A DNA stretch of 64,000 nt, taken from positions 49,352,001-49,416,000 of the forward strand of contig NC_086383.1 of NCBI RefSeq assembly GCF_036588685.1. The letters are read 5' to 3'. Numbering within the stretch: the stretch's first letter is position 1; each line of letters begins with the position of its first letter. The notes below the pieces were generated by a model. The model was not told where the DNA came from and did not search any database. It worked only from the letters and a program-made list of their open reading frames with translations. This document shows, in pieces, positions 1 through 64,000 of the stretch. This DNA comes from Mytilus trossulus (lineage: Eukaryota). Both the position numbers and the translations under genes were made by a program.

Positions 1-3000
1 ATTATAATATTTTGAAAAAATCATTTTTAATACTCTTTAATGCTGTATTAACCTTATCATACTGTTGTTTAACCACTACATGTTGTATTAGTGTTTAAGT
101 TTAAGCTAAAATTTCTTTAATAATATCTTTCAAAAGCTGCAGAAAAAAAATTATTGATAATATATGCTCGTATTTTCCACGCTTATTGTAAGATACTTTC
201 AAGTTGTATCTTTGATTTAGAAACAATCATTTTATTGAATGAATATTCATATATACTGTTTAGAGCGTTAAATAAGTATTTTGAATGTTATTGGAATTTA
301 AAAAATCATTATTCATTGTAACTTCTGTCTTTTCTGAATAAAATCTTTCTTGCAAATAATTTTTTTTTTTTTTTTAAATATGATTGATCAAAACCTCATT
401 AAATCGAACTTAACACTAAGCGAATAATGTTAAATGCATATATGTAAAAATAGAAATACATGATATGATTGCAAATGATACAGAGACCAAATGTTGTTGA
501 AGTAAGAAACGATAGGTCACAGAACCAATATCGCATACCAAGCTATAAATTGATCAAAAATCACAAAGATAAAATAATTTGAACGAAAAAACGAAGGCAT
601 GATTCATTTACAAAACAATAAAAGAAACAAATGATAAAGGCAACAACCCCTGCTTTACAGGCTTATGACGTGGGACGGGAACAAACAAAAGATGGAAGAA
701 TAACATGGTTCTCATGCCCTTCCTTAATCGTGTGTATAACAGCACAGCATATGACCAAACTACAAAAAGATCGGTTGAAAATAGAGTGACGAATCTGATC
801 AATGGAAAGCAAAACTTTTTTTAGCCAACAATAAAAACTTAATACACAAAGTGCAGACCTTAAGATACTATCAGTAACTGAAAGATTATTCAAGGCCAAT
901 ATCAAATAATACAACAACATGTATCTAGATTGACATATTTATCATTAAACATCGAAAATCCTATGTTTTTATTGGAAAACAATAATTATCAAATGGTGAA
1001 AAACATAATCTCGTTCATTGTGAAAATATAGGTATCAACCTAATGAGGTGACCGCTGTAAGAGTAGGCCTTGAGACTTCACCTTCAAAAAAGAAAACGTT
1101 AACGATAGAGGACAAAACTCACCCTTTTTTCATAAATACTTTCTGGCCTTTTTACGTCTGTTGCATAATCTGTTTGATGTGAAATCATTGATTCTTACGC
1201 ATCAAAAAAAAAATTACATGTTCTTTTGGCTGTCGATTTACAGTTATGTCATTGGCGTTTGATCTTCTGACAGACACTAAACTAAACAATAAAATCGTTA
1301 TCATAGGTTCCAGGTTTAACATTTGATACGCCAGAGGCGTGTTTCGTCTACATAAGACGCATCATTGACACTCAGATCAAAATAGTAAGAAAGCCAAATA
1401 AAGTTAAGAGCATTGTTAACTCAAAATTCCAAAAGGTTGTACCAAGTACAACTAATGTCATCAATGCCTGAGATAAAACAATCTTTAGTATTTCGAATAA
1501 TTCATACTTTTGCAAACAGTTGATTTATAAACAAATGACCATATAATTGATATTCAAGTCAATCCCGAAGTGCTGACTACTAGGAAAAAACATTATAAGA
1601 ACAATGCGTCAGTGTAACCACTTGGGTTTGAAGAATGTAAACAGTCATGAATCAAAACCGATCTTAAAGTTGTCCTTTACTGTCGCTTGGTATTTTGTGT
1701 TATTACCCTGATTTCGTATAAAAATATATAGAGCCTTTTTGTGGTAGTTTGTGGATTTTTTTTTAGGTTTTCGGTATAGACCAGGAAAATCACTATTGAA
1801 CTTGGATTTTTTTTCAAATCTTAACAAAGATACTAAGCTTTTAATTATGTACGCTAGACGCTCGATTTGTCTTTTAAAAACTTATCATATTAACAATTAA
1901 AAGGTAACATCAAGTGCAAAGTTGAAGAGCATTAAAGACCCGAGATTCTGAATGAATGTGTAAAATACAGCTTAATTTTTCTTTTCCTCGGTAGAAAAGT
2001 CTTTTGTGTTTCAAACAGTTAAAAGTTTTGTAAACAATTAATTTAAAATGTATTTAGGACTACAAAGAAGGTATTACATTCGAGCAAGAAACTTCCACCA
2101 GCTGTGGCATCGAACAAATGGTTCTAATAAGATATAGGAAGATGTGGTATGAGTGCTAATGAGACAACTCTCCATCAAAATAACAATTTATAAAACTAAC
2201 CCATTATAGGTCAAGGAATGGTTTGAACACGGAGCTTTGACTCACACCGACCAGTAAGCGATAAAGGGTTCATAAAATACTAGTGTTAAACCATTCAGAC
2301 CGGAAAACCAACGGTCTTGTCTATATAAAAACGAGAAATGAAAAAACACTTATGAACCATTTCAAGAAATGACAACTACTGAACATCAGATTCCTGACTT
2401 AGGATAGGTGAAAACAGTTGCAGCTTTTAATTTCGGGGTCTTGTATAGCTGACTATGCAGTATGGGCTTCAATCATTTTGTAAAGACAGTGAAAGTTCAA
2501 ACTTGTTCATAAAAGATATCTACATTAAGCTGTATGGGTTTTTTTTTAAATTTGTTAAACTAAGAAATTTATTAAAAGCACATTGATTACCTACACGTTT
2601 TTGAAAGACTTAGATATAGTTGTTCCTGACCATATGCATATTTGGACCATACGAGTATGGTCACGACCGTTTGCATATATATACTCATATGGACCGACCA
2701 TTCGCACACGATCCAAGTATTCAGAACGATAAACGTTGAACGTTGAACTTGTTTTCCAATCCACTATAAATGAATACGTTTAAATTAAATTCAATAAGAA
2801 GATATGATATTAGTGCCAATAAGACAATCCTCCATCAAAGTCAAATCAAATGTTTAAAAAAAAATTATAAATCCAAGTGCGGCCTTCAACGCAGAGCATT
2901 GGTTAACACCAAACAGCAGGCTATAGAGGGTAACAAAATGACAAGCGTAACTCAATTCAAACAGGAAAACCAACACAAAACACGAAAAAAAGACAAACTC

Positions 3001-3076
3001 CAATGAACCACACCAACAAACGACAACCACTGAGCAACAGGCCCCTATACAATTTATCTTTCGATCCTTTAATAGT

Positions 3077-3345
3077 CTACCGAATTAGACTATTTACCGG
3101 ATTTGTAATCACATAAGCAACACGACGGGTGCCGCATGTGGAGCAGGATCTGCTTACCCTTCCGGAGCACCTGAGATCACTCCTAGTTTTTGGTGGGGTT
3201 CGTGTTGTTTATTTTTTAGTTTTCTATGTTGTGTCATGTGTACTATTGTTTTTCTGTTTGTCTTTTTCATTTTTAGCCATGGCGTTGTCAGTTTGTTTAA
3301 GATTTACGAGTTTGACTGTCCCTTTGGTGTCTTTCGTCCCTCTTT
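3077..3345 (+). repeat. Interspersed SINE-like repeat (GCTTACCCTTCCGGAGCACCTGAG family); copies at 26726-27010 (+), 52556-52995 (-), 62080-62590 (-)
   Basis: Direct similarity between copies. Confidence 0.8.
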
Positions 3346-3488
3346 AACAGTCCTTTAAGACATATAACTAAGCTATTCTGCAATCAATTCCATCTTTATG
3401 CCTTTATCTTTATCTTGATGTTCTGTGTTACAACCCTACATTTTACTGACAAAAAAGGTAACGCTTGGACACCAAAAGCTGTTCTATA

Positions 3489-3654
3489 AGTTCTGTCTAG
3501 GTGGCCGAGTGGTCTAGAACGCTGGACACAATGATTGATCTGTATTATCAGTTCTGTCTAGGTGGCCGAGTGGTCTAGAACACTGGACACAATGATTGAT
3601 CTGTATTATCAGTTCTGTGTAGGTGGCCGAGTGGTCTAGAACGCTGGACACAAT
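3489..3654 (+). repeat. 61-bp tandem repeat (2.7 copies) containing a tRNA A-box-like GGTGGCCGAGTGGTCTA
   Basis: Units at 3489, 3550 and 3611. Confidence 0.9.
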
Positions 3655-5148
3655 AATTGCGGTGTTGAATCGATATAACAATAGCATGAATGCTGTTTGA
3701 GGGAAAACAAAAAATGGTACTGATGTATAGAGTAATTATGGTGCAGATGTATACATTTAAATGTTTGTGTACTGTACGCCGTAACATATCAATGATGACA
3801 TTTCTATTCATTGAAGTTAATATATGGTGCGCAATTTTCGACAAATAAATAGATAAACAAAATATAATGCATATTATGTTCATCATTTGCATTATCGACC
3901 AATTTGTCACTGATAAAGCAACAGTGTCCATAAAACTCAGGTCTTTATTCGTTACACATATTTCCCATGGATATTCATTTCTTTACAACTAGAAAGACAT
4001 TTTTAAAAGCTCATTTACAATAATATAATCAAAGTACACCTGGCTATCTTTAAATGGTTTGAATCGCACATAAAAGTTATACAGCACGAATGTGTATTCT
4101 ATACAGTAATGGAAAACAATTTTTAAATCGCATATAAAAAAATAGACAAACATTACTATTGGGACAATTAAACATCTTATGTCGAAAATAAGCAGACAAA
4201 ATAATACATATCTATATAACCATCTGCCACTTTTTTCTAACAGATAATTAAGAGACGGTATATTGCCTCGTCTCTTCCTTTTTTTGACAAAACTATTGTC
4301 TGTCTTTGCGACTTGTGGTCGTAGAATGGCACCTTTTGTTTAAAAGATTGCCCATACAATATAAATTTAATAGATACAATACTTGAAAAGTTACTCATGT
4401 ATATAAATTCGTTCTTCAATAGCAAAACGAATGCAAAATAAAGTTTGCAAACAAGTTTCGATTGCGTAAGTAAAACAAATAGAATTTCACATTGTGTGTT
4501 TATTTCTTTTTTTGCACACTTTTAAACATAAAATTCTTATTCCAGCAAATGAAGAATTCAGAACACTAGAAGAACTTTTTATGTTTTATCCTGGGCCTAA
4601 ATATCTTTTTATAGGAAAATAATAAAGAAATTGATTGCTCTTTGTCTAGTTTTCTCGTTGCAACATTTTATATTTGTTCAATTTGCTAATAGTAAATGGT
4701 TCATTACGCATAACCCTACACTATTATCTGCCCTTGGAGTAATATTTCGAAGTTTAAAGGTTTTGTTGACTTAAATCAATAGTATGCGTAGTCATACAGA
4801 AATATTGTGTACATTTCATAAATCTAGGGTAACAAAATTTGAACATACATTGCTCTACTTAATGAAGTAAAACAAAATCATATTTTTATCATCTTCTTTA
4901 TGTAGCAACTTTTCCAGATAGTCCTCTCTGACATATATCTTATTTCGACGTAACTGGTATTCCGTTTATTTCCGTTTTAGATTTGCAAATATTCCTTTTT
5001 GTGAAACAAGTAAAAAGCCTCTCCGCCACCGGTTACAAGCTCTGACAATTGCACACAATTAATTCGGAGCTTATTTATAATTTTAGCCCTCATATGAATG
5101 ATGCTTTATACAGCATAAGTCTTTGTAACAAAGAAATCTGTTTAATTA

Positions 5149-5355
5149 CTGGTGATTCATTTATTTCGTGGGTACCAATTTTCGTGGATTAAGAAAAACT
5201 TGCATATTCGTGGATATTTAATTTCGTGGTTTTGCTGAAGTCTGCATATAAACCTATGAAAAAATTATCTTTCGTTGAATATTCAATTTCGTGGTTTGAC
5301 TGTGCCCACGAAATCCACGAAAATTGGTATCCAACGAATAATAATGAATCCACAG
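5149..5355. mobile_element. Tc1/mariner-type MITE, same family as 26279-26479, opposite orientation
   Basis: Inverted termini, TA flanks, internal AATTTCGTGG repeats. Confidence 0.75.
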
Positions 5356-5420
5356 TAGTACGATTTAATACTTAACAGGATTAGTTTACTCTTCGGGAGC
5401 AACCGAAATCATCCTTAGGT

Positions 5421-5527
5421 TTAGTGATGTTAAGTTAGTGATGTTAAGTTAGTGATGTTAAGTTAGTGATGTTAAGTTAGTGATGTTAAGTTAGTGATGT
5501 TAAGTTAGTGATGTTAAGTTAGTGATG
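5421..5527. repeat. Perfect 14-bp minisatellite (TTAGTGATGTTAAG) x ~7.6
   Basis: Direct reading. Confidence 0.95.
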
Positions 5528-6015
5528 CTCAGTCTTTGGTCTTCTATGCTGATGTTTTCTGTACTGTTGATTTCCTTTCGTCATTTTTTATTTTTAAGAA
5601 TAACTCTGTCAGTTTGTTTTCAAATGATGAATATCCCTTTGGTATTTTTCATATATTTGTTGTATAATGCTGTCTTTTGAAGTGGTTGTAAACACAGTCT
5701 CTTTAAAAAAAATTATCATGGAACCTAAGACAGGGATTAATAATCAGTTGTAATTGATCATTTTATTCAATGATCTTGTTTCCTTTTTGACGTCTTCATT
5801 TGTTAAGTTTGATAATTTATAATTTTGTCAGCACTTGACAGACTAATTTATTCTATTCTTATTAAAAACAAATGTCTTTCTCTCATTTTTTGTTCTTTGA
5901 AATTGAAAAAGACAGATTTCGAATAGTGTATTACTTTTAAGCTTTCTAAATACAGGTTATTAGATATATACAAAAAAAGTTGGTAAATTATTGGTAGTGC
6001 ATGTATCGAAAACCA

Positions 6016-6614
6016 TCACTGTCGTTTGATAAATATGTCATCATCACATTCATAATAGGACGTCATTCCAGCTAGAGATTCTAAGCTAGTAAAATCATTT
6101 GCAGCCACATAATACACTTGACTAGGGTCAAACAAGACGCTTACAAAATTATCATACGAGCAATCCTGACCAGCCACAATACCGACAACCTCGATACGTG
6201 ATTGTTGTAGCAGAGTTACTTCTCTTTTTATACCATCAAAATTCTGCCATTTTCCATCGGAAACGATAACTATAATCTTCCTCTTTGAACTTCTACCTCC
6301 ATTTGAAGATAAAAAACCTTTCTGGTTGAGTTGATTCAATGCATAGCTTAAATTGGAAGTCAAACTCCTTTTTCTGTCTACTTGAAGAGCTGTGGCCACC
6401 ATTTTATCCGTATTGTTCGACCAAGACAAAGGAAACACCTGGGATATGTTATTTGTGTATGAATACAAACCGATATGTGCATCATCATTATAACGGACTA
6501 CTTTTTCTATAACACGTCTTATTGCTTCTTGTCTTGTTCTGTATCCGACAGAGGTTTGGTTGATATTTTTGTCTTGTAGAATTATGATATCTGTATCGGT
6601 GTGTCGAGTACAAT
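6016..6614 (-). CDS. Paralog 1 terminal exon: VWA domain 2 (degenerate MIDAS)
   Basis: 599 nt, TAG acceptor at 6615-6617, TGA at 6016; HIGLYSY, GGR, KIIVIVSDG, VVGIVAG VWA strands. Confidence 0.92.
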
Positions 6615-6675
6615 CTAAATGATAATGCTGTACTTTACTATAAACTATCAAGGAATAATAAAACAAAATGAAATG

Positions 6676-7128
6676 AAACCAGAATGTGTATAAAGAACAC
6701 CGATGTCCCACTCGCACTATCATTTTTCATATTCAATGGACTATGAAATTGGGTAAAAAATCTAATTTGGCATTACAATTTGAAAGATCATACCTTAGGG
6801 AACATGTGCACTATGTTTCAAGTTGATTGGAGACATCAACTTCATAAAAAACTACCTTGACCAAAATCGTTAACTGAAACTCCCACTTTCAATTCCTATG
6901 TTCAGTGGTCCGTGAAATCGGGGCCAAAAGTCTAACTTGGCTTTAAAATTAGAAAGATCATATCATTAGCAACAAGTGTACCAAGTTTCAAGTTGATTGG
7001 ACTTCAGTTTCATCATAAACTACATTGACCAAAAACTTAAACCTTGCGGGCGGACGCACAGACGGACGAACAGACGGACACACAGACCAGAAAACATTAT
7101 GCCCCTCTACTATCGTAGGTGGAGCATA
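6676..7128 (+). mobile_element. Pearl/CvA-like Helentron-associated (HINE-type) element
   Basis: Two ~170-bp internal tandem units, a GGAC/AGAC microsatellite (7050-7088) and a terminal stem-loop TGCCCCTCTACTATCGTAGGTGGAGCA. Confidence 0.7.
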
Positions 7129-8554
7129 ATTTGAAGATAGAAGAACTATAAATATGTGTGAACGTTCTTATTTTATATATATACAAACTAGCTTTTTGGA
7201 TATATTTCAAAACTAAAGACATAAAGTATATCATGCTGATGTTGATCAATAAGAAAATCATTGTACAAATAACAGGTACACAAATTAATTTTTGATTCAT
7301 TTGTACTTGTATAAATGAATTCTCATATAACTTTCTTTGTATGGTCCTCTTTGCGTTTCGCGTTTTAACGCCAAAAAAAAACTACAATAAAACCTATTTT
7401 TAAAGACGACTTCAAGGAAAACAAAACGTGGTTTCTTGAGAAAAAAAGTACCTCTACTACAGGTTCAACCTATATGAAATTATAGAACAGATGGATTTAA
7501 AATTGGTGGTCTTATAATACAGGTTTTTGCTTGATACAGGTAGTCTCTTAACCAGGTTTGACGTTATTTCATTTTGTAACTAAACCGTTATCAAGTCTAA
7601 ATAATAGGATAAAAGCAATATTTGTACATTGTCGGAATCAAATATGATTTTTTTTTTACTTGCTTCAAAACAGGATACCCGTTGGTCGACCCTCTCAGCT
7701 CGTACAAAGATGTTTCTATTTGTTAAGAAACCTATTTGTATTGTCTATTTATACTAGTATGTATGAATATTATATACAATTATGGAATAGACATGGTAGA
7801 GGAACAAGATTTTTTTGCATACAAATGAGCTGAATATTGCAGATTTAATTTACTCTAATTAGATATAAGATGTGGTATGAGTGCCAATGATCCATGTCCC
7901 CATCCAAGTCACAATTTAGCAAAGCAAACCATTATAGGTTAAAGTACGGTCTTCAACACGGAGACATGACTAACCAAGTCAGGAATATGACAGAGAGATT
8001 GACAGTTGTTGTTCATCCGTTGGATGTGTTTTATCATTTGATTTTCAATTTGATGAGATACTTTCCATTTTGAATTTTCCTCGGAGTTCAGCATTTATGT
8101 GATTTTACTTTTTACACCACACAGCAAGCTATAAAGGGTCCCAAAAGTTACAAGTGTAAAACCATTCAAAAGTCTCATCTATTAAAAAAAAACATGAAAC
8201 AAAAAACACACCAACAAACGACAACTTCTGAATGTAAAAAAAATTAATAATATTTGCCTATCCTTCATTTTTATTTAATTATACAAACTTTATATTCATC
8301 AGGCAAACATGATGTGACTAGTATCGAATCTGTAAGTTAAGTTAAAGAAAAAACTAACAGTGTTACTACAATACAAACTTATTTAAAGTCATTTATAAAA
8401 CTACTGCTAGACAAACTCAAAATTTTTAAGGCATTCATCAACCTACTGCATTGAATGTTACGACATAATTACTGAGAATTTCGTGCTTTTGTTAAACATG
8501 ACATAAAATCGAAGGTCACATGATCCGTATGGATTCAACTTTACTAAAACATAC

Positions 8555-8852
8555 CTGTGCAATCTCTGTGTGATGTCTCTCTAAGGAGTTTGTTGTATAT
8601 ATCATCAAAATGTAGCAAATTAAACGTATACTCTGGTTTATTTGAAATATCTATCATCTCCGAATGATCGATAGCTCTTCCAACTGCAACTGTCATGATT
8701 GATCTGATTGGTCGTCTATACGCCGGAAGTCGATTTAAAGTGTTAACATACTCTTCAGCACTATATCGGTCTGATGACAGCCCATCGTAAAGTAGTATGA
8801 TGTGTTGTGATGCTTTGCCTAGCCTAGATCCACTTGTCGTGCTCTGCGCTAT
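8555..8852 (-). CDS. Paralog 1 coding exon 7: VWA domain 1, C-terminal half (IILLYDGLSSD, MTVAVG)
   Basis: 298 nt, CAG acceptor, GTATGT donor; overlaps ORF 8544..8858. Confidence 0.92.
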
Positions 8853-9196
8853 CTGCAAATAATAGGTATATTGTTATAAGCATTGATCTGATTTTCTTAT
8901 TAGCACTTAAGTCCTTTTAACAATGTTTAAAGCTTTTCCTGAACTTCTGCTGCGGCAAAAGTCTAAGTGATTGTTATGTTGCTACTAATGGGTCAATAAA
9001 TTTGTCTTTAGACTTTTTTTTCTCCGAGGGTATCACTACCCTAGTAGGCTGTACTTCCATGTTAGCATGAAAATATGGCCGCTGTTTAATTAAAAATTGT
9101 TGTAATATTTTGAAACTCAGAAAGAGTACAGGACAGCTTAAAATGGGCTACGCAATACTAGATAGTATATACATTATCTTAAAAATATACAAATAC

Positions 9197-9480
9197 CTCA
9201 ACAGCTTTTGACAAAGCCAGTTTAGTGTACGTTGGCGAATGATTTCCATGAATTTGTTTAAGTGCCTCTTTAATGTCCGTCTTCGATGAAAAGTCGTTAA
9301 AATCGAATAAAAGGTGAGCCTGGAATCCATATGTGATGACAGAAAACTGATACTCGTTTTTGCCCATCGGAAGTTTATTTACAAATTTAGATATAAATTC
9401 TACTGTACGATTTATATCATTTTCCTGGCTACTTGAGGTGTCCACAATAAATGTTATATCTGCATGCCCTGGTCTACAGT
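9197..9480 (-). CDS. Paralog 1 coding exon 6: VWA domain 1, N-terminal half (ADITFIVDTSSS MIDAS)
   Basis: 284 nt, CAG acceptor, GTATTT donor; DxSxS motif; overlaps ORF 9179..9445. Confidence 0.92.
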
Positions 9481-10053
9481 CTGCAAAAGTATCAAATCAT
9501 GATCTTGTTAATTGTTGCATTAACACAAAGTTTGACTTGATAAGTGATACATTTATGAACGTTTTTTCCATCAACTATGCTTTACGTACAAAGTGACTTT
9601 ATTCACTTGAATTTCGTCTTGTTCTATGCATTTCTATCTTTGATGGCGAAGGTTAAGTCACAGAAAGTATCACCAATGCATATCAAACTCATAGCAAGTC
9701 ATAATTAATCCACGTTTTAATTTTTATAGTCCCCTTGTGAACTTCTTTCCCAATTTTACACATCTTCTAAGAGTTTATGTGATAGAATTTCGTTGATATA
9801 CATGTGCATTTAATCATAAGCATAGGCATGTTTTTGGGGGTTTTGTATTTTGCCTATTTGAGGTATTAGTATCATTTTTAAAATGTATATTGTAGCACTC
9901 CGTTCATAGATTTTGGAGTAAACTGTTTAGGGTCTTCTTGTTAATTGAAAGTGCCATCTCGAAATGATGTGTGGTCTATTTATTTTATCTTATATATATG
10001 TAAAATGTTATGACTACACCTAAAAGAAATTTTCCTTGAATGTGTCTGCTTAC

Positions 10054-10167
10054 CCTTTTCACATGTTGTTCCGTTAAACCGTTTGGAACAGTCACAAGAA
10101 AAGTCAGCCCATCTATCGTTACAATTTCCTCCGTTTTGACATGGTGCAGCCAAACATTCATTTTTAT
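10054..10167 (-). CDS. Paralog 1 coding exon 5: calcium-binding-type EGF DKNECLAAPCQNGGNCNDRWADFSCDCSKRFNGTTCEK
   Basis: 114-nt phase 1-1 exon with D-x-N-E-C and C-x-D-x4-F-x-C consensus. Confidence 0.92.
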
Positions 10168-11080
10168 CTGAGTGCAGAAAAAGAAGTAATTTATAAAGTT
10201 TATACAGATGGATTAAACAGAAGCAATATAAAAATACGGATAAGTCCTGAATGGTTGTAACATATACACTATCATATATTCTTAAACCGTTAGTTTTAGT
10301 AGTGTATGGATCATGAATAGCCTGGGGAAACCACCGATCTTTGGCAGAAAAAATTGGCAGTCTTTTTTAAATCTGAGAGTTTTTGCAGCTGCATTCAATT
10401 GCTGCTTATTTGATATTTTTACGCATAATTTACAAATATTGCGATTTTGTTTGCAAGCTGATCTTAAACCTAAACGTTTTATATATTTTTCAATGTAAGG
10501 AAACATATTGATGATCAGGTTTATTCAAGGTTACCATTTTGGACAAAAACTGCAAGAAAACATTAATGATTAGAAATTAAAAAAATATAACAATATTATT
10601 CTCCGTTAACAAAAATTCATTATAAGTATATCAAAATTCTACATAGATGGGAGAGCCTTCATGCATGTATGTATCTTACTTGAAAGTAAAAGCCTATAGT
10701 GCGGAGGTAGTGTGATAGACGGTAAAATTAATATTGCTGCTTCTCCGATAAGCACTCGGAATCTAGAAGTAAGACCCAGTCGGCTCAGAGTCAGAATAAT
10801 CTGCTAAGGTCATTAACAAACTTTTATCACCGACTATCACTTTGTGAAAAAAAAATTAAAAACCGTCTCCCCATGTCGGTTACTACCAAGCAGGTTTCGT
10901 ATGCATTTCGCAATAACATGTTCTTGTCCTGAATATGCACATTATTTGTCATTGAATGTTAAACAGCCATGCATCCAACAATCAATTCATCGAATGTTAA
11001 AAAATGCATTTTTCTCAAATCTTGTCATTTTTGCAGCTGTATTCAGGATTTTGTCTCTTAAATAATTGATCTAAACTAAC

Positions 11081-11194
11081 CTGTTCTGCAGTCTGTTGCT
11101 TCATCCCATCCGGGAGTACAATTACACATGTGACTTCCAATCAAGTCATGACATGTTCCACCGTTGTAACATGGAAGGGATAGGCACTGGTCAT
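11081..11194 (-). CDS. Paralog 1 coding exon 4: EGF-like domain DDQCLSLPCYNGGTCHDLIGSHMCNCTPGWDEATDCRT
   Basis: 114-nt phase 1-1 exon with the 6-Cys EGF pattern. Confidence 0.92.
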
Positions 11195-11839
11195 CTACAA
11201 TGCTTCTTATTTAGTTTCTTTATAATAAAACAATAACATGATGATATCGTAAATAGTTAACTAGTTTCTAATATGATACGACTTTGTCTGCCTATTTAAA
11301 GTAATTTATCCTATATAGCAAATCATAAATACAAAGGTCACTGTTCGCATTTTTCTGTAAAGTTCTTTGAATATTATATAATGTAGAAAGAACAATTGTT
11401 TTTATTAAATGGCACTTTTTGTTCCAAGTTGCATTTGTTTTTATGATTTTTAAATATATTCATTTTTAAATTTTCAGCAGTCCAAATACCAAAAAATAAC
11501 CGATATCGCCAACGGTGGTAGCAAAAACGATAAACAGAGGACAATTTTCATAAAAAGTGCAAGTTTTTCAATTGTCTGGTGTCTCTAGAAGTTGTGAACA
11601 AATCAGAAAAAAAATTACCAGCTATAGATACAATATTTTTATATTATCGTGTTATATTTGTCTTCATTCGTTTTCATCCATGGCAATGTAAGTCTATTTT
11701 TTAGTTTCTACTCCTATCCCCACCCTCTCCCTCATACAAAAATATATATTATAATATCAAAATAAATGAAGAATGATGAATGAGAGAAAATCAAAAATCT
11801 AAAAACAAAAACAAATTAAAGCATAGACATACTCCATAC

Positions 11840-11957
11840 CTGAGCAACCTGTATTCCAATAATTAGGACATCGCCGTGGTGAGGTCAGATAGCAAGTTTG
11901 TGTTGGTATGCAGAACGTACTCGTACAGTGGCTTTCTCTTAAATATTCGCTTGGATA
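11840..11957 (-). CDS. Paralog 1 coding exon 3: Cys-rich segment YPSEYLRESHCTSTFCIPTQTCYLTSPRRCPNYWNTGCS
   Basis: CAG acceptor, GTATGG donor, 118 nt; 5 Cys and PTQTCYL conserved with 24899-25010. Confidence 0.85.
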
Positions 11958-13779
11958 CTGAAGCAGTAAACAAAATTTGCATAATGTTTAATTGTTTTTA
12001 GAGAAATGAATAACATAAGGCTTAAAATGACGATGAGGTTGTTTTACACTATCTATGGTTTCATGGGTTTTCTATTTGAATTATAATGGGATGGTACATG
12101 CAAATTAGAACTGATCTGCGCTCGTTTGTTGTGTTTCGAATTCAACTTAGCATTCAAACTTAAGATCAGTTGCTACATTGAAAGAACCGTAACTCCCGAA
12201 TAATTGCTTCTATTGTTTTGTTTTCAAATCGAATGACATTGGTTAGAATATACACAAAAATAACATGAATAAATATCATTTGCTAGATTAAAGATTTTTT
12301 TCTCGCTAATCCATTTCCTGTTTTAATTTCAAGAGAGAAATTAAATCTCTACATACTTCGATTGAATGTTTGCTACTACAACAATCATCATTTATTAACA
12401 AGTTAGTGGGCAGATTACATGGGAAAGTCTATATATACGGAAGATATATATATGAAGATGTGGTATAGTACCAATGATACAACTCTCCATCCTAGTCATT
12501 ATATGTTAAAAGTAAACAATAACAAGTAAAATTACGGTTACCAACACGGAGCCTTGGCTCACACCGAAAAGCAAGCGATATAAGCCACCGAAAAGGCAAG
12601 AGTAAAACAATTACCAATTCAAATTGGAAAACCAACGGTCAAATCTATGTAAAAAGAGGTGCGAGAAATTACAAATACAGAACAACAGATTCATGACAGA
12701 CACCAACCTTCACCTAAACCTTAAAAAAATGTACGTTAATTACAGTACAAACAGACACACTATAATATATCAATTGAAATGGCTTAACTCAATCAAAAAG
12801 ACATGCATTGTGTATTATCAAAAGTATATATGAAATATATATTTTTGTTTTTTTACTTGGCCATGGATAAGTAGTTGATTAAAATCGGAACGATAACACG
12901 ACAGTACTTAAAATACATGAAATGTCTTTCAGATTCTACATATAATGTATGTCGTTCACCCTGCGAATGCTGTTGATCATAAGTTACACAGTATTCTAGT
13001 GACCTGTAATTCAGTGGTTGTCGTGTGTTTTACATAAATAAGGCCGTTAGTTTTCTCGTTTGAATTGTTTTACATTGTCTTATCGGGGCCTTTTATAGCT
13101 GACTATACGGTGTGGGCTTTTCTCATTGTTGAAGGCCGTACGGTGAACTATAGCTGTTAATGTTTGTGTCATTTTGGTCTTTTGTGGATAGTTTTCTCAT
13201 TGGCAATCATACCACATCTTCTTTTTTGTAGTCCGATAAATATGGTTTCAGTGCATTTCGTATGGAGTGAGAGCAAAGCTTGAATTCCCATATGGATTTG
13301 TCTGACCCATATATATCATATAAGTTCACTAGTACACTGTATAGCGAATGTATCTCTCCGACTATCTTAATATGTGGTATTTGCACTAGTGGCCTAAAAA
13401 AAGTGTTGTTGTCTTCAATATTTTTGTATTGGTTTATACAAAAACAAATGTCAACAATAACAACTTTTTGGTTTAAAATATTTGTTATGAATTTATTTTA
13501 ATCGTTCATCATCAACTTCATCACCTGTTGAAACCTATCAGATTTCTACTCAATGCCCAATTGTTATTACCAAGAAACGTAAGACCACTACTTACCGCAT
13601 ATTGAAATAAACCCAGCAAAATTACCCAGTATGAAATATTCATGGTCTCTACCCGTTTGTTTTTACCAATCATATTGATTGAAATGTATAAGAGGGAAGA
13701 TATATATAATATAACAAGGCTTTGTAAATTTATTCAAAAATAGTCCAGGAAAATTAATATGTTACTATATAATTCATAC

Positions 13780-13928
13780 CATGCAGATTGGTATATTTTC
13801 AACACAAAACTCGTTATTGTTGTTTCCACATCTAAAATCACTTCTTTTATGCCGATTTATCAGGAATGATTTGGCGATGCTGGCAGGTAAATTCCATGAA
13901 ACTTTGGACGAGGCAACATCTTCCCTCA
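13780..13928 (-). CDS. Paralog 1 coding exon 2: propeptide with furin-type site and first 3 Cys (..SSKVSWNLPASIAKSFLINRHKR/SDFRCGNNNNEFCVENIPICM)
   Basis: CAG acceptor, GTATGA donor, 149 nt; strongly conserved with 26529-26674; overlaps ORF 13774..13971. Confidence 0.85.
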
Positions 13929-14644
13929 CTGTTTTTTCATAATATAAAAATTTCATTTTAATAGCCAACATTTCTATTTGAAAAACAATTTATTATTAAA
14001 GTCGGGTATATTTAATGAAAAAAATAACTTTTCGTTGCTTTTTTTTTTTAAGAAAACTAATAATTGTAAATAAATTATTAATGACCTGAAATAAGATATG
14101 TTTCAAAAATGCGAAGATAACTTTCATATGAAAAATGAATATTAAAAGCGCGTTCGCTTTTCCTCTGAATATTATTTCATTTTCGTACTTTTTTGTATTG
14201 TTGTGTTTGTATATTTTTGTGTTATCAACACATACATAAACATGTACATGTAAATATACTTCAAATACGATATATTTGATAAAAAAAAAATCGGAAAGTA
14301 AACTCCAGTTGTTCATATTCTTGTTAACTTATTCGACCACAAAATTTAATTCACCTAAAGAAAAATTAGGAGAGGTGGTAATGAAAAGTATGATTGACTA
14401 TGAGACAATTATATATTAAATGGTTTGTATATATATCTTGTTTAAGTTGGCACATTGATTAGTAAAGCATATAAAACAGTCGTTTCACTTATTAAGACAA
14501 TGTTGTTATGAATTTGTTTAAGGTGTGGTTTGAGGTTGTGTTGCTGTTTATGTTTGTGAATACGGAATGTTCTTTATCAATTCCAATAAACGTTAAAATT
14601 GCAATAAAAAATATGTTTGAATACGACTTATTTTGAGTTATTAC

Positions 14645-14687
14645 CTAAAAGCAGTATCACGTATGTCAAAAGTTCACATAATATCAT
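14645..14687 (-). CDS. Paralog 1 coding exon 1: signal peptide MILCELLTYVILLL
   Basis: ATG, hydrophobic run, phase-1 donor G|GTAATA; acceptor at 14699-14701 just upstream; homologous to 27885-27927. Confidence 0.75.
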
Positions 14688-16294
14688 TTTTGATGTATCT
14701 GAAAAAAAGAGTAACTGAAAATTAATGTACTGTGAAAGAACAGACGGAGAAAATATCTAAAGCAAGTTTCAAAGTAGACATTTATGATTTGTAGTTCACA
14801 AATCTCAATGAAACATTAAAAAATTGTGAAAGATATTTGAATTTCCTATAATTGTTAATGTTTGTGTCATTTTGGTCTTTTGTGGATAGTTGTCTCATTG
14901 GCAATCATACCACATCTTCTTTTTTATTGTTTCTTCAGAATGTTTCAAATTAAAAACAGGATCTAACATTCTATTGTTTTTACTGTGGGATAGTTGACAG
15001 AGCTCCATTACGTGGATGAATTACGGTATGTTACATGTTTTTCATGTATCTTTCCTAAGCCATGTACATGTATTCGATCAGTTACCGTTTAAATTTTGTA
15101 TTTTAGTTCGGACCGTATGGTTTCTTGTTTTAAATGTTGATCATTAAATTTTCCTCATCGTGATGCCTTTCATAGAGTTTGGTACATTGCTGAAGACCTA
15201 AATTGCTAATATTTTTGTACTTTGTTCTTGAATATAATGCTGAACATTGCCTTATCACAAAGCCAGTTGGCTGTACATGTAACACAATATGTCTTTAAAG
15301 TCTCAGTGAGTGGATATTCTCTTAAGGGACACACACTTAACCTGTAAACTAATCTCTTTTTCAAACGAGGCGCCAAAATAAAAAAATGTAGAAAATATAA
15401 ATAAGGAAATAAAATATTTAAGAAAATTAAGAAAAACTATCTAATTATATTTAACATACATTACCGTATAAACACTCTGGCAGCTAAAATCATTCAAGAT
15501 AACAAATGGCGATTGATTAATATAAAAGGACTTTATTTGGTTGCTTATCTAAAGCTTTGAATTACTTGTATATTTCGTTTTATTTACCTTTGTAGCTGAA
15601 CATAACGATTTCTTTAATAATACATGTTTACACTAAGATAGCAAATAAATTTGTCAATCATGTGTTCCCTCTTATTGGATTTTTTTGTTTTCATATACAG
15701 ATATAAAAAATAATTTATTTATGTATGTAAAATTAACTTTATCATATCTGTAACTAGAATGTACAGTACTTTGTTTGTGCAAAGTATGTAATCATGATCA
15801 CTGCGATAAAAACAGATATTCTAACAGTTGATATAAAAAAAATTAACTTGATATCAATATAGGACAGGCAGATTGTTATTGACCCGTCGTAACGGAATTG
15901 ATGTTACTCAGGTACTTCCGTACCTTTTACGGTGTCTAACTTTAGCCTGTCTCAACCAAATGTTATATTACTTATATACATTGCTTATTACCACAAAAAA
16001 CAGATCAAGTTTTAATTTTTGTCGCATTACTATTACTGTTCTTCGATAATGTCCTTTTATAATGCTGTGTGCAAGTAGGGTCAGCATTTGTGTTCCATGG
16101 ACACAGTCCTCTTTATTTTTTTCTGAAATCTTTAGATTTTATTAGAACATTGCATTTATGTAAAATTTAAATTTTAAAATAAAAACTAATAATTGTTCTA
16201 AAGTTGTTCCCGAAGGTATGTCTATTTTACTCCACTACAAAGGAATGAAATTATGTTATATTATATCACCTTAGGCCAACATTTGGTTTTATAT

Positions 16295-16559
16295 TTATTG
16301 CGTCGGCTCACTGCATGATATTGGGTGGTTGTCAATTAGAAATGGGGTGGGTTTTGTTATCTCGCCGTTGAACGCCAAACTGTGACTTTGAAAACCATCA
16401 ACACAAACGCTTTCCATATGATCTGTATAGGCAAAGGTACAGTTCGGCCGGCAAATTGGTTTTCCTTTGCCAAAATGAGTCATAAATTGAAGATAAAGTC
16501 TGTTATTAGAGAAGTAACTATACATTATCTGGTTTTGTCGTGCATCCATATCAGCTTTA
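16295..16559 (-). CDS. Candidate orphan terminal exon or pseudo-exon (87 aa, 4 Cys)
   Basis: TTCAAG acceptor, open frame with coding-like composition, AATAAA overlapping the stop; no upstream exon identified. Confidence 0.35.
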
Positions 16560-16936
16560 CTTGAAATATTAATAAAAGTATGTTGAAGGAGGAGACGGAT
16601 GGTTGATGGGGGTTGTCGTACTGCCCATACTTATCATACCTTTTTTTCGTATTTTAGATAATGCTACAATTTACTATCTCCTATCACTGCTTTTTGTTGT
16701 TTGTAAATTTTGCATTGCTTAGGATGTGTACTCTCGAAACTGAGATTTTCAAATCTTTGCAACTTCTTACTTTAGTTTGTCATAAACTGTTTTGTTTTTC
16801 GTGCATCACTTATGAATCTTCTGTTAACGAAATGCGCGAATGATATACAAAATTATAGTGTGATTAAGATAGTTTTGATGATTTGTTTATAATTGAAATC
16901 TTCCAGTTGCTATTTCATTCATTTTTCAATTTTATT

Positions 16937-17237
16937 TAAGGAATGACTGTAATATGTTTTCTGTCTATGAAGGAATAACATAGAAAATTTGGTGCACACT
17001 GAATAACGTGCATAGCGGGTTGTTTAACAGTGTGCACCACATTTTTTATGTTATTTCAATAGACAGAAAAAATATTACAGTCATTTTTTTATAATTAAAT
17101 TCTAAATTCCATTTTAAACCGTAGAAAACCATGAAAAAACGTTGATGACGTCACGGTCACATGACTAAATTATGTCTATGGGCTCATAACAAAATAACGT
17201 CAGCCAATCAGAAGACGCGTTACATCCAAAATTAAAC
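16937..17237. repeat. Hairpin-type interspersed element: ~150-bp imperfect palindrome followed by a tail with TGACGTCA and GCCAATCAG
   Basis: AATGACTGTAATAT...GGTGCACACTG / CAGTGTGCACC...ATATTACAGTCATT arms; similar design at 27577-27740 and 55285-55331 + 60917-61225. Confidence 0.65.
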
Positions 17238-19742
17238 TATTCTCCATTAGGTTCTTTCTTTTAGTTTTGTTATTAAGCTGAATAGATTTTTACATCCTTT
17301 GAATTTGCTTCTTTTGTGTGTTTTATGGGTAATGGAGCTGTTCAATGTTGAATTTAACTTCAGCATTCTCAATTTTAATTTGTTGACCAAACATAAAGTG
17401 AACGGTCATAGTAGAATCGTGTTTGTCAACAGTAACTTATTTGTAATGATTCATCTTATTCTTTTGAAACCAAATCTTCAGTTGATTCATTATAAATAAA
17501 ATGTGGTATGAATGCCAATGAGACAATTCTCTATCCAAGTCTCAATTATTATACAGTTGACAATTATAAGATACGGTCCTCAGCATGTAGCCCTGGCGTA
17601 CAGGAAGCTTAAAGAGAGTCCGTCATGACTACTGCCAAACAGTTCAAACAGTAAAACCAGAAACCAACATGAACCACTCCACCAAACCACAACCACTGAA
17701 AACAGGCTCAACCCCATTTCTTGTTTGATCTTTGATTTTAAATATAAATCTAGTGGCACATTATTTTTACGATGACATCTATAAAAACACGAAGGATATA
17801 CAGAAATGGAAATTATGTCTTTAAATGAGTTGATATCATCATAATTTATTCCATTGGTGAATCTTTAGATATAATTGGGAAACCGTTATATTGAAGCGAC
17901 CTCTAAGTTTCCTTTTTTCTAATTTCATTGGTAGGTGATTTCGGAGAAAAACACACAGATAGTGAAGGACTATTATCTATGTTATTCCATGTATCCATAT
18001 CGTTTAAGGGACAATGAATTTCATTGGATGTTAAAGCTGTTAGTATATTGTCACATGTAGAGTAGGATATGGTTACTTTTACGAGACAACTGAGATCATC
18101 TCCAGTTTCGGTAGGTATCGTGTAGCTCAGTCTCTAGTTTTCTATGTCGTCTTTTGTATACTGTTATTTGTATTGTGATTGTTTTTCGTTGGTTTTTTTT
18201 TTGTGGTCATGGGAATGCAGTTTGATTTAGACTAGTGAATTTGATGTCTGTCTGTTTGAAACTTAAGATGTGGTGCAAGCTTTTGAATAACCCATAACGA
18301 AGATTTTTCAGTGTGCATCCCATTTTTTATGTTATTTTTTCATAAACATGGAATATTACAGTTATTCCCTAAATAAAGTAAGATGGGGCGGTCATTTGGT
18401 ATTTATTTGAATTTTCCCTCATTTGTCTGCTTCACTTGGTTGGCAATGTTGTCGGTAGATTGCAAATACCTAATTATTGTTCAGATTTAAAATGATGCGT
18501 TTCGGGTGTTATTTTTCTTTAAAAAAATTACATGTATGGTATAACACGAAAACCGAGAGTTCGACTCTATCTGACATTAACGACTTAATATTGTTTTTAT
18601 TGTTTGTTTGTACGAATAAGTAACTTTTTAATACACACCAAATTTTAATATTCTAGCGTCACAAAAGTTTATCCTCTAAAAAAGATGAAGAAGACCAACA
18701 TCAATCTACAAAATACTACAATACAAATCATGAATCACTAATTTGAATGGTAATTTATTATTCCAATTCTGCGCCCATCGTGTTGCTCGTTGCAAAAAAA
18801 AATCATGGATGGAGAGTTGTCTCATTGGCACTCACACCACATCTTCTTATATCTATATAGTAAATCGATAAAGGTAATCAGGAAATTTCAATAGTTTACA
18901 TTTGAATCGGCAAAATAGTTATGGTTTGTTACTGTAGATACAAAAAGTATGAACAATTTAGCTATTTGACATGTGAAGACAACATTTAACCAGTAACTGG
19001 CGACATAAATAAAAAAACCGAGAGAAAATAAGTGTCTAGAATCAGATTTACATACAAGTAAAACATGATATGTTATACGCAATACAATGGTACTGCAAAA
19101 TAAAATATTTTGTCAAAGAAGCATCAACATTATCAAGTCTGCGCATCAAATTTTCTACAAATAATATTTCAAAAGCACTGGAAAATTTTGAAAGATAATG
19201 CATTTTGTATTTACTCTCCGTTTTCAAAGGAGGGAGTAATGAACTTAGTGTGACGTCCAGTTTCACTAAACTAGTACACTTGTTTGTTTAGGGACATGGT
19301 GACGCACGCCTTCTAGTGCGGGATTTTCTTGCAAGAAACATTGGGGGCTTAGGCTGTTTCTGATATTTGGTCTGGTTGTTGTCTCTAAGACACATTCCCC
19401 ATTTCCATTCCCAATTTTTTAGATATAGGAAGATGTGGTGTTAGTGCCAATGAGACACCTCTCTATCCAAATAACAATTTATATGAAAGTAAACCATAAC
19501 AGGGCAATAAAGCTATAAAGGGCCCCAAAATTACAAGTGTAAAATCAATCAAACGGGAAAACCAACGGTCTACTCTATATTAAAAAAAACGAGAAACGAG
19601 AAACACGTATAAATTATATAAACCAAAGACAACTACTGTACATCAGATTTAATGTTTGTTTCAGGAAATGGACAACGCAAAAATATCTAAGCATTTCGCA
19701 AATAACACTTATTCACATGACATAGACATAAATTGGAAATTA

Positions 19743-20341
19743 TCACTGACGTTTGATAAAAATGTCGTTATCACATTTATAATAGGACGTCATTCCAGCA
19801 AAAGATTCTAAGCTAGTAAAATCATTTTCAGCAACATAATACACTTGACTAGGATCAAACAAGACGCTTACAAAATTATCATACGAGCAATCATGACCAG
19901 CCACAACACCGACGACCTCGATATGTGATTGTTGTAGCAGAGTTACTTCTCTTTTCACATTAGCCAGAACCCGCCAATTTCCATCAGAGACGATAACAAT
20001 AATTTTCCTATTTGAACTTCTTCCCCCATGTGAAGATACAAATCCTTTCTGGCGGAGTTGGTTCAGGGCATAGCTCAAATTGGAAGTCAAACTCCTTTTT
20101 CTGTCTACTTGAAGAGCTGTGGCCACCATTTTATCCGTATTGTTTGACCAAAACAAAGGAAACACCTGGGATATGTTATTTGTGTATGAATACAAACCGA
20201 TATGTGCATCAGCATTATAACGAACTACTTTTTCTATTACACGTCTTATTGCTTCTTGTCTTGATCTGTATCCCTCAGACGTTTGGTTCATTTTTATATC
20301 TTGCAAGATAATTATATCTGTGTCTGTGTGTCGCATACAAT
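19743..20341 (-). CDS. Paralog 2 terminal exon: VWA2
   Basis: 599 nt, CAG acceptor at 20342-20344; ORF 19743..20387. Confidence 0.92.
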
Positions 20342-21043
20342 CTGAAAACAATACTGGACTTAATTTTTGAAAAAAATCTCTTTTCACGTCTATATCTTTT
20401 AGAAGTAAAACAATCTTCTATATTTCTATCGTAAGATAATCGAGAAAACACTGAAAAGAACTATTCGCAACAAATGTCTTGAAACATGTTAAATTGCTTA
20501 AAATTAATTCAAACTATATGCATATAATTTTCATGTAATAGCTTTTATAAATGTTAAAATGTTAAATCGACTAAGACGCCTATTATAAAGCATACAATTA
20601 TACACTTAAACAATCGATTTCTTTCCAGAAAAAGGTACTGTTGCTGTTATCTAGCTGTAAAAAAAACAATGCATTAAAGAAAGATGGAACGAAGGTAGCA
20701 ACAATTCATGCATGATATACTAATTATCTGGCAAAGTAAAACTTTGGTGGGTCTACGTTGTCTTTGACGATATCAAAGCACCTGTTGATTTTTTTGAAGT
20801 TTCAGATTGCAATTAGTTTATGTGCGTCAGTTTAACCAAACATGAGAAGATAACTACATGCAAAACAGTGCTGATTAAAATTCGACAATATCAGTTAAAA
20901 ACCTCTGCCTGGAGAAAACCTTATTTGCAAAACATAATTCAACTGCAATGTACAGACATGTGACATGTTCACACTAAATTTAAAGCTGTTTTAAATCTAA
21001 AGTCTTCATGGGATTAGATTAAATTTTAATTTTTTTTAAATAC

Positions 21044-21341
21044 CTGTGCAATCTTTGTGTGCTGTGTCTTTAAGTAATTTGTTGTATATGTCATCAAAAT
21101 GCAGCAAATCAAATGTAAGCTCTGGTTTATTTGATAGCATGACCATTTCTGAATGATCGACAGATCTTCCAACTGCAACTGTCATAATAGATTTGATTGG
21201 TTGTTGATATACCGGATGTTGATTCAAAGATATAGCATAATTTTCAGCGTCATGTCGATCTGATGACAATCCATCGTAAAGTAGAATAATGTAATGTGAT
21301 GCGTTGGTAAGCCTAGATCCACTAGTCGTGCTCTTTGCTAG
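21044..21341 (-). CDS. Paralog 2 coding exon 7: VWA1 C-half
   Basis: 298 nt; overlaps ORF 21036..21269. Confidence 0.92.
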
Positions 21342-22032
21342 CTAAACATAATAAAATTCATATATATTTATTATCATTGATGTTTGACAGAACATACAGA
21401 TATATTCTGAGACAGTTGATTGCAAGATTTTACAAATTATAACAACTTTTGATTATGTTTTTTGAATATTGTTTATAGTACCTTATAAATCGTTGATACC
21501 CACAAATGGTGTATAAATAGCGAAAAGGTTCAAAAGGTCACCATAAATAACAAGGCTTTGGTTAAGTACACTACATGTAAATGCACTGTTTGACTACATA
21601 CGAATCACTAGTGTCACTTTTCGAAACGGTTGTGTGATTTCATGAATATGGCTGATAAAGAAATAATACGCGATAGGAAATCTGAAGACCATTTAAGAAA
21701 TTGCAATACGACGTAGGTTCAAAATGTAAATAGTTTTCTGTGGCCTCCGTACTGATGTGAAGTATTTTTGAAACATGTACAATTCGTTATTTTGTATTTT
21801 TTTCCTACTAGGCCGATCTAACCAAATGATCGCCTTAAAGGTTATAAAACAACTTGTTTTTTTAGTTCCATTTAAATTTTCCTTTATCAATGTCGACTTT
21901 CACTATCTACAGTGTTCTCATCTGGTTAATTGTTTATTTCGCTTTCCCTCTTGGTCCAATGTTTGCTCATTGACGTTCAACATTTAAAGAATAAATAAGA
22001 TGACACATAAACACTTTAATTGATTCAGATAC

Positions 22033-22316
22033 CTCAACGGCTTTTGACAAGGCAACTTTGGTGTACGTTGGCGAATGAATTCCATGGATTTGTTTCAATG
22101 CATGAAGAATATCTAGTTTCGATGAGAAGTCGTTGAAGTCGAATAAAACCTGTGCTGTAAACCCGTATGTGATAACAGAAAATTGATAGTCATTCGGTCC
22201 CATCGGAAGTTTGTTCACAAATTTAGAAATGAATTCTACTGTACGATTAATGTCGGTTTCCTGGCTACTTGAACTGTCGACAACAAATGTTATATCTGCA
22301 TGTCCTGGTCTACAGT
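22033..22316 (-). CDS. Paralog 2 coding exon 6: VWA1 N-half (VVDSSSS MIDAS)
   Basis: 284 nt; overlaps ORF 21967..22350. Confidence 0.92.
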
Positions 22317-22998
22317 CTGTAAAGGAGTTTATTCTAATGTATCTATTCATATCTGGGGTATGAAAATTTCATTCATAAAAAAGGAGGAAGACGAAAGAGT
22401 TTTTCTTGGGAGAGGTTGTTATTATCACCTGTTGCTTAGTCGGCATTTGTTTTGTTTTGTACACATTTATCATCAAGATATCATGCAATGACGCTTGGGT
22501 CTTGATATCTCATTGGGGTTTACCAGTCTTTTTCAGATATGAGATATTGTAAGATTACAGCACGATGTGCATTGCAAACTATAAATGTATAACACTGCGT
22601 TATGATTGCGTTTATCAATGTAATTGCGTATTGACCTCCTTTCCCCTGCACTGACAACTTTACCTCACTTAAAAACAAAGACAAACTAATTATTAACATT
22701 GTGTACTTTTCCATATGATTGTGAAATCCTTTAATTAATATATATATTCAAAGCTCTACCATATTTAAATGTGCAAATTGCTTTCTAGTACTTGAATATA
22801 CAGACATTCCAGCGATGTCAACGATACCCTTATTGACAAAGATGCAATAGACCCAATTACTTCTGACAAAGTAAAGTCGTAGATTGCTCTTATAAATTTG
22901 ACAATATATTTGCAATAATTTATTATCTGTGCTAGAGTCTTTTTATTTATGTATATAGAATTGCAATTCCTCAATTTTTCAGTTATATTTCAGCTTAC

Positions 22999-23112
22999 CC
23001 TTTTCGCAAGTTGTACCATTAAACCGCTTTGTACAGTGACAAGAAAAATCAGCCCATTTATCTGTACAAGATCCTCCGTTTTGACAAGGTACTGTTAAAC
23101 ATTCATTCTTAT
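22999..23112 (-). CDS. Paralog 2 coding exon 5: cbEGF DKNECLTVPCQNGGSCTDKWADFSCHCTKRFNGTTCEK
   Basis: 114 nt, CAG acceptor, GTAAGC donor. Confidence 0.92.
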
Positions 23113-23334
23113 CTGTGAATACAATGGTATTAATTTTCAAAGCAATGAAAGAAAACACCCTATACTCATATCATCCGTTACGCCTGAGAAACAGAACTGA
23201 TCTGAACGGTATTCTATCTGCATGCCTGTGTTATAACACTACTTACTACTTAAAACTGACGATGAAAAACATTATTCGACAAGCGAAAGATATATTGTAT
23301 AGCCTAGTTGGTCATGGAAACTAGATGGTTGGAC

Positions 23335-24250
23335 CAAGGAGGTTATATTAGAAGGAGAGAGGACGAAAGACGATAATTACACATAAAATGTTACCGACTT
23401 TTCTGTAAGTGGGTGTTAATTAGTTGAGATCGACTTTGCCACAGAGGGAGATTTTGTCCTAATTACATACCCGAGTAAGAACGGAAACACCCGAGGTGTC
23501 ATAAACTGACCGGATATACAATTATTGAAATGTTAATCAGTTTTTTGTGATATTTTTTATTAAGTAATTAAAAAGTAAAATGTTATGTTAAAAGTAAACT
23601 TATTACCAATAGAAATAAAACGAATATCCGTCTCATTGCCATCAATGTTAATATCAACAGTCATAACAGAAAGTCACTTTTACGTTGTTTCCGATAAATT
23701 TCTCTATGTTTCAATTGCAAATATTCCTTCCGGTCGTTACCGGTCACCGTAACTAAAGTACTTTGCATATTCGTATATTTTCTATGATTATTACCTGCCA
23801 ATTCTCATAAGCAGGAATTGACCGGTGAAGCGAAAATCTTTGTTTAAAGCAAAGTAGTGTTGAATAAAAATCGCTCACTAACTTTCCTTTAAACCCTCAT
23901 AACTTTGTCATTTCTTTATCTTTTTTCACCGTAGACAGACGGTTGATTTTGAAATTGCCCGTCAAATCTTTTTCCAAATCATAAACACCTATGCACTGCA
24001 CTGTAACTGAAATATACCTGAACTTTAATGACCCAGTCACTGATAACAATCACGTGACACATGCGATTTATCTAATAGTCCGAACTACTCGCGGTAACAG
24101 CCCGGTACATCAGAGGGCCATGTCAAGTGGGTGATAAACATGTCGGTTTCTTTATAATTTTATCATTTTTCTCTGATCGAACTGCTATCCGGGGGATGCT
24201 AATTTTGTATCAAGCAGAGTGTTCACTCTCCTTCTAATATAACCTCCTTG
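23335..24250. mobile_element. 916-bp P-element-like non-autonomous transposon in an intron of paralog 2
   Basis: TIR CAAGGAGGTTATATTAGAAGGAGAG; 7-bp TSD GTTGGAC at 23328-23334 and 24251-24257. Confidence 0.85.
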
Positions 24251-24412
24251 GTTGGACAAAGTATGGTTTAAAATGGCTCTAAAATGTCATTTCTTGCATC
24301 CATAAAAGACAACCAATACCAAGAGTTAAAAACTTAACCATAAAATAATTTGTAATTGTCTTTTGCAGCACTTTTCAATATACTGTCTGTTAATTGATCA
24401 ATTTTAACTCAC

Positions 24413-24526
24413 CAGTACTGCAGCTTGTTGCTTCATCCCATCCGGGAATACAATTGCATCTGTAATTTCCGGTTAAGTCATGGCACGATCCTCCATTACT
24501 ACATGGAAAGGATAAGCACTGGTCAT
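24413..24526 (-). CDS. Paralog 2 coding exon 4: [41 protein letters not shown]
   Basis: 114 nt, AAG acceptor, GTGAGT donor. Confidence 0.9.
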
Positions 24527-24898
24527 CTTCAAAGTAAGATTTAACATGTTTAATGTCAACAGCTACCTATCAAAATTACTGTTGAATCATTTATAAAGAG
24601 CAATTGCCGTAGACTTTTCTCTTGGACCTTTACATATATGTCATATTTTCAATTCATTAATATTAAACAGCAATGTTAATATAACTATATTTTTTTTAGT
24701 GTAAAACGCCACTTTTAAAACTATGATGCTATTTTGTGCCGGTCAGTTTTCATTTTGGAGATACTTAAAAAGATTAAATGAGTAAGTTGGAACCTACTTA
24801 ATTTTGTCATTAATAAGTTTTTAGCTTGTGTATTTTCACTTTACATGTGTTATCTATTCAATTCTACACACAACTATTTACTTGTTTTTGCAACATAC

Positions 24899-25010
24899 CT
24901 GTGCATCCTATTTGCCAATGACCAGGGCATGGAGTAGCGAGATAGCAAGTTTGTGTTGGTAAACATGACGAACTTGTACATCGGATTTCTCTTGAGTTTT
25001 CGTTGTGTTG
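24899..25010 (-). CDS. Paralog 2 coding exon 3: QHNENSREIRCTSSSCLPTQTCYLATPCPGHWQIGCT
   Basis: TAG acceptor, GTATGT donor, 112 nt. Confidence 0.85.
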
Positions 25011-26278
25011 CTAAAACAATTAAAATATATATATATTTTAATGTATTGTGGAACAATATCATATTTAATAGTGTATCAACTTTGTTTTACTCTGCCGTTA
25101 CACCGGGCCAAGTGGGACAACTAAACATATAAGAAGGTGCTACACATTCTCAGAATGCAAATTCAGATATTCAAGGAATGTTAACAATCTGATTAAAATG
25201 GACTGTTCATCAAACAGTCACACGAACATTGTCCCTACAATGATCTAGTCACGTGACCGGATATACCCATGTGAACACAATAATGTTGATGCACTTATTA
25301 AATCATTTCTTTTATAAAATTATTCAATTGTTGTCTTGTTTATCATTTCTTTTTTTTCCTTTAGATTACAAATCAATAATGGAAATTATTGATCTTTCAT
25401 TTCTCCATTTGTTTTACTCTCCTTTTGATATTTCTGTAGCAATTTTCAGTCTACAAGGATGTGTATATCTGCATTATTGATTACGCAGCTTTCATCTATA
25501 AAGATAAATTAAACAGTTGTTGTCCATTCATTTTTGATGTGTTTTGTCATTTGATGTTGTCAAGATTAGGGACTTTCCGATTTGATTTTTCTCTGAGTTC
25601 AGCATTTTTGTGATTTTAATTTTTTTTTGTCCGTCATACATATTCATTTACATTTTGCTGAAATTTTGGTTCAAAAGCATTTAATTTGAAAATATATGTA
25701 TAAATAATTCTATCTGGAAAATTCGTTGACTTTGCCTCTTATTTCTTTGTGTTTATAAGCAGTGTGAACCGTTCCTATTCTATGCGATAGTAAGCAGCGA
25801 ACATTGTACAAGTACAAGATGCATGTCACCGATTGTCAATTCAAACAGAACTCTTCCTAACTCTTTACATCAATTAGAAACAAACAAATAGAAGAAGTAT
25901 AATACCGCCTGCACATATATTACCGTTCGCTTTGGCTCGATTCATCAAAACAAACTTAGATTATTGATAAAAGTTCCATTACAACCATATACACTAATCT
26001 TTCAAATGTGTGAATCTGTCGTAAGCATTAGAAAAAAAAAACATAAATTTGTGCAAAAGTCAATAACTGGGGAAAACATACATAAAAAACGGTATGTATG
26101 AATATTAAAGAAAGTACATGACGTTTAGCAGACGACAATTGACTTAAGATGTCATTTTAATAAATTCAAGTATGTGGTTGACCTTGACATTTGCGATTTG
26201 AGTATAAATAAAATCGTTTGTCAGAAGGGAACACGCATTTTTCTTTCTTTTTGGTTGATACATATCTCATTTGAAATA

Positions 26279-26479
26279 CTGTGGATTCATTATTATTCGT
26301 TGGATACCAATTTTCGTGGGTACGGGTAAACCACGATATCAAATGTACCACGAATATCATATTTTCCCTAGGCTTTGTTTGCAGAGATTTGGCAAAACCA
26401 CGAAATCAAATCTCCACGAATATGCAAGTTGTCAGTAGCCCACGAAAATTGATACAAACGAAAATAAATGAATCCACAG
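26279..26479. mobile_element. Tc1/mariner-type MITE (CTGTGGATTCATT TIR, TA TSD)
   Basis: Inverted termini with TA flanks; second copy at 5149-5355. Confidence 0.8.
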
Positions 26480-26528
26480 TAATACCACTTATCTACATAT
26501 ATAAATATATATATATTTTAAGATATAC

Positions 26529-26674
26529 CATGCATATGTGTTTGTTGTGTTCACAATACCCTTCAACATCGTCACATCTAGGATCACTTCTTTTGTGTCG
26601 ACTTGTCAGGAATGATTTAGCAACACTAGCAGGTAAATTCCATGAAACTTTGGACGAAATAACCTCTTTTGTTG
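26529..26674 (-). CDS. Paralog 2 coding exon 2: TKEVISSKVSWNLPASVAKSFLTSRHKR/SDPRCDDVEGYCEHNKHICM
   Basis: CAG acceptor, GTATAT donor, 146 nt; homologous to 13780-13928. Confidence 0.85.
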
Positions 26675-27654
26675 CTGAAAATGAGGATAGTTTAAATGCA
26701 AATTTATCCCCTTCCCTTTCATAAATGTGACCTACCGAATTAGATTATTTATCGGATTTGTTATCTCATAAGCAACACGACGGGTGCCACATGTGCAGCA
26801 AGATCTACCTACCCCTCCGAAGCACCTGATACACGTGATATCACCCCTTCTTTTGGTGGGGTTCGTGTTGTTTATTCTATAGTTTTCTACGTTGTTTCAG
26901 GTGTACTATTGATTGTCTGTTTGTCCTTTTCACTTTTAGCCATGACCTTGTCAGTTTATTTCCAATTGATGAGTTTGACTGTCAATCTGGTGTCTTTCAT
27001 CCCTCTTTTATTGAACTTCAAGACATATTTGGGTAATGAACAGATAACCTATATTTGACGAAAAGGGCACTGCACGAAACGTATCATTAAACAATGTATT
27101 AACCTCTTTGTTTTTGTTTGCTATATTAATTCCAAGGAGTAATTACTTGTCACGAAAACATATATCTAGAATTAAAAATACGATATCTCATAATCCTTTT
27201 CAGAAGTTAATTCCTGTTTCTCATATTCTAATTTTTCATTCGTGTAAATATATATAAAAAAAACATGAGGTATATTTCTCATGCAACAACAAGGCTAAAG
27301 AAGGTATTGTTTAGCAATAATCTGTTCTCTTTTTTTTGTGCTATTTCACATTTCCTGACCGTTGTGAGAAAAACATTTCTTCTCACTAGTCAAAAATCTG
27401 TTCTCGGCAAATGATTGCTTGAAACTTAATTTTGACGTTAAATGTTCTTGTTTTCTTCTGAATTTTCTTAATCATGTTATTATGACGCCATGAAAAAGAG
27501 AGACAATGTCTGATGACGTCTAATCAAAAGTAAACAATTTTCTTTCAAAAGGAAGGATAAAAATCATTAGAGAAACAGTTTCCACCACTGTAACTCGTGT
27601 ATTACAATATTTATCCACTCTCAACGGTTAGATTTTTATTATTTAAAAAGCTCG

Positions 27655-29146
27655 GCAAGCCTCGCGCTTCAAATATTTAAAATTTAACTATCTCGAGTGG
27701 AGAAATATCTGAATACACTTGTTTCAGTTGTGAAATCTATATTTATACGAAGAGTTGATTTGTACCGATTGATTTGGTAACAAAAAAATGAGGAAGTTTA
27801 TCTAAGAATTCAAACAAAACGATTAGGTTTAAGTACAATAAATGATAGTCATATTTGTGAATAAGTTATTTTTGTGTTACTTACCTAAACATAGCATTAT
27901 GCATATCAAAATTCTATTGCAGATCATCTTCTTAATAATTCGACCCATCTAAAACACATTTTCAAATATGGATTGTTTCATATGAAATAAATCAACAGTA
28001 AAGCGTTCATGACAATAATGCATTTTACTTTTATATAATTATCAGCATTATGGTTTATCATATAATTATAGTATCAAACCTTACAAAATATTGCAAAATC
28101 CAGTACATTATCTAATGCACTTTTAAAAACCTTAACAGAAACATTTGAATATCTAAACATACCTTACCAAAAATACTAAAAGTTTCAATCATTCAGATTA
28201 AATTAATAGACCAAACAAATATACCCTACTCTTATCAGTGACATATTCGATTTCGTTTTTGTCTACCGATATAAAAATTTAAAGCATTTATTCGTGATGA
28301 AAAATGTTGACCTTATCTAAACATTTGACACAAGGAAGTGCCGAACCGAAATTTGGCGGGAAATGTAATGAATAATTATTTTTCAAAATTCAGTAAAAGA
28401 GCAAGCCTCGCGCTTCAAATATTTAAAATTTAACTATCTCGAGTGGAGAAATATCTGAATACACTTGTTTCAGTTGTGAAATCTATATTTATACGAAGAG
28501 TTGATTTGTACCGATTGATTTGGTAACAAAGAAATGAGGAAGTTTATCTAAGAGTTCAAACAAAACGATTAGGTTTAAGTACAATAAATGATAGTCATAT
28601 TTGTGAATAAGTTATTTTTGTGTTACTTACCTAAACATAGCATTATGCATATCAAAATTCTATTGCAGATCATCTTCTTAATAATTCGACCCATCTAAAA
28701 CACATTTTCAAATATGGATTGTTTCATATGAAATAAATCAACAGTAAAGCGTTCATGACAATAATGCATTTTACTTTTATATAATTATCAGCATTATGGT
28801 TTATCATATAATTATAGTATCAAACCTTACAAAATATTGCAAAATCCAGTACATTATCTAATACACTTTTAAAAACCTTAACAGAAACATTTGAATATCT
28901 AAACATACCTTACCAAAAATACTAAAAGTTTCAATCATTCAGATTAAATAAATAGACCAAACAAATATACCCTACTCTTATCAGTGACATATTCGATTTC
29001 GTTTTTGTCTACCGATATAAAAATTTAAAGCATTTATTCGTGATGAAAAATGTTGACCTTATCTAAACATTTGACACAAGGAAGTGCCGAACCGAAATTT
29101 GGCGGGAAATGTAATGAATAATTATTTTTCAAAATTCAGTAAAAGA
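27655..29146. repeat. 746-bp near-perfect tandem duplication (27655-28400 / 28401-29146)
   Basis: Constant 746 offset; about four substitutions seen by eye. Confidence 0.95.
27885..27948 (-). CDS. Paralog 2 coding exon 1: signal peptide (MGRIIKK)MICNRILICIMLCL
   Basis: TAG acceptor directly before ATG 27948, second in-frame ATG at 27927, donor G|GTAAGT; duplicated at 28631-28694. Confidence 0.75.
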
Positions 29147-29764
29147 ACAATCAAACAAAAAGCGTCTGGGCTAAACATTTGATTGTCGAATTACACAACT
29201 TTTTAAAAGAGTATTCTTAACTTTAGGTTTTAATTTTTACTGTTATCACGATCATAGTCTACACGATCATGTATACATTAACTGCTATTTAATAGCTCTA
29301 TTTACCAACCGGAAACAAATTATGAATCTCCGAAAGAATTAGATAATAAGGCTGTGATTGGTACTTCAACGCGAACAACCTTGAAATGACAAAAAGGTCA
29401 GGTTTTTCCTTTACGATATCATCTGTTTGATATAGGAGAAACCTTGTATTGAGGGGTTGTCTCATTAACAAAGCTTTGTATCTTTTATCAGATTATTGAT
29501 GTTTACAAATTAATTTCAAATTTATTGACATTAACTTGAATAATTTAGAGGCCTTTAAAAAGACCATCAGAGATCGGGGGAATATAACGAGTGACATTAT
29601 TCGGATTTGATCAACATCAAAAACAAATGATTTAATTATCTATTGAATAAACGCTACCTAATTCAATCTGTGATAACGACAGAGAAATTATTGGATGTTT
29701 AGTTTATATTTGATAAGTTTTACCGCCAGATATACAATACTTCGATATGCACTGTGTGACTTAA

Positions 29765-29972
29765 GGTGGTAGACCTTGGTTCAGGGAGATAACTCTTTAC
29801 ATCAGTAATGCGTTTGTAAAAGTCAAGTTTTATCAAAGTATCTTAAGCATTTACCTGAAACAGATTGGAAAAATCTATGTAACCTAGAAGCTTAGAATAT
29901 ATCTAGGAAAATGGTTGAGACAAACGTACTGATGATTTTAAGAGTTATTTCCCTTAACCTAGGTCTACCTCC
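29765..29972. mobile_element. Kolobok-like MITE (TTAA TSD, GG...CC termini)
   Basis: TTAA-GGTGGTAGACCTTGGTTCAGGGAGATAACTCT ... AGAGTTATTTCCCTTAACCTAGGTCTACCTCC-TTAA. Confidence 0.72.
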
Positions 29973-30827
29973 TTAATAACATCAATCAGAATTTTCCTCA
30001 ATGGATTTAACATGTTAATTCTATAAAATAGATTTAAATTGGTTCAATTTTATTTATTGTATTATTATAGATATCAGTATCATCAGAACCTTTACAATCA
30101 AAAGTATGTCAAGGACTAATCGGTATGTGTTACCATAGTTCGTATGTTAGATTAATTATAATAAGAGTAATTGAAATGTAATGTTTTGAGCCTGAGTTTC
30201 ACCGAAGAAACATTTGTTATCGAAATGCGCAGCTCGTGCAGTCAAATTGATATCGTTAACTTCAATGTTATGAATACTTTAACCAATAATGGATTTTAGC
30301 GTTTAGTAAAACTTTTATCATAAATAACAAAATCGAATAAATGTCGCGAATTTAGATTTTTATAATATAACAAACTCTGATTTTAACTTTTCAAACAGTG
30401 GTATCTTTAATTGGACTATTAATATTGTGTTTTGTTAGCCTGAGGAAAGGGGGAGGGGTGCCGGTTATATATAAGAATAAATTGTTTGCATTAGATAGTT
30501 GGTGTTTTTTACATAAGACAAATACGATCCGCTTGCCTTCGTGCTTTTAATCAATGACTTGATTGCTCTGTTTCAAGTCAAAGGGCAACTGTTCACGAAA
30601 TTAAGGACAATTATGCAAGTAATTGAATGATAAGATTGGGTTCTGGTCAATGGGCCTATCTATTTGAATATAATTATATAATCGTTGAGTATGAATCAGA
30701 AAATCACTATAAGCATGTATATTTTAGCGAGCTCTTCACGACCTGTTACGTCGGTAGTGACAGTCAGATCAATCCCAACAGACATAGAAAAATATTATAT
30801 CATCTATACATATTGTTATGCTTTTAC

Positions 30828-31167
30828 TTTTCTACACTGGTTACAGGTATAGGGGGAGGGTTGAGATCTCACAAACATGTTTAACCCCGCCGCATTTTTG
30901 CGCCTGTCCCAAGTCAGGAGCCTCTGGCCTTTGTTAGTCTTGTATTATTTAAATTTTAGTTTCTTGTGTACAATTTGGAAATTAGTATGGCGTTCATTTT
31001 CACTGAACTAGTATATATTTGTTTAGGGGCCAGCTGAAGGACGCCTCCGGGTGCGGGAATTTCTCGCTACATTTAAGACCTGTTGGTGACCTTCTGCTGT
31101 TGTGTTTTTTTATTTTGGTCGGGTCGTTGTCTCTTTGACACATTCCCCATTTCCATTCTCAATTTTA
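30828..31167 (+). mobile_element. SINE-like repeat with CCTGTCCCAAG (Nin/Deu-domain-like) core; partial copies ~19255-19418, 55880-55945, 63305-63398
   Basis: Several within-window copies share the tail GTCTCTTTGACACATTCCCCATTTCCATTCTCAATTTTAT; family name is from recall. Confidence 0.65.
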
Positions 31168-31459
31168 TATAGTAAATAAAACGTAAACGCCCTAAAAATG
31201 AAGTTGAAAGTACATGTATAAAAAAATGCATGTACACGAAAATTTCAATGAAACAACAATTCAGCAATGAAAAACTTAACCAGTGGCAGAGGAGGTGTAC
31301 TTCAGCTGGCTCCTAAACAAATATTTATTGAAGCATCATTGAGATAAATTGTTGCATATTGATTTCTGCACGCCTTTCTTTTTATAAAAAAAAATGCCAT
31401 AGATGGTCGACAAATAATGCATGTTCGATTTGTTTATAAAATTAAAATCAAACAGTATA

Positions 31460-31960
31460 CATGACGATATTTCTGGTTGGTAAGTATTTCGGTTTTTTTA
31501 TGGCTGCCATTTGTTTGTTGATTGATGTATTTCTGACGATTTTGGTGTGACTACTTTCTCGATGGAATTGGTTGTATGTTGTGTCTCTTGTATAACTATT
31601 TCACTGTAATTACTTGTTATCCTGTTGGAATAATATGTGATGAGTTGTTTCTAATACTGATTATCTGATGTGCTTGAGTCATTGAGCCTGGCTCTTGTGT
31701 ATGATTCTCTGGGTCATCGCTAGCGCCGTATTGGCGGTTACGTACCATTTAAGTACCATTTAAGCTCTAGAGGCTATGGGACACCGTTATTTGACGGTTT
31801 CAATAATTGCTTTTAAAACGTCAATAAAGCAGACCATTTTAAGGTCCAAAAACCTCTCTTTTGACATTTTCTGATACTTTCCTGTACAAGACCGACACTG
31901 CTGATGGTGGAACCTTCGTTTTCTTTTATTTAAATTCATTGGAAAAATACAGTGACTAAC
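31460..31960 (-). pseudogene. Possible decayed LTR-retrotransposon (Gypsy-like) integrase C-terminal fragment
   Basis: Broken minus-strand frames give SRA*MV, VRNRQ and IKKPKYL, echoing PRSYxV / RRNRR / KKPxYL motifs in the expected order; heavily disrupted. Confidence 0.25.
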
Positions 31961-33169
31961 CTTTTTCATTTACAATAATTGCGGCATGTTATGCATAAAA
32001 GAGAGATACCATGTCTTAATGTATCATAATTGTTACTTCAGATGATAAAAAAAAAGCTTGAATTTGTTGGAAATAATACGACGAATCGTACTTAAATCCG
32101 ATAATGTGTTGAATCATTTTATCCACTAACATATAATGTTTTCGACATGAATACTTGTATAACTATTGATTTAAATAAATGTAAATATAAGTCTTTAACA
32201 TTTGGATCATGTTTGAAAAACTAATTCGTTTTGAAATTTTCATAAATACTCTTAATGCATGTTATGAACGTACAAAGTGATTTTATTGATATTTTGCGTA
32301 GGTTTCGTAATTTGGGAGGCAGTTTTTGATTTATAGATGGTTATAAAATTCGCAGAAAATCCAAAAGAATTTCAAGTTAATATTTTCAAGATAATTTTAA
32401 AAACAGGTAACTCTAAGTAAATTATAAAGAAAAATCAAACTAAAGCCTCTTTAATAGCTTAATTGCAAGGAAAACAAATGACCGGATTTCAAAACAAACA
32501 AAAAGAATGTTTTGATAGGAAATGTGAAATCACAAAAATACTAATCTTAGAGGAAAATCAATTCGGAAAGTCCATAATCACATGGCAAAATCAAATAACA
32601 GAACGCATCAAAAACGAATGGACAAGAACTGTCATATTCCTGACTTGGTACAGGCATTTTCGTATGTAGAAAATGGTGGGTTAAACCTGGTTCAATAGCG
32701 CCAACCCTTGTTATTGAATGCAAAAGTTTACATAACTTAGTTTTGAGGATATTCTTTTCTACCTTTTCATACGGGTGTAACTTTTATCAATAAACATTAT
32801 TTACTGTCTTATTTTTTTCTCCGCTCTATTATATTAGTCTTATTATATTGGTATACCAACATTCGGAGTAATATTTTTGTAATGACCCAAAAAAATATCA
32901 TGATACATTTGGTGGCATCTCACCGATCGAAGTTGTGTAGAATTTCAAAATCAGATGTGTATGATTGCCAATGAGACAACTGTCCACGAGCGACCAAAAT
33001 GACACAGACATTAACAACTGTACGTCACCGTACGGCCTTCAACAATGAGTAAAGCCCATACCTCATAGTCAGCTATAAAGAGCCCCGATGTAACAATGTA
33101 AACAATTCAAACGAGAAAACACTTCACTGGCTTTTTTTGTGAGATATTTATGTACTTTTTATAAGTAAA

Positions 33170-33662
33170 CTTTTGCATCTAAAAACAATTCCAAATAAAA
33201 TACGAACACTGTACAATGGTTCTTTTATTTTATTTTAAACAAGTTAGAGACAGAACATTTTCAAGCAGTTAATTTGTAAAAGTGGCTATCAGTTGATTTT
33301 TCTGCTTTTACTTTGAGTTGGCTGTATCAGCAATCCTTTGAAAATATGTATTTTTAAATACGTTTGGATGCATCTAATAACAACTCCTAATAAAATATGA
33401 ACATTGTACATTCTCCAATGATATTTTGTTTATTTCAGAATGTTTAAGACAGAATTGTTTTTTATTAGGGCAGTTAATTTGTAAAAGTGGCTATCAGTTG
33501 ATTTTTCTGGTTTTACTTTGAGTTGGCTGTATTAGAAATTCTTTGAAAATATGTATTTTTAAAATACGTTTGAATGCATCTCATAACAACTCCTAATAAA
33601 ATATGAACACTGTAATTCTCCAATGATTTTTTGTTTATTGCAAACAAGTTAAAGACAAATTT
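33170..33662. repeat. ~205-bp tandem repeat; the third unit resumes at 36607-36730 after the transposon
   Basis: GCAGTTAATTTGTAAAAGTGGCTATCAGTT at ~33265, ~33470 and ~36624. Confidence 0.85.
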
Positions 33663-36606
33663 CACGGTGGGTATGGTTGTCCTGCGAGAGAACGTACTGT
33701 GCTGGTGATTCGGTCCTGACGGGTGCTGGTGATCAATGAAAAAATGTAAACAAAGACGAAAATGATGATTTTTGACGTTTTCACTCTTAAAAAATGGAAG
33801 AAAACAGTTGAGATTTTTCAATTTCGTTTCTTATGGGTTCATATATAAACCATTCAAAAAATAACCTGTTTCAGTAAGCTTAACACAAAAATGCTCATTT
33901 TCAGAAAATCTCGAACTGAAAAAATAAAACAAAAATGCTCATAGAGTCCGCTTTCTATACCGCAATCCACACGACAAAACAATTTTGTGAAAAAACATTC
34001 TAATTTATTAAAGTTTAGCATTTTCTCAATTTATTCGTGTCCTGATACTGTGCTGGTGGGTCCTGTCATTGTGCTGGTGGGTCCTGATACGGTGCTGGTG
34101 ATTTTGGATAAGAAGTTGGTCATATTTGAAACAAATGTTACAAAATCAATAAAATTAGCCAGATAATTGTTGCCAACAGGATGTATGACTCCTATTTTAG
34201 CTCTTGTGCATCCATTTGGCTGTTTAATCGGTGTTTTCAAATGATCTGAACTTGTATTACATAATAACATAAAAGGGCAACATCTTTCGTCCAATATCAG
34301 ATAACAATATATAGTATCTAAAATAAGTTAAAAATTCCACAATACTATATAATTCATTTTATGTGTCAATTTGTTCGAAAAAAGTCGAAAAGAAGAGACT
34401 TTTTTTAATGTCATGATTATATGTCGCATTTATTTCAGATGACATGGACTACTCACCCTGATGACCCTGCTTCCTTTCATAACTTTATCCGTATACATAT
34501 ATTAATAGATAAACAAAAGGCTGCATGCAACACGTATTTTTGTATTTAAAATGATTCGTTGTAATGAGAATATTTGTAGTGAATGGAAACTGTGAGGGTC
34601 ACAATCTTAAATTGCTTATAAATGTTGCTGGAACCAGTTTCGTTATCTGATCTGAATTTTCTGAAATGTGGAAGGTAGATAGACATTTTGATATTTTTAC
34701 TCGGTAATGAACCATTGTGTTGATCCCATGCTAAACATAACAAAAATCTCTGTACAAAGGTCTGTGAATTTTCTACAAAAATAGTGATTTTATTTTCACT
34801 AAATTCTCTTTTTCTACTAAATACAATAATGAACTATAATAATGCTTTGCAAGAAGTTTCCCCTTGATATATGTACAAAATTATATCTCTATTATTCATT
34901 GTCTGTGCTGTTTTGATACAATTGCAGTTTGCACATTCCGGAATTGACAGGCCACAGGAGGGGTCATAAAACGTACACGAAAAGATAAAATATTGATATA
35001 ATTATTTAATTTGCATCTTTGAACCCCCAACCCGGCTTGTTTTTTTAGGAGCCTGGAGTGTCTAAAAATGGTCGATTACAGACAGCCGAGTACGCATTTT
35101 ACTTTCCAGGCGTGTTATTGTTGATTGTTAAAGTCCTGAAAACGGATAGATGGAAACAAAAATGTTTGATATAAATGGCTTTAGATTCATTTTTTTAAAA
35201 TATAAATTAAGGCTACATTTTAATATAATAATTATATGAATTCACAATATAAAAAAATGCAGAAAAAAAATGAATGAAGTGAAATATCTTAGTAAGGAGT
35301 CATTACTACAGAGATGGTGTGTTTGACACACAAAACTCAAAAGCTTAGTGATATTACCAATATTAAAATAAAAGTGTATTTTTTTTTGGAAAAAAAAAAG
35401 TTTGTTTCCAGGTTTTGGTGAAAAAAATAATTTTGGACCCTGAGAAAAAAAAATTGTTTGTTTCACCCTCAGCTGCCACTATATGTAATGCTAAAATTGA
35501 AAGAAAAAAATGTTTTCGGTTTGTCGCTAAAAAAATAGATTGTTCTTTGCCGAAGGCGAAAAAAAAAGTTTGCACAGAAAAAAAAAACCATACCCCCCCC
35601 CCCAGAAAATCAAATGGTTGCTGCCTTACTACTAGCTATAAGATACATTTTTCTTTTACAATTTTCTTTCACTGTAACCTCGCTCTAACTTATCCCCATC
35701 CCTCCCCCCACCCAAAATAAACACCACACCAAACAAACAAACCCGCAATACTAAAAAGTATTGTCATTCTTATAGTCAGCACTCAATTGTTCACAAACAA
35801 ATGTGTTTTAAGCTGCTAAAGACATGATTCAAACGCTCAGAAACACCTTTGTTCTATATTTTTGCTCTCCATTTTTAATCAAAACCTTTTACATTTTTAT
35901 TTTATGGGTTATTGTTGAAGGTCGTATGATGACGTATGGTTGTTAACACATACTTCCTTTGGTTTCTTATGGAAATTTGTCCATTGACAACAAACATACC
36001 ACATCATCTACTTTATATAAGTATTGTATAAATTACAACGTATTTTGGTGATCTTGCAAAATGATCGTTATCCCGAAAATTGTAAACATATTTTCTTATC
36101 TCAAAAGGGGGCAAGAAGGGTTCCATTAACATGCCAATAAATAAGATTACAGTTAGTTTAAAAACAAAATTAAAAAATAGGGGTATTTTTTTCTCTCATA
36201 ATAACAATAAACAGATTCACAACAATGTCAATTCAACAGCTAATATGTCAATAACAGTACAGCATCAATGATCTTGAATATATGCCACTTTTAACTAAAA
36301 TATAAAAGCACAGAACCAGGACATAGGAGCACAGAACCAGGACCGTTTTTCTTATCACCAGCACAGCGTCAGGACAAATCCGTTTAACGAACTTGCACGA
36401 CTTTTGCAATATAATATTGTTGTAATATACTTTGCATGGTATTTATAACACATCAGAAAAAAATTAAGCAACAAAACAGTTGTTTTATTGCCGTTCTGAT
36501 ACAATGTAAACAAACCCACCAGCACAGAATCAGGACCCACCAGCACCCGTCAGGACCAAATCACCAGCACAGTACGTTCTCTCGCAGGACAACCATACCC
36601 ACCGTG
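33663..36606. mobile_element. Non-autonomous DNA transposon with CACGGTG termini (Transib/Chapaev-like), 2944 bp
   Basis: 69-bp TIRs (33663-33731 and 36538-36606, one mismatch); AATTT direct repeat on both flanks; subterminal 21-bp repeats; splits a local 205-bp tandem repeat unit. Confidence 0.85.
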
Positions 36607-39006
36607 AATTTGTTTTGGTTATGGCAGTTAATTTGTAAAAGTGGCTATCAGTTCATTTTTCCGGTTTTTCTTTGAGTTGGCTGTAATAGCAATCCTTTGA
36701 AAATATGTAATGTAAAATACGTTTGAATTTTTAATAATTTCATAAAACTGCGAACAATGAAATTCCGGGTTTTTTTTTTTTTAATTTAAAAATTGAACCT
36801 AGGTAAAATACCTGTTTATCAAATTAATCAATTAATAAATATCGTTCATGATCATTTAAGAAAATTTCAAAACAAGTACGATTTTCCACACATAATTCAG
36901 ATGATGTACTCATGGCCAATGCGTGATACTAAGATCAGATTTGTATTTATCATGTACTGAACTTAAAATATATCCCAGTGAATACAATCATTATGTGATT
37001 CAAGGAGGATACATCATGTTTATTTTCCATTAAGCTTTTCGAATAGAATCAAGTACAAAGTATGATATATAAGGCGATGTTTTATCTCCTTAATGCATAA
37101 AATTATTGAATTATTGACAAATCGAAAGAGATGCGTCACTCTTTTTTTAAGCATGTTTTATATCTTCAAATAAAAAAGTTTTATACATAATAACAAAGTA
37201 ACAGTTCGACTAAAAAGCATTGTTTAACTTTGTATATATATCAAAATCTGACGGAAACTAATTAAAGCAAATGTTTATCAAAATGATGACGTCAAATATC
37301 AATTGCCAATTGTCACCAATTGTTCTCCGTGTTTTCCCACTATTCATGTCAATATGATAAATTGTGTAGTTTTGTCTGATGCCCTATCGTACAACTGTCC
37401 GTTCGGTACATTCTTACGTAACTGTCCAAATTATAAGTCAAGAGTATGTAATTAGTTACGACCAGTTGTTGTCATTCCTTTCTGTTTATTATATTCTCGT
37501 TTAAAACGTTTAACATTTTGTCGTATCGGGACCTTTTACTCCTTACTGTCCTGATGGGTTTTGTGCATTGTTGAAGATATGAGTAGCAAGAACGTTTAAT
37601 CATTATAGGTGAAATCGTCAGTCTACCCCTAACTTGAGTTATTGCTCTTCCATGACTACACTTCACCAAAGCCAAGGGTTTTTGTCTATATTCATTTTCC
37701 ATTAACTGAGAGAAATTTTGAATAGCAATTTTTATAGGCATTTTTTTTTTTTACAAATAAAACAGGATACATCAGTTGATTAAAAATATACCTTATTGTT
37801 GTTGAAGATGTATGTTTACACGTTTCCATACTTCCTATATTTTTTTGGTATAAGAAATTACAGCAAACAAAGATTGTATAAACTATACTAGACACAGAGT
37901 AAGAAGTAAAACGAAAAGAGAAATATCAAGAACATGAGATTTACAAATACTCCACACGAGAAAAAATGACACAGAAATTAACAATTAGAGGTTACCGTAC
38001 GGCCTTCAACAATGAGCAAAGCTCATACCGCATAGTCAGCTATAAAAGTCCTCGAAATGACATTGTAAAACTATGTAAACGAGAAAACTAAAACGGACTT
38101 ATTTAAGTAGTCTTATGTAGACGAGACGCGCGTCTGGCGTACTTAATTATAATCCTGGTACATTTGATAACTATAAAGTACAAAAAATGAACGAAAAAAC
38201 AAATGTGTAACAAAGAAACAAACGACAACCACTTAATTACTCAATACTCTTCAACTTCGTACTTTATTTGGCCTTTTTAAATTTTTTGGAATCGAGCGTC
38301 ACTGATGAGACTTTTGTAGACGAAACGCGCGTCTGGCGTATATACAATAAATTTAGTCCTGGTATCTATGAAGAGTTTATTTACAGGCTTCTTAATTTTC
38401 TACGGGAATCTGATTTTGTATGAAAATTCATTGTTTTGTTCATTAACTATGAAATTAGTTATGGTTACCAAAGACAATGTGTGGTTCGGATAGGCCATAT
38501 TTCAATGTTTGTTCTTCCAAAAACTATTGTTTGATTTCAAACACATACGAATTTTATTGAGAATTCTTAAGAACTATACACAAGACAACATGGATAAGCA
38601 CTCTCACACATGTATTTCAAAATAATGCAACCTTGCTCCCCTTGTCTAATTTATTAATCATTACACCTCTAAGTGAAAATTTATGACACCATGGGCAGTC
38701 TGACAAAAGAATGGATGCATTAAAATTAGCATTCAAAATTGGATATCATTATATGTGTATATCTATAATAAAAGTAAATTTCTGATTAAAAACAGCATCT
38801 AAATGGATGAAAAATTATCAAAAACATGTAGATACATGAGAAGGGTGTTGCATTACACCTAATGAATAACTTACACTTATCTCAAATGACCACCTACCGT
38901 ATTATTAATTACGCGTGTAACTTAATGCCACATGCTATATTATTTTAATATCAAGATTATATAGGGTATACATTTATATGTCTAAATGGAAAACAAGTAT
39001 TGAAAC

Positions 39007-40020
39007 ATGGAACGTCCTTCAATTCGTGTCTTTGTGAGATGCGTTCTATTCATTTGTGTATTTTTGTCGACCGGAATTGTGTCTTTTTCAGCCACCAAAA
39101 CAAGTTCTAATATTGAAAATGAACCACAAAAAGAACCGCAATCTGTATCCAGTAACATTAACATGGATGCTGACTTTTCGGAATCCAGAACTTCAAATGT
39201 GATTGAGCTTGCGTCAGTGGAAAATCAAACAGGATCACAAGAATTAGATGCTCTTTTTATGAATGATCCTTGTGCTAATTTTTCAACTTGCTCATTTATT
39301 GCTCAGACAAAAACAAAATTCTGTAAATGTGATGAAGACTGTATAGACTTTAATGATTGCTGTAACGGGGTAATATTTCCAAATGCCACACATGTTGTTA
39401 ATGACGCTTATTTGAGATACGAATGTCTACAAAATAATAGACACTTGCTGTTTGATGGTGTTTACGTAAGTACGAAATGTCCGAAGACCGCCAACTCAGC
39501 AGATAGTTCTTTGTGTGACGTCAGCAGTTTGCTAGAAGTTGGACCATGGGTTGCAGACGAACAAGGAAGACTCTACAAAAACCGACACTGCGCCATTTGC
39601 AATGGCGTATCAGTATTGACATTCCTAGATGTCAAGATTACAAACGTCGAAAGTGAAATTCTTAGAGTAAAATTTGAAAATTTAACAGCACATGAGAAAT
39701 TGTTTGAATTGTACTATGGTAAATATACTAACGTAAAATATGTAATACCACCGGAAGTGCAACAAAGATACTGTTTACCTACTAAAATTAGTGCGAAGGC
39801 ATCCTCTCAATGCCAACAATATGGGACCAGTCCAGTAGAAGCCGATATGGTAACCTACAAAAATATGTATTGTGTTCCTACTGATTACACCTATTCGTTT
39901 TGTTTAGGACCAGGAATTGATTTTACTCGCGATTATGGTTATGGTTATGGTTTGGATTTGATGCTTCCACTCACAGTCTTGTTTTCATTTAAGGAATCAA
40001 AGGATGCTTGCCAAACTCAG
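39007..40020 (+). CDS. 7TM receptor exon 1: signal peptide, SMB-like domain (CKCDEDCIDFNDCC), YKNRHCAICNG and YKNMYC motifs
   Basis: 340-aa ORF with a CAG|GTAAAC donor at 40020/40021. Confidence 0.9.
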
Positions 40021-40910
40021 GTAAACTGATATATTTAATAGTGTATTTTTGGGGATATCTATTTTGCGCCTATCTTTTACCGTCTTTATATTCACCAATA
40101 GTAAATTCATCGAAAGTTGATATTTATCTATGTTGCCATCTAGATCTTAATTCTTGTACTTTCCTGTACATCTCGAATTGTTCGGACATTTAGATTATGA
40201 AAATGTTTGCACAGTTTCAAATTATCGTATGTATACTTTGGTACAACACGTGAGTCATAATAGGATTAATACATTTCAATTTTGTCGATTAGTCAAGACA
40301 AACGTAGCATATATAAGACAAAATACATTTTTTTTAATTTTATTGTTATGTTTCTTCATGCTATAAGATTTACTAGGTGCAATAGTATGTTTACCCTGAA
40401 ATTTTCATTTATGTGAGTGAATAATATAAAAATTGCATTTTCTGGATGATAATATCACTCCTAACAATACTGCTATACATATTCTTAAATCATTCATTAT
40501 TGGGGTTTTTACAGGGAATATGTGGTGGTGATTGTTTCAAATTATGACTGTAAATTAAAAATTGTTCACATTGGTAATGTTTTAATTACCATAAAATACA
40601 TTGTTAAACATGTTATAATGATTGGTTTAAATCTAAGATGATTTTTTTGGTATTTGTTTTCCATTAGCTTGAAAGGTAAAAGAATAAGTAACACCACATG
40701 ATAAATTTATGATTATATATTTTTGTATGGATTTATTGCCGACTGAAAGCAGTCTTGGTAACTATTTTCCATTACCAGAAGTCAACCATTGCAAAATAGT
40801 AGTTAGTTTACATCTTATAAGTGAAAAAACCCTATTGTTTTTATATAGCTTTCTTTAGTTTACATTGTCATTTTCTTATTCTAAGCATTTACACAAATAT
40901 TTCATTATAG

Positions 40911-41234
40911 ATCAAAGGGTTATGTCAATCTGAAGAAACCTACACCAATGCAAGAGTAGAAATCCAATTTTCTATCATAGCAAATGACACCGTAGAACCA
41001 GACGCTTTTAGACAGATTGCTATCGGTATGGTATTATCGACCGTAGTTCCAAACATAACATACCTGGATTACATATATGTACCTAAGATTAGCCAAAATG
41101 TATCGACACTTCCCCTGGTCAAGGTCATTTTGTTTATAAAGTCGGAGTTGACTCTAGAAGAGTACCGAACTTTCCCGCAGACACTGCAAAATTTGAAATG
41201 GAAAATGATCATGATTTCGGAAAAATCAGGCAAG
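40911..41234 (+). CDS. 7TM receptor exon 2: ectodomain (IKGLCQSEETY...ISEKSGK)
   Basis: TAG acceptor, AAG|GTAAAC donor, 108 codons, in frame with ORF 41028..41246. Confidence 0.8.
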
Positions 41235-42728
41235 GTAAACATATAGTCAATAATATAAGAAGACACACAAATAAAAGTGGGGTTTGGGAATAATAATATC
41301 TAGAAAGGACACAAAAAAACATGGGGGAAAATACCTAAAACAAAAACAACGCATATAATGAAAAACTAAAAACTGCGGTATAATTGCATATGAAACAACT
41401 CTCCATTAGAAATAAATATAACGTACAAATTTACACGTTTACAACTTCAGAAACGTTTGTTATTTTAAGTATTTAGAACTACCATGTGTTTCCATTTATA
41501 AGACACGATGTGAAAACATCTTCATACCAAATCCAAAACGTTAAGTATTCTTTTATGTTTAACTTTGTATCAAGGTCTGGATGGGGTGTGGGATGTTTAA
41601 TTTTCTCTATTTACAAGGTTTTTTTATATGAATAACGCTCATTCTTGTAAAATCCTCATGTGAATGATTTTACTTTAAAAACAATCTGGGCATTATTTTC
41701 TATTTTGTTTGCCAAATCCAGACCCTTTTGTGTTGACTCTTGTTTTCTTTTGTTGGTATTTTTGTTTTTCATTGTTTGTTTCCTATTGCATTCACTATAT
41801 AGCTAGCCTTAATTGCAAAATACATGTATTCCAAAGGAAATGTATAATACAAAAATAGATTATGTTGCTATTTCATTCGTTCTTAAAGGAACACTTCATG
41901 TTAATGATATAAAATGACAACATTTGAAATTATAAAAAGTCATATCTATGGTACTTCATTATTTTTTTACTTCTAATTGTTTCGTTTTTGTTGATTTTTA
42001 TTTGAAAGTCTTTAAAATATGATAGTTTAACATATTAGTTATTCAGTTTCTTAGTACACCAAAACAAGCACATATTAAGTAATGCTGTATTTTAGCTTTT
42101 AACCGACTTACCTTCAATGCAAAAGACTTCGACTTTTGTAGGACATTTGAAAAGTACCATATACCCTTACTTTTGTTCTTTTCTCAGTCTAAAATCGGAA
42201 AAGATGATCACTCCAAAATACCAAATGCCCCAATAATAATTAATCTTAAACCGTCATATACAGTACTTCATTGTAACATTCTAGATTCAGTTAGTAGAAA
42301 CTAGTTGTCCTTTAATGTAACAATGATCGTACTTTTAGTTTTCCATTAATATCCTATTATAGTACTGGTGTCTGGTGACTAAAAATTAATTGTTAACTTT
42401 GAAGTTGATGTCCTAAGTCAGGTATTGTAATAATAATCTTTGGTTGTTGTCATAAATGATTTTTGTTAATAGTTTGTAGCTTAAATAAGGTAAACCGAAA
42501 ATCGTTCATTGTAAACTAATTGGTATAGTTCCAATCACACCGCATCTACTTCTTTTAATAAGTACTTTTAAATTAATATGAATACCTACCAGAAAAATAA
42601 ACATCTAGTATATGTACGTTTAGATTTCCGTGTGTATGTTAAAGATAAAAACAAGTTTCCTAAAACATTGATATTTTTAAAACTCACGTTTTTTCTACTT
42701 ATTTTGTCTGTTTTAATTCTTTTTGTAG

Positions 42729-43943
42729 GTTATTGAAATGATCACCGATGTGAATGTGCAACAGAGTAGTGTCTTCAATCATTTATATGAAATCTACGAC
42801 ACAGACGTTAGCTCAATCATACAAGAGTACAGTTTACAGTCCCACATATTCTTGGAAAACTTTCCTTGTACAAATATAAGTATCGATAGCTTTCTTAATG
42901 ATAGTAGACATCCACATATTCTGAGTATAAATACCGTTTCATGTGAAGATGAACAGAATGAAATGCAACAAAATCACGCACCAAATCTCGTAAACGAGAA
43001 TGATGAGTATATTACTTATATTACCTATACCGGAACATGTTTGTCTGTCATAAGCCTAATCTGTTCTGTCGTTGTGTGCAGGCGTTCTGGTCTGTCGACT
43101 TCTATTCCAGGTTCAAACTTAGAAAATCTTTCAGTTGCCCTTATTCTAGCTAATCTGTTATTCCTGACTGGCATAGGAGCTAAAAAGTATCAAAATGTTT
43201 GCACAGTGATAGGCATTGTCTTACATTATCTGTGGTTGCTCGTTTTCTCCTTTATGTCTATATCAGTAATTTACTTGGTCTATGACGTCAGGAGAATAAG
43301 CATTAGCACAACAACAAACAAAAGGTGCTGTGTTTGTGCTAAGCACTTTCTAACTATGGCCGGTTTGTTGTTACCATTCGTTTTCGTTGTTCCTGCAATG
43401 GTTTTAGAATTTATTTTCCCGACCACACAATTTTCGCCTAACTATGGCGGAGCGATCTGTTTTCCAACAGCTTACCCTGCCAATTTACTCTTTGTCTCTG
43501 GCCCTTTAATGATTTCTGTCGGTTTAAACATAATCTGTATTACAATTTTAACTATATATTTCAATATTAAAGAAGGAGAGGCAAGTAAGATAAGAGAAGG
43601 AAATTACAGTCAACAAATTGGTATTTTTTTACGTTTGAGTGTAATTTCGGGACTATTTTGGATAACGGGCACCTTGAGTTCAGTTCTTCAAAGTGAGGTT
43701 TTAGATTACATCTTTGTTGTGACTTGTAGTCTACAAGGGTTTCTCATTGCTGTAGCTAATCTTACTACAAAACGTGTATTCAGAAACAAAAACAAGTCAT
43801 CATTCAGGACATCAACTCGAACATTAAGTCGATCTAGTAGAATTCTAACTAGAAAACCCACAGGTTATCCCCGCAAAACACTTGAAAAAAGGAGGCTAAG
43901 TCAAAATTCCTCCAACACTCTTGTTGTTGCCAGTTTGTCCTAG
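42729..43943 (+). CDS. 7TM receptor exon 3: stalk, all seven TM helices and a Ser/Thr/Arg-rich C-tail
   Basis: 401-aa ORF with class-B motifs: ITYTGTCLSVISL, NLSVAL, CTVIGIVLHYLWL, PNYGGAICF, SGLFW, SLQGFLI. Confidence 0.93.
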   Translation, partial: VIEMITDVNVQQSSVFNHLYEIYDTDVSSIIQEYSLQSHIFLENFPCTNISIDSFLNDSRHPHILSINTVSCEDEQNEMQQNHAPNLVNENDEYITYITYTGTCLSVISLICSVVVCRRSGLSTSIPGSNLENLSVALILANLLFLTGIGAKKYQNVCTVIGIVLHYLWLLVFSFMSISVIYLVYDVRRISISTTTNKRCCVCAKHFLTMAGLLLPFVFVVPAMVLEFIFPTTQFSPNYGGAICFPTAYPANLLFVSGPLMISVGLNIICITILTIYFNIKEGEASKIREGNYSQQIGIFLRLSVISGLFWITGTLSSVLQSEVLDYIFVVTCSLQGFLIAVANLTTKRVFRNKNKSSFRTSTRTLSRSSRILTRKPTGYPRKTLEKRRLSQNSSNTLVVASLS

Positions 43944-45970
43944 TTCGTTCAATATATAATGTAGTTGTTTGATATGATACTAAAAACACGTTGTTCAAGT
44001 TATTGTTAAAAGCGAACGAATTCTTTAAAACGTTTTGGCTGTTCTGGTAACATCCTTTTGGTTATCATGCTTTCAAACTTATTTTGTCACACGCATATCT
44101 GATGATTGTTTATCCAGAAGCGTATGTTGTACACATGAATGTTAAATAATAAATGGTTCTTTTTTGTTTTTTTGTTTGTTTTGTTTTGCAACCCAATGCA
44201 AAGTCCTGTGGTAACTTAAAAATCGTATTACTCCTCCAAATTCCTTTGATACTCACCCCAAACCTAGAGCATCTGCTACAGTGTTTGTCTTTGATTGTTG
44301 TTTGTTATAATTGTTTACCAACATATTAAATGAAGGTTACTGAGGCCTATAGTTTTTTTTTTTTTTTATTTGATCCATATTTTGTTATTGAATAGGTATG
44401 TACAAATTTATAGCTTGTCCTCCCTTTGTCTACTTTAATCTTTAAATTACACATTGTTCTTTATATTTGTAGCATGCATTGCTATCGGCATACAAAAGTA
44501 CAGACAAAATACTAAAACGACTTTTTTTCTTTCCCTTTTTTATACATAAGTAAGGCCGTTAGTTTTCTTTTTTGAATTGTTTTACATTTGTAATTCCTAG
44601 TGCATTTAAAGCTGACTATGTGGTATGGGCTTTCCTAATTGTTGAATGCCTATAGTGACATATAAGTGTTAATGTATGTGTCATTTGGTCTCTTGCGAAG
44701 AATTGTCTCCTTTGCAACCACATCTTATTTCTTTATCCGGATGTGAAGCGAAATTCGGAATAGTTTGTACTTGAAATCAAACCTGAAAATCCATTATGTT
44801 GTTCATGATTAAAGATGTAAAATAAAACTTCTAGCTTATTCATTCCTTGCTTGAAAATAATAAGTGTCAAAGAGACTACACTTAAACAATATTATCATAA
44901 CAAAAATGCATACATGTACAGAGTTTGAACCCGGATTTGTTTTGTGTCTCAATCGGTTTATGACTTTCCAACAGCGGTATACCACTGTTGCCTTTATTTG
45001 ACAATTGATAAATGTCAAAAAGTGTAATATCAAAAATACCACAATTCCAGGAAAATTATAAACGAAAAGTTCCTACACAAACGACAAAGTCCAAAGCTCA
45101 AACACATCAAACAAATTGATAACAACTGTCATATTCCAGTCTTGGTACATGCATTCTCTTATATAGAGAATTTTGGATAATATCTACTTTTATAGCTAGC
45201 TTAACCTCTCACTTGTATCTGCAATGCCGTGTGTCAAACTATAAACCTTTACAGGTTGTTAATACAAATTCAAGATTATCACGTGTGCATATCCTTGTTT
45301 TAGTTAATCCCGGGGTTGGAGGCAAATTCTATTATTTAATTTATTTTCTTTCCATTGGTTGTGAATATCTGTACAAAATTGACAGACAACAGGTCAGATA
45401 TCACAATAATTTTATTAATTCTTCAATGAGAAGGGAGGTTAACAACACGATTTTATTGATGTAGACATCTTATTCTATTTGATTGATATCAAAATTAAAA
45501 TCATTTATTGATCAAAACAAACGCAAAACAAAACGGGAGTTATAACATTTTCAAAACAGGAATTAGAACGTTTTGAAATTGGTTGCCTCCGCGCATGAAA
45601 TCTATAAAGGCTTTATAAGTACAGAGGTGAAAATGTTCAATAGAGACCATATCATTTATGCCATCGACACTAAATGCTCTCAAGTTTATGACACACAAGA
45701 ATGTAGTTGAAGAAAGCCGTTGTCAAGGTAGCCGACATGATACAAACACAGACACACGTGGAGGGTTTTATTGTAACCCATAATTATATGGACCCCATCT
45801 TATTTAGGCACATATAAGAATTGGCAATAAAAAAACTTATCTACGAAGGCTCGTCGTTACAGAAAGAAATTAAATCACAAAGAACCTTCTGTCGATAGAT
45901 ATAAATCTGTATTAATAAAGTTTATATACTATAGGTGCACATTCGAATTATCATCTACACCAATAATTCG

Positions 45971-46806
45971 TGATATTTAAAAACAAAATATGTACCTTCG
46001 AATATGTCTGACAGAATAGCAGCAGAAGTTGTAACGTATATCGTACATTGTATTTAGTTTTACAGTGTAATATATAAGTTGTCTATTTCCGCGCATGTGT
46101 TATACACTAACTGCAAAACCAAAGTAGGAAAATATGATACGAGTTACGGTGTTAATCTAAGTAATATATACCACAGTTAACCCATAAGCAGAATTAATTG
46201 TAGTCATTAATTAGTTTTTGAAGACAAATAGAAAGATAATGACATGTAATACATGATATGTAAAAACAAAATATGTACCTTCGAATATGTCTGACAGAAT
46301 AGCAGCAGAAGTTGTAACGTATATCGTACATTGTATTTAGTTTTACAGTGTAATATATAAGTTGTCTATTTCCGCGCATGTGTTATACACTAACTGCAAA
46401 ACCAAAGTAGGAAAATATGATACGAGTTACGGTGTTAATCTAAGTAATATATACCACAGTTAACCCATAAGCAGAATTAATTGTAGTCATTAATTAGTTT
46501 TTGAAGACAAGTAGAAAGATAATGACATGTAATACATGATATGTAAAAACAAAATATGTACCTTCGAATACATGTAAGAGCATAGCACCAGAAGTTGTAA
46601 CATATATCGTCATGACATTTTACAGTGTAATATAAGTTGTCAAATTCCGATCATGTGACATACACTAATTGCAAAACCAAAGTAGGAAAAAGTAATACGA
46701 TATACGATGTTGATATAAAGTAATATAAGAACACAGTTAACCATAAGCAGAGTTAATTGTATTCATTACTTTGTTTTTGAAGACAAATAGAAAGATAATG
46801 ACATGT
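45971..46806. repeat. 283-bp tandem repeat, ~3 copies
   Basis: Units start at 45971, 46254 and 46537; the first two are nearly identical, the third diverged. Confidence 0.92.
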
Positions 46807-47059
46807 GAAATTACAAAGAAATGACTGCACTAAGGAGAACCAATCAATAGATTATGCAAGGATAATCGACCGGGGTGTGGATTTGTACTCCCGTTTGAAA
46901 AGATTATGTTGAAAGACAATTTTTGCAAAGGCCGTCTTCATATACCGATATTTTTAATTAATGTCGAATTTATTTTTTTAAACCGGTTTCATACCCTATT
47001 CATACCTGACGTATTAGTGTATTAATACACACCGCACAGCCACAAGAATCCTCCTCTCT

Positions 47060-47403
47060 CCAAAATAAAGTACGAAGTTGAAGAGTATTGAACACAAAAA
47101 GTTCCAAAAAGTTTTGCCAAAAAACATCTAAGGTAATGTATTTCTGATGTAGAAACGCCTTAGTTTTTGGAAAAATTCAAAGTTAAGTTAACAGTTAATA
47201 TATAGTTATGAACATATCAATGATAACTCAAGTCAACACACAAGTGCTGACTACTGGGCTGTTGATACCCTCGGGAAAATAAATCTTCACCAGCAGTGGC
47301 ATCGACCCAGTGTTTGCAAATACACTCATCATAGATAGATCCCGAAATTAAATTTTATATTAACGCCAGACGCACGTTTCGTCTACAAAATACTCATCAG
47401 TGA
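47060..47403 (+). repeat. Interspersed repeat (ACGCCAGACGCGCGTTTCGTCTAC family); related copies at ~1297-1583, 1845-2125, 38105-38385, 61685-61820
   Basis: Shared motifs among copies. Confidence 0.7.
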
Positions 47404-48251
47404 AGAGGGACAGTCAAACTCATTAGAGTTGATGTAAGTACATGCCAGTTATAAACCATTTTGACAATCAGCTAAAATCCTAATCCACATCTGTTGAATA
47501 ACAAAACAAATCATAACTACTTCTTAAAATTTCCAAAGCTTTTGAAATATTTAAGTCATAAAAATATTCCAAACAGGTAAATATTCAAAAGCCCTTATTG
47601 ATAAATTTCACGCTTGATTCATGACACCCTTATATGCAAAAGAGGTAAGTATTAATACAATGCGATTTGGGGAGTCTCTTTGGTACTCATACCACATCTT
47701 CTTATTCATTCTAATTTTTATCTCACTTGCAAGGTCAAAATCTAATAGTTCTAGCTGTTAAAACCTTCTGACGATCGATCAGAATGTTAATGATAATGCT
47801 TAATGTATATGATATAAGCTAATTGATTTTTTTGTGTTTTTTGTAAGAACATTGATCGTTTACTTTTAACAGAATTTTGGTTTTGATAAGGGATGATCTT
47901 TTTGTACATCTATTTTGTCACGGTTCCAGTTTTCAGAATCGTGTGGTATTTACAACTTGATTACATAGACATATAGTTCATTTATCATAAAACCATAAAA
48001 TACAAATGTTACACAGAAGTTAAAAACATGCATACAAAATATAACTATGATTTAATCGAAAAAACGCCAAAAAAGGTTTTTGATACAATGCTATGTTCAG
48101 TCAGAGATATATTTATATGTCTCTGGTTTAGTACCGTGTTCTTTTAAAGATTGAAGATTTTGTAGAATATGTCTCATTATGTAAAATTAATTCCACGAAA
48201 CTGGTCGTACCTCATTTAGAGAGTTAGTTATTGTGCCATGCTCTCCTATAA

Positions 48252-48560
48252 AAAGTTAAATCACAAATATACTGAACTCCGAGGAAAATACAAAACGGAA
48301 AGTCCCTAATTAAATGGCAAAATCAATAACTCAAATACATCAAACGAATAGAAAACAACTGTTATATTCCTGACTTTGAAGAGGCTTATTTCAGTAGAAA
48401 ATTGTGGATCAAACCTGTTTTATAGCTAGCTAAACTTCTCACTTGCAAAAACATGCATTCAATTATATTGACAAGAATGTGAGAACAAAGTAAAATGATA
48501 TAATAAGTAAAAATGTCCAAAAAAGGGATACAACAGTCAACATTGTGTTATAATCCTAAT
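48252..48560 (+). repeat. Interspersed repeat (AAATCACAAAAATACTGAACTCCGAGG family); related at 32520-32710, 45010-45215, 7975-8113 (-), 25510-25625 (-)
   Basis: Shared motifs among copies. Confidence 0.7.
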
Positions 48561-51500
48561 CTTCATAAACAGATATAACATTTAGTAACTTAACTACCTG
48601 AAATTAATTCAAGTGCGCTATTCAGTGCACTTTTATCTGTCAATTTTGAACAAGTTTTATTATCGAGAAATCGATTTCGATGTATTATTTCGCAATAGCA
48701 ATTATTTCTTATCGTTTTGTGGTTTTTGTCTTTACACAATTATATAACCGGATCCACAAGAAAACATCACATTGCTGCGTACTGACAAACAGGAAGTGCA
48801 CGCGGCCATTTTTGGTTTTGTTGCTTTGTAGCACAATGACAATAACGACCATCGTTTTTTTTATGTTTGCTATTGTACAATTATATGACAGAATCCTGGA
48901 TCGAAGAGCTATTGTAAACTACCAATATCACTTTTATTCAGTAGCAAGTCAGGTATTCCGATTAAGTAATACAAAAAACACGTTTTCACCAATGTTCTGA
49001 ACTAAAGAGGTTTATTCAGAGCAAATATTGTTAAGAATATTGAATAACAAAATGTTTTAAAATAAGACAAATATTTCCACAAAAAGCATGATAAGACTAT
49101 AGAAATATGTAACAAGTGATTATTAAAATGCCCAATCTGAGCCCTCTGATAGACTGAGTGAGCATAAAATCATCGCCGATGACAAACAAGTCATAGGTAT
49201 TTTTTTTAGTATTACTAACAAAAGATTTACGGCCGCCGACACTGTTATGAATTTCATTTTATTTAAATCGTTCAAAACGTCTCAAGAATGGTTGGTCGAG
49301 AGAATGACTTTGTCTAACCTAAATCTTGAATGATTCTTTTGTCAATTGTTTATTTTATTGTACACATCACATGAACTTATCTCTGTTAAATCAAAATTGA
49401 GTAATGTTGGATGCATTATCGTTTTTTTTTTTTATTTCTAAATTTAACTTGTCTTACTGATAGGCGTAGTTTCGTTGCTGGTAAACAAACATCAATGTAC
49501 ATGCTCTGGCTCTTTCATACTGTTCTTTATAAAAAAAGAAACGAACAAAAAACAAACACGCACTACTGTACTTAAGGGTCATCGATGTTACCAATGACTA
49601 TTCTACCAGCTAACAGCGACAACGTTAACGGGCTGTCCGACAATTCATCGTGGGCATCACTGTTACCGAGCCATTATCAAATAATAGTTACAAAACCATG
49701 CAATATGAAATTAAGGAGATGCGGTATGATTGCAAATGAGACAACTATCCACCAAAGTTGAAATAAAACTTGTTTTCTAATCTCACCGTCTTCGGACTGT
49801 AAATTATAAAGACACTGTCGACCTATTTTGTCTGCACTATTGCCACGATTACCTGAGGGCACCGATTACCTCAGGGCATACAGCAGCGGACCTAACTGCC
49901 ATCTGCGTTTTGTACACTCTACATTTTACGAACCCGACACACATTGTCCAGGATATATCAATGGATGTGTATTACAATTAATAATAAATATATCAGTTTA
50001 ATATTTAATTATGAATTGCCAAATACAACATTTAGATATAACCTTGGTTACTAACGCGTAACATAACGGACTGCTGAAAATCACGTGCTAGAAATACAAT
50101 CTGCCACATGATATCAGTAACGGAAATACCATTTTTGATTCACACATTTTGGAAAATTAACTTGATACATTATCTGTCGATCCCATTCAGGATAATTATA
50201 TACAATGATATGATATATCTTACTCAGGTTCACAATGTATGGTCTTTATCAGCTTACGCCTCAACACGTTATTTAAACTGGTCAATACCAAATTATATGA
50301 AGCTATATCGACATTATACAGTGTATTTTGTTTCTAAACATTATTTGTTAATTAACTCGTCAACCAATAAATCAGATTTTATCAATATCCAATATTTAGT
50401 TGTGAAATTGATCTAAATGACAATTTCACAATATGTCAAAGATATACGCATTTAAAGGATTCACTGATTAATCATTCAACAACAAGTTTTGTGATCGTCT
50501 ATCTTTGCGTCTCTCGAGCTCCGTCGTCTGTCCTTCACAACTCGTTTGACTTTCCGCTCTCTAACTCGTTGGAGTTCAATGATTGAGTGTGGGGTGAACA
50601 TTTACCACTGTCACTTACAGAATAATAATAACTCTATACAGAATGTCATGTGTAATATGTCTCTGATTCTACCTGGCCGCTCTTTTGCATATGTAGAAAA
50701 AAGGTTTTGCTTTCTACTTTTTATACATTAGAGTTTAAGAAGAAACTATGGCATGATTATTCACAATTACGATAAAGAGCGTCGCATCATAAGAAATCAC
50801 TTTGGGCTTTGTTCATTGTTGAAGGCCGTACGGGGACCTATAGTTGTTAATCTCTGTGTCATTTTGGTTTCTTGTGAAGATTTTTTTCAGTGAAAATCAT
50901 CCCACATCTTTTTTATAAATATATATTCAAATTGCATTGAAAATTACGGTATCATACTAGTTCAGCAGAGCAATGATTAAAAAACTACAGTAGCTCAATT
51001 ATATGAATTAGCATTTCATCCACCATATACACAATACGGTGTTTCGTGCCAATTGAAGTAAATGTATTTTGTTGAGCTTGTTAAAAAGGTATCTGGGTTT
51101 TTTTTGCCATGTGGAGGTTTGGAGAGGCCCTGATCTGTTGTATAAGCTTTGTTCATAGTTAAAGGCTTTTACGATTACCTATATATAGTCGTTATGTCTG
51201 TGTCATTTGGGCTCTTGTGTAGAGTTGTCTCATTGGCAACTGTAACACATCTTTTTTATTATATTGCCACACGTTCGGAATGAGAACGAGTTGTGTAATT
51301 ACTTCTTATGTAATCTTTAGCTTGACCAAGATTTTTTTTTTTTTTTTGCTTTCTTTTAACGACCCATTTTGGAGACTCCAGTTTAAATTTATAGTCCTTC
51401 TTAAACTGCAAGAACTGCCCGGCACTGAACATTATGTATAATACTTGTTCGAATTCGAACTTGATTGCCTAGGAATTCAAGTTTTCCTCCCGAAGCCGTG

Positions 51501-51750
51501 GCGGAACCCGAACATTTTGCAAAGTGATGAGGAGGGTTGCTGACTGACCTAAAGGGGGCCGCACCAGTCACGCTAAAGTGATTCGATATATAATCAACTA
51601 ATTTTTCAAACGAAAGTGGGGAAAATTTCCTTAACCAGTAAGATTTGTTGCAAAGATATAGTCAAGAGTACTGAAAGTAGTGTTAGACATCAACAAACAA
51701 TTTTAAAATAACTAAGGTTGTAAATCCGGCAAGTAAATTTCATTTTTTTA

Positions 51751-51948
51751 CATAAATAAGGCCGTTAGTTTTCTCGTTTGAATTGTTTTACATTGTCTTA
51801 TCGGGGCCTTTTATAGCTGACTATGCGATATGGGCTTTGCTCATTGTTGAAGGCCGTATGGTGACCTATAGTTGTTAATGTTTGTGTCATTTTGGTCTTT
51901 TGTGGATAGTTGTCTAATTGGCAATCATACCACATCTTCTTTTTTATA
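51751..51948 (+). repeat. High-copy interspersed repeat (…CTCATTGGCAATCATACCACATCTTC family); near-identical copy at 13031-13227 and many more (e.g. 2128-2420, 7860-7965, 12450-12640, 19420-19650, 32953-33120, 37960-38095, 44550-44735, 56243-56432)
   Basis: Recurrent AGATGTGGTATGAxTGCCAATGAGACAAC motif on both strands. Confidence 0.8.
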
Positions 51949-53997
51949 TTGTCCTGTAGTTAGAAGGTATTGTTTGCAACGGGATTAATAAGTTTCAATG
52001 CAATTTTTTTTCAGATAGATCTTTACTATTATTACAGTACATTCTCTATGATTGGTTTGAATAAAAAAAAAAAAACATACGATATAATCGTTTATTGAAT
52101 TTTATTTTTTATCGATATATTTCAATTGGAATTTATAATTTGTTATTTTTCCGATCAGAAATGTGTTTAATACGTAAATTTCAAAATAATGCCCTTCATT
52201 TGAACATTACTTTACAAAACAAATGAGATTCAATTATAGTAATGTATTATACATTAACTGACCGTATTGTTTGTTTAAACTAGTTATTTGACAAATTGAT
52301 ACTCAGGGTTAGTGACATAGATATGAATAAAATGAGATAACGTCTTTCGTCTCAACTCGGCTGATTCCGTACCCTCATTTAGCGGATTGTACCGAGGATT
52401 GCCGAATGGGGATGTAGTATGATTGCCAATGAGACAACTATCTACGATGCTGAGTTCAAATGACGAAGATTTTTTTGCCGTAAGTCGTTGATTCTTCTCT
52501 GGTGATATGGCTTTCGACATTAAAATATTGCGTTTGCTGCCATTGCTGCTTTAAAAAAGGGATGAAAGACACCAGAGGGATGGTCAAACTCATACATCAA
52601 AATAAACTGACAACGCCATGGCTAAAAAAGAAAATGACAAACAGACAAATAATAGTATACAAGACACAACAAAAGACTTTTGCAACACGAACCCCACCGA
52701 AAACTGGGGTGATCTCGGGTGCTCCGGAAAGGTAATCTTCCTGCTACATATGTGGTCCCCGTCGTGTATCTCGTGTTATCAAAACCTGGTAAAAAGACTA
52801 ATTCGGTAGGTCACCTTCGTGAAAAGGGAATGCGATTGTAGTTACGACATAAGGAAAATATCCGATATCATCTTGATAGCGGTTATTTAAATACCGTCAA
52901 CCAACAAGTGATGGCGTCCGTAAATTTACGAAGGGATGATCTCAAATTCACCATTTTGAACTCTTGGTTTATTAGCTTCCTTGTGAGCAGCAACCACCTT
53001 GGATAACTATTTCTTACTTTTTGATATGGTTGCCAAAGCTTAACGGATCGTGACACTTCTTTTCTCGTAATTACATGATAGTTTTCTCGTAATTTCGAGA
53101 TGAAACAAATATTATCTCGTAATTACGCGATAAATATATTTTTTGTGTGACCCTTATAGGCTTTCGTATATACATCATGGTGGTTGGAATCAAATACTCT
53201 ATTTTTTTCGAGATAATATAACTGCATTAAGTTAGCTGATTTCTTGCTACCTATTTTAGATATCAATAAAGGGTTTTGTTCATGTTTGGATACTTTGGGT
53301 CTGTTTTAAATTGTAGTTTAATTAGTCTAATAGAAAGCATTAAAATAATAAGTTACAAATTACATTTTGCTTTCTAATTCAATGATTACATTTTCATTCC
53401 CAGGTGACTTTAAACATCATCAAATATGTTTCAACCTAATTTTAAGCATTTTAAAATAAATGACAACAAAATGAGTTTCACATCAGCACTAACTCAATCC
53501 TATGGTATACATTATACGTTTCCGGTTTCTGGTCAAATACAAACAGACTGTGCTGCATGATGTCATTTTAATTGTATTACTAATACGTTGTTGTGTCTTT
53601 TAAAAGTTTTATGAGTGCTATCTGTCATTAAATTATTGCTTACATTATTGTTAATCATTATTTCAAAGCTCTTTTCTATTTGTTTAAACTGTTACTTAAA
53701 AGTAAACATACGTAAACCCCCGTCAGAACAACCCATTATTTGTCTGTTTAATTATTTCTGCAATTTGATTTCTTGATTTCCCTTGATTCAGAATATTCTG
53801 TAATGACAGTAATACAAAAGATTTTAATGGGTGTTTTTCGAGTCAACATTAAATTTTCAAAAGGTTAAAAACACAGTACAAATCGACAATCTAGTCACAA
53901 AACGTGTAACGACGTCAGCATTTAACTTTTAAATATTAAAAACAATAAAGAATCCTTCAGTTTTATTTTGGATTTTAGTCATTCATCACTTCTAATA

Positions 53998-54324
53998 ATG
54001 CACAACCAAAAGGATATGCTGCCAATCGTCTTCTTTTGCATAATATCAATAATACTCAAAATCTGCAACTGTTACTGCAACAACGATGAAAATGTTACCG
54101 GTGGTGCCTTCACTGGTGGTATCTATATGGATTCGTATGTCATAAGGGCACACTCTGGTACCGGGCCGAAAATGTGTATTAGGGATTGTTTATTACAATC
54201 AGATTGCAATGCCGTAAATTTCAAAAAAGCCGACTGGACGTGTGAATTGTTATCCATTTCAGGAGGGGATCAGTCGACGGTACAAGCAGGTTTTTATTAT
54301 TCATCGATTACAAAATGGACTATG
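53998..54324 (+). CDS. Signal peptide + PAN/apple-like domain (CIRDCLLQSDCNAVNFKKADWTCEL)
   Basis: C-x3-C-x5-C-x-A-V-N-F-x6-C-E-L PAN pattern; donor ATG|GTAAGA; start at 53998 or 54016; acceptor at 53977-53978 implies an upstream UTR exon. Confidence 0.85.
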
Positions 54325-55947
54325 GTAAGACTATTTTTTATGAACTATATGGGTAGAAAAGACACGCACATGTTGTAAAAATGATACATTTCATAATTAT
54401 ATGTATCTCTTTGAAACCTTTTGTATTTTTAAGTTTGATCAAATCTCTGAATATTTTTTTTTTGTATGTTATTTCGTGAATATTTATGATTTATTCCATC
54501 TTGATGCGACCTTTACAAGTTTTTTTTTATAGCTGAATTAGATTTTGAATAATACGGCATATTCACCACGCTCAAAACGTCGCGCGCTTTTACGTGTATA
54601 ATTATGGTAAAATCGTTTGATGCATAGCTGTTTTTGGTAAATAATTGTCATTACATACATAATGTCCTGTCTCGGAATATTTTTTCTGTAAAAATTTAGT
54701 TAAATTGACGTTGGCCTAAGAGAATCTCAATCAAATCACATATTTACCTCACCAAACGATAGTAATTGGAAAAGTACTACAGTACTTAAAACATATACAT
54801 TATGATGACGGCCAACAAACTATTAGTTTTAAGAATATAAAGTAAAAGATTTAAAAAAATATATAAACAAAAGGAAAAGAAACGACTGACACAACTCTGC
54901 ATCAGAGTTTACATGTTAATGACGTTTTACAAAAAGGGTTAAAGTTATTTTATGTCATGACATGGCTATGTTTAATCTCCACTTAAAAATGATCATTTAT
55001 GATTTTCAAAAAGTAGTTGTTACATGTATCAACCATAACCGATTATCAAAAAATACTTTTTTTCAATCATTTGCGATAATTAAAAAGTTATCGACTGTTT
55101 TAGTTAATAAGTGTTTCCCTTGAACTTAGTAATTCATTTCTTCTTGAGTATTTGATCTAAATACATTTCTTCAGTCTGTAGCTTTTTCTTATTTTTCGCT
55201 GTATATTGCTAATGATAATGTTTGTCAAACATTTGTTGAACACTGTAAAAATCTCCATGAATTAGATTTATTTAAGAATTGAATTCTCTTTTTTGTAAAT
55301 TTATTGGGGTGTAAAAGCATTGACCGAAGTACAGTGGAGATCACTTCTAACCTCTCATTAAATCTGTCAGGAGAACTGTTCCAGAACAGTACGTAGAACT
55401 GTCAGCCTGACAACTTTTAGTCAGTTCTAGGTTAGAACTGTTCTAGCTAGAACTGATTTGGTCAGTTCTACCTAGAACTGATCCTGACAGTTCTACCCTA
55501 GAACAGTTTTAGACAGTTCTAGCTAGAACTGACCAAATATTTAGAACAGTTCTACCTAGAACTGATCCTGACAGTTCTAGCTAGAACTGACCAAATATTT
55601 AGAACAGTTCTACGGTTAGAATTGATTTCTAATTTTACGGCTAGAATTGATTTTTAAAAATTCTACGGTCAGAATTGATTTATAAATTCTACGGCTAAAA
55701 TTAAATTATAAATTCTACGGGTAAAATTGATTTAAAATCCTACGGCTAGAGTTGATTTATAAGTTTTAAGAACTCTTTGCCTTAATTATATAAAGGCTTG
55801 GGTAAAAAAACGATTTAAATTATGTAGAGTTTTGCTATTTTGCGAGTCGGTTTTATTTCAGATTTATAATCGGCAAGAGAACATGTTGAACCTGTTAACC
55901 CCGTCATATTCTGCATGTATGTGCCTGTTCCAAGTCAGGAGCATGTA

Positions 55948-56221
55948 AGGCCTCAACCATTTGATTTCATTGGGGGTCTATGGATTATTTTGGAAAAAAA
56001 AGTTTGTTTCCTGTTTTCGGAGATTTTTTTTTTTCAACCCTGAGAACACAAATTGTTTGTTTCACCCTCAGATTCTACTATATGTAATGCTACAATTGAA
56101 AGAAAAAAATTGTTGTCAACTTGTCGCCCAAAATATGTTTCTCCGAAGGCGAAGAAAAAAGTTTGTCCAGAAAAAAACATCCATAGCCCCCGCCCCTAGA
56201 AAATCTAATGGTTGCTGCCTC
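55948..56221. mobile_element. MITE with AGGCAGCAACCATTTGATTTTC-type TIR (PIF/Harbinger-like); other copies at 35375-35626 and 59966-60218
   Basis: Three mutually alignable copies with inverted termini and A/T-run-rich interiors. Confidence 0.7.
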
Positions 56222-57640
56222 ATTCAGTGATTTGTTGATGTGTAGGCCGTTAGTTATATCATCTGAATCGCTTTACATTGTCTTATCGTGCCTTTTATCG
56301 CTGACTATGCGGTATGGGCTTTGCTCATTGTTGAAGGCAGTACGGTGACCTAAAGTTGTTAATGTCTGTGTCATTTTGGTCTTTTGTGGATAGTGGTTTC
56401 ATTGACAATCATACCACATTCTCTTTTTTATTTACATAAATAATTTGTTTTTCTTTCACTTTTTGTACATAAATTAGGCCGTTAGTATTGGGGGAGGGAA
56501 GGGGGGAGGCATTATTATTTGAATTGTTTTACATTTGTTATTCCGGGAATCAGGATGGTTCGTTATCATATAACAAAATTATCGGACCTCATTAACCAAT
56601 ATAATATCTGTTTACGAGTAGTTTTCATACCTCGGACGACCTTTTTAACAAAAATCTTTTGACCGCATCAATCTAAACTGCCATTATTTGCCCCTGGACC
56701 CCTCCACTTGATCCTCCAATGAACATGTTCTTGTTTTATTCAAAATTTTGAATCATCACAAATATCAGTAGTTTTTATACTTCAGACTGAGTCGTGTAAA
56801 AAAATCTTTTGACTGCATTAACCAAAACTTACCATATTTGCTTTTTATTATGTAAATCTATATAGCTGCACAGCAATTCAGTTATAATTTTAGTTCGAGA
56901 GGGACTGTAGTATATAAATAACTGCAATATTGGAAATCAATGACCACAAATTTTTTTTCGCATTAATTGAGGGTGCCAGCATTTACTATTTTTATTCAAA
57001 ATATAGCATCAGAATCAAATATCAGTAGTTTTCATACCTCTGACTAACTCATGTAACAATTTTTTTTGTCTGTATCAATCAAAACTGACCATATTTGAAA
57101 GCATCAACCAAAACTGACCATATTTGACCACATCAACTAAAACTGACCATATTTGCTCTTTTTTATTCAACTCTTATAGTCACATAGTAAATCTGTAATA
57201 TTTTTATGTAAGGATGGAGTGTATAATCATTATAATACAGATGATCTATATTATTGGGTTATTGCATGAATATTGGGGAATATTGTTCCGAGAAGAATTT
57301 TATATTGCGCATGCTTATATTTTTTATACATGTATCAGGATGGATTGTTCAATATAAAGGAAAGCAACATTGGAAAACAAAATTATGCTCGCATCAGTTT
57401 ATAGTGCCAGCATGTCCTCTTCTTAATCAAAATTTTGAATCCTAAACTAATTTCAGTATTTTTAATATCTCAGACTGACTCATGGATATAACAAAATTAT
57501 TCGTCCACATCAACCAAAACCATGAAAACTGACCATATTTGACCGCATCAACCAAAACTGACCATATGTGACAGCATCAACCAAAACTGACCATATATAC
57601 ACTTTATAATGTAAATCTTAATATCAGTAATATATATATA

Positions 57641-59230
57641 TGTTACAGTAAATAGGTGAAATTAGGAATTACATGTAATTACTGAACGTTTCAGTAAATA
57701 CCTGTAATTACTAGCCAATTTAGTAATTACATGTATTTACTAGTTGTTTCAGTGATTACTGGTAATCACTGATTTTTTTGGTCATTTTTACAGCTATTTA
57801 CTAACTTGATGTTTTGTTTTAAAATTAAAAACATAATTGAAGATACCAAATAAGAAAGTGAAGGAATAGGGACTTTAAGGGAGCTTATTTAAGGATGTAG
57901 GAATATAAGGCACATCAAAAGTGCATACTCTTTAGTGTTTGTAAATTAAAACTGGAAAATGGTTGTTTTATAGGTCTTGTAACTCTGTAAATATATGCAT
58001 GCAAGACAATGATAGCTATCTCAAATTGATTTTCATAATTTGGTTAAACTAAAATCTCTATCATGCACTGTGGTTTAGAACTTTAAAATAACTTTCTCCA
58101 AATATCCTGGATTTTTACCAAACATGAATAGAAGCAAAATTTTTATGATCATAAGTTAATATCAAAAAGTAAAGTTTGTAAAAAGAATCCTTTTTTTTTC
58201 GTATTACTTATAAATGGAGTTTTTTTCCCGGTTAACATTTCATACACTATGCAGTTAAAGTTTTTAAAACATAAGGTTTTATAAACCATCCTGGATTTTT
58301 ACCCAATTTTGACAGAAGCTTCTTACAGTTCTAGTCAAAAGATAGTATCTAGAGGAAATTTTAATATTATTTCCTCATTTTTGTTGAGCCTGCAATTAAC
58401 AGCAAAAGTAGGCTATTTGTTCTGTAAAACCCTTACAACTTTAATAGCTTAATACATCGATAACCCATCTCCAGCTAGAGGTTGAATTGAAGGTCACATG
58501 AATACGTATTCAAAGATCTCCAAATATTCACTCGCAAGTGCACAACTCATCAACCTTGTTTCTCAGCTATTTTAACAAAATATAACCAGATTGGCTGCTA
58601 ATAGTGAATTGTAATTTCACTATATCATTTTTATTAATGATTTAACAACAAAAAGAATATTTTTATTTTTTTTATATCTCGAAGCTTATGCACATAACAG
58701 TTCACTCCAGTTCTTAACCTACATAACGTTATCTTATCTGTATCAGGTAGTAAGTCTAAATATTCTTAAAATTCAAAGTTTTCTTTAAAAAATTAAAACA
58801 TAATTCTTTAGGAGAATTTTCCATTTCTTATTTCCATGTCTGCTGAAATTGGTCAACATTATCTGTATAATGCTCAACTTGAACCATTTTGGATTAAAAC
58901 TAAAGTTACTCGGATTTAACCAAATATTTGAAAGTCCATATTTATTCAAGATATTTTTTTTATAGAAATCAACCATTTAAGAATTACTGTACTGTACTAA
59001 CTGATCTTTTAGTTAGTATAACCATAACTTTTGATCACCTGACCATAATACAACATTGTTTTAGCAGTCAGTAAATAGGTGTAAAAAATCATTTTAATAT
59101 TAGTAATTACTGGTAATAACTGGGACGTTTCAGGAATTACTTGTATTAACTAAGTGCATCGGGGATTACCTGTAATTCCTGAATTTTAGTAATTACATGT
59201 AATTCCTAATTTCACCTATTTACTGTAACA
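57641..59230. mobile_element. Nested TIR element (TGTTACAGTAAATAGGTGAAATTAGGAATTACATGTAATTACT) inserted in a (TA)n tract
   Basis: ~43-bp perfect inverted termini, subterminal GTAATTAC repeats, TA flanks. Confidence 0.82.
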
Positions 59231-59500
59231 TAAATATAGCCGCATAGTAAACCACTTATACATATAGTTACATATCACGATGGATTGTATAATTCAAATG
59301 ACAGCAATATTGTAACACATTGGCTAAACAAAATTTTTCACTTCAATTTAGAGTACCAGCAATTTTCTGCAAGTCCTCTTTTTATTTAAAATATTGAATT
59401 GTAAACAAATTTCAGTAGTTTCGATATACATGTATCAGACAGTCGTTTTTACAAAATTATTTGGCCACATCAACCAAAACTGAACTTATTTACACTTATC

Positions 59501-59622
59501 TAGTCCAAATAATTATGAGTTTATGACGTCTTGAAAGGCTATTATATTTTTTTTCTTTGGCGGCTTAGGCGTCAAAGAAAAAAATATAATAGCCTTTCAA
59601 GACGTCATAATTATTTGGACTA
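59501..59622. mobile_element. 122-bp palindromic MITE, TAG...CTA termini, 9-bp TSD ACACTTATC (AcademH- or MULE-like)
   Basis: Near-perfect hairpin; TSD at 59492-59500 and 59623-59631. Confidence 0.85.
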
Positions 59623-61249
59623 ACACTTATCATGCAAATATATATATGGCCTCATTGTAAACCAATAATATTTCTATGTCAGGACGGATTGTATGATAAA
59701 AATGACACCAACTTTGGAACACAATACACCTATATTGTTAATCCTGGCTGACCCGGCCTCTTGAACTTTTGAAGCATACATGTACAACAATCACTTAAAT
59801 TTCATTGTGGCGTCAGATATTTTGCTTTATGATGTCAAATTTTTACGGAAACCTGTGTGATATCCAGTAATGGCAAACAAATAGCGATAAGGTGTATTTA
59901 TACCATATCTAAAATTTAGAACGCCGTTATTTCCTCTCTGTATCCATAATAATGAACCGTCACTAAGGCAGCAACCATTTGATTTTCTATGGGGGCTATG
60001 GTTTTTTTTTTCTAAGCAAACTTTTTTTTTCGCCTGTGGCGAAAAACAATCTATTTATTGGCAACAAGATGAAAAAAAAAAATTCTTTCAATTTTAGCAT
60101 TACATATAGTGGCAGCTAAGGGTGAAACAAACAATTTTTTTTCTCAGGGTCAAAAACAAATAATTTTTTTCTCCAAAAACTGGAAACAAACTTTTTTTCC
60201 ATAAAAAAACATAGCCCTTAGTTTTTTTACGTTATAATACAACACTTTTTTTCATATCTCATTATTCATCCACTGTACAATTTTCGTATGAACATTTGTC
60301 AAAACAGAATCTTAAATGAATGTAAATCCAAGGCAAACAAGATAAATTACGATTAAAATTCCATGAATTAAATGCAGAGTTATATTTATATAGAGACTGT
60401 TAAAAACGGGGAACGAAGGAACGTAAACAATGATGTTTCCTATGCAATCTTATAAAAATATTTCTCCGATGAGTTGGATAACCTCCTATTCACTTCGATA
60501 TTTGTACATGTAACGTTTGATCAGTAAAAAATATAGAAAATCTCCTATTATATAGCAAAGTATTTGGAAGTAATTTATTTCTTCTAAATTCTAAAGTGCC
60601 CTTACTTCAGTGACGTCATTTAGAACTGTTCTACAGTCCTGACTGATTAAGTCAGTTCTGCTGACAGTTCTACGGTTATAACTGATTGGACAGTTCTACC
60701 TAGAACTGATTTAGACAGTTCTACCCTAGAACTGATCCTGACAGTTCTACCTAGAACTGATTTAGTCAGTTCTACCTAGAACTGATTCTGACAGTTCTAC
60801 TTAGAACAGTTCTAGGGTAGAACTGTTCTAGGTAGAACTGTTCTAGGACAGGTTAGAACAGTTCTATGACAGTTCTCCTGACAGTTCTAATGAGAGGTTA
60901 GAAGTGATCTCCACTGTACATTTTGTATGAAGCGCGGAAGCGCTTCATACTAAAAATGTGCGCACGGTCAACGCTTTTACAACCTTTAAAGTTACAAAAA
61001 AAAGCATTCAATACTTATAATTACATTTTTACCTATAGGATCATGAAAACACGCCTTTTATCAAGTTTTTATTTCATTTACCTGTGCACTTCATTGTGGG
61101 ACCTCGTGTCATAATGAATGAAAAGTTGCATTGTGTAATACAATTGATTAAGGAATAGCACGAGATTGCTAGTTAGCCAATCAGAATAACGTATTATAAT
61201 GAAACATACATCTAATGTAATTATTAAACGATTAAATTTCATGTTTCAG

Positions 61250-61337
61250 AAACCTAATCAATGCTGGCCGAATCCATGTTCTAATAGAGAGGAATGTGTT
61301 ATTGCCAAATATGGTTATCATGTCTGTATCCCTGTAG
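61250..61337 (+). CDS. 4-Cys truncated EGF-like exon KPNQCWPNPCSNREECVIAKYGYHVCIPV
   Basis: CAG acceptor, GTAAGT donor, 88 nt, phase 0-1. Confidence 0.82.
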
Positions 61338-62722
61338 GTAAGTTGCTTTTTACACTTGCTCCAATGGTTAAATTGAACTGGGGTTTTTTAATCGAATGTT
61401 GTCCTACTTGTAACCATGTCGCATGTTTCGATCGATCGTCTGCTTGTCAATAACTGGACATATAAAAAAAAACTTGTCAAATTTGATGACGACAACTTAT
61501 TTTACAAGTACTATAACTTTTTTTGTTTTTATCTAAATCAATGGAACAATGATGTTAAACAAATGAACATAGCAAGCATCGTTATTCTATTTATTCGTGA
61601 AATTCTCAATCCACCTTTTTCCATACAGTAAATATATTAATGAATCTACCAAACAGTAAATTTTGCAAAATAAATCGTCAACAAATATACCAGGCTTATA
61701 ATTTACAACACCAAACTCTCGTTTCCGTTACAAGAGACAAATTAACGGCCGAATCAAACAGATTTTTTTAATAACGATGTTTAAAGCATTAAAAACCAAA
61801 AGTTCCAAAACGTTGTGCTTAACCTGTCGAAAGGACAGTTGCTTTAGACTTTTTGTCAGATATTCGAAATCCTTCATTTTGTTCTATGAAGTGCCATTAA
61901 ACATTCAGCCCGCTAACCCTTCTTTTTTCATAATTTTTAACATATAGTTTTAAAATCCATATTTGAGGAAAATCTTATAAAATCTATGTTAGTTTTTCAT
62001 ATTCTTGCCATTGTGAAAAGTACGGAAATCTAGAGAGTATCATTTCCTGTCAAATATGCAATGGCTTAAAATCTTGTAAAAGAGGGGCGAATTTAAATAC
62101 CAGAGGGACAGTCAAACTCATAGATTGAAAATAATCTGACAACGCTATGGCTAAAAAAATTCACGACAAACAGAAAAATAATAGTACACAAGATACAGCT
62201 TTAAAAACTAAAGACTAAGCAACACGAACCCACAAAAAACTTAGGGTGATCTTGGGTGCTCCGGAAGGGAACTAAGTAGATCTTGCTCCACATGTGGCAA
62301 AGTGGTGTTACTCATGAACACGAACCCACACAAAACTTGGGGTGACCTCATGTGATCCGGAAGGGTACTAAGTCGTGTTGCTCGTGTAATTACAAACCCA
62401 GTAAATAGTCTTATTCGGAAGGTGATATTCGTTAAAAGGGAAGGGGATTGTAGTTACGACATAAGGAACACATTCGATATCACCAGTGAAACTGTTATTC
62501 CATAACGGTCAACCAACTCGTGATGGCGTTCGTAAAATTTACGAAGGGGTGATCTTAACTTCACCATTTTTGAAATCTTGATTTAATAGCTCCGGCACAT
62601 TTTTAATGGTATTTTAGTTCTGTTATTTATAAACTGTCAATTTATAATAAGCTAGTTATTTTTGAATCAAAGTATCTAACATTCTTACACTTTATTCATA
62701 TAATACCTTTGTTCCCCGATAG

Positions 62723-62833
62723 ATGACCGATGTCAACCTCATCCATGTTTATATGGCGGTACTTGTCGTAATGCTGTCGGTGATGGATTCCGATGTATAT
62801 GTCCTAGCGGATACTCTGGGGATTATTGTGAAG
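62723..62833 (+). CDS. EGF exon [37 protein letters not shown]
   Basis: 111 nt, phase 1-1, 6-Cys EGF. Confidence 0.9.
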
Positions 62834-63434
62834 GTAATAGAATACTGACAGCCTCATATCTGTTTGTTCATAATCTTCCTTGAATATATCTCACACCAGG
62901 ACCACCGTCGAAAAATCTAGCATCCTTTATTTAAATTCACAGTATCACAGAAAAAAAAAGTTCTTCTCTTTGACACATACGGAATATTTGTTTTAGTTTC
63001 AAACTATTTTATCTACTCAAAGTAAAATGGTTTTGGACACAAGAACGCCATACTTATGAAGTCCGCTCCGAATAACAATAATTTACAATACAATATTAAT
63101 ATTTGTTGTTGTTTAATTTACAGTTACTATTTTTTTTTAAGTAAATGAGAGCATATAGAATCAAATTTCTTTTTGTGTGTTATAAAGCAACTCCGAACAA
63201 CTTTATATCACAAATCAATTCCTCTACAAATTAATTATTCTCAATTGCGCTCTCAAAAAGACACTTTTTGTTGATTTAACTAACTTTATGTATTCTTATG
63301 ACCCGTTGAAGACCCATTGGTTGCCTTCGGTTGGTATCTGCTCTTTGTTCGGGTTGTTATCTCTTTGACATATTCCCCATTTCAATTCTCAATTTTATTA
63401 TGCATCTTATTTACACGTAAGAGCTTTTTTGTAG

Positions 63435-63542
63435 TTACACCCTGCACCAGTGCGCCATGTTTCAACGATGCTACATGTGTACTAGCTGGATCTTCGTACA
63501 CGTGCACCTGTCATTCGGGATACTATGGTCTGAGATGTGGTG
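63435..63542 (+). CDS. EGF exon VTPCTSAPCFNDATCVLAGSSYTCTCHSGYYGLRCG
   Basis: 108 nt, phase 1-1, GTAAGT donor. Confidence 0.9.
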
Positions 63543-63720
63543 GTAAGTGTGATTACTCGAACATTAATGGTTAGCGATGGTGGCTATTAACTTATATATC
63601 TTAAAACGATTGTTATACACAGTATAACAAATAACAGTAACAGTAAAACACAAAATACAAGACAACCAGAAATCGAATAGTTTTGCATTCATATTCGTTG
63701 TTCTGTAAATCACAGAATGT

Positions 63721-64000
63721 AAGCCGGTAATTGTTTTCATATGTTTGTTAAGTTAGCAGGTTTTTAGTTTCAAATTCGTAGATTCGATATCACATAATTA
63801 AGCTGGTTTTTAGTTTCGTAATTTCGATAATGTATTATCAAGCTGGTATTTAGTGTAGTAGATTTGCTTATCGCAGACTATAGTAAGCTGGTATGTAGTT
63901 TCATATATTTGCTTATCGAAGACTATAAGCTGGTATTTAGTTTCGTAGTTTCGATATTACATTATCAAGCTGGTTTTTAGTTTTAATAGATTAGCTTATT
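63721..64000. repeat. Degenerate ~40-45-bp minisatellite (AAGCTGGTwTTTAGTTTC...), running off the window
   Basis: Recurrent AAGCTGGT motif. Confidence 0.75.

Follow-up and report, generated by a model that had tools for sequence, protein, structure and literature searches.

An unnamed propeptide and eight-cysteine module in bivalve EGF-VWA proteins, with a putative carboxylase-docking leader

Two tandem genes in the window

The window, a stretch of 64,000 nucleotides from Mytilus trossulus (GCF_036588685.1, NC_086383.1, positions 49,352,001-49,416,000), contains two neighbouring, intact genes that lie in tandem on the minus strand. These genes, A and B, have eight coding exons each, which encode, in order, a signal peptide, a propeptide, the tetrapeptide RHKR, a domain with eight cysteines (the 8-Cys domain), two EGF domains and two VWA domains. 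The features are as follows, in window coordinates.

Near 15467-15497, minus strand: gene A 5' untranslated exon, where a loose contig end matches
14645..14699, minus strand: gene A exon with start codon and predicted signal peptide (coding 14687-14645), placed by a match to the M. edulis ortholog and by a contig joint
13780..13928, minus strand: gene A exon 2, with propeptide, RHKR and the first three Cys of the 8-Cys domain
13843..13896, minus strand: gene A GGCX-type leader, with W(-17) N(-16) L(-15), A(-10) and F(-7) L(-6) in factor IX numbering
13854-13843, minus strand: gene A RHKR, the end of the leader
11840..11957, minus strand: gene A exon 3, with E-x-x-R-E and the last five Cys of the 8-Cys domain
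11081..11194, minus strand: gene A EGF1
10054..10167, minus strand: gene A EGF2
9197..9480, minus strand: gene A VWA1, first half, with the DxSxS metal-site motif
8555..8852, minus strand: gene A VWA1, second half
6016..6614, minus strand: gene A VWA2 (without DxSxS) and stop codon
27885..27927, minus strand: gene B signal-peptide exon, with a second copy at 28631-28673
26529..26674, minus strand: gene B exon 2, with propeptide (26642-26589), RHKR and the first three Cys
24899..25010, minus strand: gene B exon 3, with E-x-x-R-E and five Cys
24413-24526 and 22999-23112, minus strand: gene B EGF1 and EGF2, matched by model P0003
22033-22316 with 21044-21341, and 19743-20341, minus strand: gene B VWA1 and VWA2, matched by model P0003

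Exon 2 ends at AG/GT in both genes (13928/13780 in gene A, 26674/26529 in gene B), with phase 1 on entry and phase 0 on exit. All internal junctions of both genes are likewise AG/GT, and the intron phases are 1-0-1-1-1. The two spliced frames are open over 572 and 569 amino acids with no internal stops, giving a predicted mature product of about 525 amino acids with the 8-Cys domain at its head. Signal peptides were predicted by eye; the propeptide comprises about 22 residues and the 8-Cys domain 55-60. The initial annotation quoted the exon translations at 13780-13928 and 26529-26674 correctly, on the minus strand, and the CxE...C...ExxRE strings to which it drew attention are real, though a phase-0 intron splits them and leaves E-x-x-R-E in exon 3.

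A DxSxS/T/D site marks a VWA domain as a metal-dependent adhesion domain. This site is complete in VWA1 (D197, S199, S201, T267 and D301 in the numbering of P0003, the database model of gene B), and VWA2 lacks DxSxS. The Mytilus trossulus database model P0002 matches the last exon of gene A with 100% identity. That model omits the signal, propeptide and 8-Cys exons (11840-14699), yet RNA contigs splice them in.

Several other observations concern the window. A 750-bp tandem duplication with 5 mismatches at 27655-29150 contains the two identical gene B signal-peptide exons, and is either real or an assembly artefact. A likely adhesion-type GPCR gene occupies 39004-43943 on the plus strand; it includes an exon for a secretin-family 7TM region (E 1.4e-11), a Cys-rich exon with a weak somatomedin B match (E 1.1) and a middle exon at 40911-41246. 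An open reading frame at 53926-54378, also on the plus strand, combines a PAN domain (E 1.5e-4) with a predicted signal peptide.

Splicing of the propeptide exon

The joint between exons 1 and 2 of gene A (13928/14645) is present in contigs of all four runs, which derive from four studies; one run is recorded as RNA and three are presumed to be RNA. The letters of the junction between exons 2 and 3 were seen in three of the four runs, and loose contig ends of three runs show where exon 3 starts and how exons 1 and 2 of gene B join. One contig of 1231 bases from run X2 comprises exon 1 (2-56), exon 2 (57-205) and the VWA1 exons (552-1133), and the gap between exon 2 and VWA1 equals the 346 bases that exons 3-5 comprise. 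Contig and window sequences differ at 6-10 letters per 150, and the contigs therefore come from other alleles or sister species. An artefact or an unspliced exon is ruled out by the spliced contigs and intact frames. The gene product proposed earlier, a spliced EGF-VWA protein with a convertase-type propeptide, is supported.

Comparison of the two paralogs

The initial annotation described the leader as almost unchanged between the paralogs while its flanks diverge. The leader is indeed identical at 22 of 25 positions, versus 30% identity in the signal region and 49% in the Cys domain. However, EGF/VWA1 (78% identical) and VWA2 (87%) are nearly as alike, so the leader is conspicuous only beside the segments next to it. 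Across the whole family, few leader positions are kept. A pattern combining leader and furin site occurs at exactly these two places in the six frames of the window, and in shuffled protein at a rate of about 1e-4 per 40 residues.

Gene conversion is unneeded as a cause of the leader identity, because its synonymous differences (5 of 21 codons) match those of EGF and VWA1 (0.28-0.29). In the VWA2 exons (6016-6614 and 19743-20341), synonymous divergence is 0.16, versus 0.24-0.29 elsewhere, which may be a hint of gene conversion between A and B.

A bivalve family with the module

A profile of the N-terminal module was searched against 1.84 billion proteins at E up to 0.001. Thirteen proteins matched, one of which (P0016) is repeat-rich and was excluded as a chance match. 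Named members are from Mytilus, Crassostrea, Ostrea and Ylistrum, and Tegillarca was added by whole-protein search and cluster look-up; the family is thereby found in mussels, oysters, scallops and an ark clam. The module is located in front of EGF-VWA-VWA, of VWA-VWA alone (P0018), of EGF arrays (P0010) and of EGF with a predicted membrane segment (P0020). Databases name members 'matrilin-1-like', 'cartilage matrix protein-like' or 'VWA2-like'.

Median module identity among members is 40%. In an alignment of 20 members, the Phe at -7, the eight Cys, E-x-x-R-E and P-C-P are invariant, and two more Glu, the Ala at -10 and the Leu at -6 are kept in at least 90%. Conservation of the A, F, L and Glu positions in homologs, proposed earlier as a check, is thus borne out by this alignment and by the 23 propeptides considered below. 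The family has no named N-terminal domain, in agreement with the initial annotation, which recognised no named family of this architecture; the propeptide and 8-Cys domain are an unnamed bivalve module. A literature search, with little coverage of subscription journals, found no paper on this module family or on Gla in bivalve proteins. Proteome tables for shell, byssus and mucus could list members.

The Mytilus trossulus genome contains at least 11 module copies, two in the window and nine on contig C4; these are 11 of 14 matches, three matches on C22 having been excluded for stops and E values of 7-8. The C4 copies inspected share the intron position of the window genes. Eight family members form a tandem array at C4:65.03-65.18 Mb, and the ninth is at C4:60.72 Mb. 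In four Mytilus proteins (P0033-P0036), the same VWA pair is preceded by a C-type lectin domain that replaces the propeptide, 8-Cys and EGF part. A lectin in the place of the module suggests a swappable targeting head. These proteins were the intended outgroup of the VWA tree, but they nest inside its mytilid clade, and the tree is therefore without a true root.

The leader and GGCX recognition

RxKR is a furin site. Both window paralogs have RHKR, and among the 20 members the canonical RxKR is found in 13 and only a dibasic site in seven. The A-x-x-F-L helix motif is kept in all 20, including the Ostrea members, in which the furin site has decayed.

Human GGCX structures (PMC13187478) reveal recognition of hydrophobic residues at -17 to -15, a small residue at -10 and hydrophobic residues at -7/-6; PMC12647623 agrees, and PMC5578492 gives the same consensus. 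Phe at -16 is invariant in human GGCX substrates and its loss lowers activity (PMC12647623, PMC13187478). When anchored on Ala, the leaders of both window paralogs match five of the six positions that GGCX reads (W, L, A, F and L). The exception is -16, which is Asn in both.

Among 23 distinct family propeptides, -15 is I, L or V in all, and -10 is A in 21 and S in two. Position -16 is E in five, K in four, I, F and N in three each, V and S in two each and M in one, and so is polar (E, K, N or S) in 14 of the 23; because the sequences are related, these counts are not independent. Three divergent non-mytilid members (Ylistrum P0013, Tegillarca P0091 and P0018) have Phe-Leu at -16/-15, and they form separate branches outside the mytilid clade of the VWA tree. 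As this tree has a midpoint root and long branches, an ancestral Phe at -16 is a parsimony guess.

The mussel genome encodes GGCX (L029/L030, C7:9.708-9.726 Mb), and VKOR is also present. Mussel GGCX keeps Y395, Y415, Y425 and L426, the pocket residues that hold Phe-16 (PMC12647623). Where human GGCX has Arg406, which neutralises an upstream Gla in EE pairs (PMC12647623), the mussel enzyme has Trp. The gene also includes a long tandem repeat of an exon end.

Mussel Gla-core exons

Five distinct mussel exons with a Gla-like core (L031, L037, L038, L040 and L045) provide a comparison. The core loci are as follows, in contig coordinates.

C9:35783838-35783984: Gla-core exon (L031)
C2:43140601-43140747: Gla-core exon (L037)
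C9, 28.49, 44.00 and 43.85 Mb: Gla-like core loci (L038, L039 and L040)
C10:67766272 and C95:477779: Gla-like core loci (L045 and L046), with L045 upstream of an EGF array

The Gla-core exons comprise a GGCX-type leader, RxKR and a short Gla-like core (EEC..C..EE) of the form E-E-C-x(4-5)-C-x2-3-E, and fall below the Pfam cut-off. Two of them were tested by PDB sequence search, and weakly retrieve chains of factor IX, factor X or prothrombin. Position -16 in the five genes is F, L, F, I and S, so a polar residue at this position does occur in mussels (the Ser of L045). The A-x-x-F-L...K-R leader of L037 and L038 also aligns with the start of the mature Gla domain in the factor X chain 9bvl_P, and a single motif may therefore have been duplicated to give both the vertebrate propeptide and the membrane-binding loop.

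Propeptide profiles of the bivalve family and of the Gla-core genes were compared by hhalign in local mode, with 200 column shuffles. They match with a probability of 94.5% and a score of 25.7, which none of the 200 shuffles attained. The comparison is circular in part, since propeptide-bearing queries had served to find four of the five Gla-core exons, which were cut out by a motif pattern, and a generic amphipathic helix before a furin site stays a possible source of the match. With the five GGCX-read positions, this match sustains the likeness to vitamin-K-dependent propeptides that was noticed at the outset, although the Asn in the slot of Phe-16 had been overlooked.

Profiles of the mature parts, compared between the family and the mussel Gla cores, score 7.0, which 123 of 200 shuffles equalled. 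The phase-0 intron appears to follow the core in the Gla-core exons, whose donors were read from the DNA, and splits the supposed core in the window family. The leader is, as far as such profiles indicate, shared with the mussel Gla-core genes, and the 8-Cys domain is not detectably Gla-like. The Gla-core exons are the stronger putative Gla candidates, compared with the window genes.

The 8-Cys domain

Cysteine spacing in the 8-Cys domain is mostly 6,6,11,4-5,5,5,7, and each domain has 4-7 Glu. GGCX modifies Glu and not Asp. Four acidic columns hold Glu in 18, 18, 20 and 20 of the 20 members, which amounts to 76 Glu and 0 Asp in 80 cells. In paralog A, the first two conserved Glu columns are not in exact register. 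E-x-x-R-E is found in 45 of 47 distinct segments, and the other two do not span that part. There are no EE pairs at the conserved Glu sites. In the VWA pair only two of 18 acidic columns are strongly Glu, and in the EGF region two of five; for related sequences, the comparison of 4/56 with 2/378 columns gives a Fisher p of 0.003.

In the AlphaFold2 models short helices precede a beta-hairpin, with domain pLDDT of 63-81 in P0003 and 83-93 in P0014, and the leader is a low-confidence helix. In the P0014 model, the conserved Glu form two i,i+4 pairs on helices 86-94 and 104-113, and one of these Glu is located at a helix start. Fold searches with the model gave matches that all come from the EGF part, and the ESM Atlas gave one low EGF-type match at 0.76. 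PDB sequence searches of the module returned chance-level matches only and no Gla chain. A ShKT-like reading of the first three Cys, suggested by their spacing, was rejected because no ShK appears among the Pfam matches listed (25 of 31 families in one scan). Exon 3 as a degenerate EGF was also considered, and has no Pfam EGF match.

The initial annotation likened the leader to those of UCMA and augurin, and allowed that the family might be gamma-carboxylated or Gla-derived. Neither exons nor full proteins have a Pfam match to Gla (PF00594), UCMA or augurin among the matches listed (25 of 31 families in one scan). In genome searches, the Gla profile gave a single below-cut-off match at another locus and none at the window genes; UCMA (PF17085) gave no match, in a search without a positive control; and augurin (PF15187) gave none at the window loci. 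Two chance-level augurin matches elsewhere in the genome (L058/L059) were discarded. Descent from UCMA or augurin is not supported. Gla-domain descent fares no better, with no profile match, a mature part that scores like shuffles against Gla cores, and a different Cys spacing and intron position.

Interpretation and alternatives

Perhaps the best explanation is that these proteins are carboxylase substrates. The propeptide would dock on GGCX in the endoplasmic reticulum, and the conserved Glu of the 8-Cys domain, including the helical pairs, would be converted to Gla. A furin-type convertase would then cut after RHKR, and the freed head might bind a Ca2+-coated mineral or membrane while VWA1 binds a matrix protein, such that the whole would act as an EGF-EGF-VWA-VWA extracellular adaptor with a Ca2+-binding head. 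We hold this reading tentatively, at slightly under an even chance. It is slightly more likely than not for the family and somewhat less likely than not for the two window paralogs by themselves, which with Asn at -16 would be weaker putative substrates than their Phe-bearing relatives. The reading is favoured because five of six GGCX positions agree, leader positions are kept family-wide and Phe-Leu occurs in three lineages; because the leader resembles that of Gla genes, four Glu columns are free of Asp and the model has helical Glu pairs; and because GGCX pocket residues and VKOR are present, and the helix outlasts the furin site.

Carboxylation has points against it. The polar -16 counts against it, though mussel GGCX keeps the residues that hold Phe-16, and so do the few Glu (4-7) and the lack of EE pairs at conserved sites. 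The mussel Gla-core genes are themselves only putative Gla carriers. Periostin has predicted recognition sequences, yet proved uncarboxylated (PMC4537219), a precedent that counts against carboxylation here.

An ordinary or vestigial propeptide, cleaved by a convertase and serving as a folding aid, sorting signal or N-terminal mask, is a serious alternative, to which we assign a nearly equal chance. The Glu and Arg of a new disulfide-rich domain would then form salt bridges, helix caps or a plain binding surface, with no Gla. Because pure-Glu columns are also found in EGF and VWA, and a Glu is located at a helix start in the P0014 model, a structural role suffices. The polar -16 of 14 among 23 propeptides, the scarcity of Glu and a mature part unlike the mussel Gla cores point the same way. 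Augurin has a similar A-x-x-F-L leader and is not known to be carboxylated. However, four observations call for more than a simple cleaved propeptide: positions -15, -10, -7 and -6 are fixed in their spacing, three separate lineages have the Phe-Leu pair, the leader resembles those of mussel Gla genes, and Asp is absent from 80 cells.

The module might instead be a diverged Gla domain, or a descendant of a UCMA- or osteocalcin-like protein, with small insertions and a beta-hairpin extension. The L037 core, C-x5-C-x2-E-x2-R-E, resembles C-x6-C-x4-E-x2-R-E of the window family; both have the same leader type, and the core part is predicted to be helical. Vertebrate Gla-EGF-EGF genes have intron phases 1-0-1-1-1, which are those observed here. 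Against this stand the lack of Gla, UCMA or augurin matches in the members listed and of Gla chains in PDB searches that do weakly retrieve factor IX, factor X and prothrombin with mussel Gla exons, the shuffle-level score of the mature profiles and the phase-0 intron, which is inside the supposed core rather than after it. Descent from a Gla domain is conceivable but unsupported, and we consider it unlikely.

It is very improbable that the leader instead binds back on the 8-Cys or VWA domain, or on a partner other than GGCX, and imposes latency until cleavage. In favour of such binding, the helix motif of the Ostrea members has survived the decay of their furin site. Against it, this leader is also found in front of unrelated Gla cores and in members that lack VWA (P0010, P0020), and therefore has no fixed internal partner except the 8-Cys domain.

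A bolder form of the preferred carboxylation reading is slightly less likely than the cleaved-propeptide alternative: a bivalve-wide family might be gamma-carboxylated on a new Gla-bearing domain with eight Cys and two helical Glu pairs, which has no relation to the Gla domain and acquired a GGCX-docking propeptide by exon shuffling, and mussel GGCX might tolerate a polar -16. If so, a Gla head would direct proteins of several kinds (VWA adaptors, EGF arrays and membrane proteins) to membranes or calcium mineral, and bivalve GGCX would gain a set of matrix substrates.

Invertebrates have the enzymes for carboxylation but lack a clotting cascade, and fly GGCX knockouts have no phenotype (PMC5578492). 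Few invertebrate substrates are known beyond cone-snail peptides and ascidian Gla proteins. The locus provides a testable candidate set in farmed bivalves with a natural gradient at -16 (Phe, Met, Ile, Val, Ser, Asn, Lys and Glu), for which the five Gla-core exons serve as controls. If carboxylated, the module would be a new Gla-carrying fold and would implicate vitamin K in the matrix or mineral biology of bivalves; if not, it is still an unnamed, expanded 8-Cys domain family. Overall, the initial observation is confirmed and its interpretation partly supported.

Comparison with known systems

On the profile searches above, the window proteins are not filed as UCMA, augurin or Gla-domain proteins, and because -16 is not Phe they are not filed as proven vitamin K-dependent proteins. 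UCMA (Gla-rich protein) is alike in its signal peptide, GGCX-binding propeptide and furin site. It is about 135-138 amino acids long and Glu-rich, with 14 Gla and a mature peptide of 67-74 amino acids, and is reported to be absent from invertebrates (other sources cited are PMC13204790, PMC9146348 and PMC8430550). The window proteins, in contrast, are about 570 amino acids long, modular and Cys-rich, without a PF17085 match. Augurin/ECRG4 also has an A-x-x-F-L helix before a dibasic site, with no profile match at the window loci.

Matrilins, the VWA repeats of collagen VI and VWA2 resemble the window proteins as secreted proteins with EGF and tandem VWA domains. Matrilin-type proteins differ in domain order and lack the propeptide and 8-Cys module, and the window proteins have no triple helix. 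The mussel Gla-core exons share the leader type and RxKR, in one exon after the signal exon; the two cores tested weakly retrieve vertebrate Gla chains, whereas the window family does not.

Vitamin K-dependent precursors (factor IX, factor X, PRRG1, osteocalcin and MGP) differ in that the window proteins have Asn at -16 and four conserved Glu in an 8-Cys domain of other spacing. Those of the clotting type carry a Glu-rich Gla domain and a protease, whereas the window proteins have a VWA pair and no Gla profile match. As in the window proteins, these precursors comprise a signal peptide, a short leader, a furin-type site and conserved Glu, and the leader has hydrophobic residues at -17/-15, Ala at -10 and hydrophobic residues at -7/-6. 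In the clotting factors, EGF modules also come next.

Follow-up and report, generated by a model that had tools for sequence, protein, structure and literature searches.

A 2.9-kb non-autonomous CAC-ended DNA transposon, very probably of the CACTA/Mirage/Chapaev/Transib clade, interrupts a tandem repeat

Termini of the form CAC...GTG are a hallmark of Chapaev, EnSpm and Transib transposons (PMC4079192; PMC12730594; PMC1131882), so that the likeness of an element end to the RAG heptamer does not discriminate between them. Target site duplications (TSDs) measure 3-4 bp in Chapaev (PMC4079192) and 2-4 bp in CMC elements overall (10.64898/2026.08.26.747230), and a length of 5 bp has been called unique to Transib (PMC1131882). 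RAG, RAG-like (RAGL) and Transib elements share a GC-rich 5-bp target, which has been tied to target bending. In En/Spm, subterminal repeats are the cis sites to which TnpA binds (PMC2613891); the main text of PMC1131882 makes no mention of such repeats in Transib. Both TSDs and terminal inverted repeats (TIRs) are labile, and homology of the transposase should take precedence over them (preprint 10.64898/2026.08.26.747230). An element counts as a member of the CACTA/Mirage/Chapaev/Transib (CMCT) clade by its DDE transposase, which bears C(2)C and H(3-4)H motifs and may be encoded by the element itself or by an autonomous partner, and by a short duplication of 2-5 bp; classical Chapaev elements are defined by a Chapa zinc finger and a Chapaev transposase.

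In the window, that is, the whole stretch of 64,000 nucleotides that was analysed, we placed the boundaries of a transposon at positions 33663-36606 (2944 bp, ~2.9 kb). The element ends in TIRs of 69 bp each, located at 33663-33731 on the forward strand and at 36538-36606 on the reverse strand. As the initial annotation had claimed, both begin with CACGGTG; they are identical at 68 of 69 positions, and the terminal 20-mer, which occurs twice in the window, did not appear in any of 100 shuffles. A 21-bp motif lies within TIR positions 32-69 at both ends, the left TIR carrying two copies of its core. Three copies form a left subterminal array (34039-34101, forward strand), and three more, two of them degenerate, a right one (36302-36375, reverse strand), while an extra copy sits directly inside the right TIR (36516-36536, reverse strand). 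The opposite-strand copies are therefore found at 36516-36536, 36355-36375, 36323-36343 and 36302-36322, and the motif sites given beforehand were right to within a few bases. Directly terminal copies are asymmetric, three at the right end and two at the left. The first 600 bases from the left hold five copies and the 600 from the right hold six, and the same is true of a second full copy of the element, found at one locus in metagenome_contigs (L001) with the same termini and unrelated flanks.

The insertion itself is well documented in the window. The element lies in a host tandem repeat with units of 205 bp and interrupts the third of them; the left part of the repeat spans 33174-33662 and the interrupted unit continues at 36607-36728 (both forward strand), in agreement with the earlier reading of the split repeat as an insertion. 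AATTT stands on both sides as described, at 33658-33662 and 36607-36611 (forward strand), a 5/5 match with a probability of 0.0024 at the local composition; the flanks match at 3/4 positions for a duplication of 4 bp, 1/3 for 3 bp and 0/2 for 2 bp. One contig each of runs X1 and X2, two of the four runs compared, carries an empty site in which 33657 is joined to 36607. This joint skips 2949 bases, namely the 2944 of the element plus five letters that fit either side. Because the window holds exactly five extra bases relative to the empty-site contig, the net duplication is 5 bp, which bears out the proposed TSD length, with a joint that is flagged 'between: not known' and may derive from a tandem unit that is a paralogue. 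A 3-bp TSD with each terminus extended by one base (T-CAC...GTG-A) would explain this empty site just as well; we provisionally set that option aside because L001 has an A preceding CAC and because the match of another record (X19 record 9), exact from 33663 on, begins there after 125 foreign bases. The flanks of L001 match at 3/3 positions for 3 bp (AAA; chance 0.027 if unpaired), 2/4 for 4 bp and 2/5 for 5 bp, so that the two available flank pairs conflict, the window indicating 5 bp and L001 3 bp. At 32 of 33 sites L001 agrees with the majority of the reads, and its flanks are only 31 and 91 bases long, which makes it a probable collapsed consensus in which the flanks matching over 3 bp are unlikely to form a true pair.

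Read depth pointed to a repetitive family, with a median of 492 over 26 element bins against 0 in the two outermost flank bins. Assuming a genome size of 0.5-2 Gb, this corresponds to 127-509 copies, an estimate derived from a Hi-C library and from a run possibly of another species. Among the matches listed, 41-53% of the words of the element were present in 20 of 24 runs, from 13 studies; the 16 of these runs beyond the four compared for the empty site do not enter as evidence of habitat. The family is thus probably high-copy, with hundreds of copies in a mollusc-type genome, and such numbers would point to an autonomous partner active not long ago. Searches of viral_contigs returned no copies with three patterns of 20-30 nt, no matches with a spurious ORF of the element as query, and 120 matches in a 14-mer scan, none of which extended (best, 12 of the next 26 bases). 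The single genome_contigs match (L122) was rejected as a further copy, since it consists of 19 bases shared by chance with a GC-rich gene of a bacterium. No published description of the family was found in the literature and the part of the supplements covered, a comparison that lies outside Repbase and Dfam.

The initial annotation had reported no transposase ORF, and this held: none of the 12 read-through frames gave a Pfam hit above the curated cut-off, all signals being sub-threshold. A search of the interior for transposase remnants, which the annotation had also proposed, was run by profile and protein comparison and returned none. The interior (33732-36537, no strand assigned) is accordingly listed as non-coding, with ~31% GC, and an Rfam search gave 0 matches. 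The longest open frames of both copies are near chance: 98 aa in L001, reached in 17% of shuffles, and 117 aa in the window, reached in 3% of shuffles and overlapping a nested repeat. When two of the six L001 frames were run against large protein sets, one had 0 matches among 4157 candidates and the other had 8, all of them unnamed ORFs of 66-145 aa called on other copies of the element. A 54-aa frame contains the word WTPH, which we take to resemble the N-terminal motif of RAG1 and Chapa; a homologue search with this frame, in itself weak evidence, returned none.

All in all, these features strongly suggest that this 2.9-kb element is a non-autonomous DNA transposon of the cut-and-paste type and belongs to the CMCT clade, an assignment drawn from termini and structure; no transposase was found. 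The duplication agrees with this placement, at 5 bp against the empty site in the window and an apparent 3 bp in L001. Of the original proposal, a Transib/RAG-like or Chapaev non-autonomous element, the non-autonomous nature and the CAC...GTG clade stand, and the derivation from RAG1L-RAG2L does not. The ends place the element in the same broad clan as the ancestor of the RAG immune recombinase, without tying it to the RAG-like branch. According to the model we propose, an autonomous relative elsewhere would make a DDE transposase of the RAG1 fold that cuts at the CAC ends; by analogy with TnpA on the En/Spm subterminal repeats, this transposase or a partner protein may grip the 21-bp motif arrayed at both ends, and the element would then insert by staggered strand transfer into A/T-rich DNA.

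Which branch of the clade supplies the partner is less certain. The candidate that we rate highest, at slightly under an even chance, is a partner of the Chapaev or EnSpm type, whose transposase would leave duplications of 2-4 bp in A/T-rich DNA. The 5 bp of the window would then reflect a slip or an atypical integration; a one-base slip in a T or A run would turn a 4-bp target into the apparent 5 bp. Target composition argues for it. Over seven ends with 33 certain letters, two of the ends inferred from codons, all ends lie in A/T-rich DNA, and flank positions 1-2 are A or T in 14/14 letters at 7/7 ends (chance 0.006 at 69% AT). A C stands at position 5 in 3/7 ends, and position 1 is A/T at 7/7, a pattern that fits a 3-4-bp target better than one of 5 bp, although with Fisher p = 0.096 and with the two codon-derived ends included it is not significant. 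The element shares with Chapaev the invariant CAC...GTG termini, the A/T-rich sites and the occurrence of CMC elements in molluscs (PMC4079192, PMC4411706), and CMC types were present in all 39 mollusc genomes of PMC10294476, compared with a single Transib ORF among 14,275 DDE elements. With EnSpm/CACTA (PMC2613891, PMC12730594) it shares the CAC...GTG ends and a short motif arrayed asymmetrically close to either end. The length of the duplication fits less well. The sole one checked against an empty site is 5 bp, beyond the ranges of both Chapaev and CMC, and a 4-bp Chapaev target is matched at 3/4 positions in the window, where it would need one extra base, and at 2/4 in L001; the composition of the flanks is compatible with such a target. 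For the 2-3 bp of EnSpm the flanks of L001 agree at 3/3, those of the window at 0/2 and 1/3, and the 3-bp match in L001, which speaks for a short target, is that of a probable collapsed consensus, its flanks likely unpaired. In contrast to EnSpm/CACTA, where the TSD is described as 3 bp, the element does not end in CACTA and has no remnant of a Tnp2-type ORF. Nor does it carry the A-TWA-T signature of Chapaev3: TWA is not present on both sides in the window or in L001, and the termini differ from Chapaev3 ends at 5-7 of 11 positions, a comparison confined to Chapaev3.

Transib proper is, in our view, a tentative, rather unlikely assignment. As a non-autonomous member of that superfamily, the element would be mobilized by a Transib transposase through a nick-hairpin cut and a 5-bp staggered insertion. 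The net 5-bp duplication is what this predicts. In addition, comparison of the first 11 bases with four printed Transib ends shows 2-3 mismatches, against the 5-7 counted for three Chapaev3 ends, and the G-rich first nine bases match one Transib terminus at 8/9. The element further resembles Transib-N1_SP, TransibN1_AG and TransibN2_AG (PMC1131882) in its CAC start, G-rich first nine bases, 5-bp duplication at the verified site and lack of coding capacity. It departs from them in its A/T-rich rather than GC-rich target, in having no A tract at 12/23 and in a longer, 69-bp TIR with arrays. The flank 5-mers contain G or C at just 4 of 33 certain letters, which contrasts with the strong GC-rich target preference of Transib. 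Repbase allows a non-autonomous element at most one mismatch to a member in the first 11 bases, and 0/4 Transib ends, from three families, came that close; ORF surveys of molluscs record almost no Transib (PMC10294476), and no transposase was found here. As noted from the outset, there is no nonamer at 12/23 spacing: none was seen at spacers 11-13 or 22-24, the best match was 3/9, and the nonamer-like AA at positions 5-6, conserved in 21 Transib families, was present at 0/6 spacers. HzTransib TIRs, however, have little or no nonamer similarity (PMC4840297), so a missing nonamer weighs little and does not exclude Transib.

Rather improbable, in our view, is a putatively undescribed CMCT lineage whose insertions duplicate 5 bp of A/T-rich target and whose ends bear CACTA-like arrays, a mix of Transib and CMC traits. 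Such a lineage would account for the window site without a further mutation and accommodates the A/T flanks and the arrays together, and TSD length is labile in Transib-related lineages (10.64898/2026.08.26.747230). It rests, on the other hand, on one verified site, the 3 bp of L001 and the composition of position 5 lean against 5 bp, and its novelty is judged against a literature that leaves Repbase and Dfam outside the comparison. Taken more broadly, we give a small but appreciable chance to either an undescribed CMCT transposase that joins the 5-bp stagger of Transib/RAG-like elements to A/T targets and CACTA-like arrays, or a high-copy Transib of molluscs. If this is true, the family would be a natural case of 5-bp integration that does without the distortion of a GC-rich target on which RAG, ProtoRAG and HzTransib are thought to depend, and a family-wide 5-bp duplication in A/T-rich DNA would offer a natural comparison for the target-bending mechanism. 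As it stands, the element is one more family of a known kind, the non-autonomous CAC-ended transposons, of value in annotating repeats and as a presence/absence marker.

It is very unlikely that the element belongs to an unrelated DDE superfamily, for which Sola1 would be a candidate, whose ends happen to start with CAC and which makes a 4-5-bp duplication in A/T-rich DNA. Its A/T-rich targets would suit such an origin and no transposase ties it to CMCT, but the CAC...GTG ends and the 8/9 match to a Transib terminus point to that clade.

The boldest reading of the initial annotation, descent from a RAG1L-RAG2L (ProtoRAG-like) transposon with loss of autonomy, was rejected as highly improbable: the CAC start, the 5-bp duplication and the mollusc occurrence are shared with protostome RAGL (PMC7204232) and RAGL-A/ProtoRAG (PMC10629977), and bivalves are among the reported hosts of RAGL elements, non-autonomous ones included (PMC7204232), but the ends match the protostome RAGL TIR consensus of PMC7204232 at only 7/17 positions, show no nonamer or spacer asymmetry, and lie in flanks with G/C at 4/33 letters. 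At positions 8-10 the element reads GGT and not AAA, and the bases after the heptamer are G/T-rich, whereas TR2 is A-rich in both RAGL-A and RAGL-B. AATTT fits the GC-rich TSDs of RAGL in length and not in composition. RAGL is reported in few copies, against probably hundreds here; no RAG1L or RAG2L remnant was hit in the 12 frames compared with Pfam; and in four passages of the PMC7204232 supplements the heptamer hits are internal, not termini.

The near-identical TIRs had been taken as a sign of recent activity, an argument that the comparison with L001 does not sustain. Both TIRs of the window copy are identical to those of L001 at 69/69 positions, so the lone mismatch between them is a fixed asymmetry of the family. 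The two copies differ at 50 of 2665 aligned bases, their interiors being 94-96% identical outside the nested repeat, and the window copy has diverged by ~2% from the family majority. The nested dispersed repeat (35379-35628, no strand assigned) is absent from L001, which has ~350 other bases at that place, and has two further copies in the window (84.6% identity to 59964-60209 and 79.8% to 55985-56220). Divergence and nested repeat together indicate that the window copy is not brand new. A fragment of another dispersed repeat (35911-36018, no strand assigned) has six other matches in the window, at 70-86%; as the window copy and L001 share it, it is carried as cargo of the family.

The element was delimited in the window at 33663-36606 (2944 bp), and its 69-bp TIRs, both of which start with CACGGTG, were identical at 68 positions. 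Its terminal 20-mer occurred twice in the window and in none of 100 shuffles. Comparison of the two flanks revealed agreement at 5/5 letters for a 5-bp TSD (AATTT), a match with a chance probability of 0.0024, and at 3/4, 1/3 and 0/2 letters for 4, 3 and 2 bp, respectively. The left 600 bases held five copies of a 21-bp motif and the right 600 six, every copy being directed inward from the nearer end, and the element split a 205-bp tandem repeat within its third unit. The initial annotation had described these TIRs, CACGGTG starts, AATTT flanks, motif copies and split tandem unit, and this description was borne out.

A scan of metagenome contigs yielded one further full copy, L001, with the same termini and unrelated flanks, that showed 96.2% identity to the window copy in one alignment of 1754 columns and 94.0% in another of 954. 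A Pfam search with 12 read-through frames from both copies gave no match above the curated cut-off. At the protein level, a 54-aa frame returned no candidates; large protein sets were searched with two of the six L001 frames, one of which had no match among 4157 candidates and the other eight, all of them short unnamed ORFs on other element copies and none a transposase. The interior, which the initial annotation had proposed to search for transposase remnants, thus contained none in the frames covered by the Pfam and protein-level searches and, as far as these tests reach, the element is non-autonomous.

Between 41 and 53% of the element words were present in 20 of the 24 listed sequencing runs, from 13 studies, three labelled 'mollusc metagenome' and the others identified only by codes. 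In run X24, median raw-read depth was 492 across 26 element bins and both outermost flank bins had a depth of 0 (1934 Mb read), corresponding to 127-509 copies at an assumed genome of 0.5-2 Gb, an estimate good only to an order of magnitude because X24 is a Hi-C library, possibly from another species. Depth along the element ranged from 28 to 1063 and 687 X24 reads diverged from the window sequence at 34327, indicating that the family has several internal variants. At 34325-34327, these reads and contigs of runs X1, X2 and X19 departed from or joined the window sequence; many family members therefore carry a segment missing from the window copy and L001, and a longer family variant could stand nearer to the autonomous parent. 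The ENA and Logan ORFs P0019, which sits on a 5.5-kb contig, and P0020 were read across related ends. Their TIR frame was identical or nearly so, but interior identity was only 42-51%, so diverged sister families have these termini in common. Within 1312-2655 of a Planctomycetota MAG contig (L122), a 19-mer match to the TIR lay inside a GC-rich bacterial gene; this match arose by chance and is unrelated to the element. No description of the family was found in the literature and supplements searched, and it may already be catalogued, for example in Repbase or Dfam.

When four runs were compared with window 33500-36770, an empty-site joint (33657 to 36607) was present in one contig each of X1 and X2. 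The joint skipped 2949 bases, with five letters fitting either side and shorter arms of 41 and 46 letters. Because 2949 bases equal the element plus one AATTT, the net duplication at the window site is 5 bp, with the qualifications that mapping flagged the joint as 'between: not known', that the contig may instead represent a paralogous unit of the tandem repeat, and that the outcome is no different for a 4-bp duplication accompanied by slippage of one base in the run of T or of A. The L001 flanks agreed at 3/3 letters (AAA) for 3 bp and at just 2/4 and 2/5 for 4 and 5 bp; a 3-bp match between unpaired flanks has a chance of ∼0.027. L001 is probably a collapsed consensus, with flanks that do not belong together, since it has the read-majority base at 32/33 sites (the 40 rows listed of 591, minus five in flanks and two in the nested repeat) and flanking sequence of just 31 and 91 bases. 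We then considered seven outward-reading ends: two each from the window and L001, one loose end from run X19 (a consensus of two contigs with agreement 0.67, among the 24 of 1292 loose-end rows listed), and two inferred from codons of P0019 and P0027, ORFs called across a terminus. Flank positions 1-2 were A/T in 14/14 letters, and G/C accounted for 4/33 certain letters. Position 5 was C at 3/7 ends, which leans to a 3-4-bp target and is not significant (p = 0.096).

The ends, boundaries and insertion, the net 5-bp duplication at one site, the high copy number and the lack of a coding remnant were shown, and the element is very probably a real, high-copy, non-autonomous transposon of the CMCT clade (CACTA/Mirage/Chapaev/Transib, RAGL included). 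From established knowledge of this clade, an autonomous relative would supply a RAG1-fold DDE transposase that would cut at the CAC ends, and staggered strand transfer would insert the element. The arrays of the 21-bp motif most likely serve as cis sites that a protein binds, by analogy with En/Spm, in which subterminal repeats are described as cis sites for TnpA (PMC2613891).

No single superfamily was assigned, since for every one of them some defining feature either is missing from the element or lies beyond these tests (background to the comparisons: PMC4411706, PMC8355894, PMC9435367, PMC5753468). A place on the Chapaev/EnSpm side is the likeliest, at slightly less than an even chance. 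Chapaev elements are described as ending in CAC...GTG with TSDs of 3-4 bp, and Chapaev3 as having TWA flanked by A and T (PMC4079192, PMC3014272); EnSpm ends can likewise be CAC..GTG, with TSDs of 3 bp (PMC12730594). Compared with classical Chapaev, the window site needs one extra base, and the TWA between A and T of Chapaev3 is absent.

HzTransib begins with the same seven bases as the element. That the element belongs to Transib is possible, though doubtful: of the 5-bp, GC-rich TSDs and nonamer-like AA reported for Transib (PMC1131882), the TSD length was seen at one site, in the window, but the GC-richness and the nonamer are lacking. In favour of Transib, the element shows just 2-3 mismatches in its first 11 bases to each of four printed Transib ends, and the nonamer is missing from HzTransib too (PMC4840297). 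Under the Repbase rule, which allows one mismatch in the 11 terminal bases (PMC4455052), 0/4 of these printed ends pass against the element. A survey of 39 mollusc genomes reports only one Transib ORF among 14,275 DDE elements, and CMC types throughout (PMC10294476). A preprint (10.64898/2026.08.26.747230) describes families related to Transib whose TSDs are 3 bp or TA, and warns that TSD and TIR should not outrank transposase homology. A family-wide 3-bp TSD alone would therefore not rule out Transib, which weakens the earlier proposal that family-wide 2-4-bp TSDs refute a Transib/RAG-like assignment. An atypical 5-bp, AT-targeting lineage is unlikely, and some other origin more improbable still. 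The RAG-like assignment of the initial annotation failed on the features tested, and a non-autonomous RAGL derivative is hardly credible: protostome RAGL has TSDs of 5 bp and a 17-base TIR consensus that reads AAA at positions 8-10 (PMC7204232), which the TIR of the element matches at 7/17 positions, with GGT at 8-10, and the A-rich TR2 and GC-rich TSDs of RAGL-A and RAGL-B (PMC10629977) are both absent.

Near-identical TIRs had been taken as a sign of recent activity. The sole TIR mismatch is, however, common to the window copy and L001, both TIRs being 69/69 identical to those of L001, so TIR symmetry tells little of the window copy's age. The two copies differ at 50 of 2665 aligned bases, differences that could lie partly between species or subfamilies. 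The TIRs showed 0 differences versus 2.6 expected (p = 0.075), a weak hint that the sub-lineage of the window copy was still moving after its interior diverged. A ∼250-bp dispersed repeat rich in A/T tracts was found at 35379-35628, 55985-56220 and 59964-60209 (80-85% mutual identity); the first is nested in the element where L001 has ∼350 other bases, and is a replacement, not a clean insertion. A fragment of a second dispersed repeat, at 35911-36018, lies within both copies, and the family has therefore captured host repeat DNA; this repeat also occurs at 13125, 14871, 33011, 50815, 51843 and 56327.

Window GC is ∼32%, and 4/6 window ORFs scanned had a Pfam match, with VWA, secretin-type 7TM and PAN domain exons. 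Together with the sequencing runs that contain the element words, these features suggest a mollusc host, likely a bivalve. A tandem pair of paralogous genes that contain several VWA exons lies on the minus strand at 6016-10366 and 19743-22368, the first gene being followed by an EGF-like exon. On the plus strand, 2.4 kb right of the element, secretin/adhesion-type GPCR exons with a cysteine-rich N-terminal exon occupy 39004-43943. A 61-bp tandem repeat at 3485-3659 (2.9 copies, 95% matches) contains a stretch that we take to resemble a tRNA A-box. In two related arrays, at 55424-55762 and 60663-60872, the units are 25-26 bp long and have a palindromic core inside. These arrays may mark the termini of a further repeat element, and 29-bp arrays lie between them at 57074-57770.
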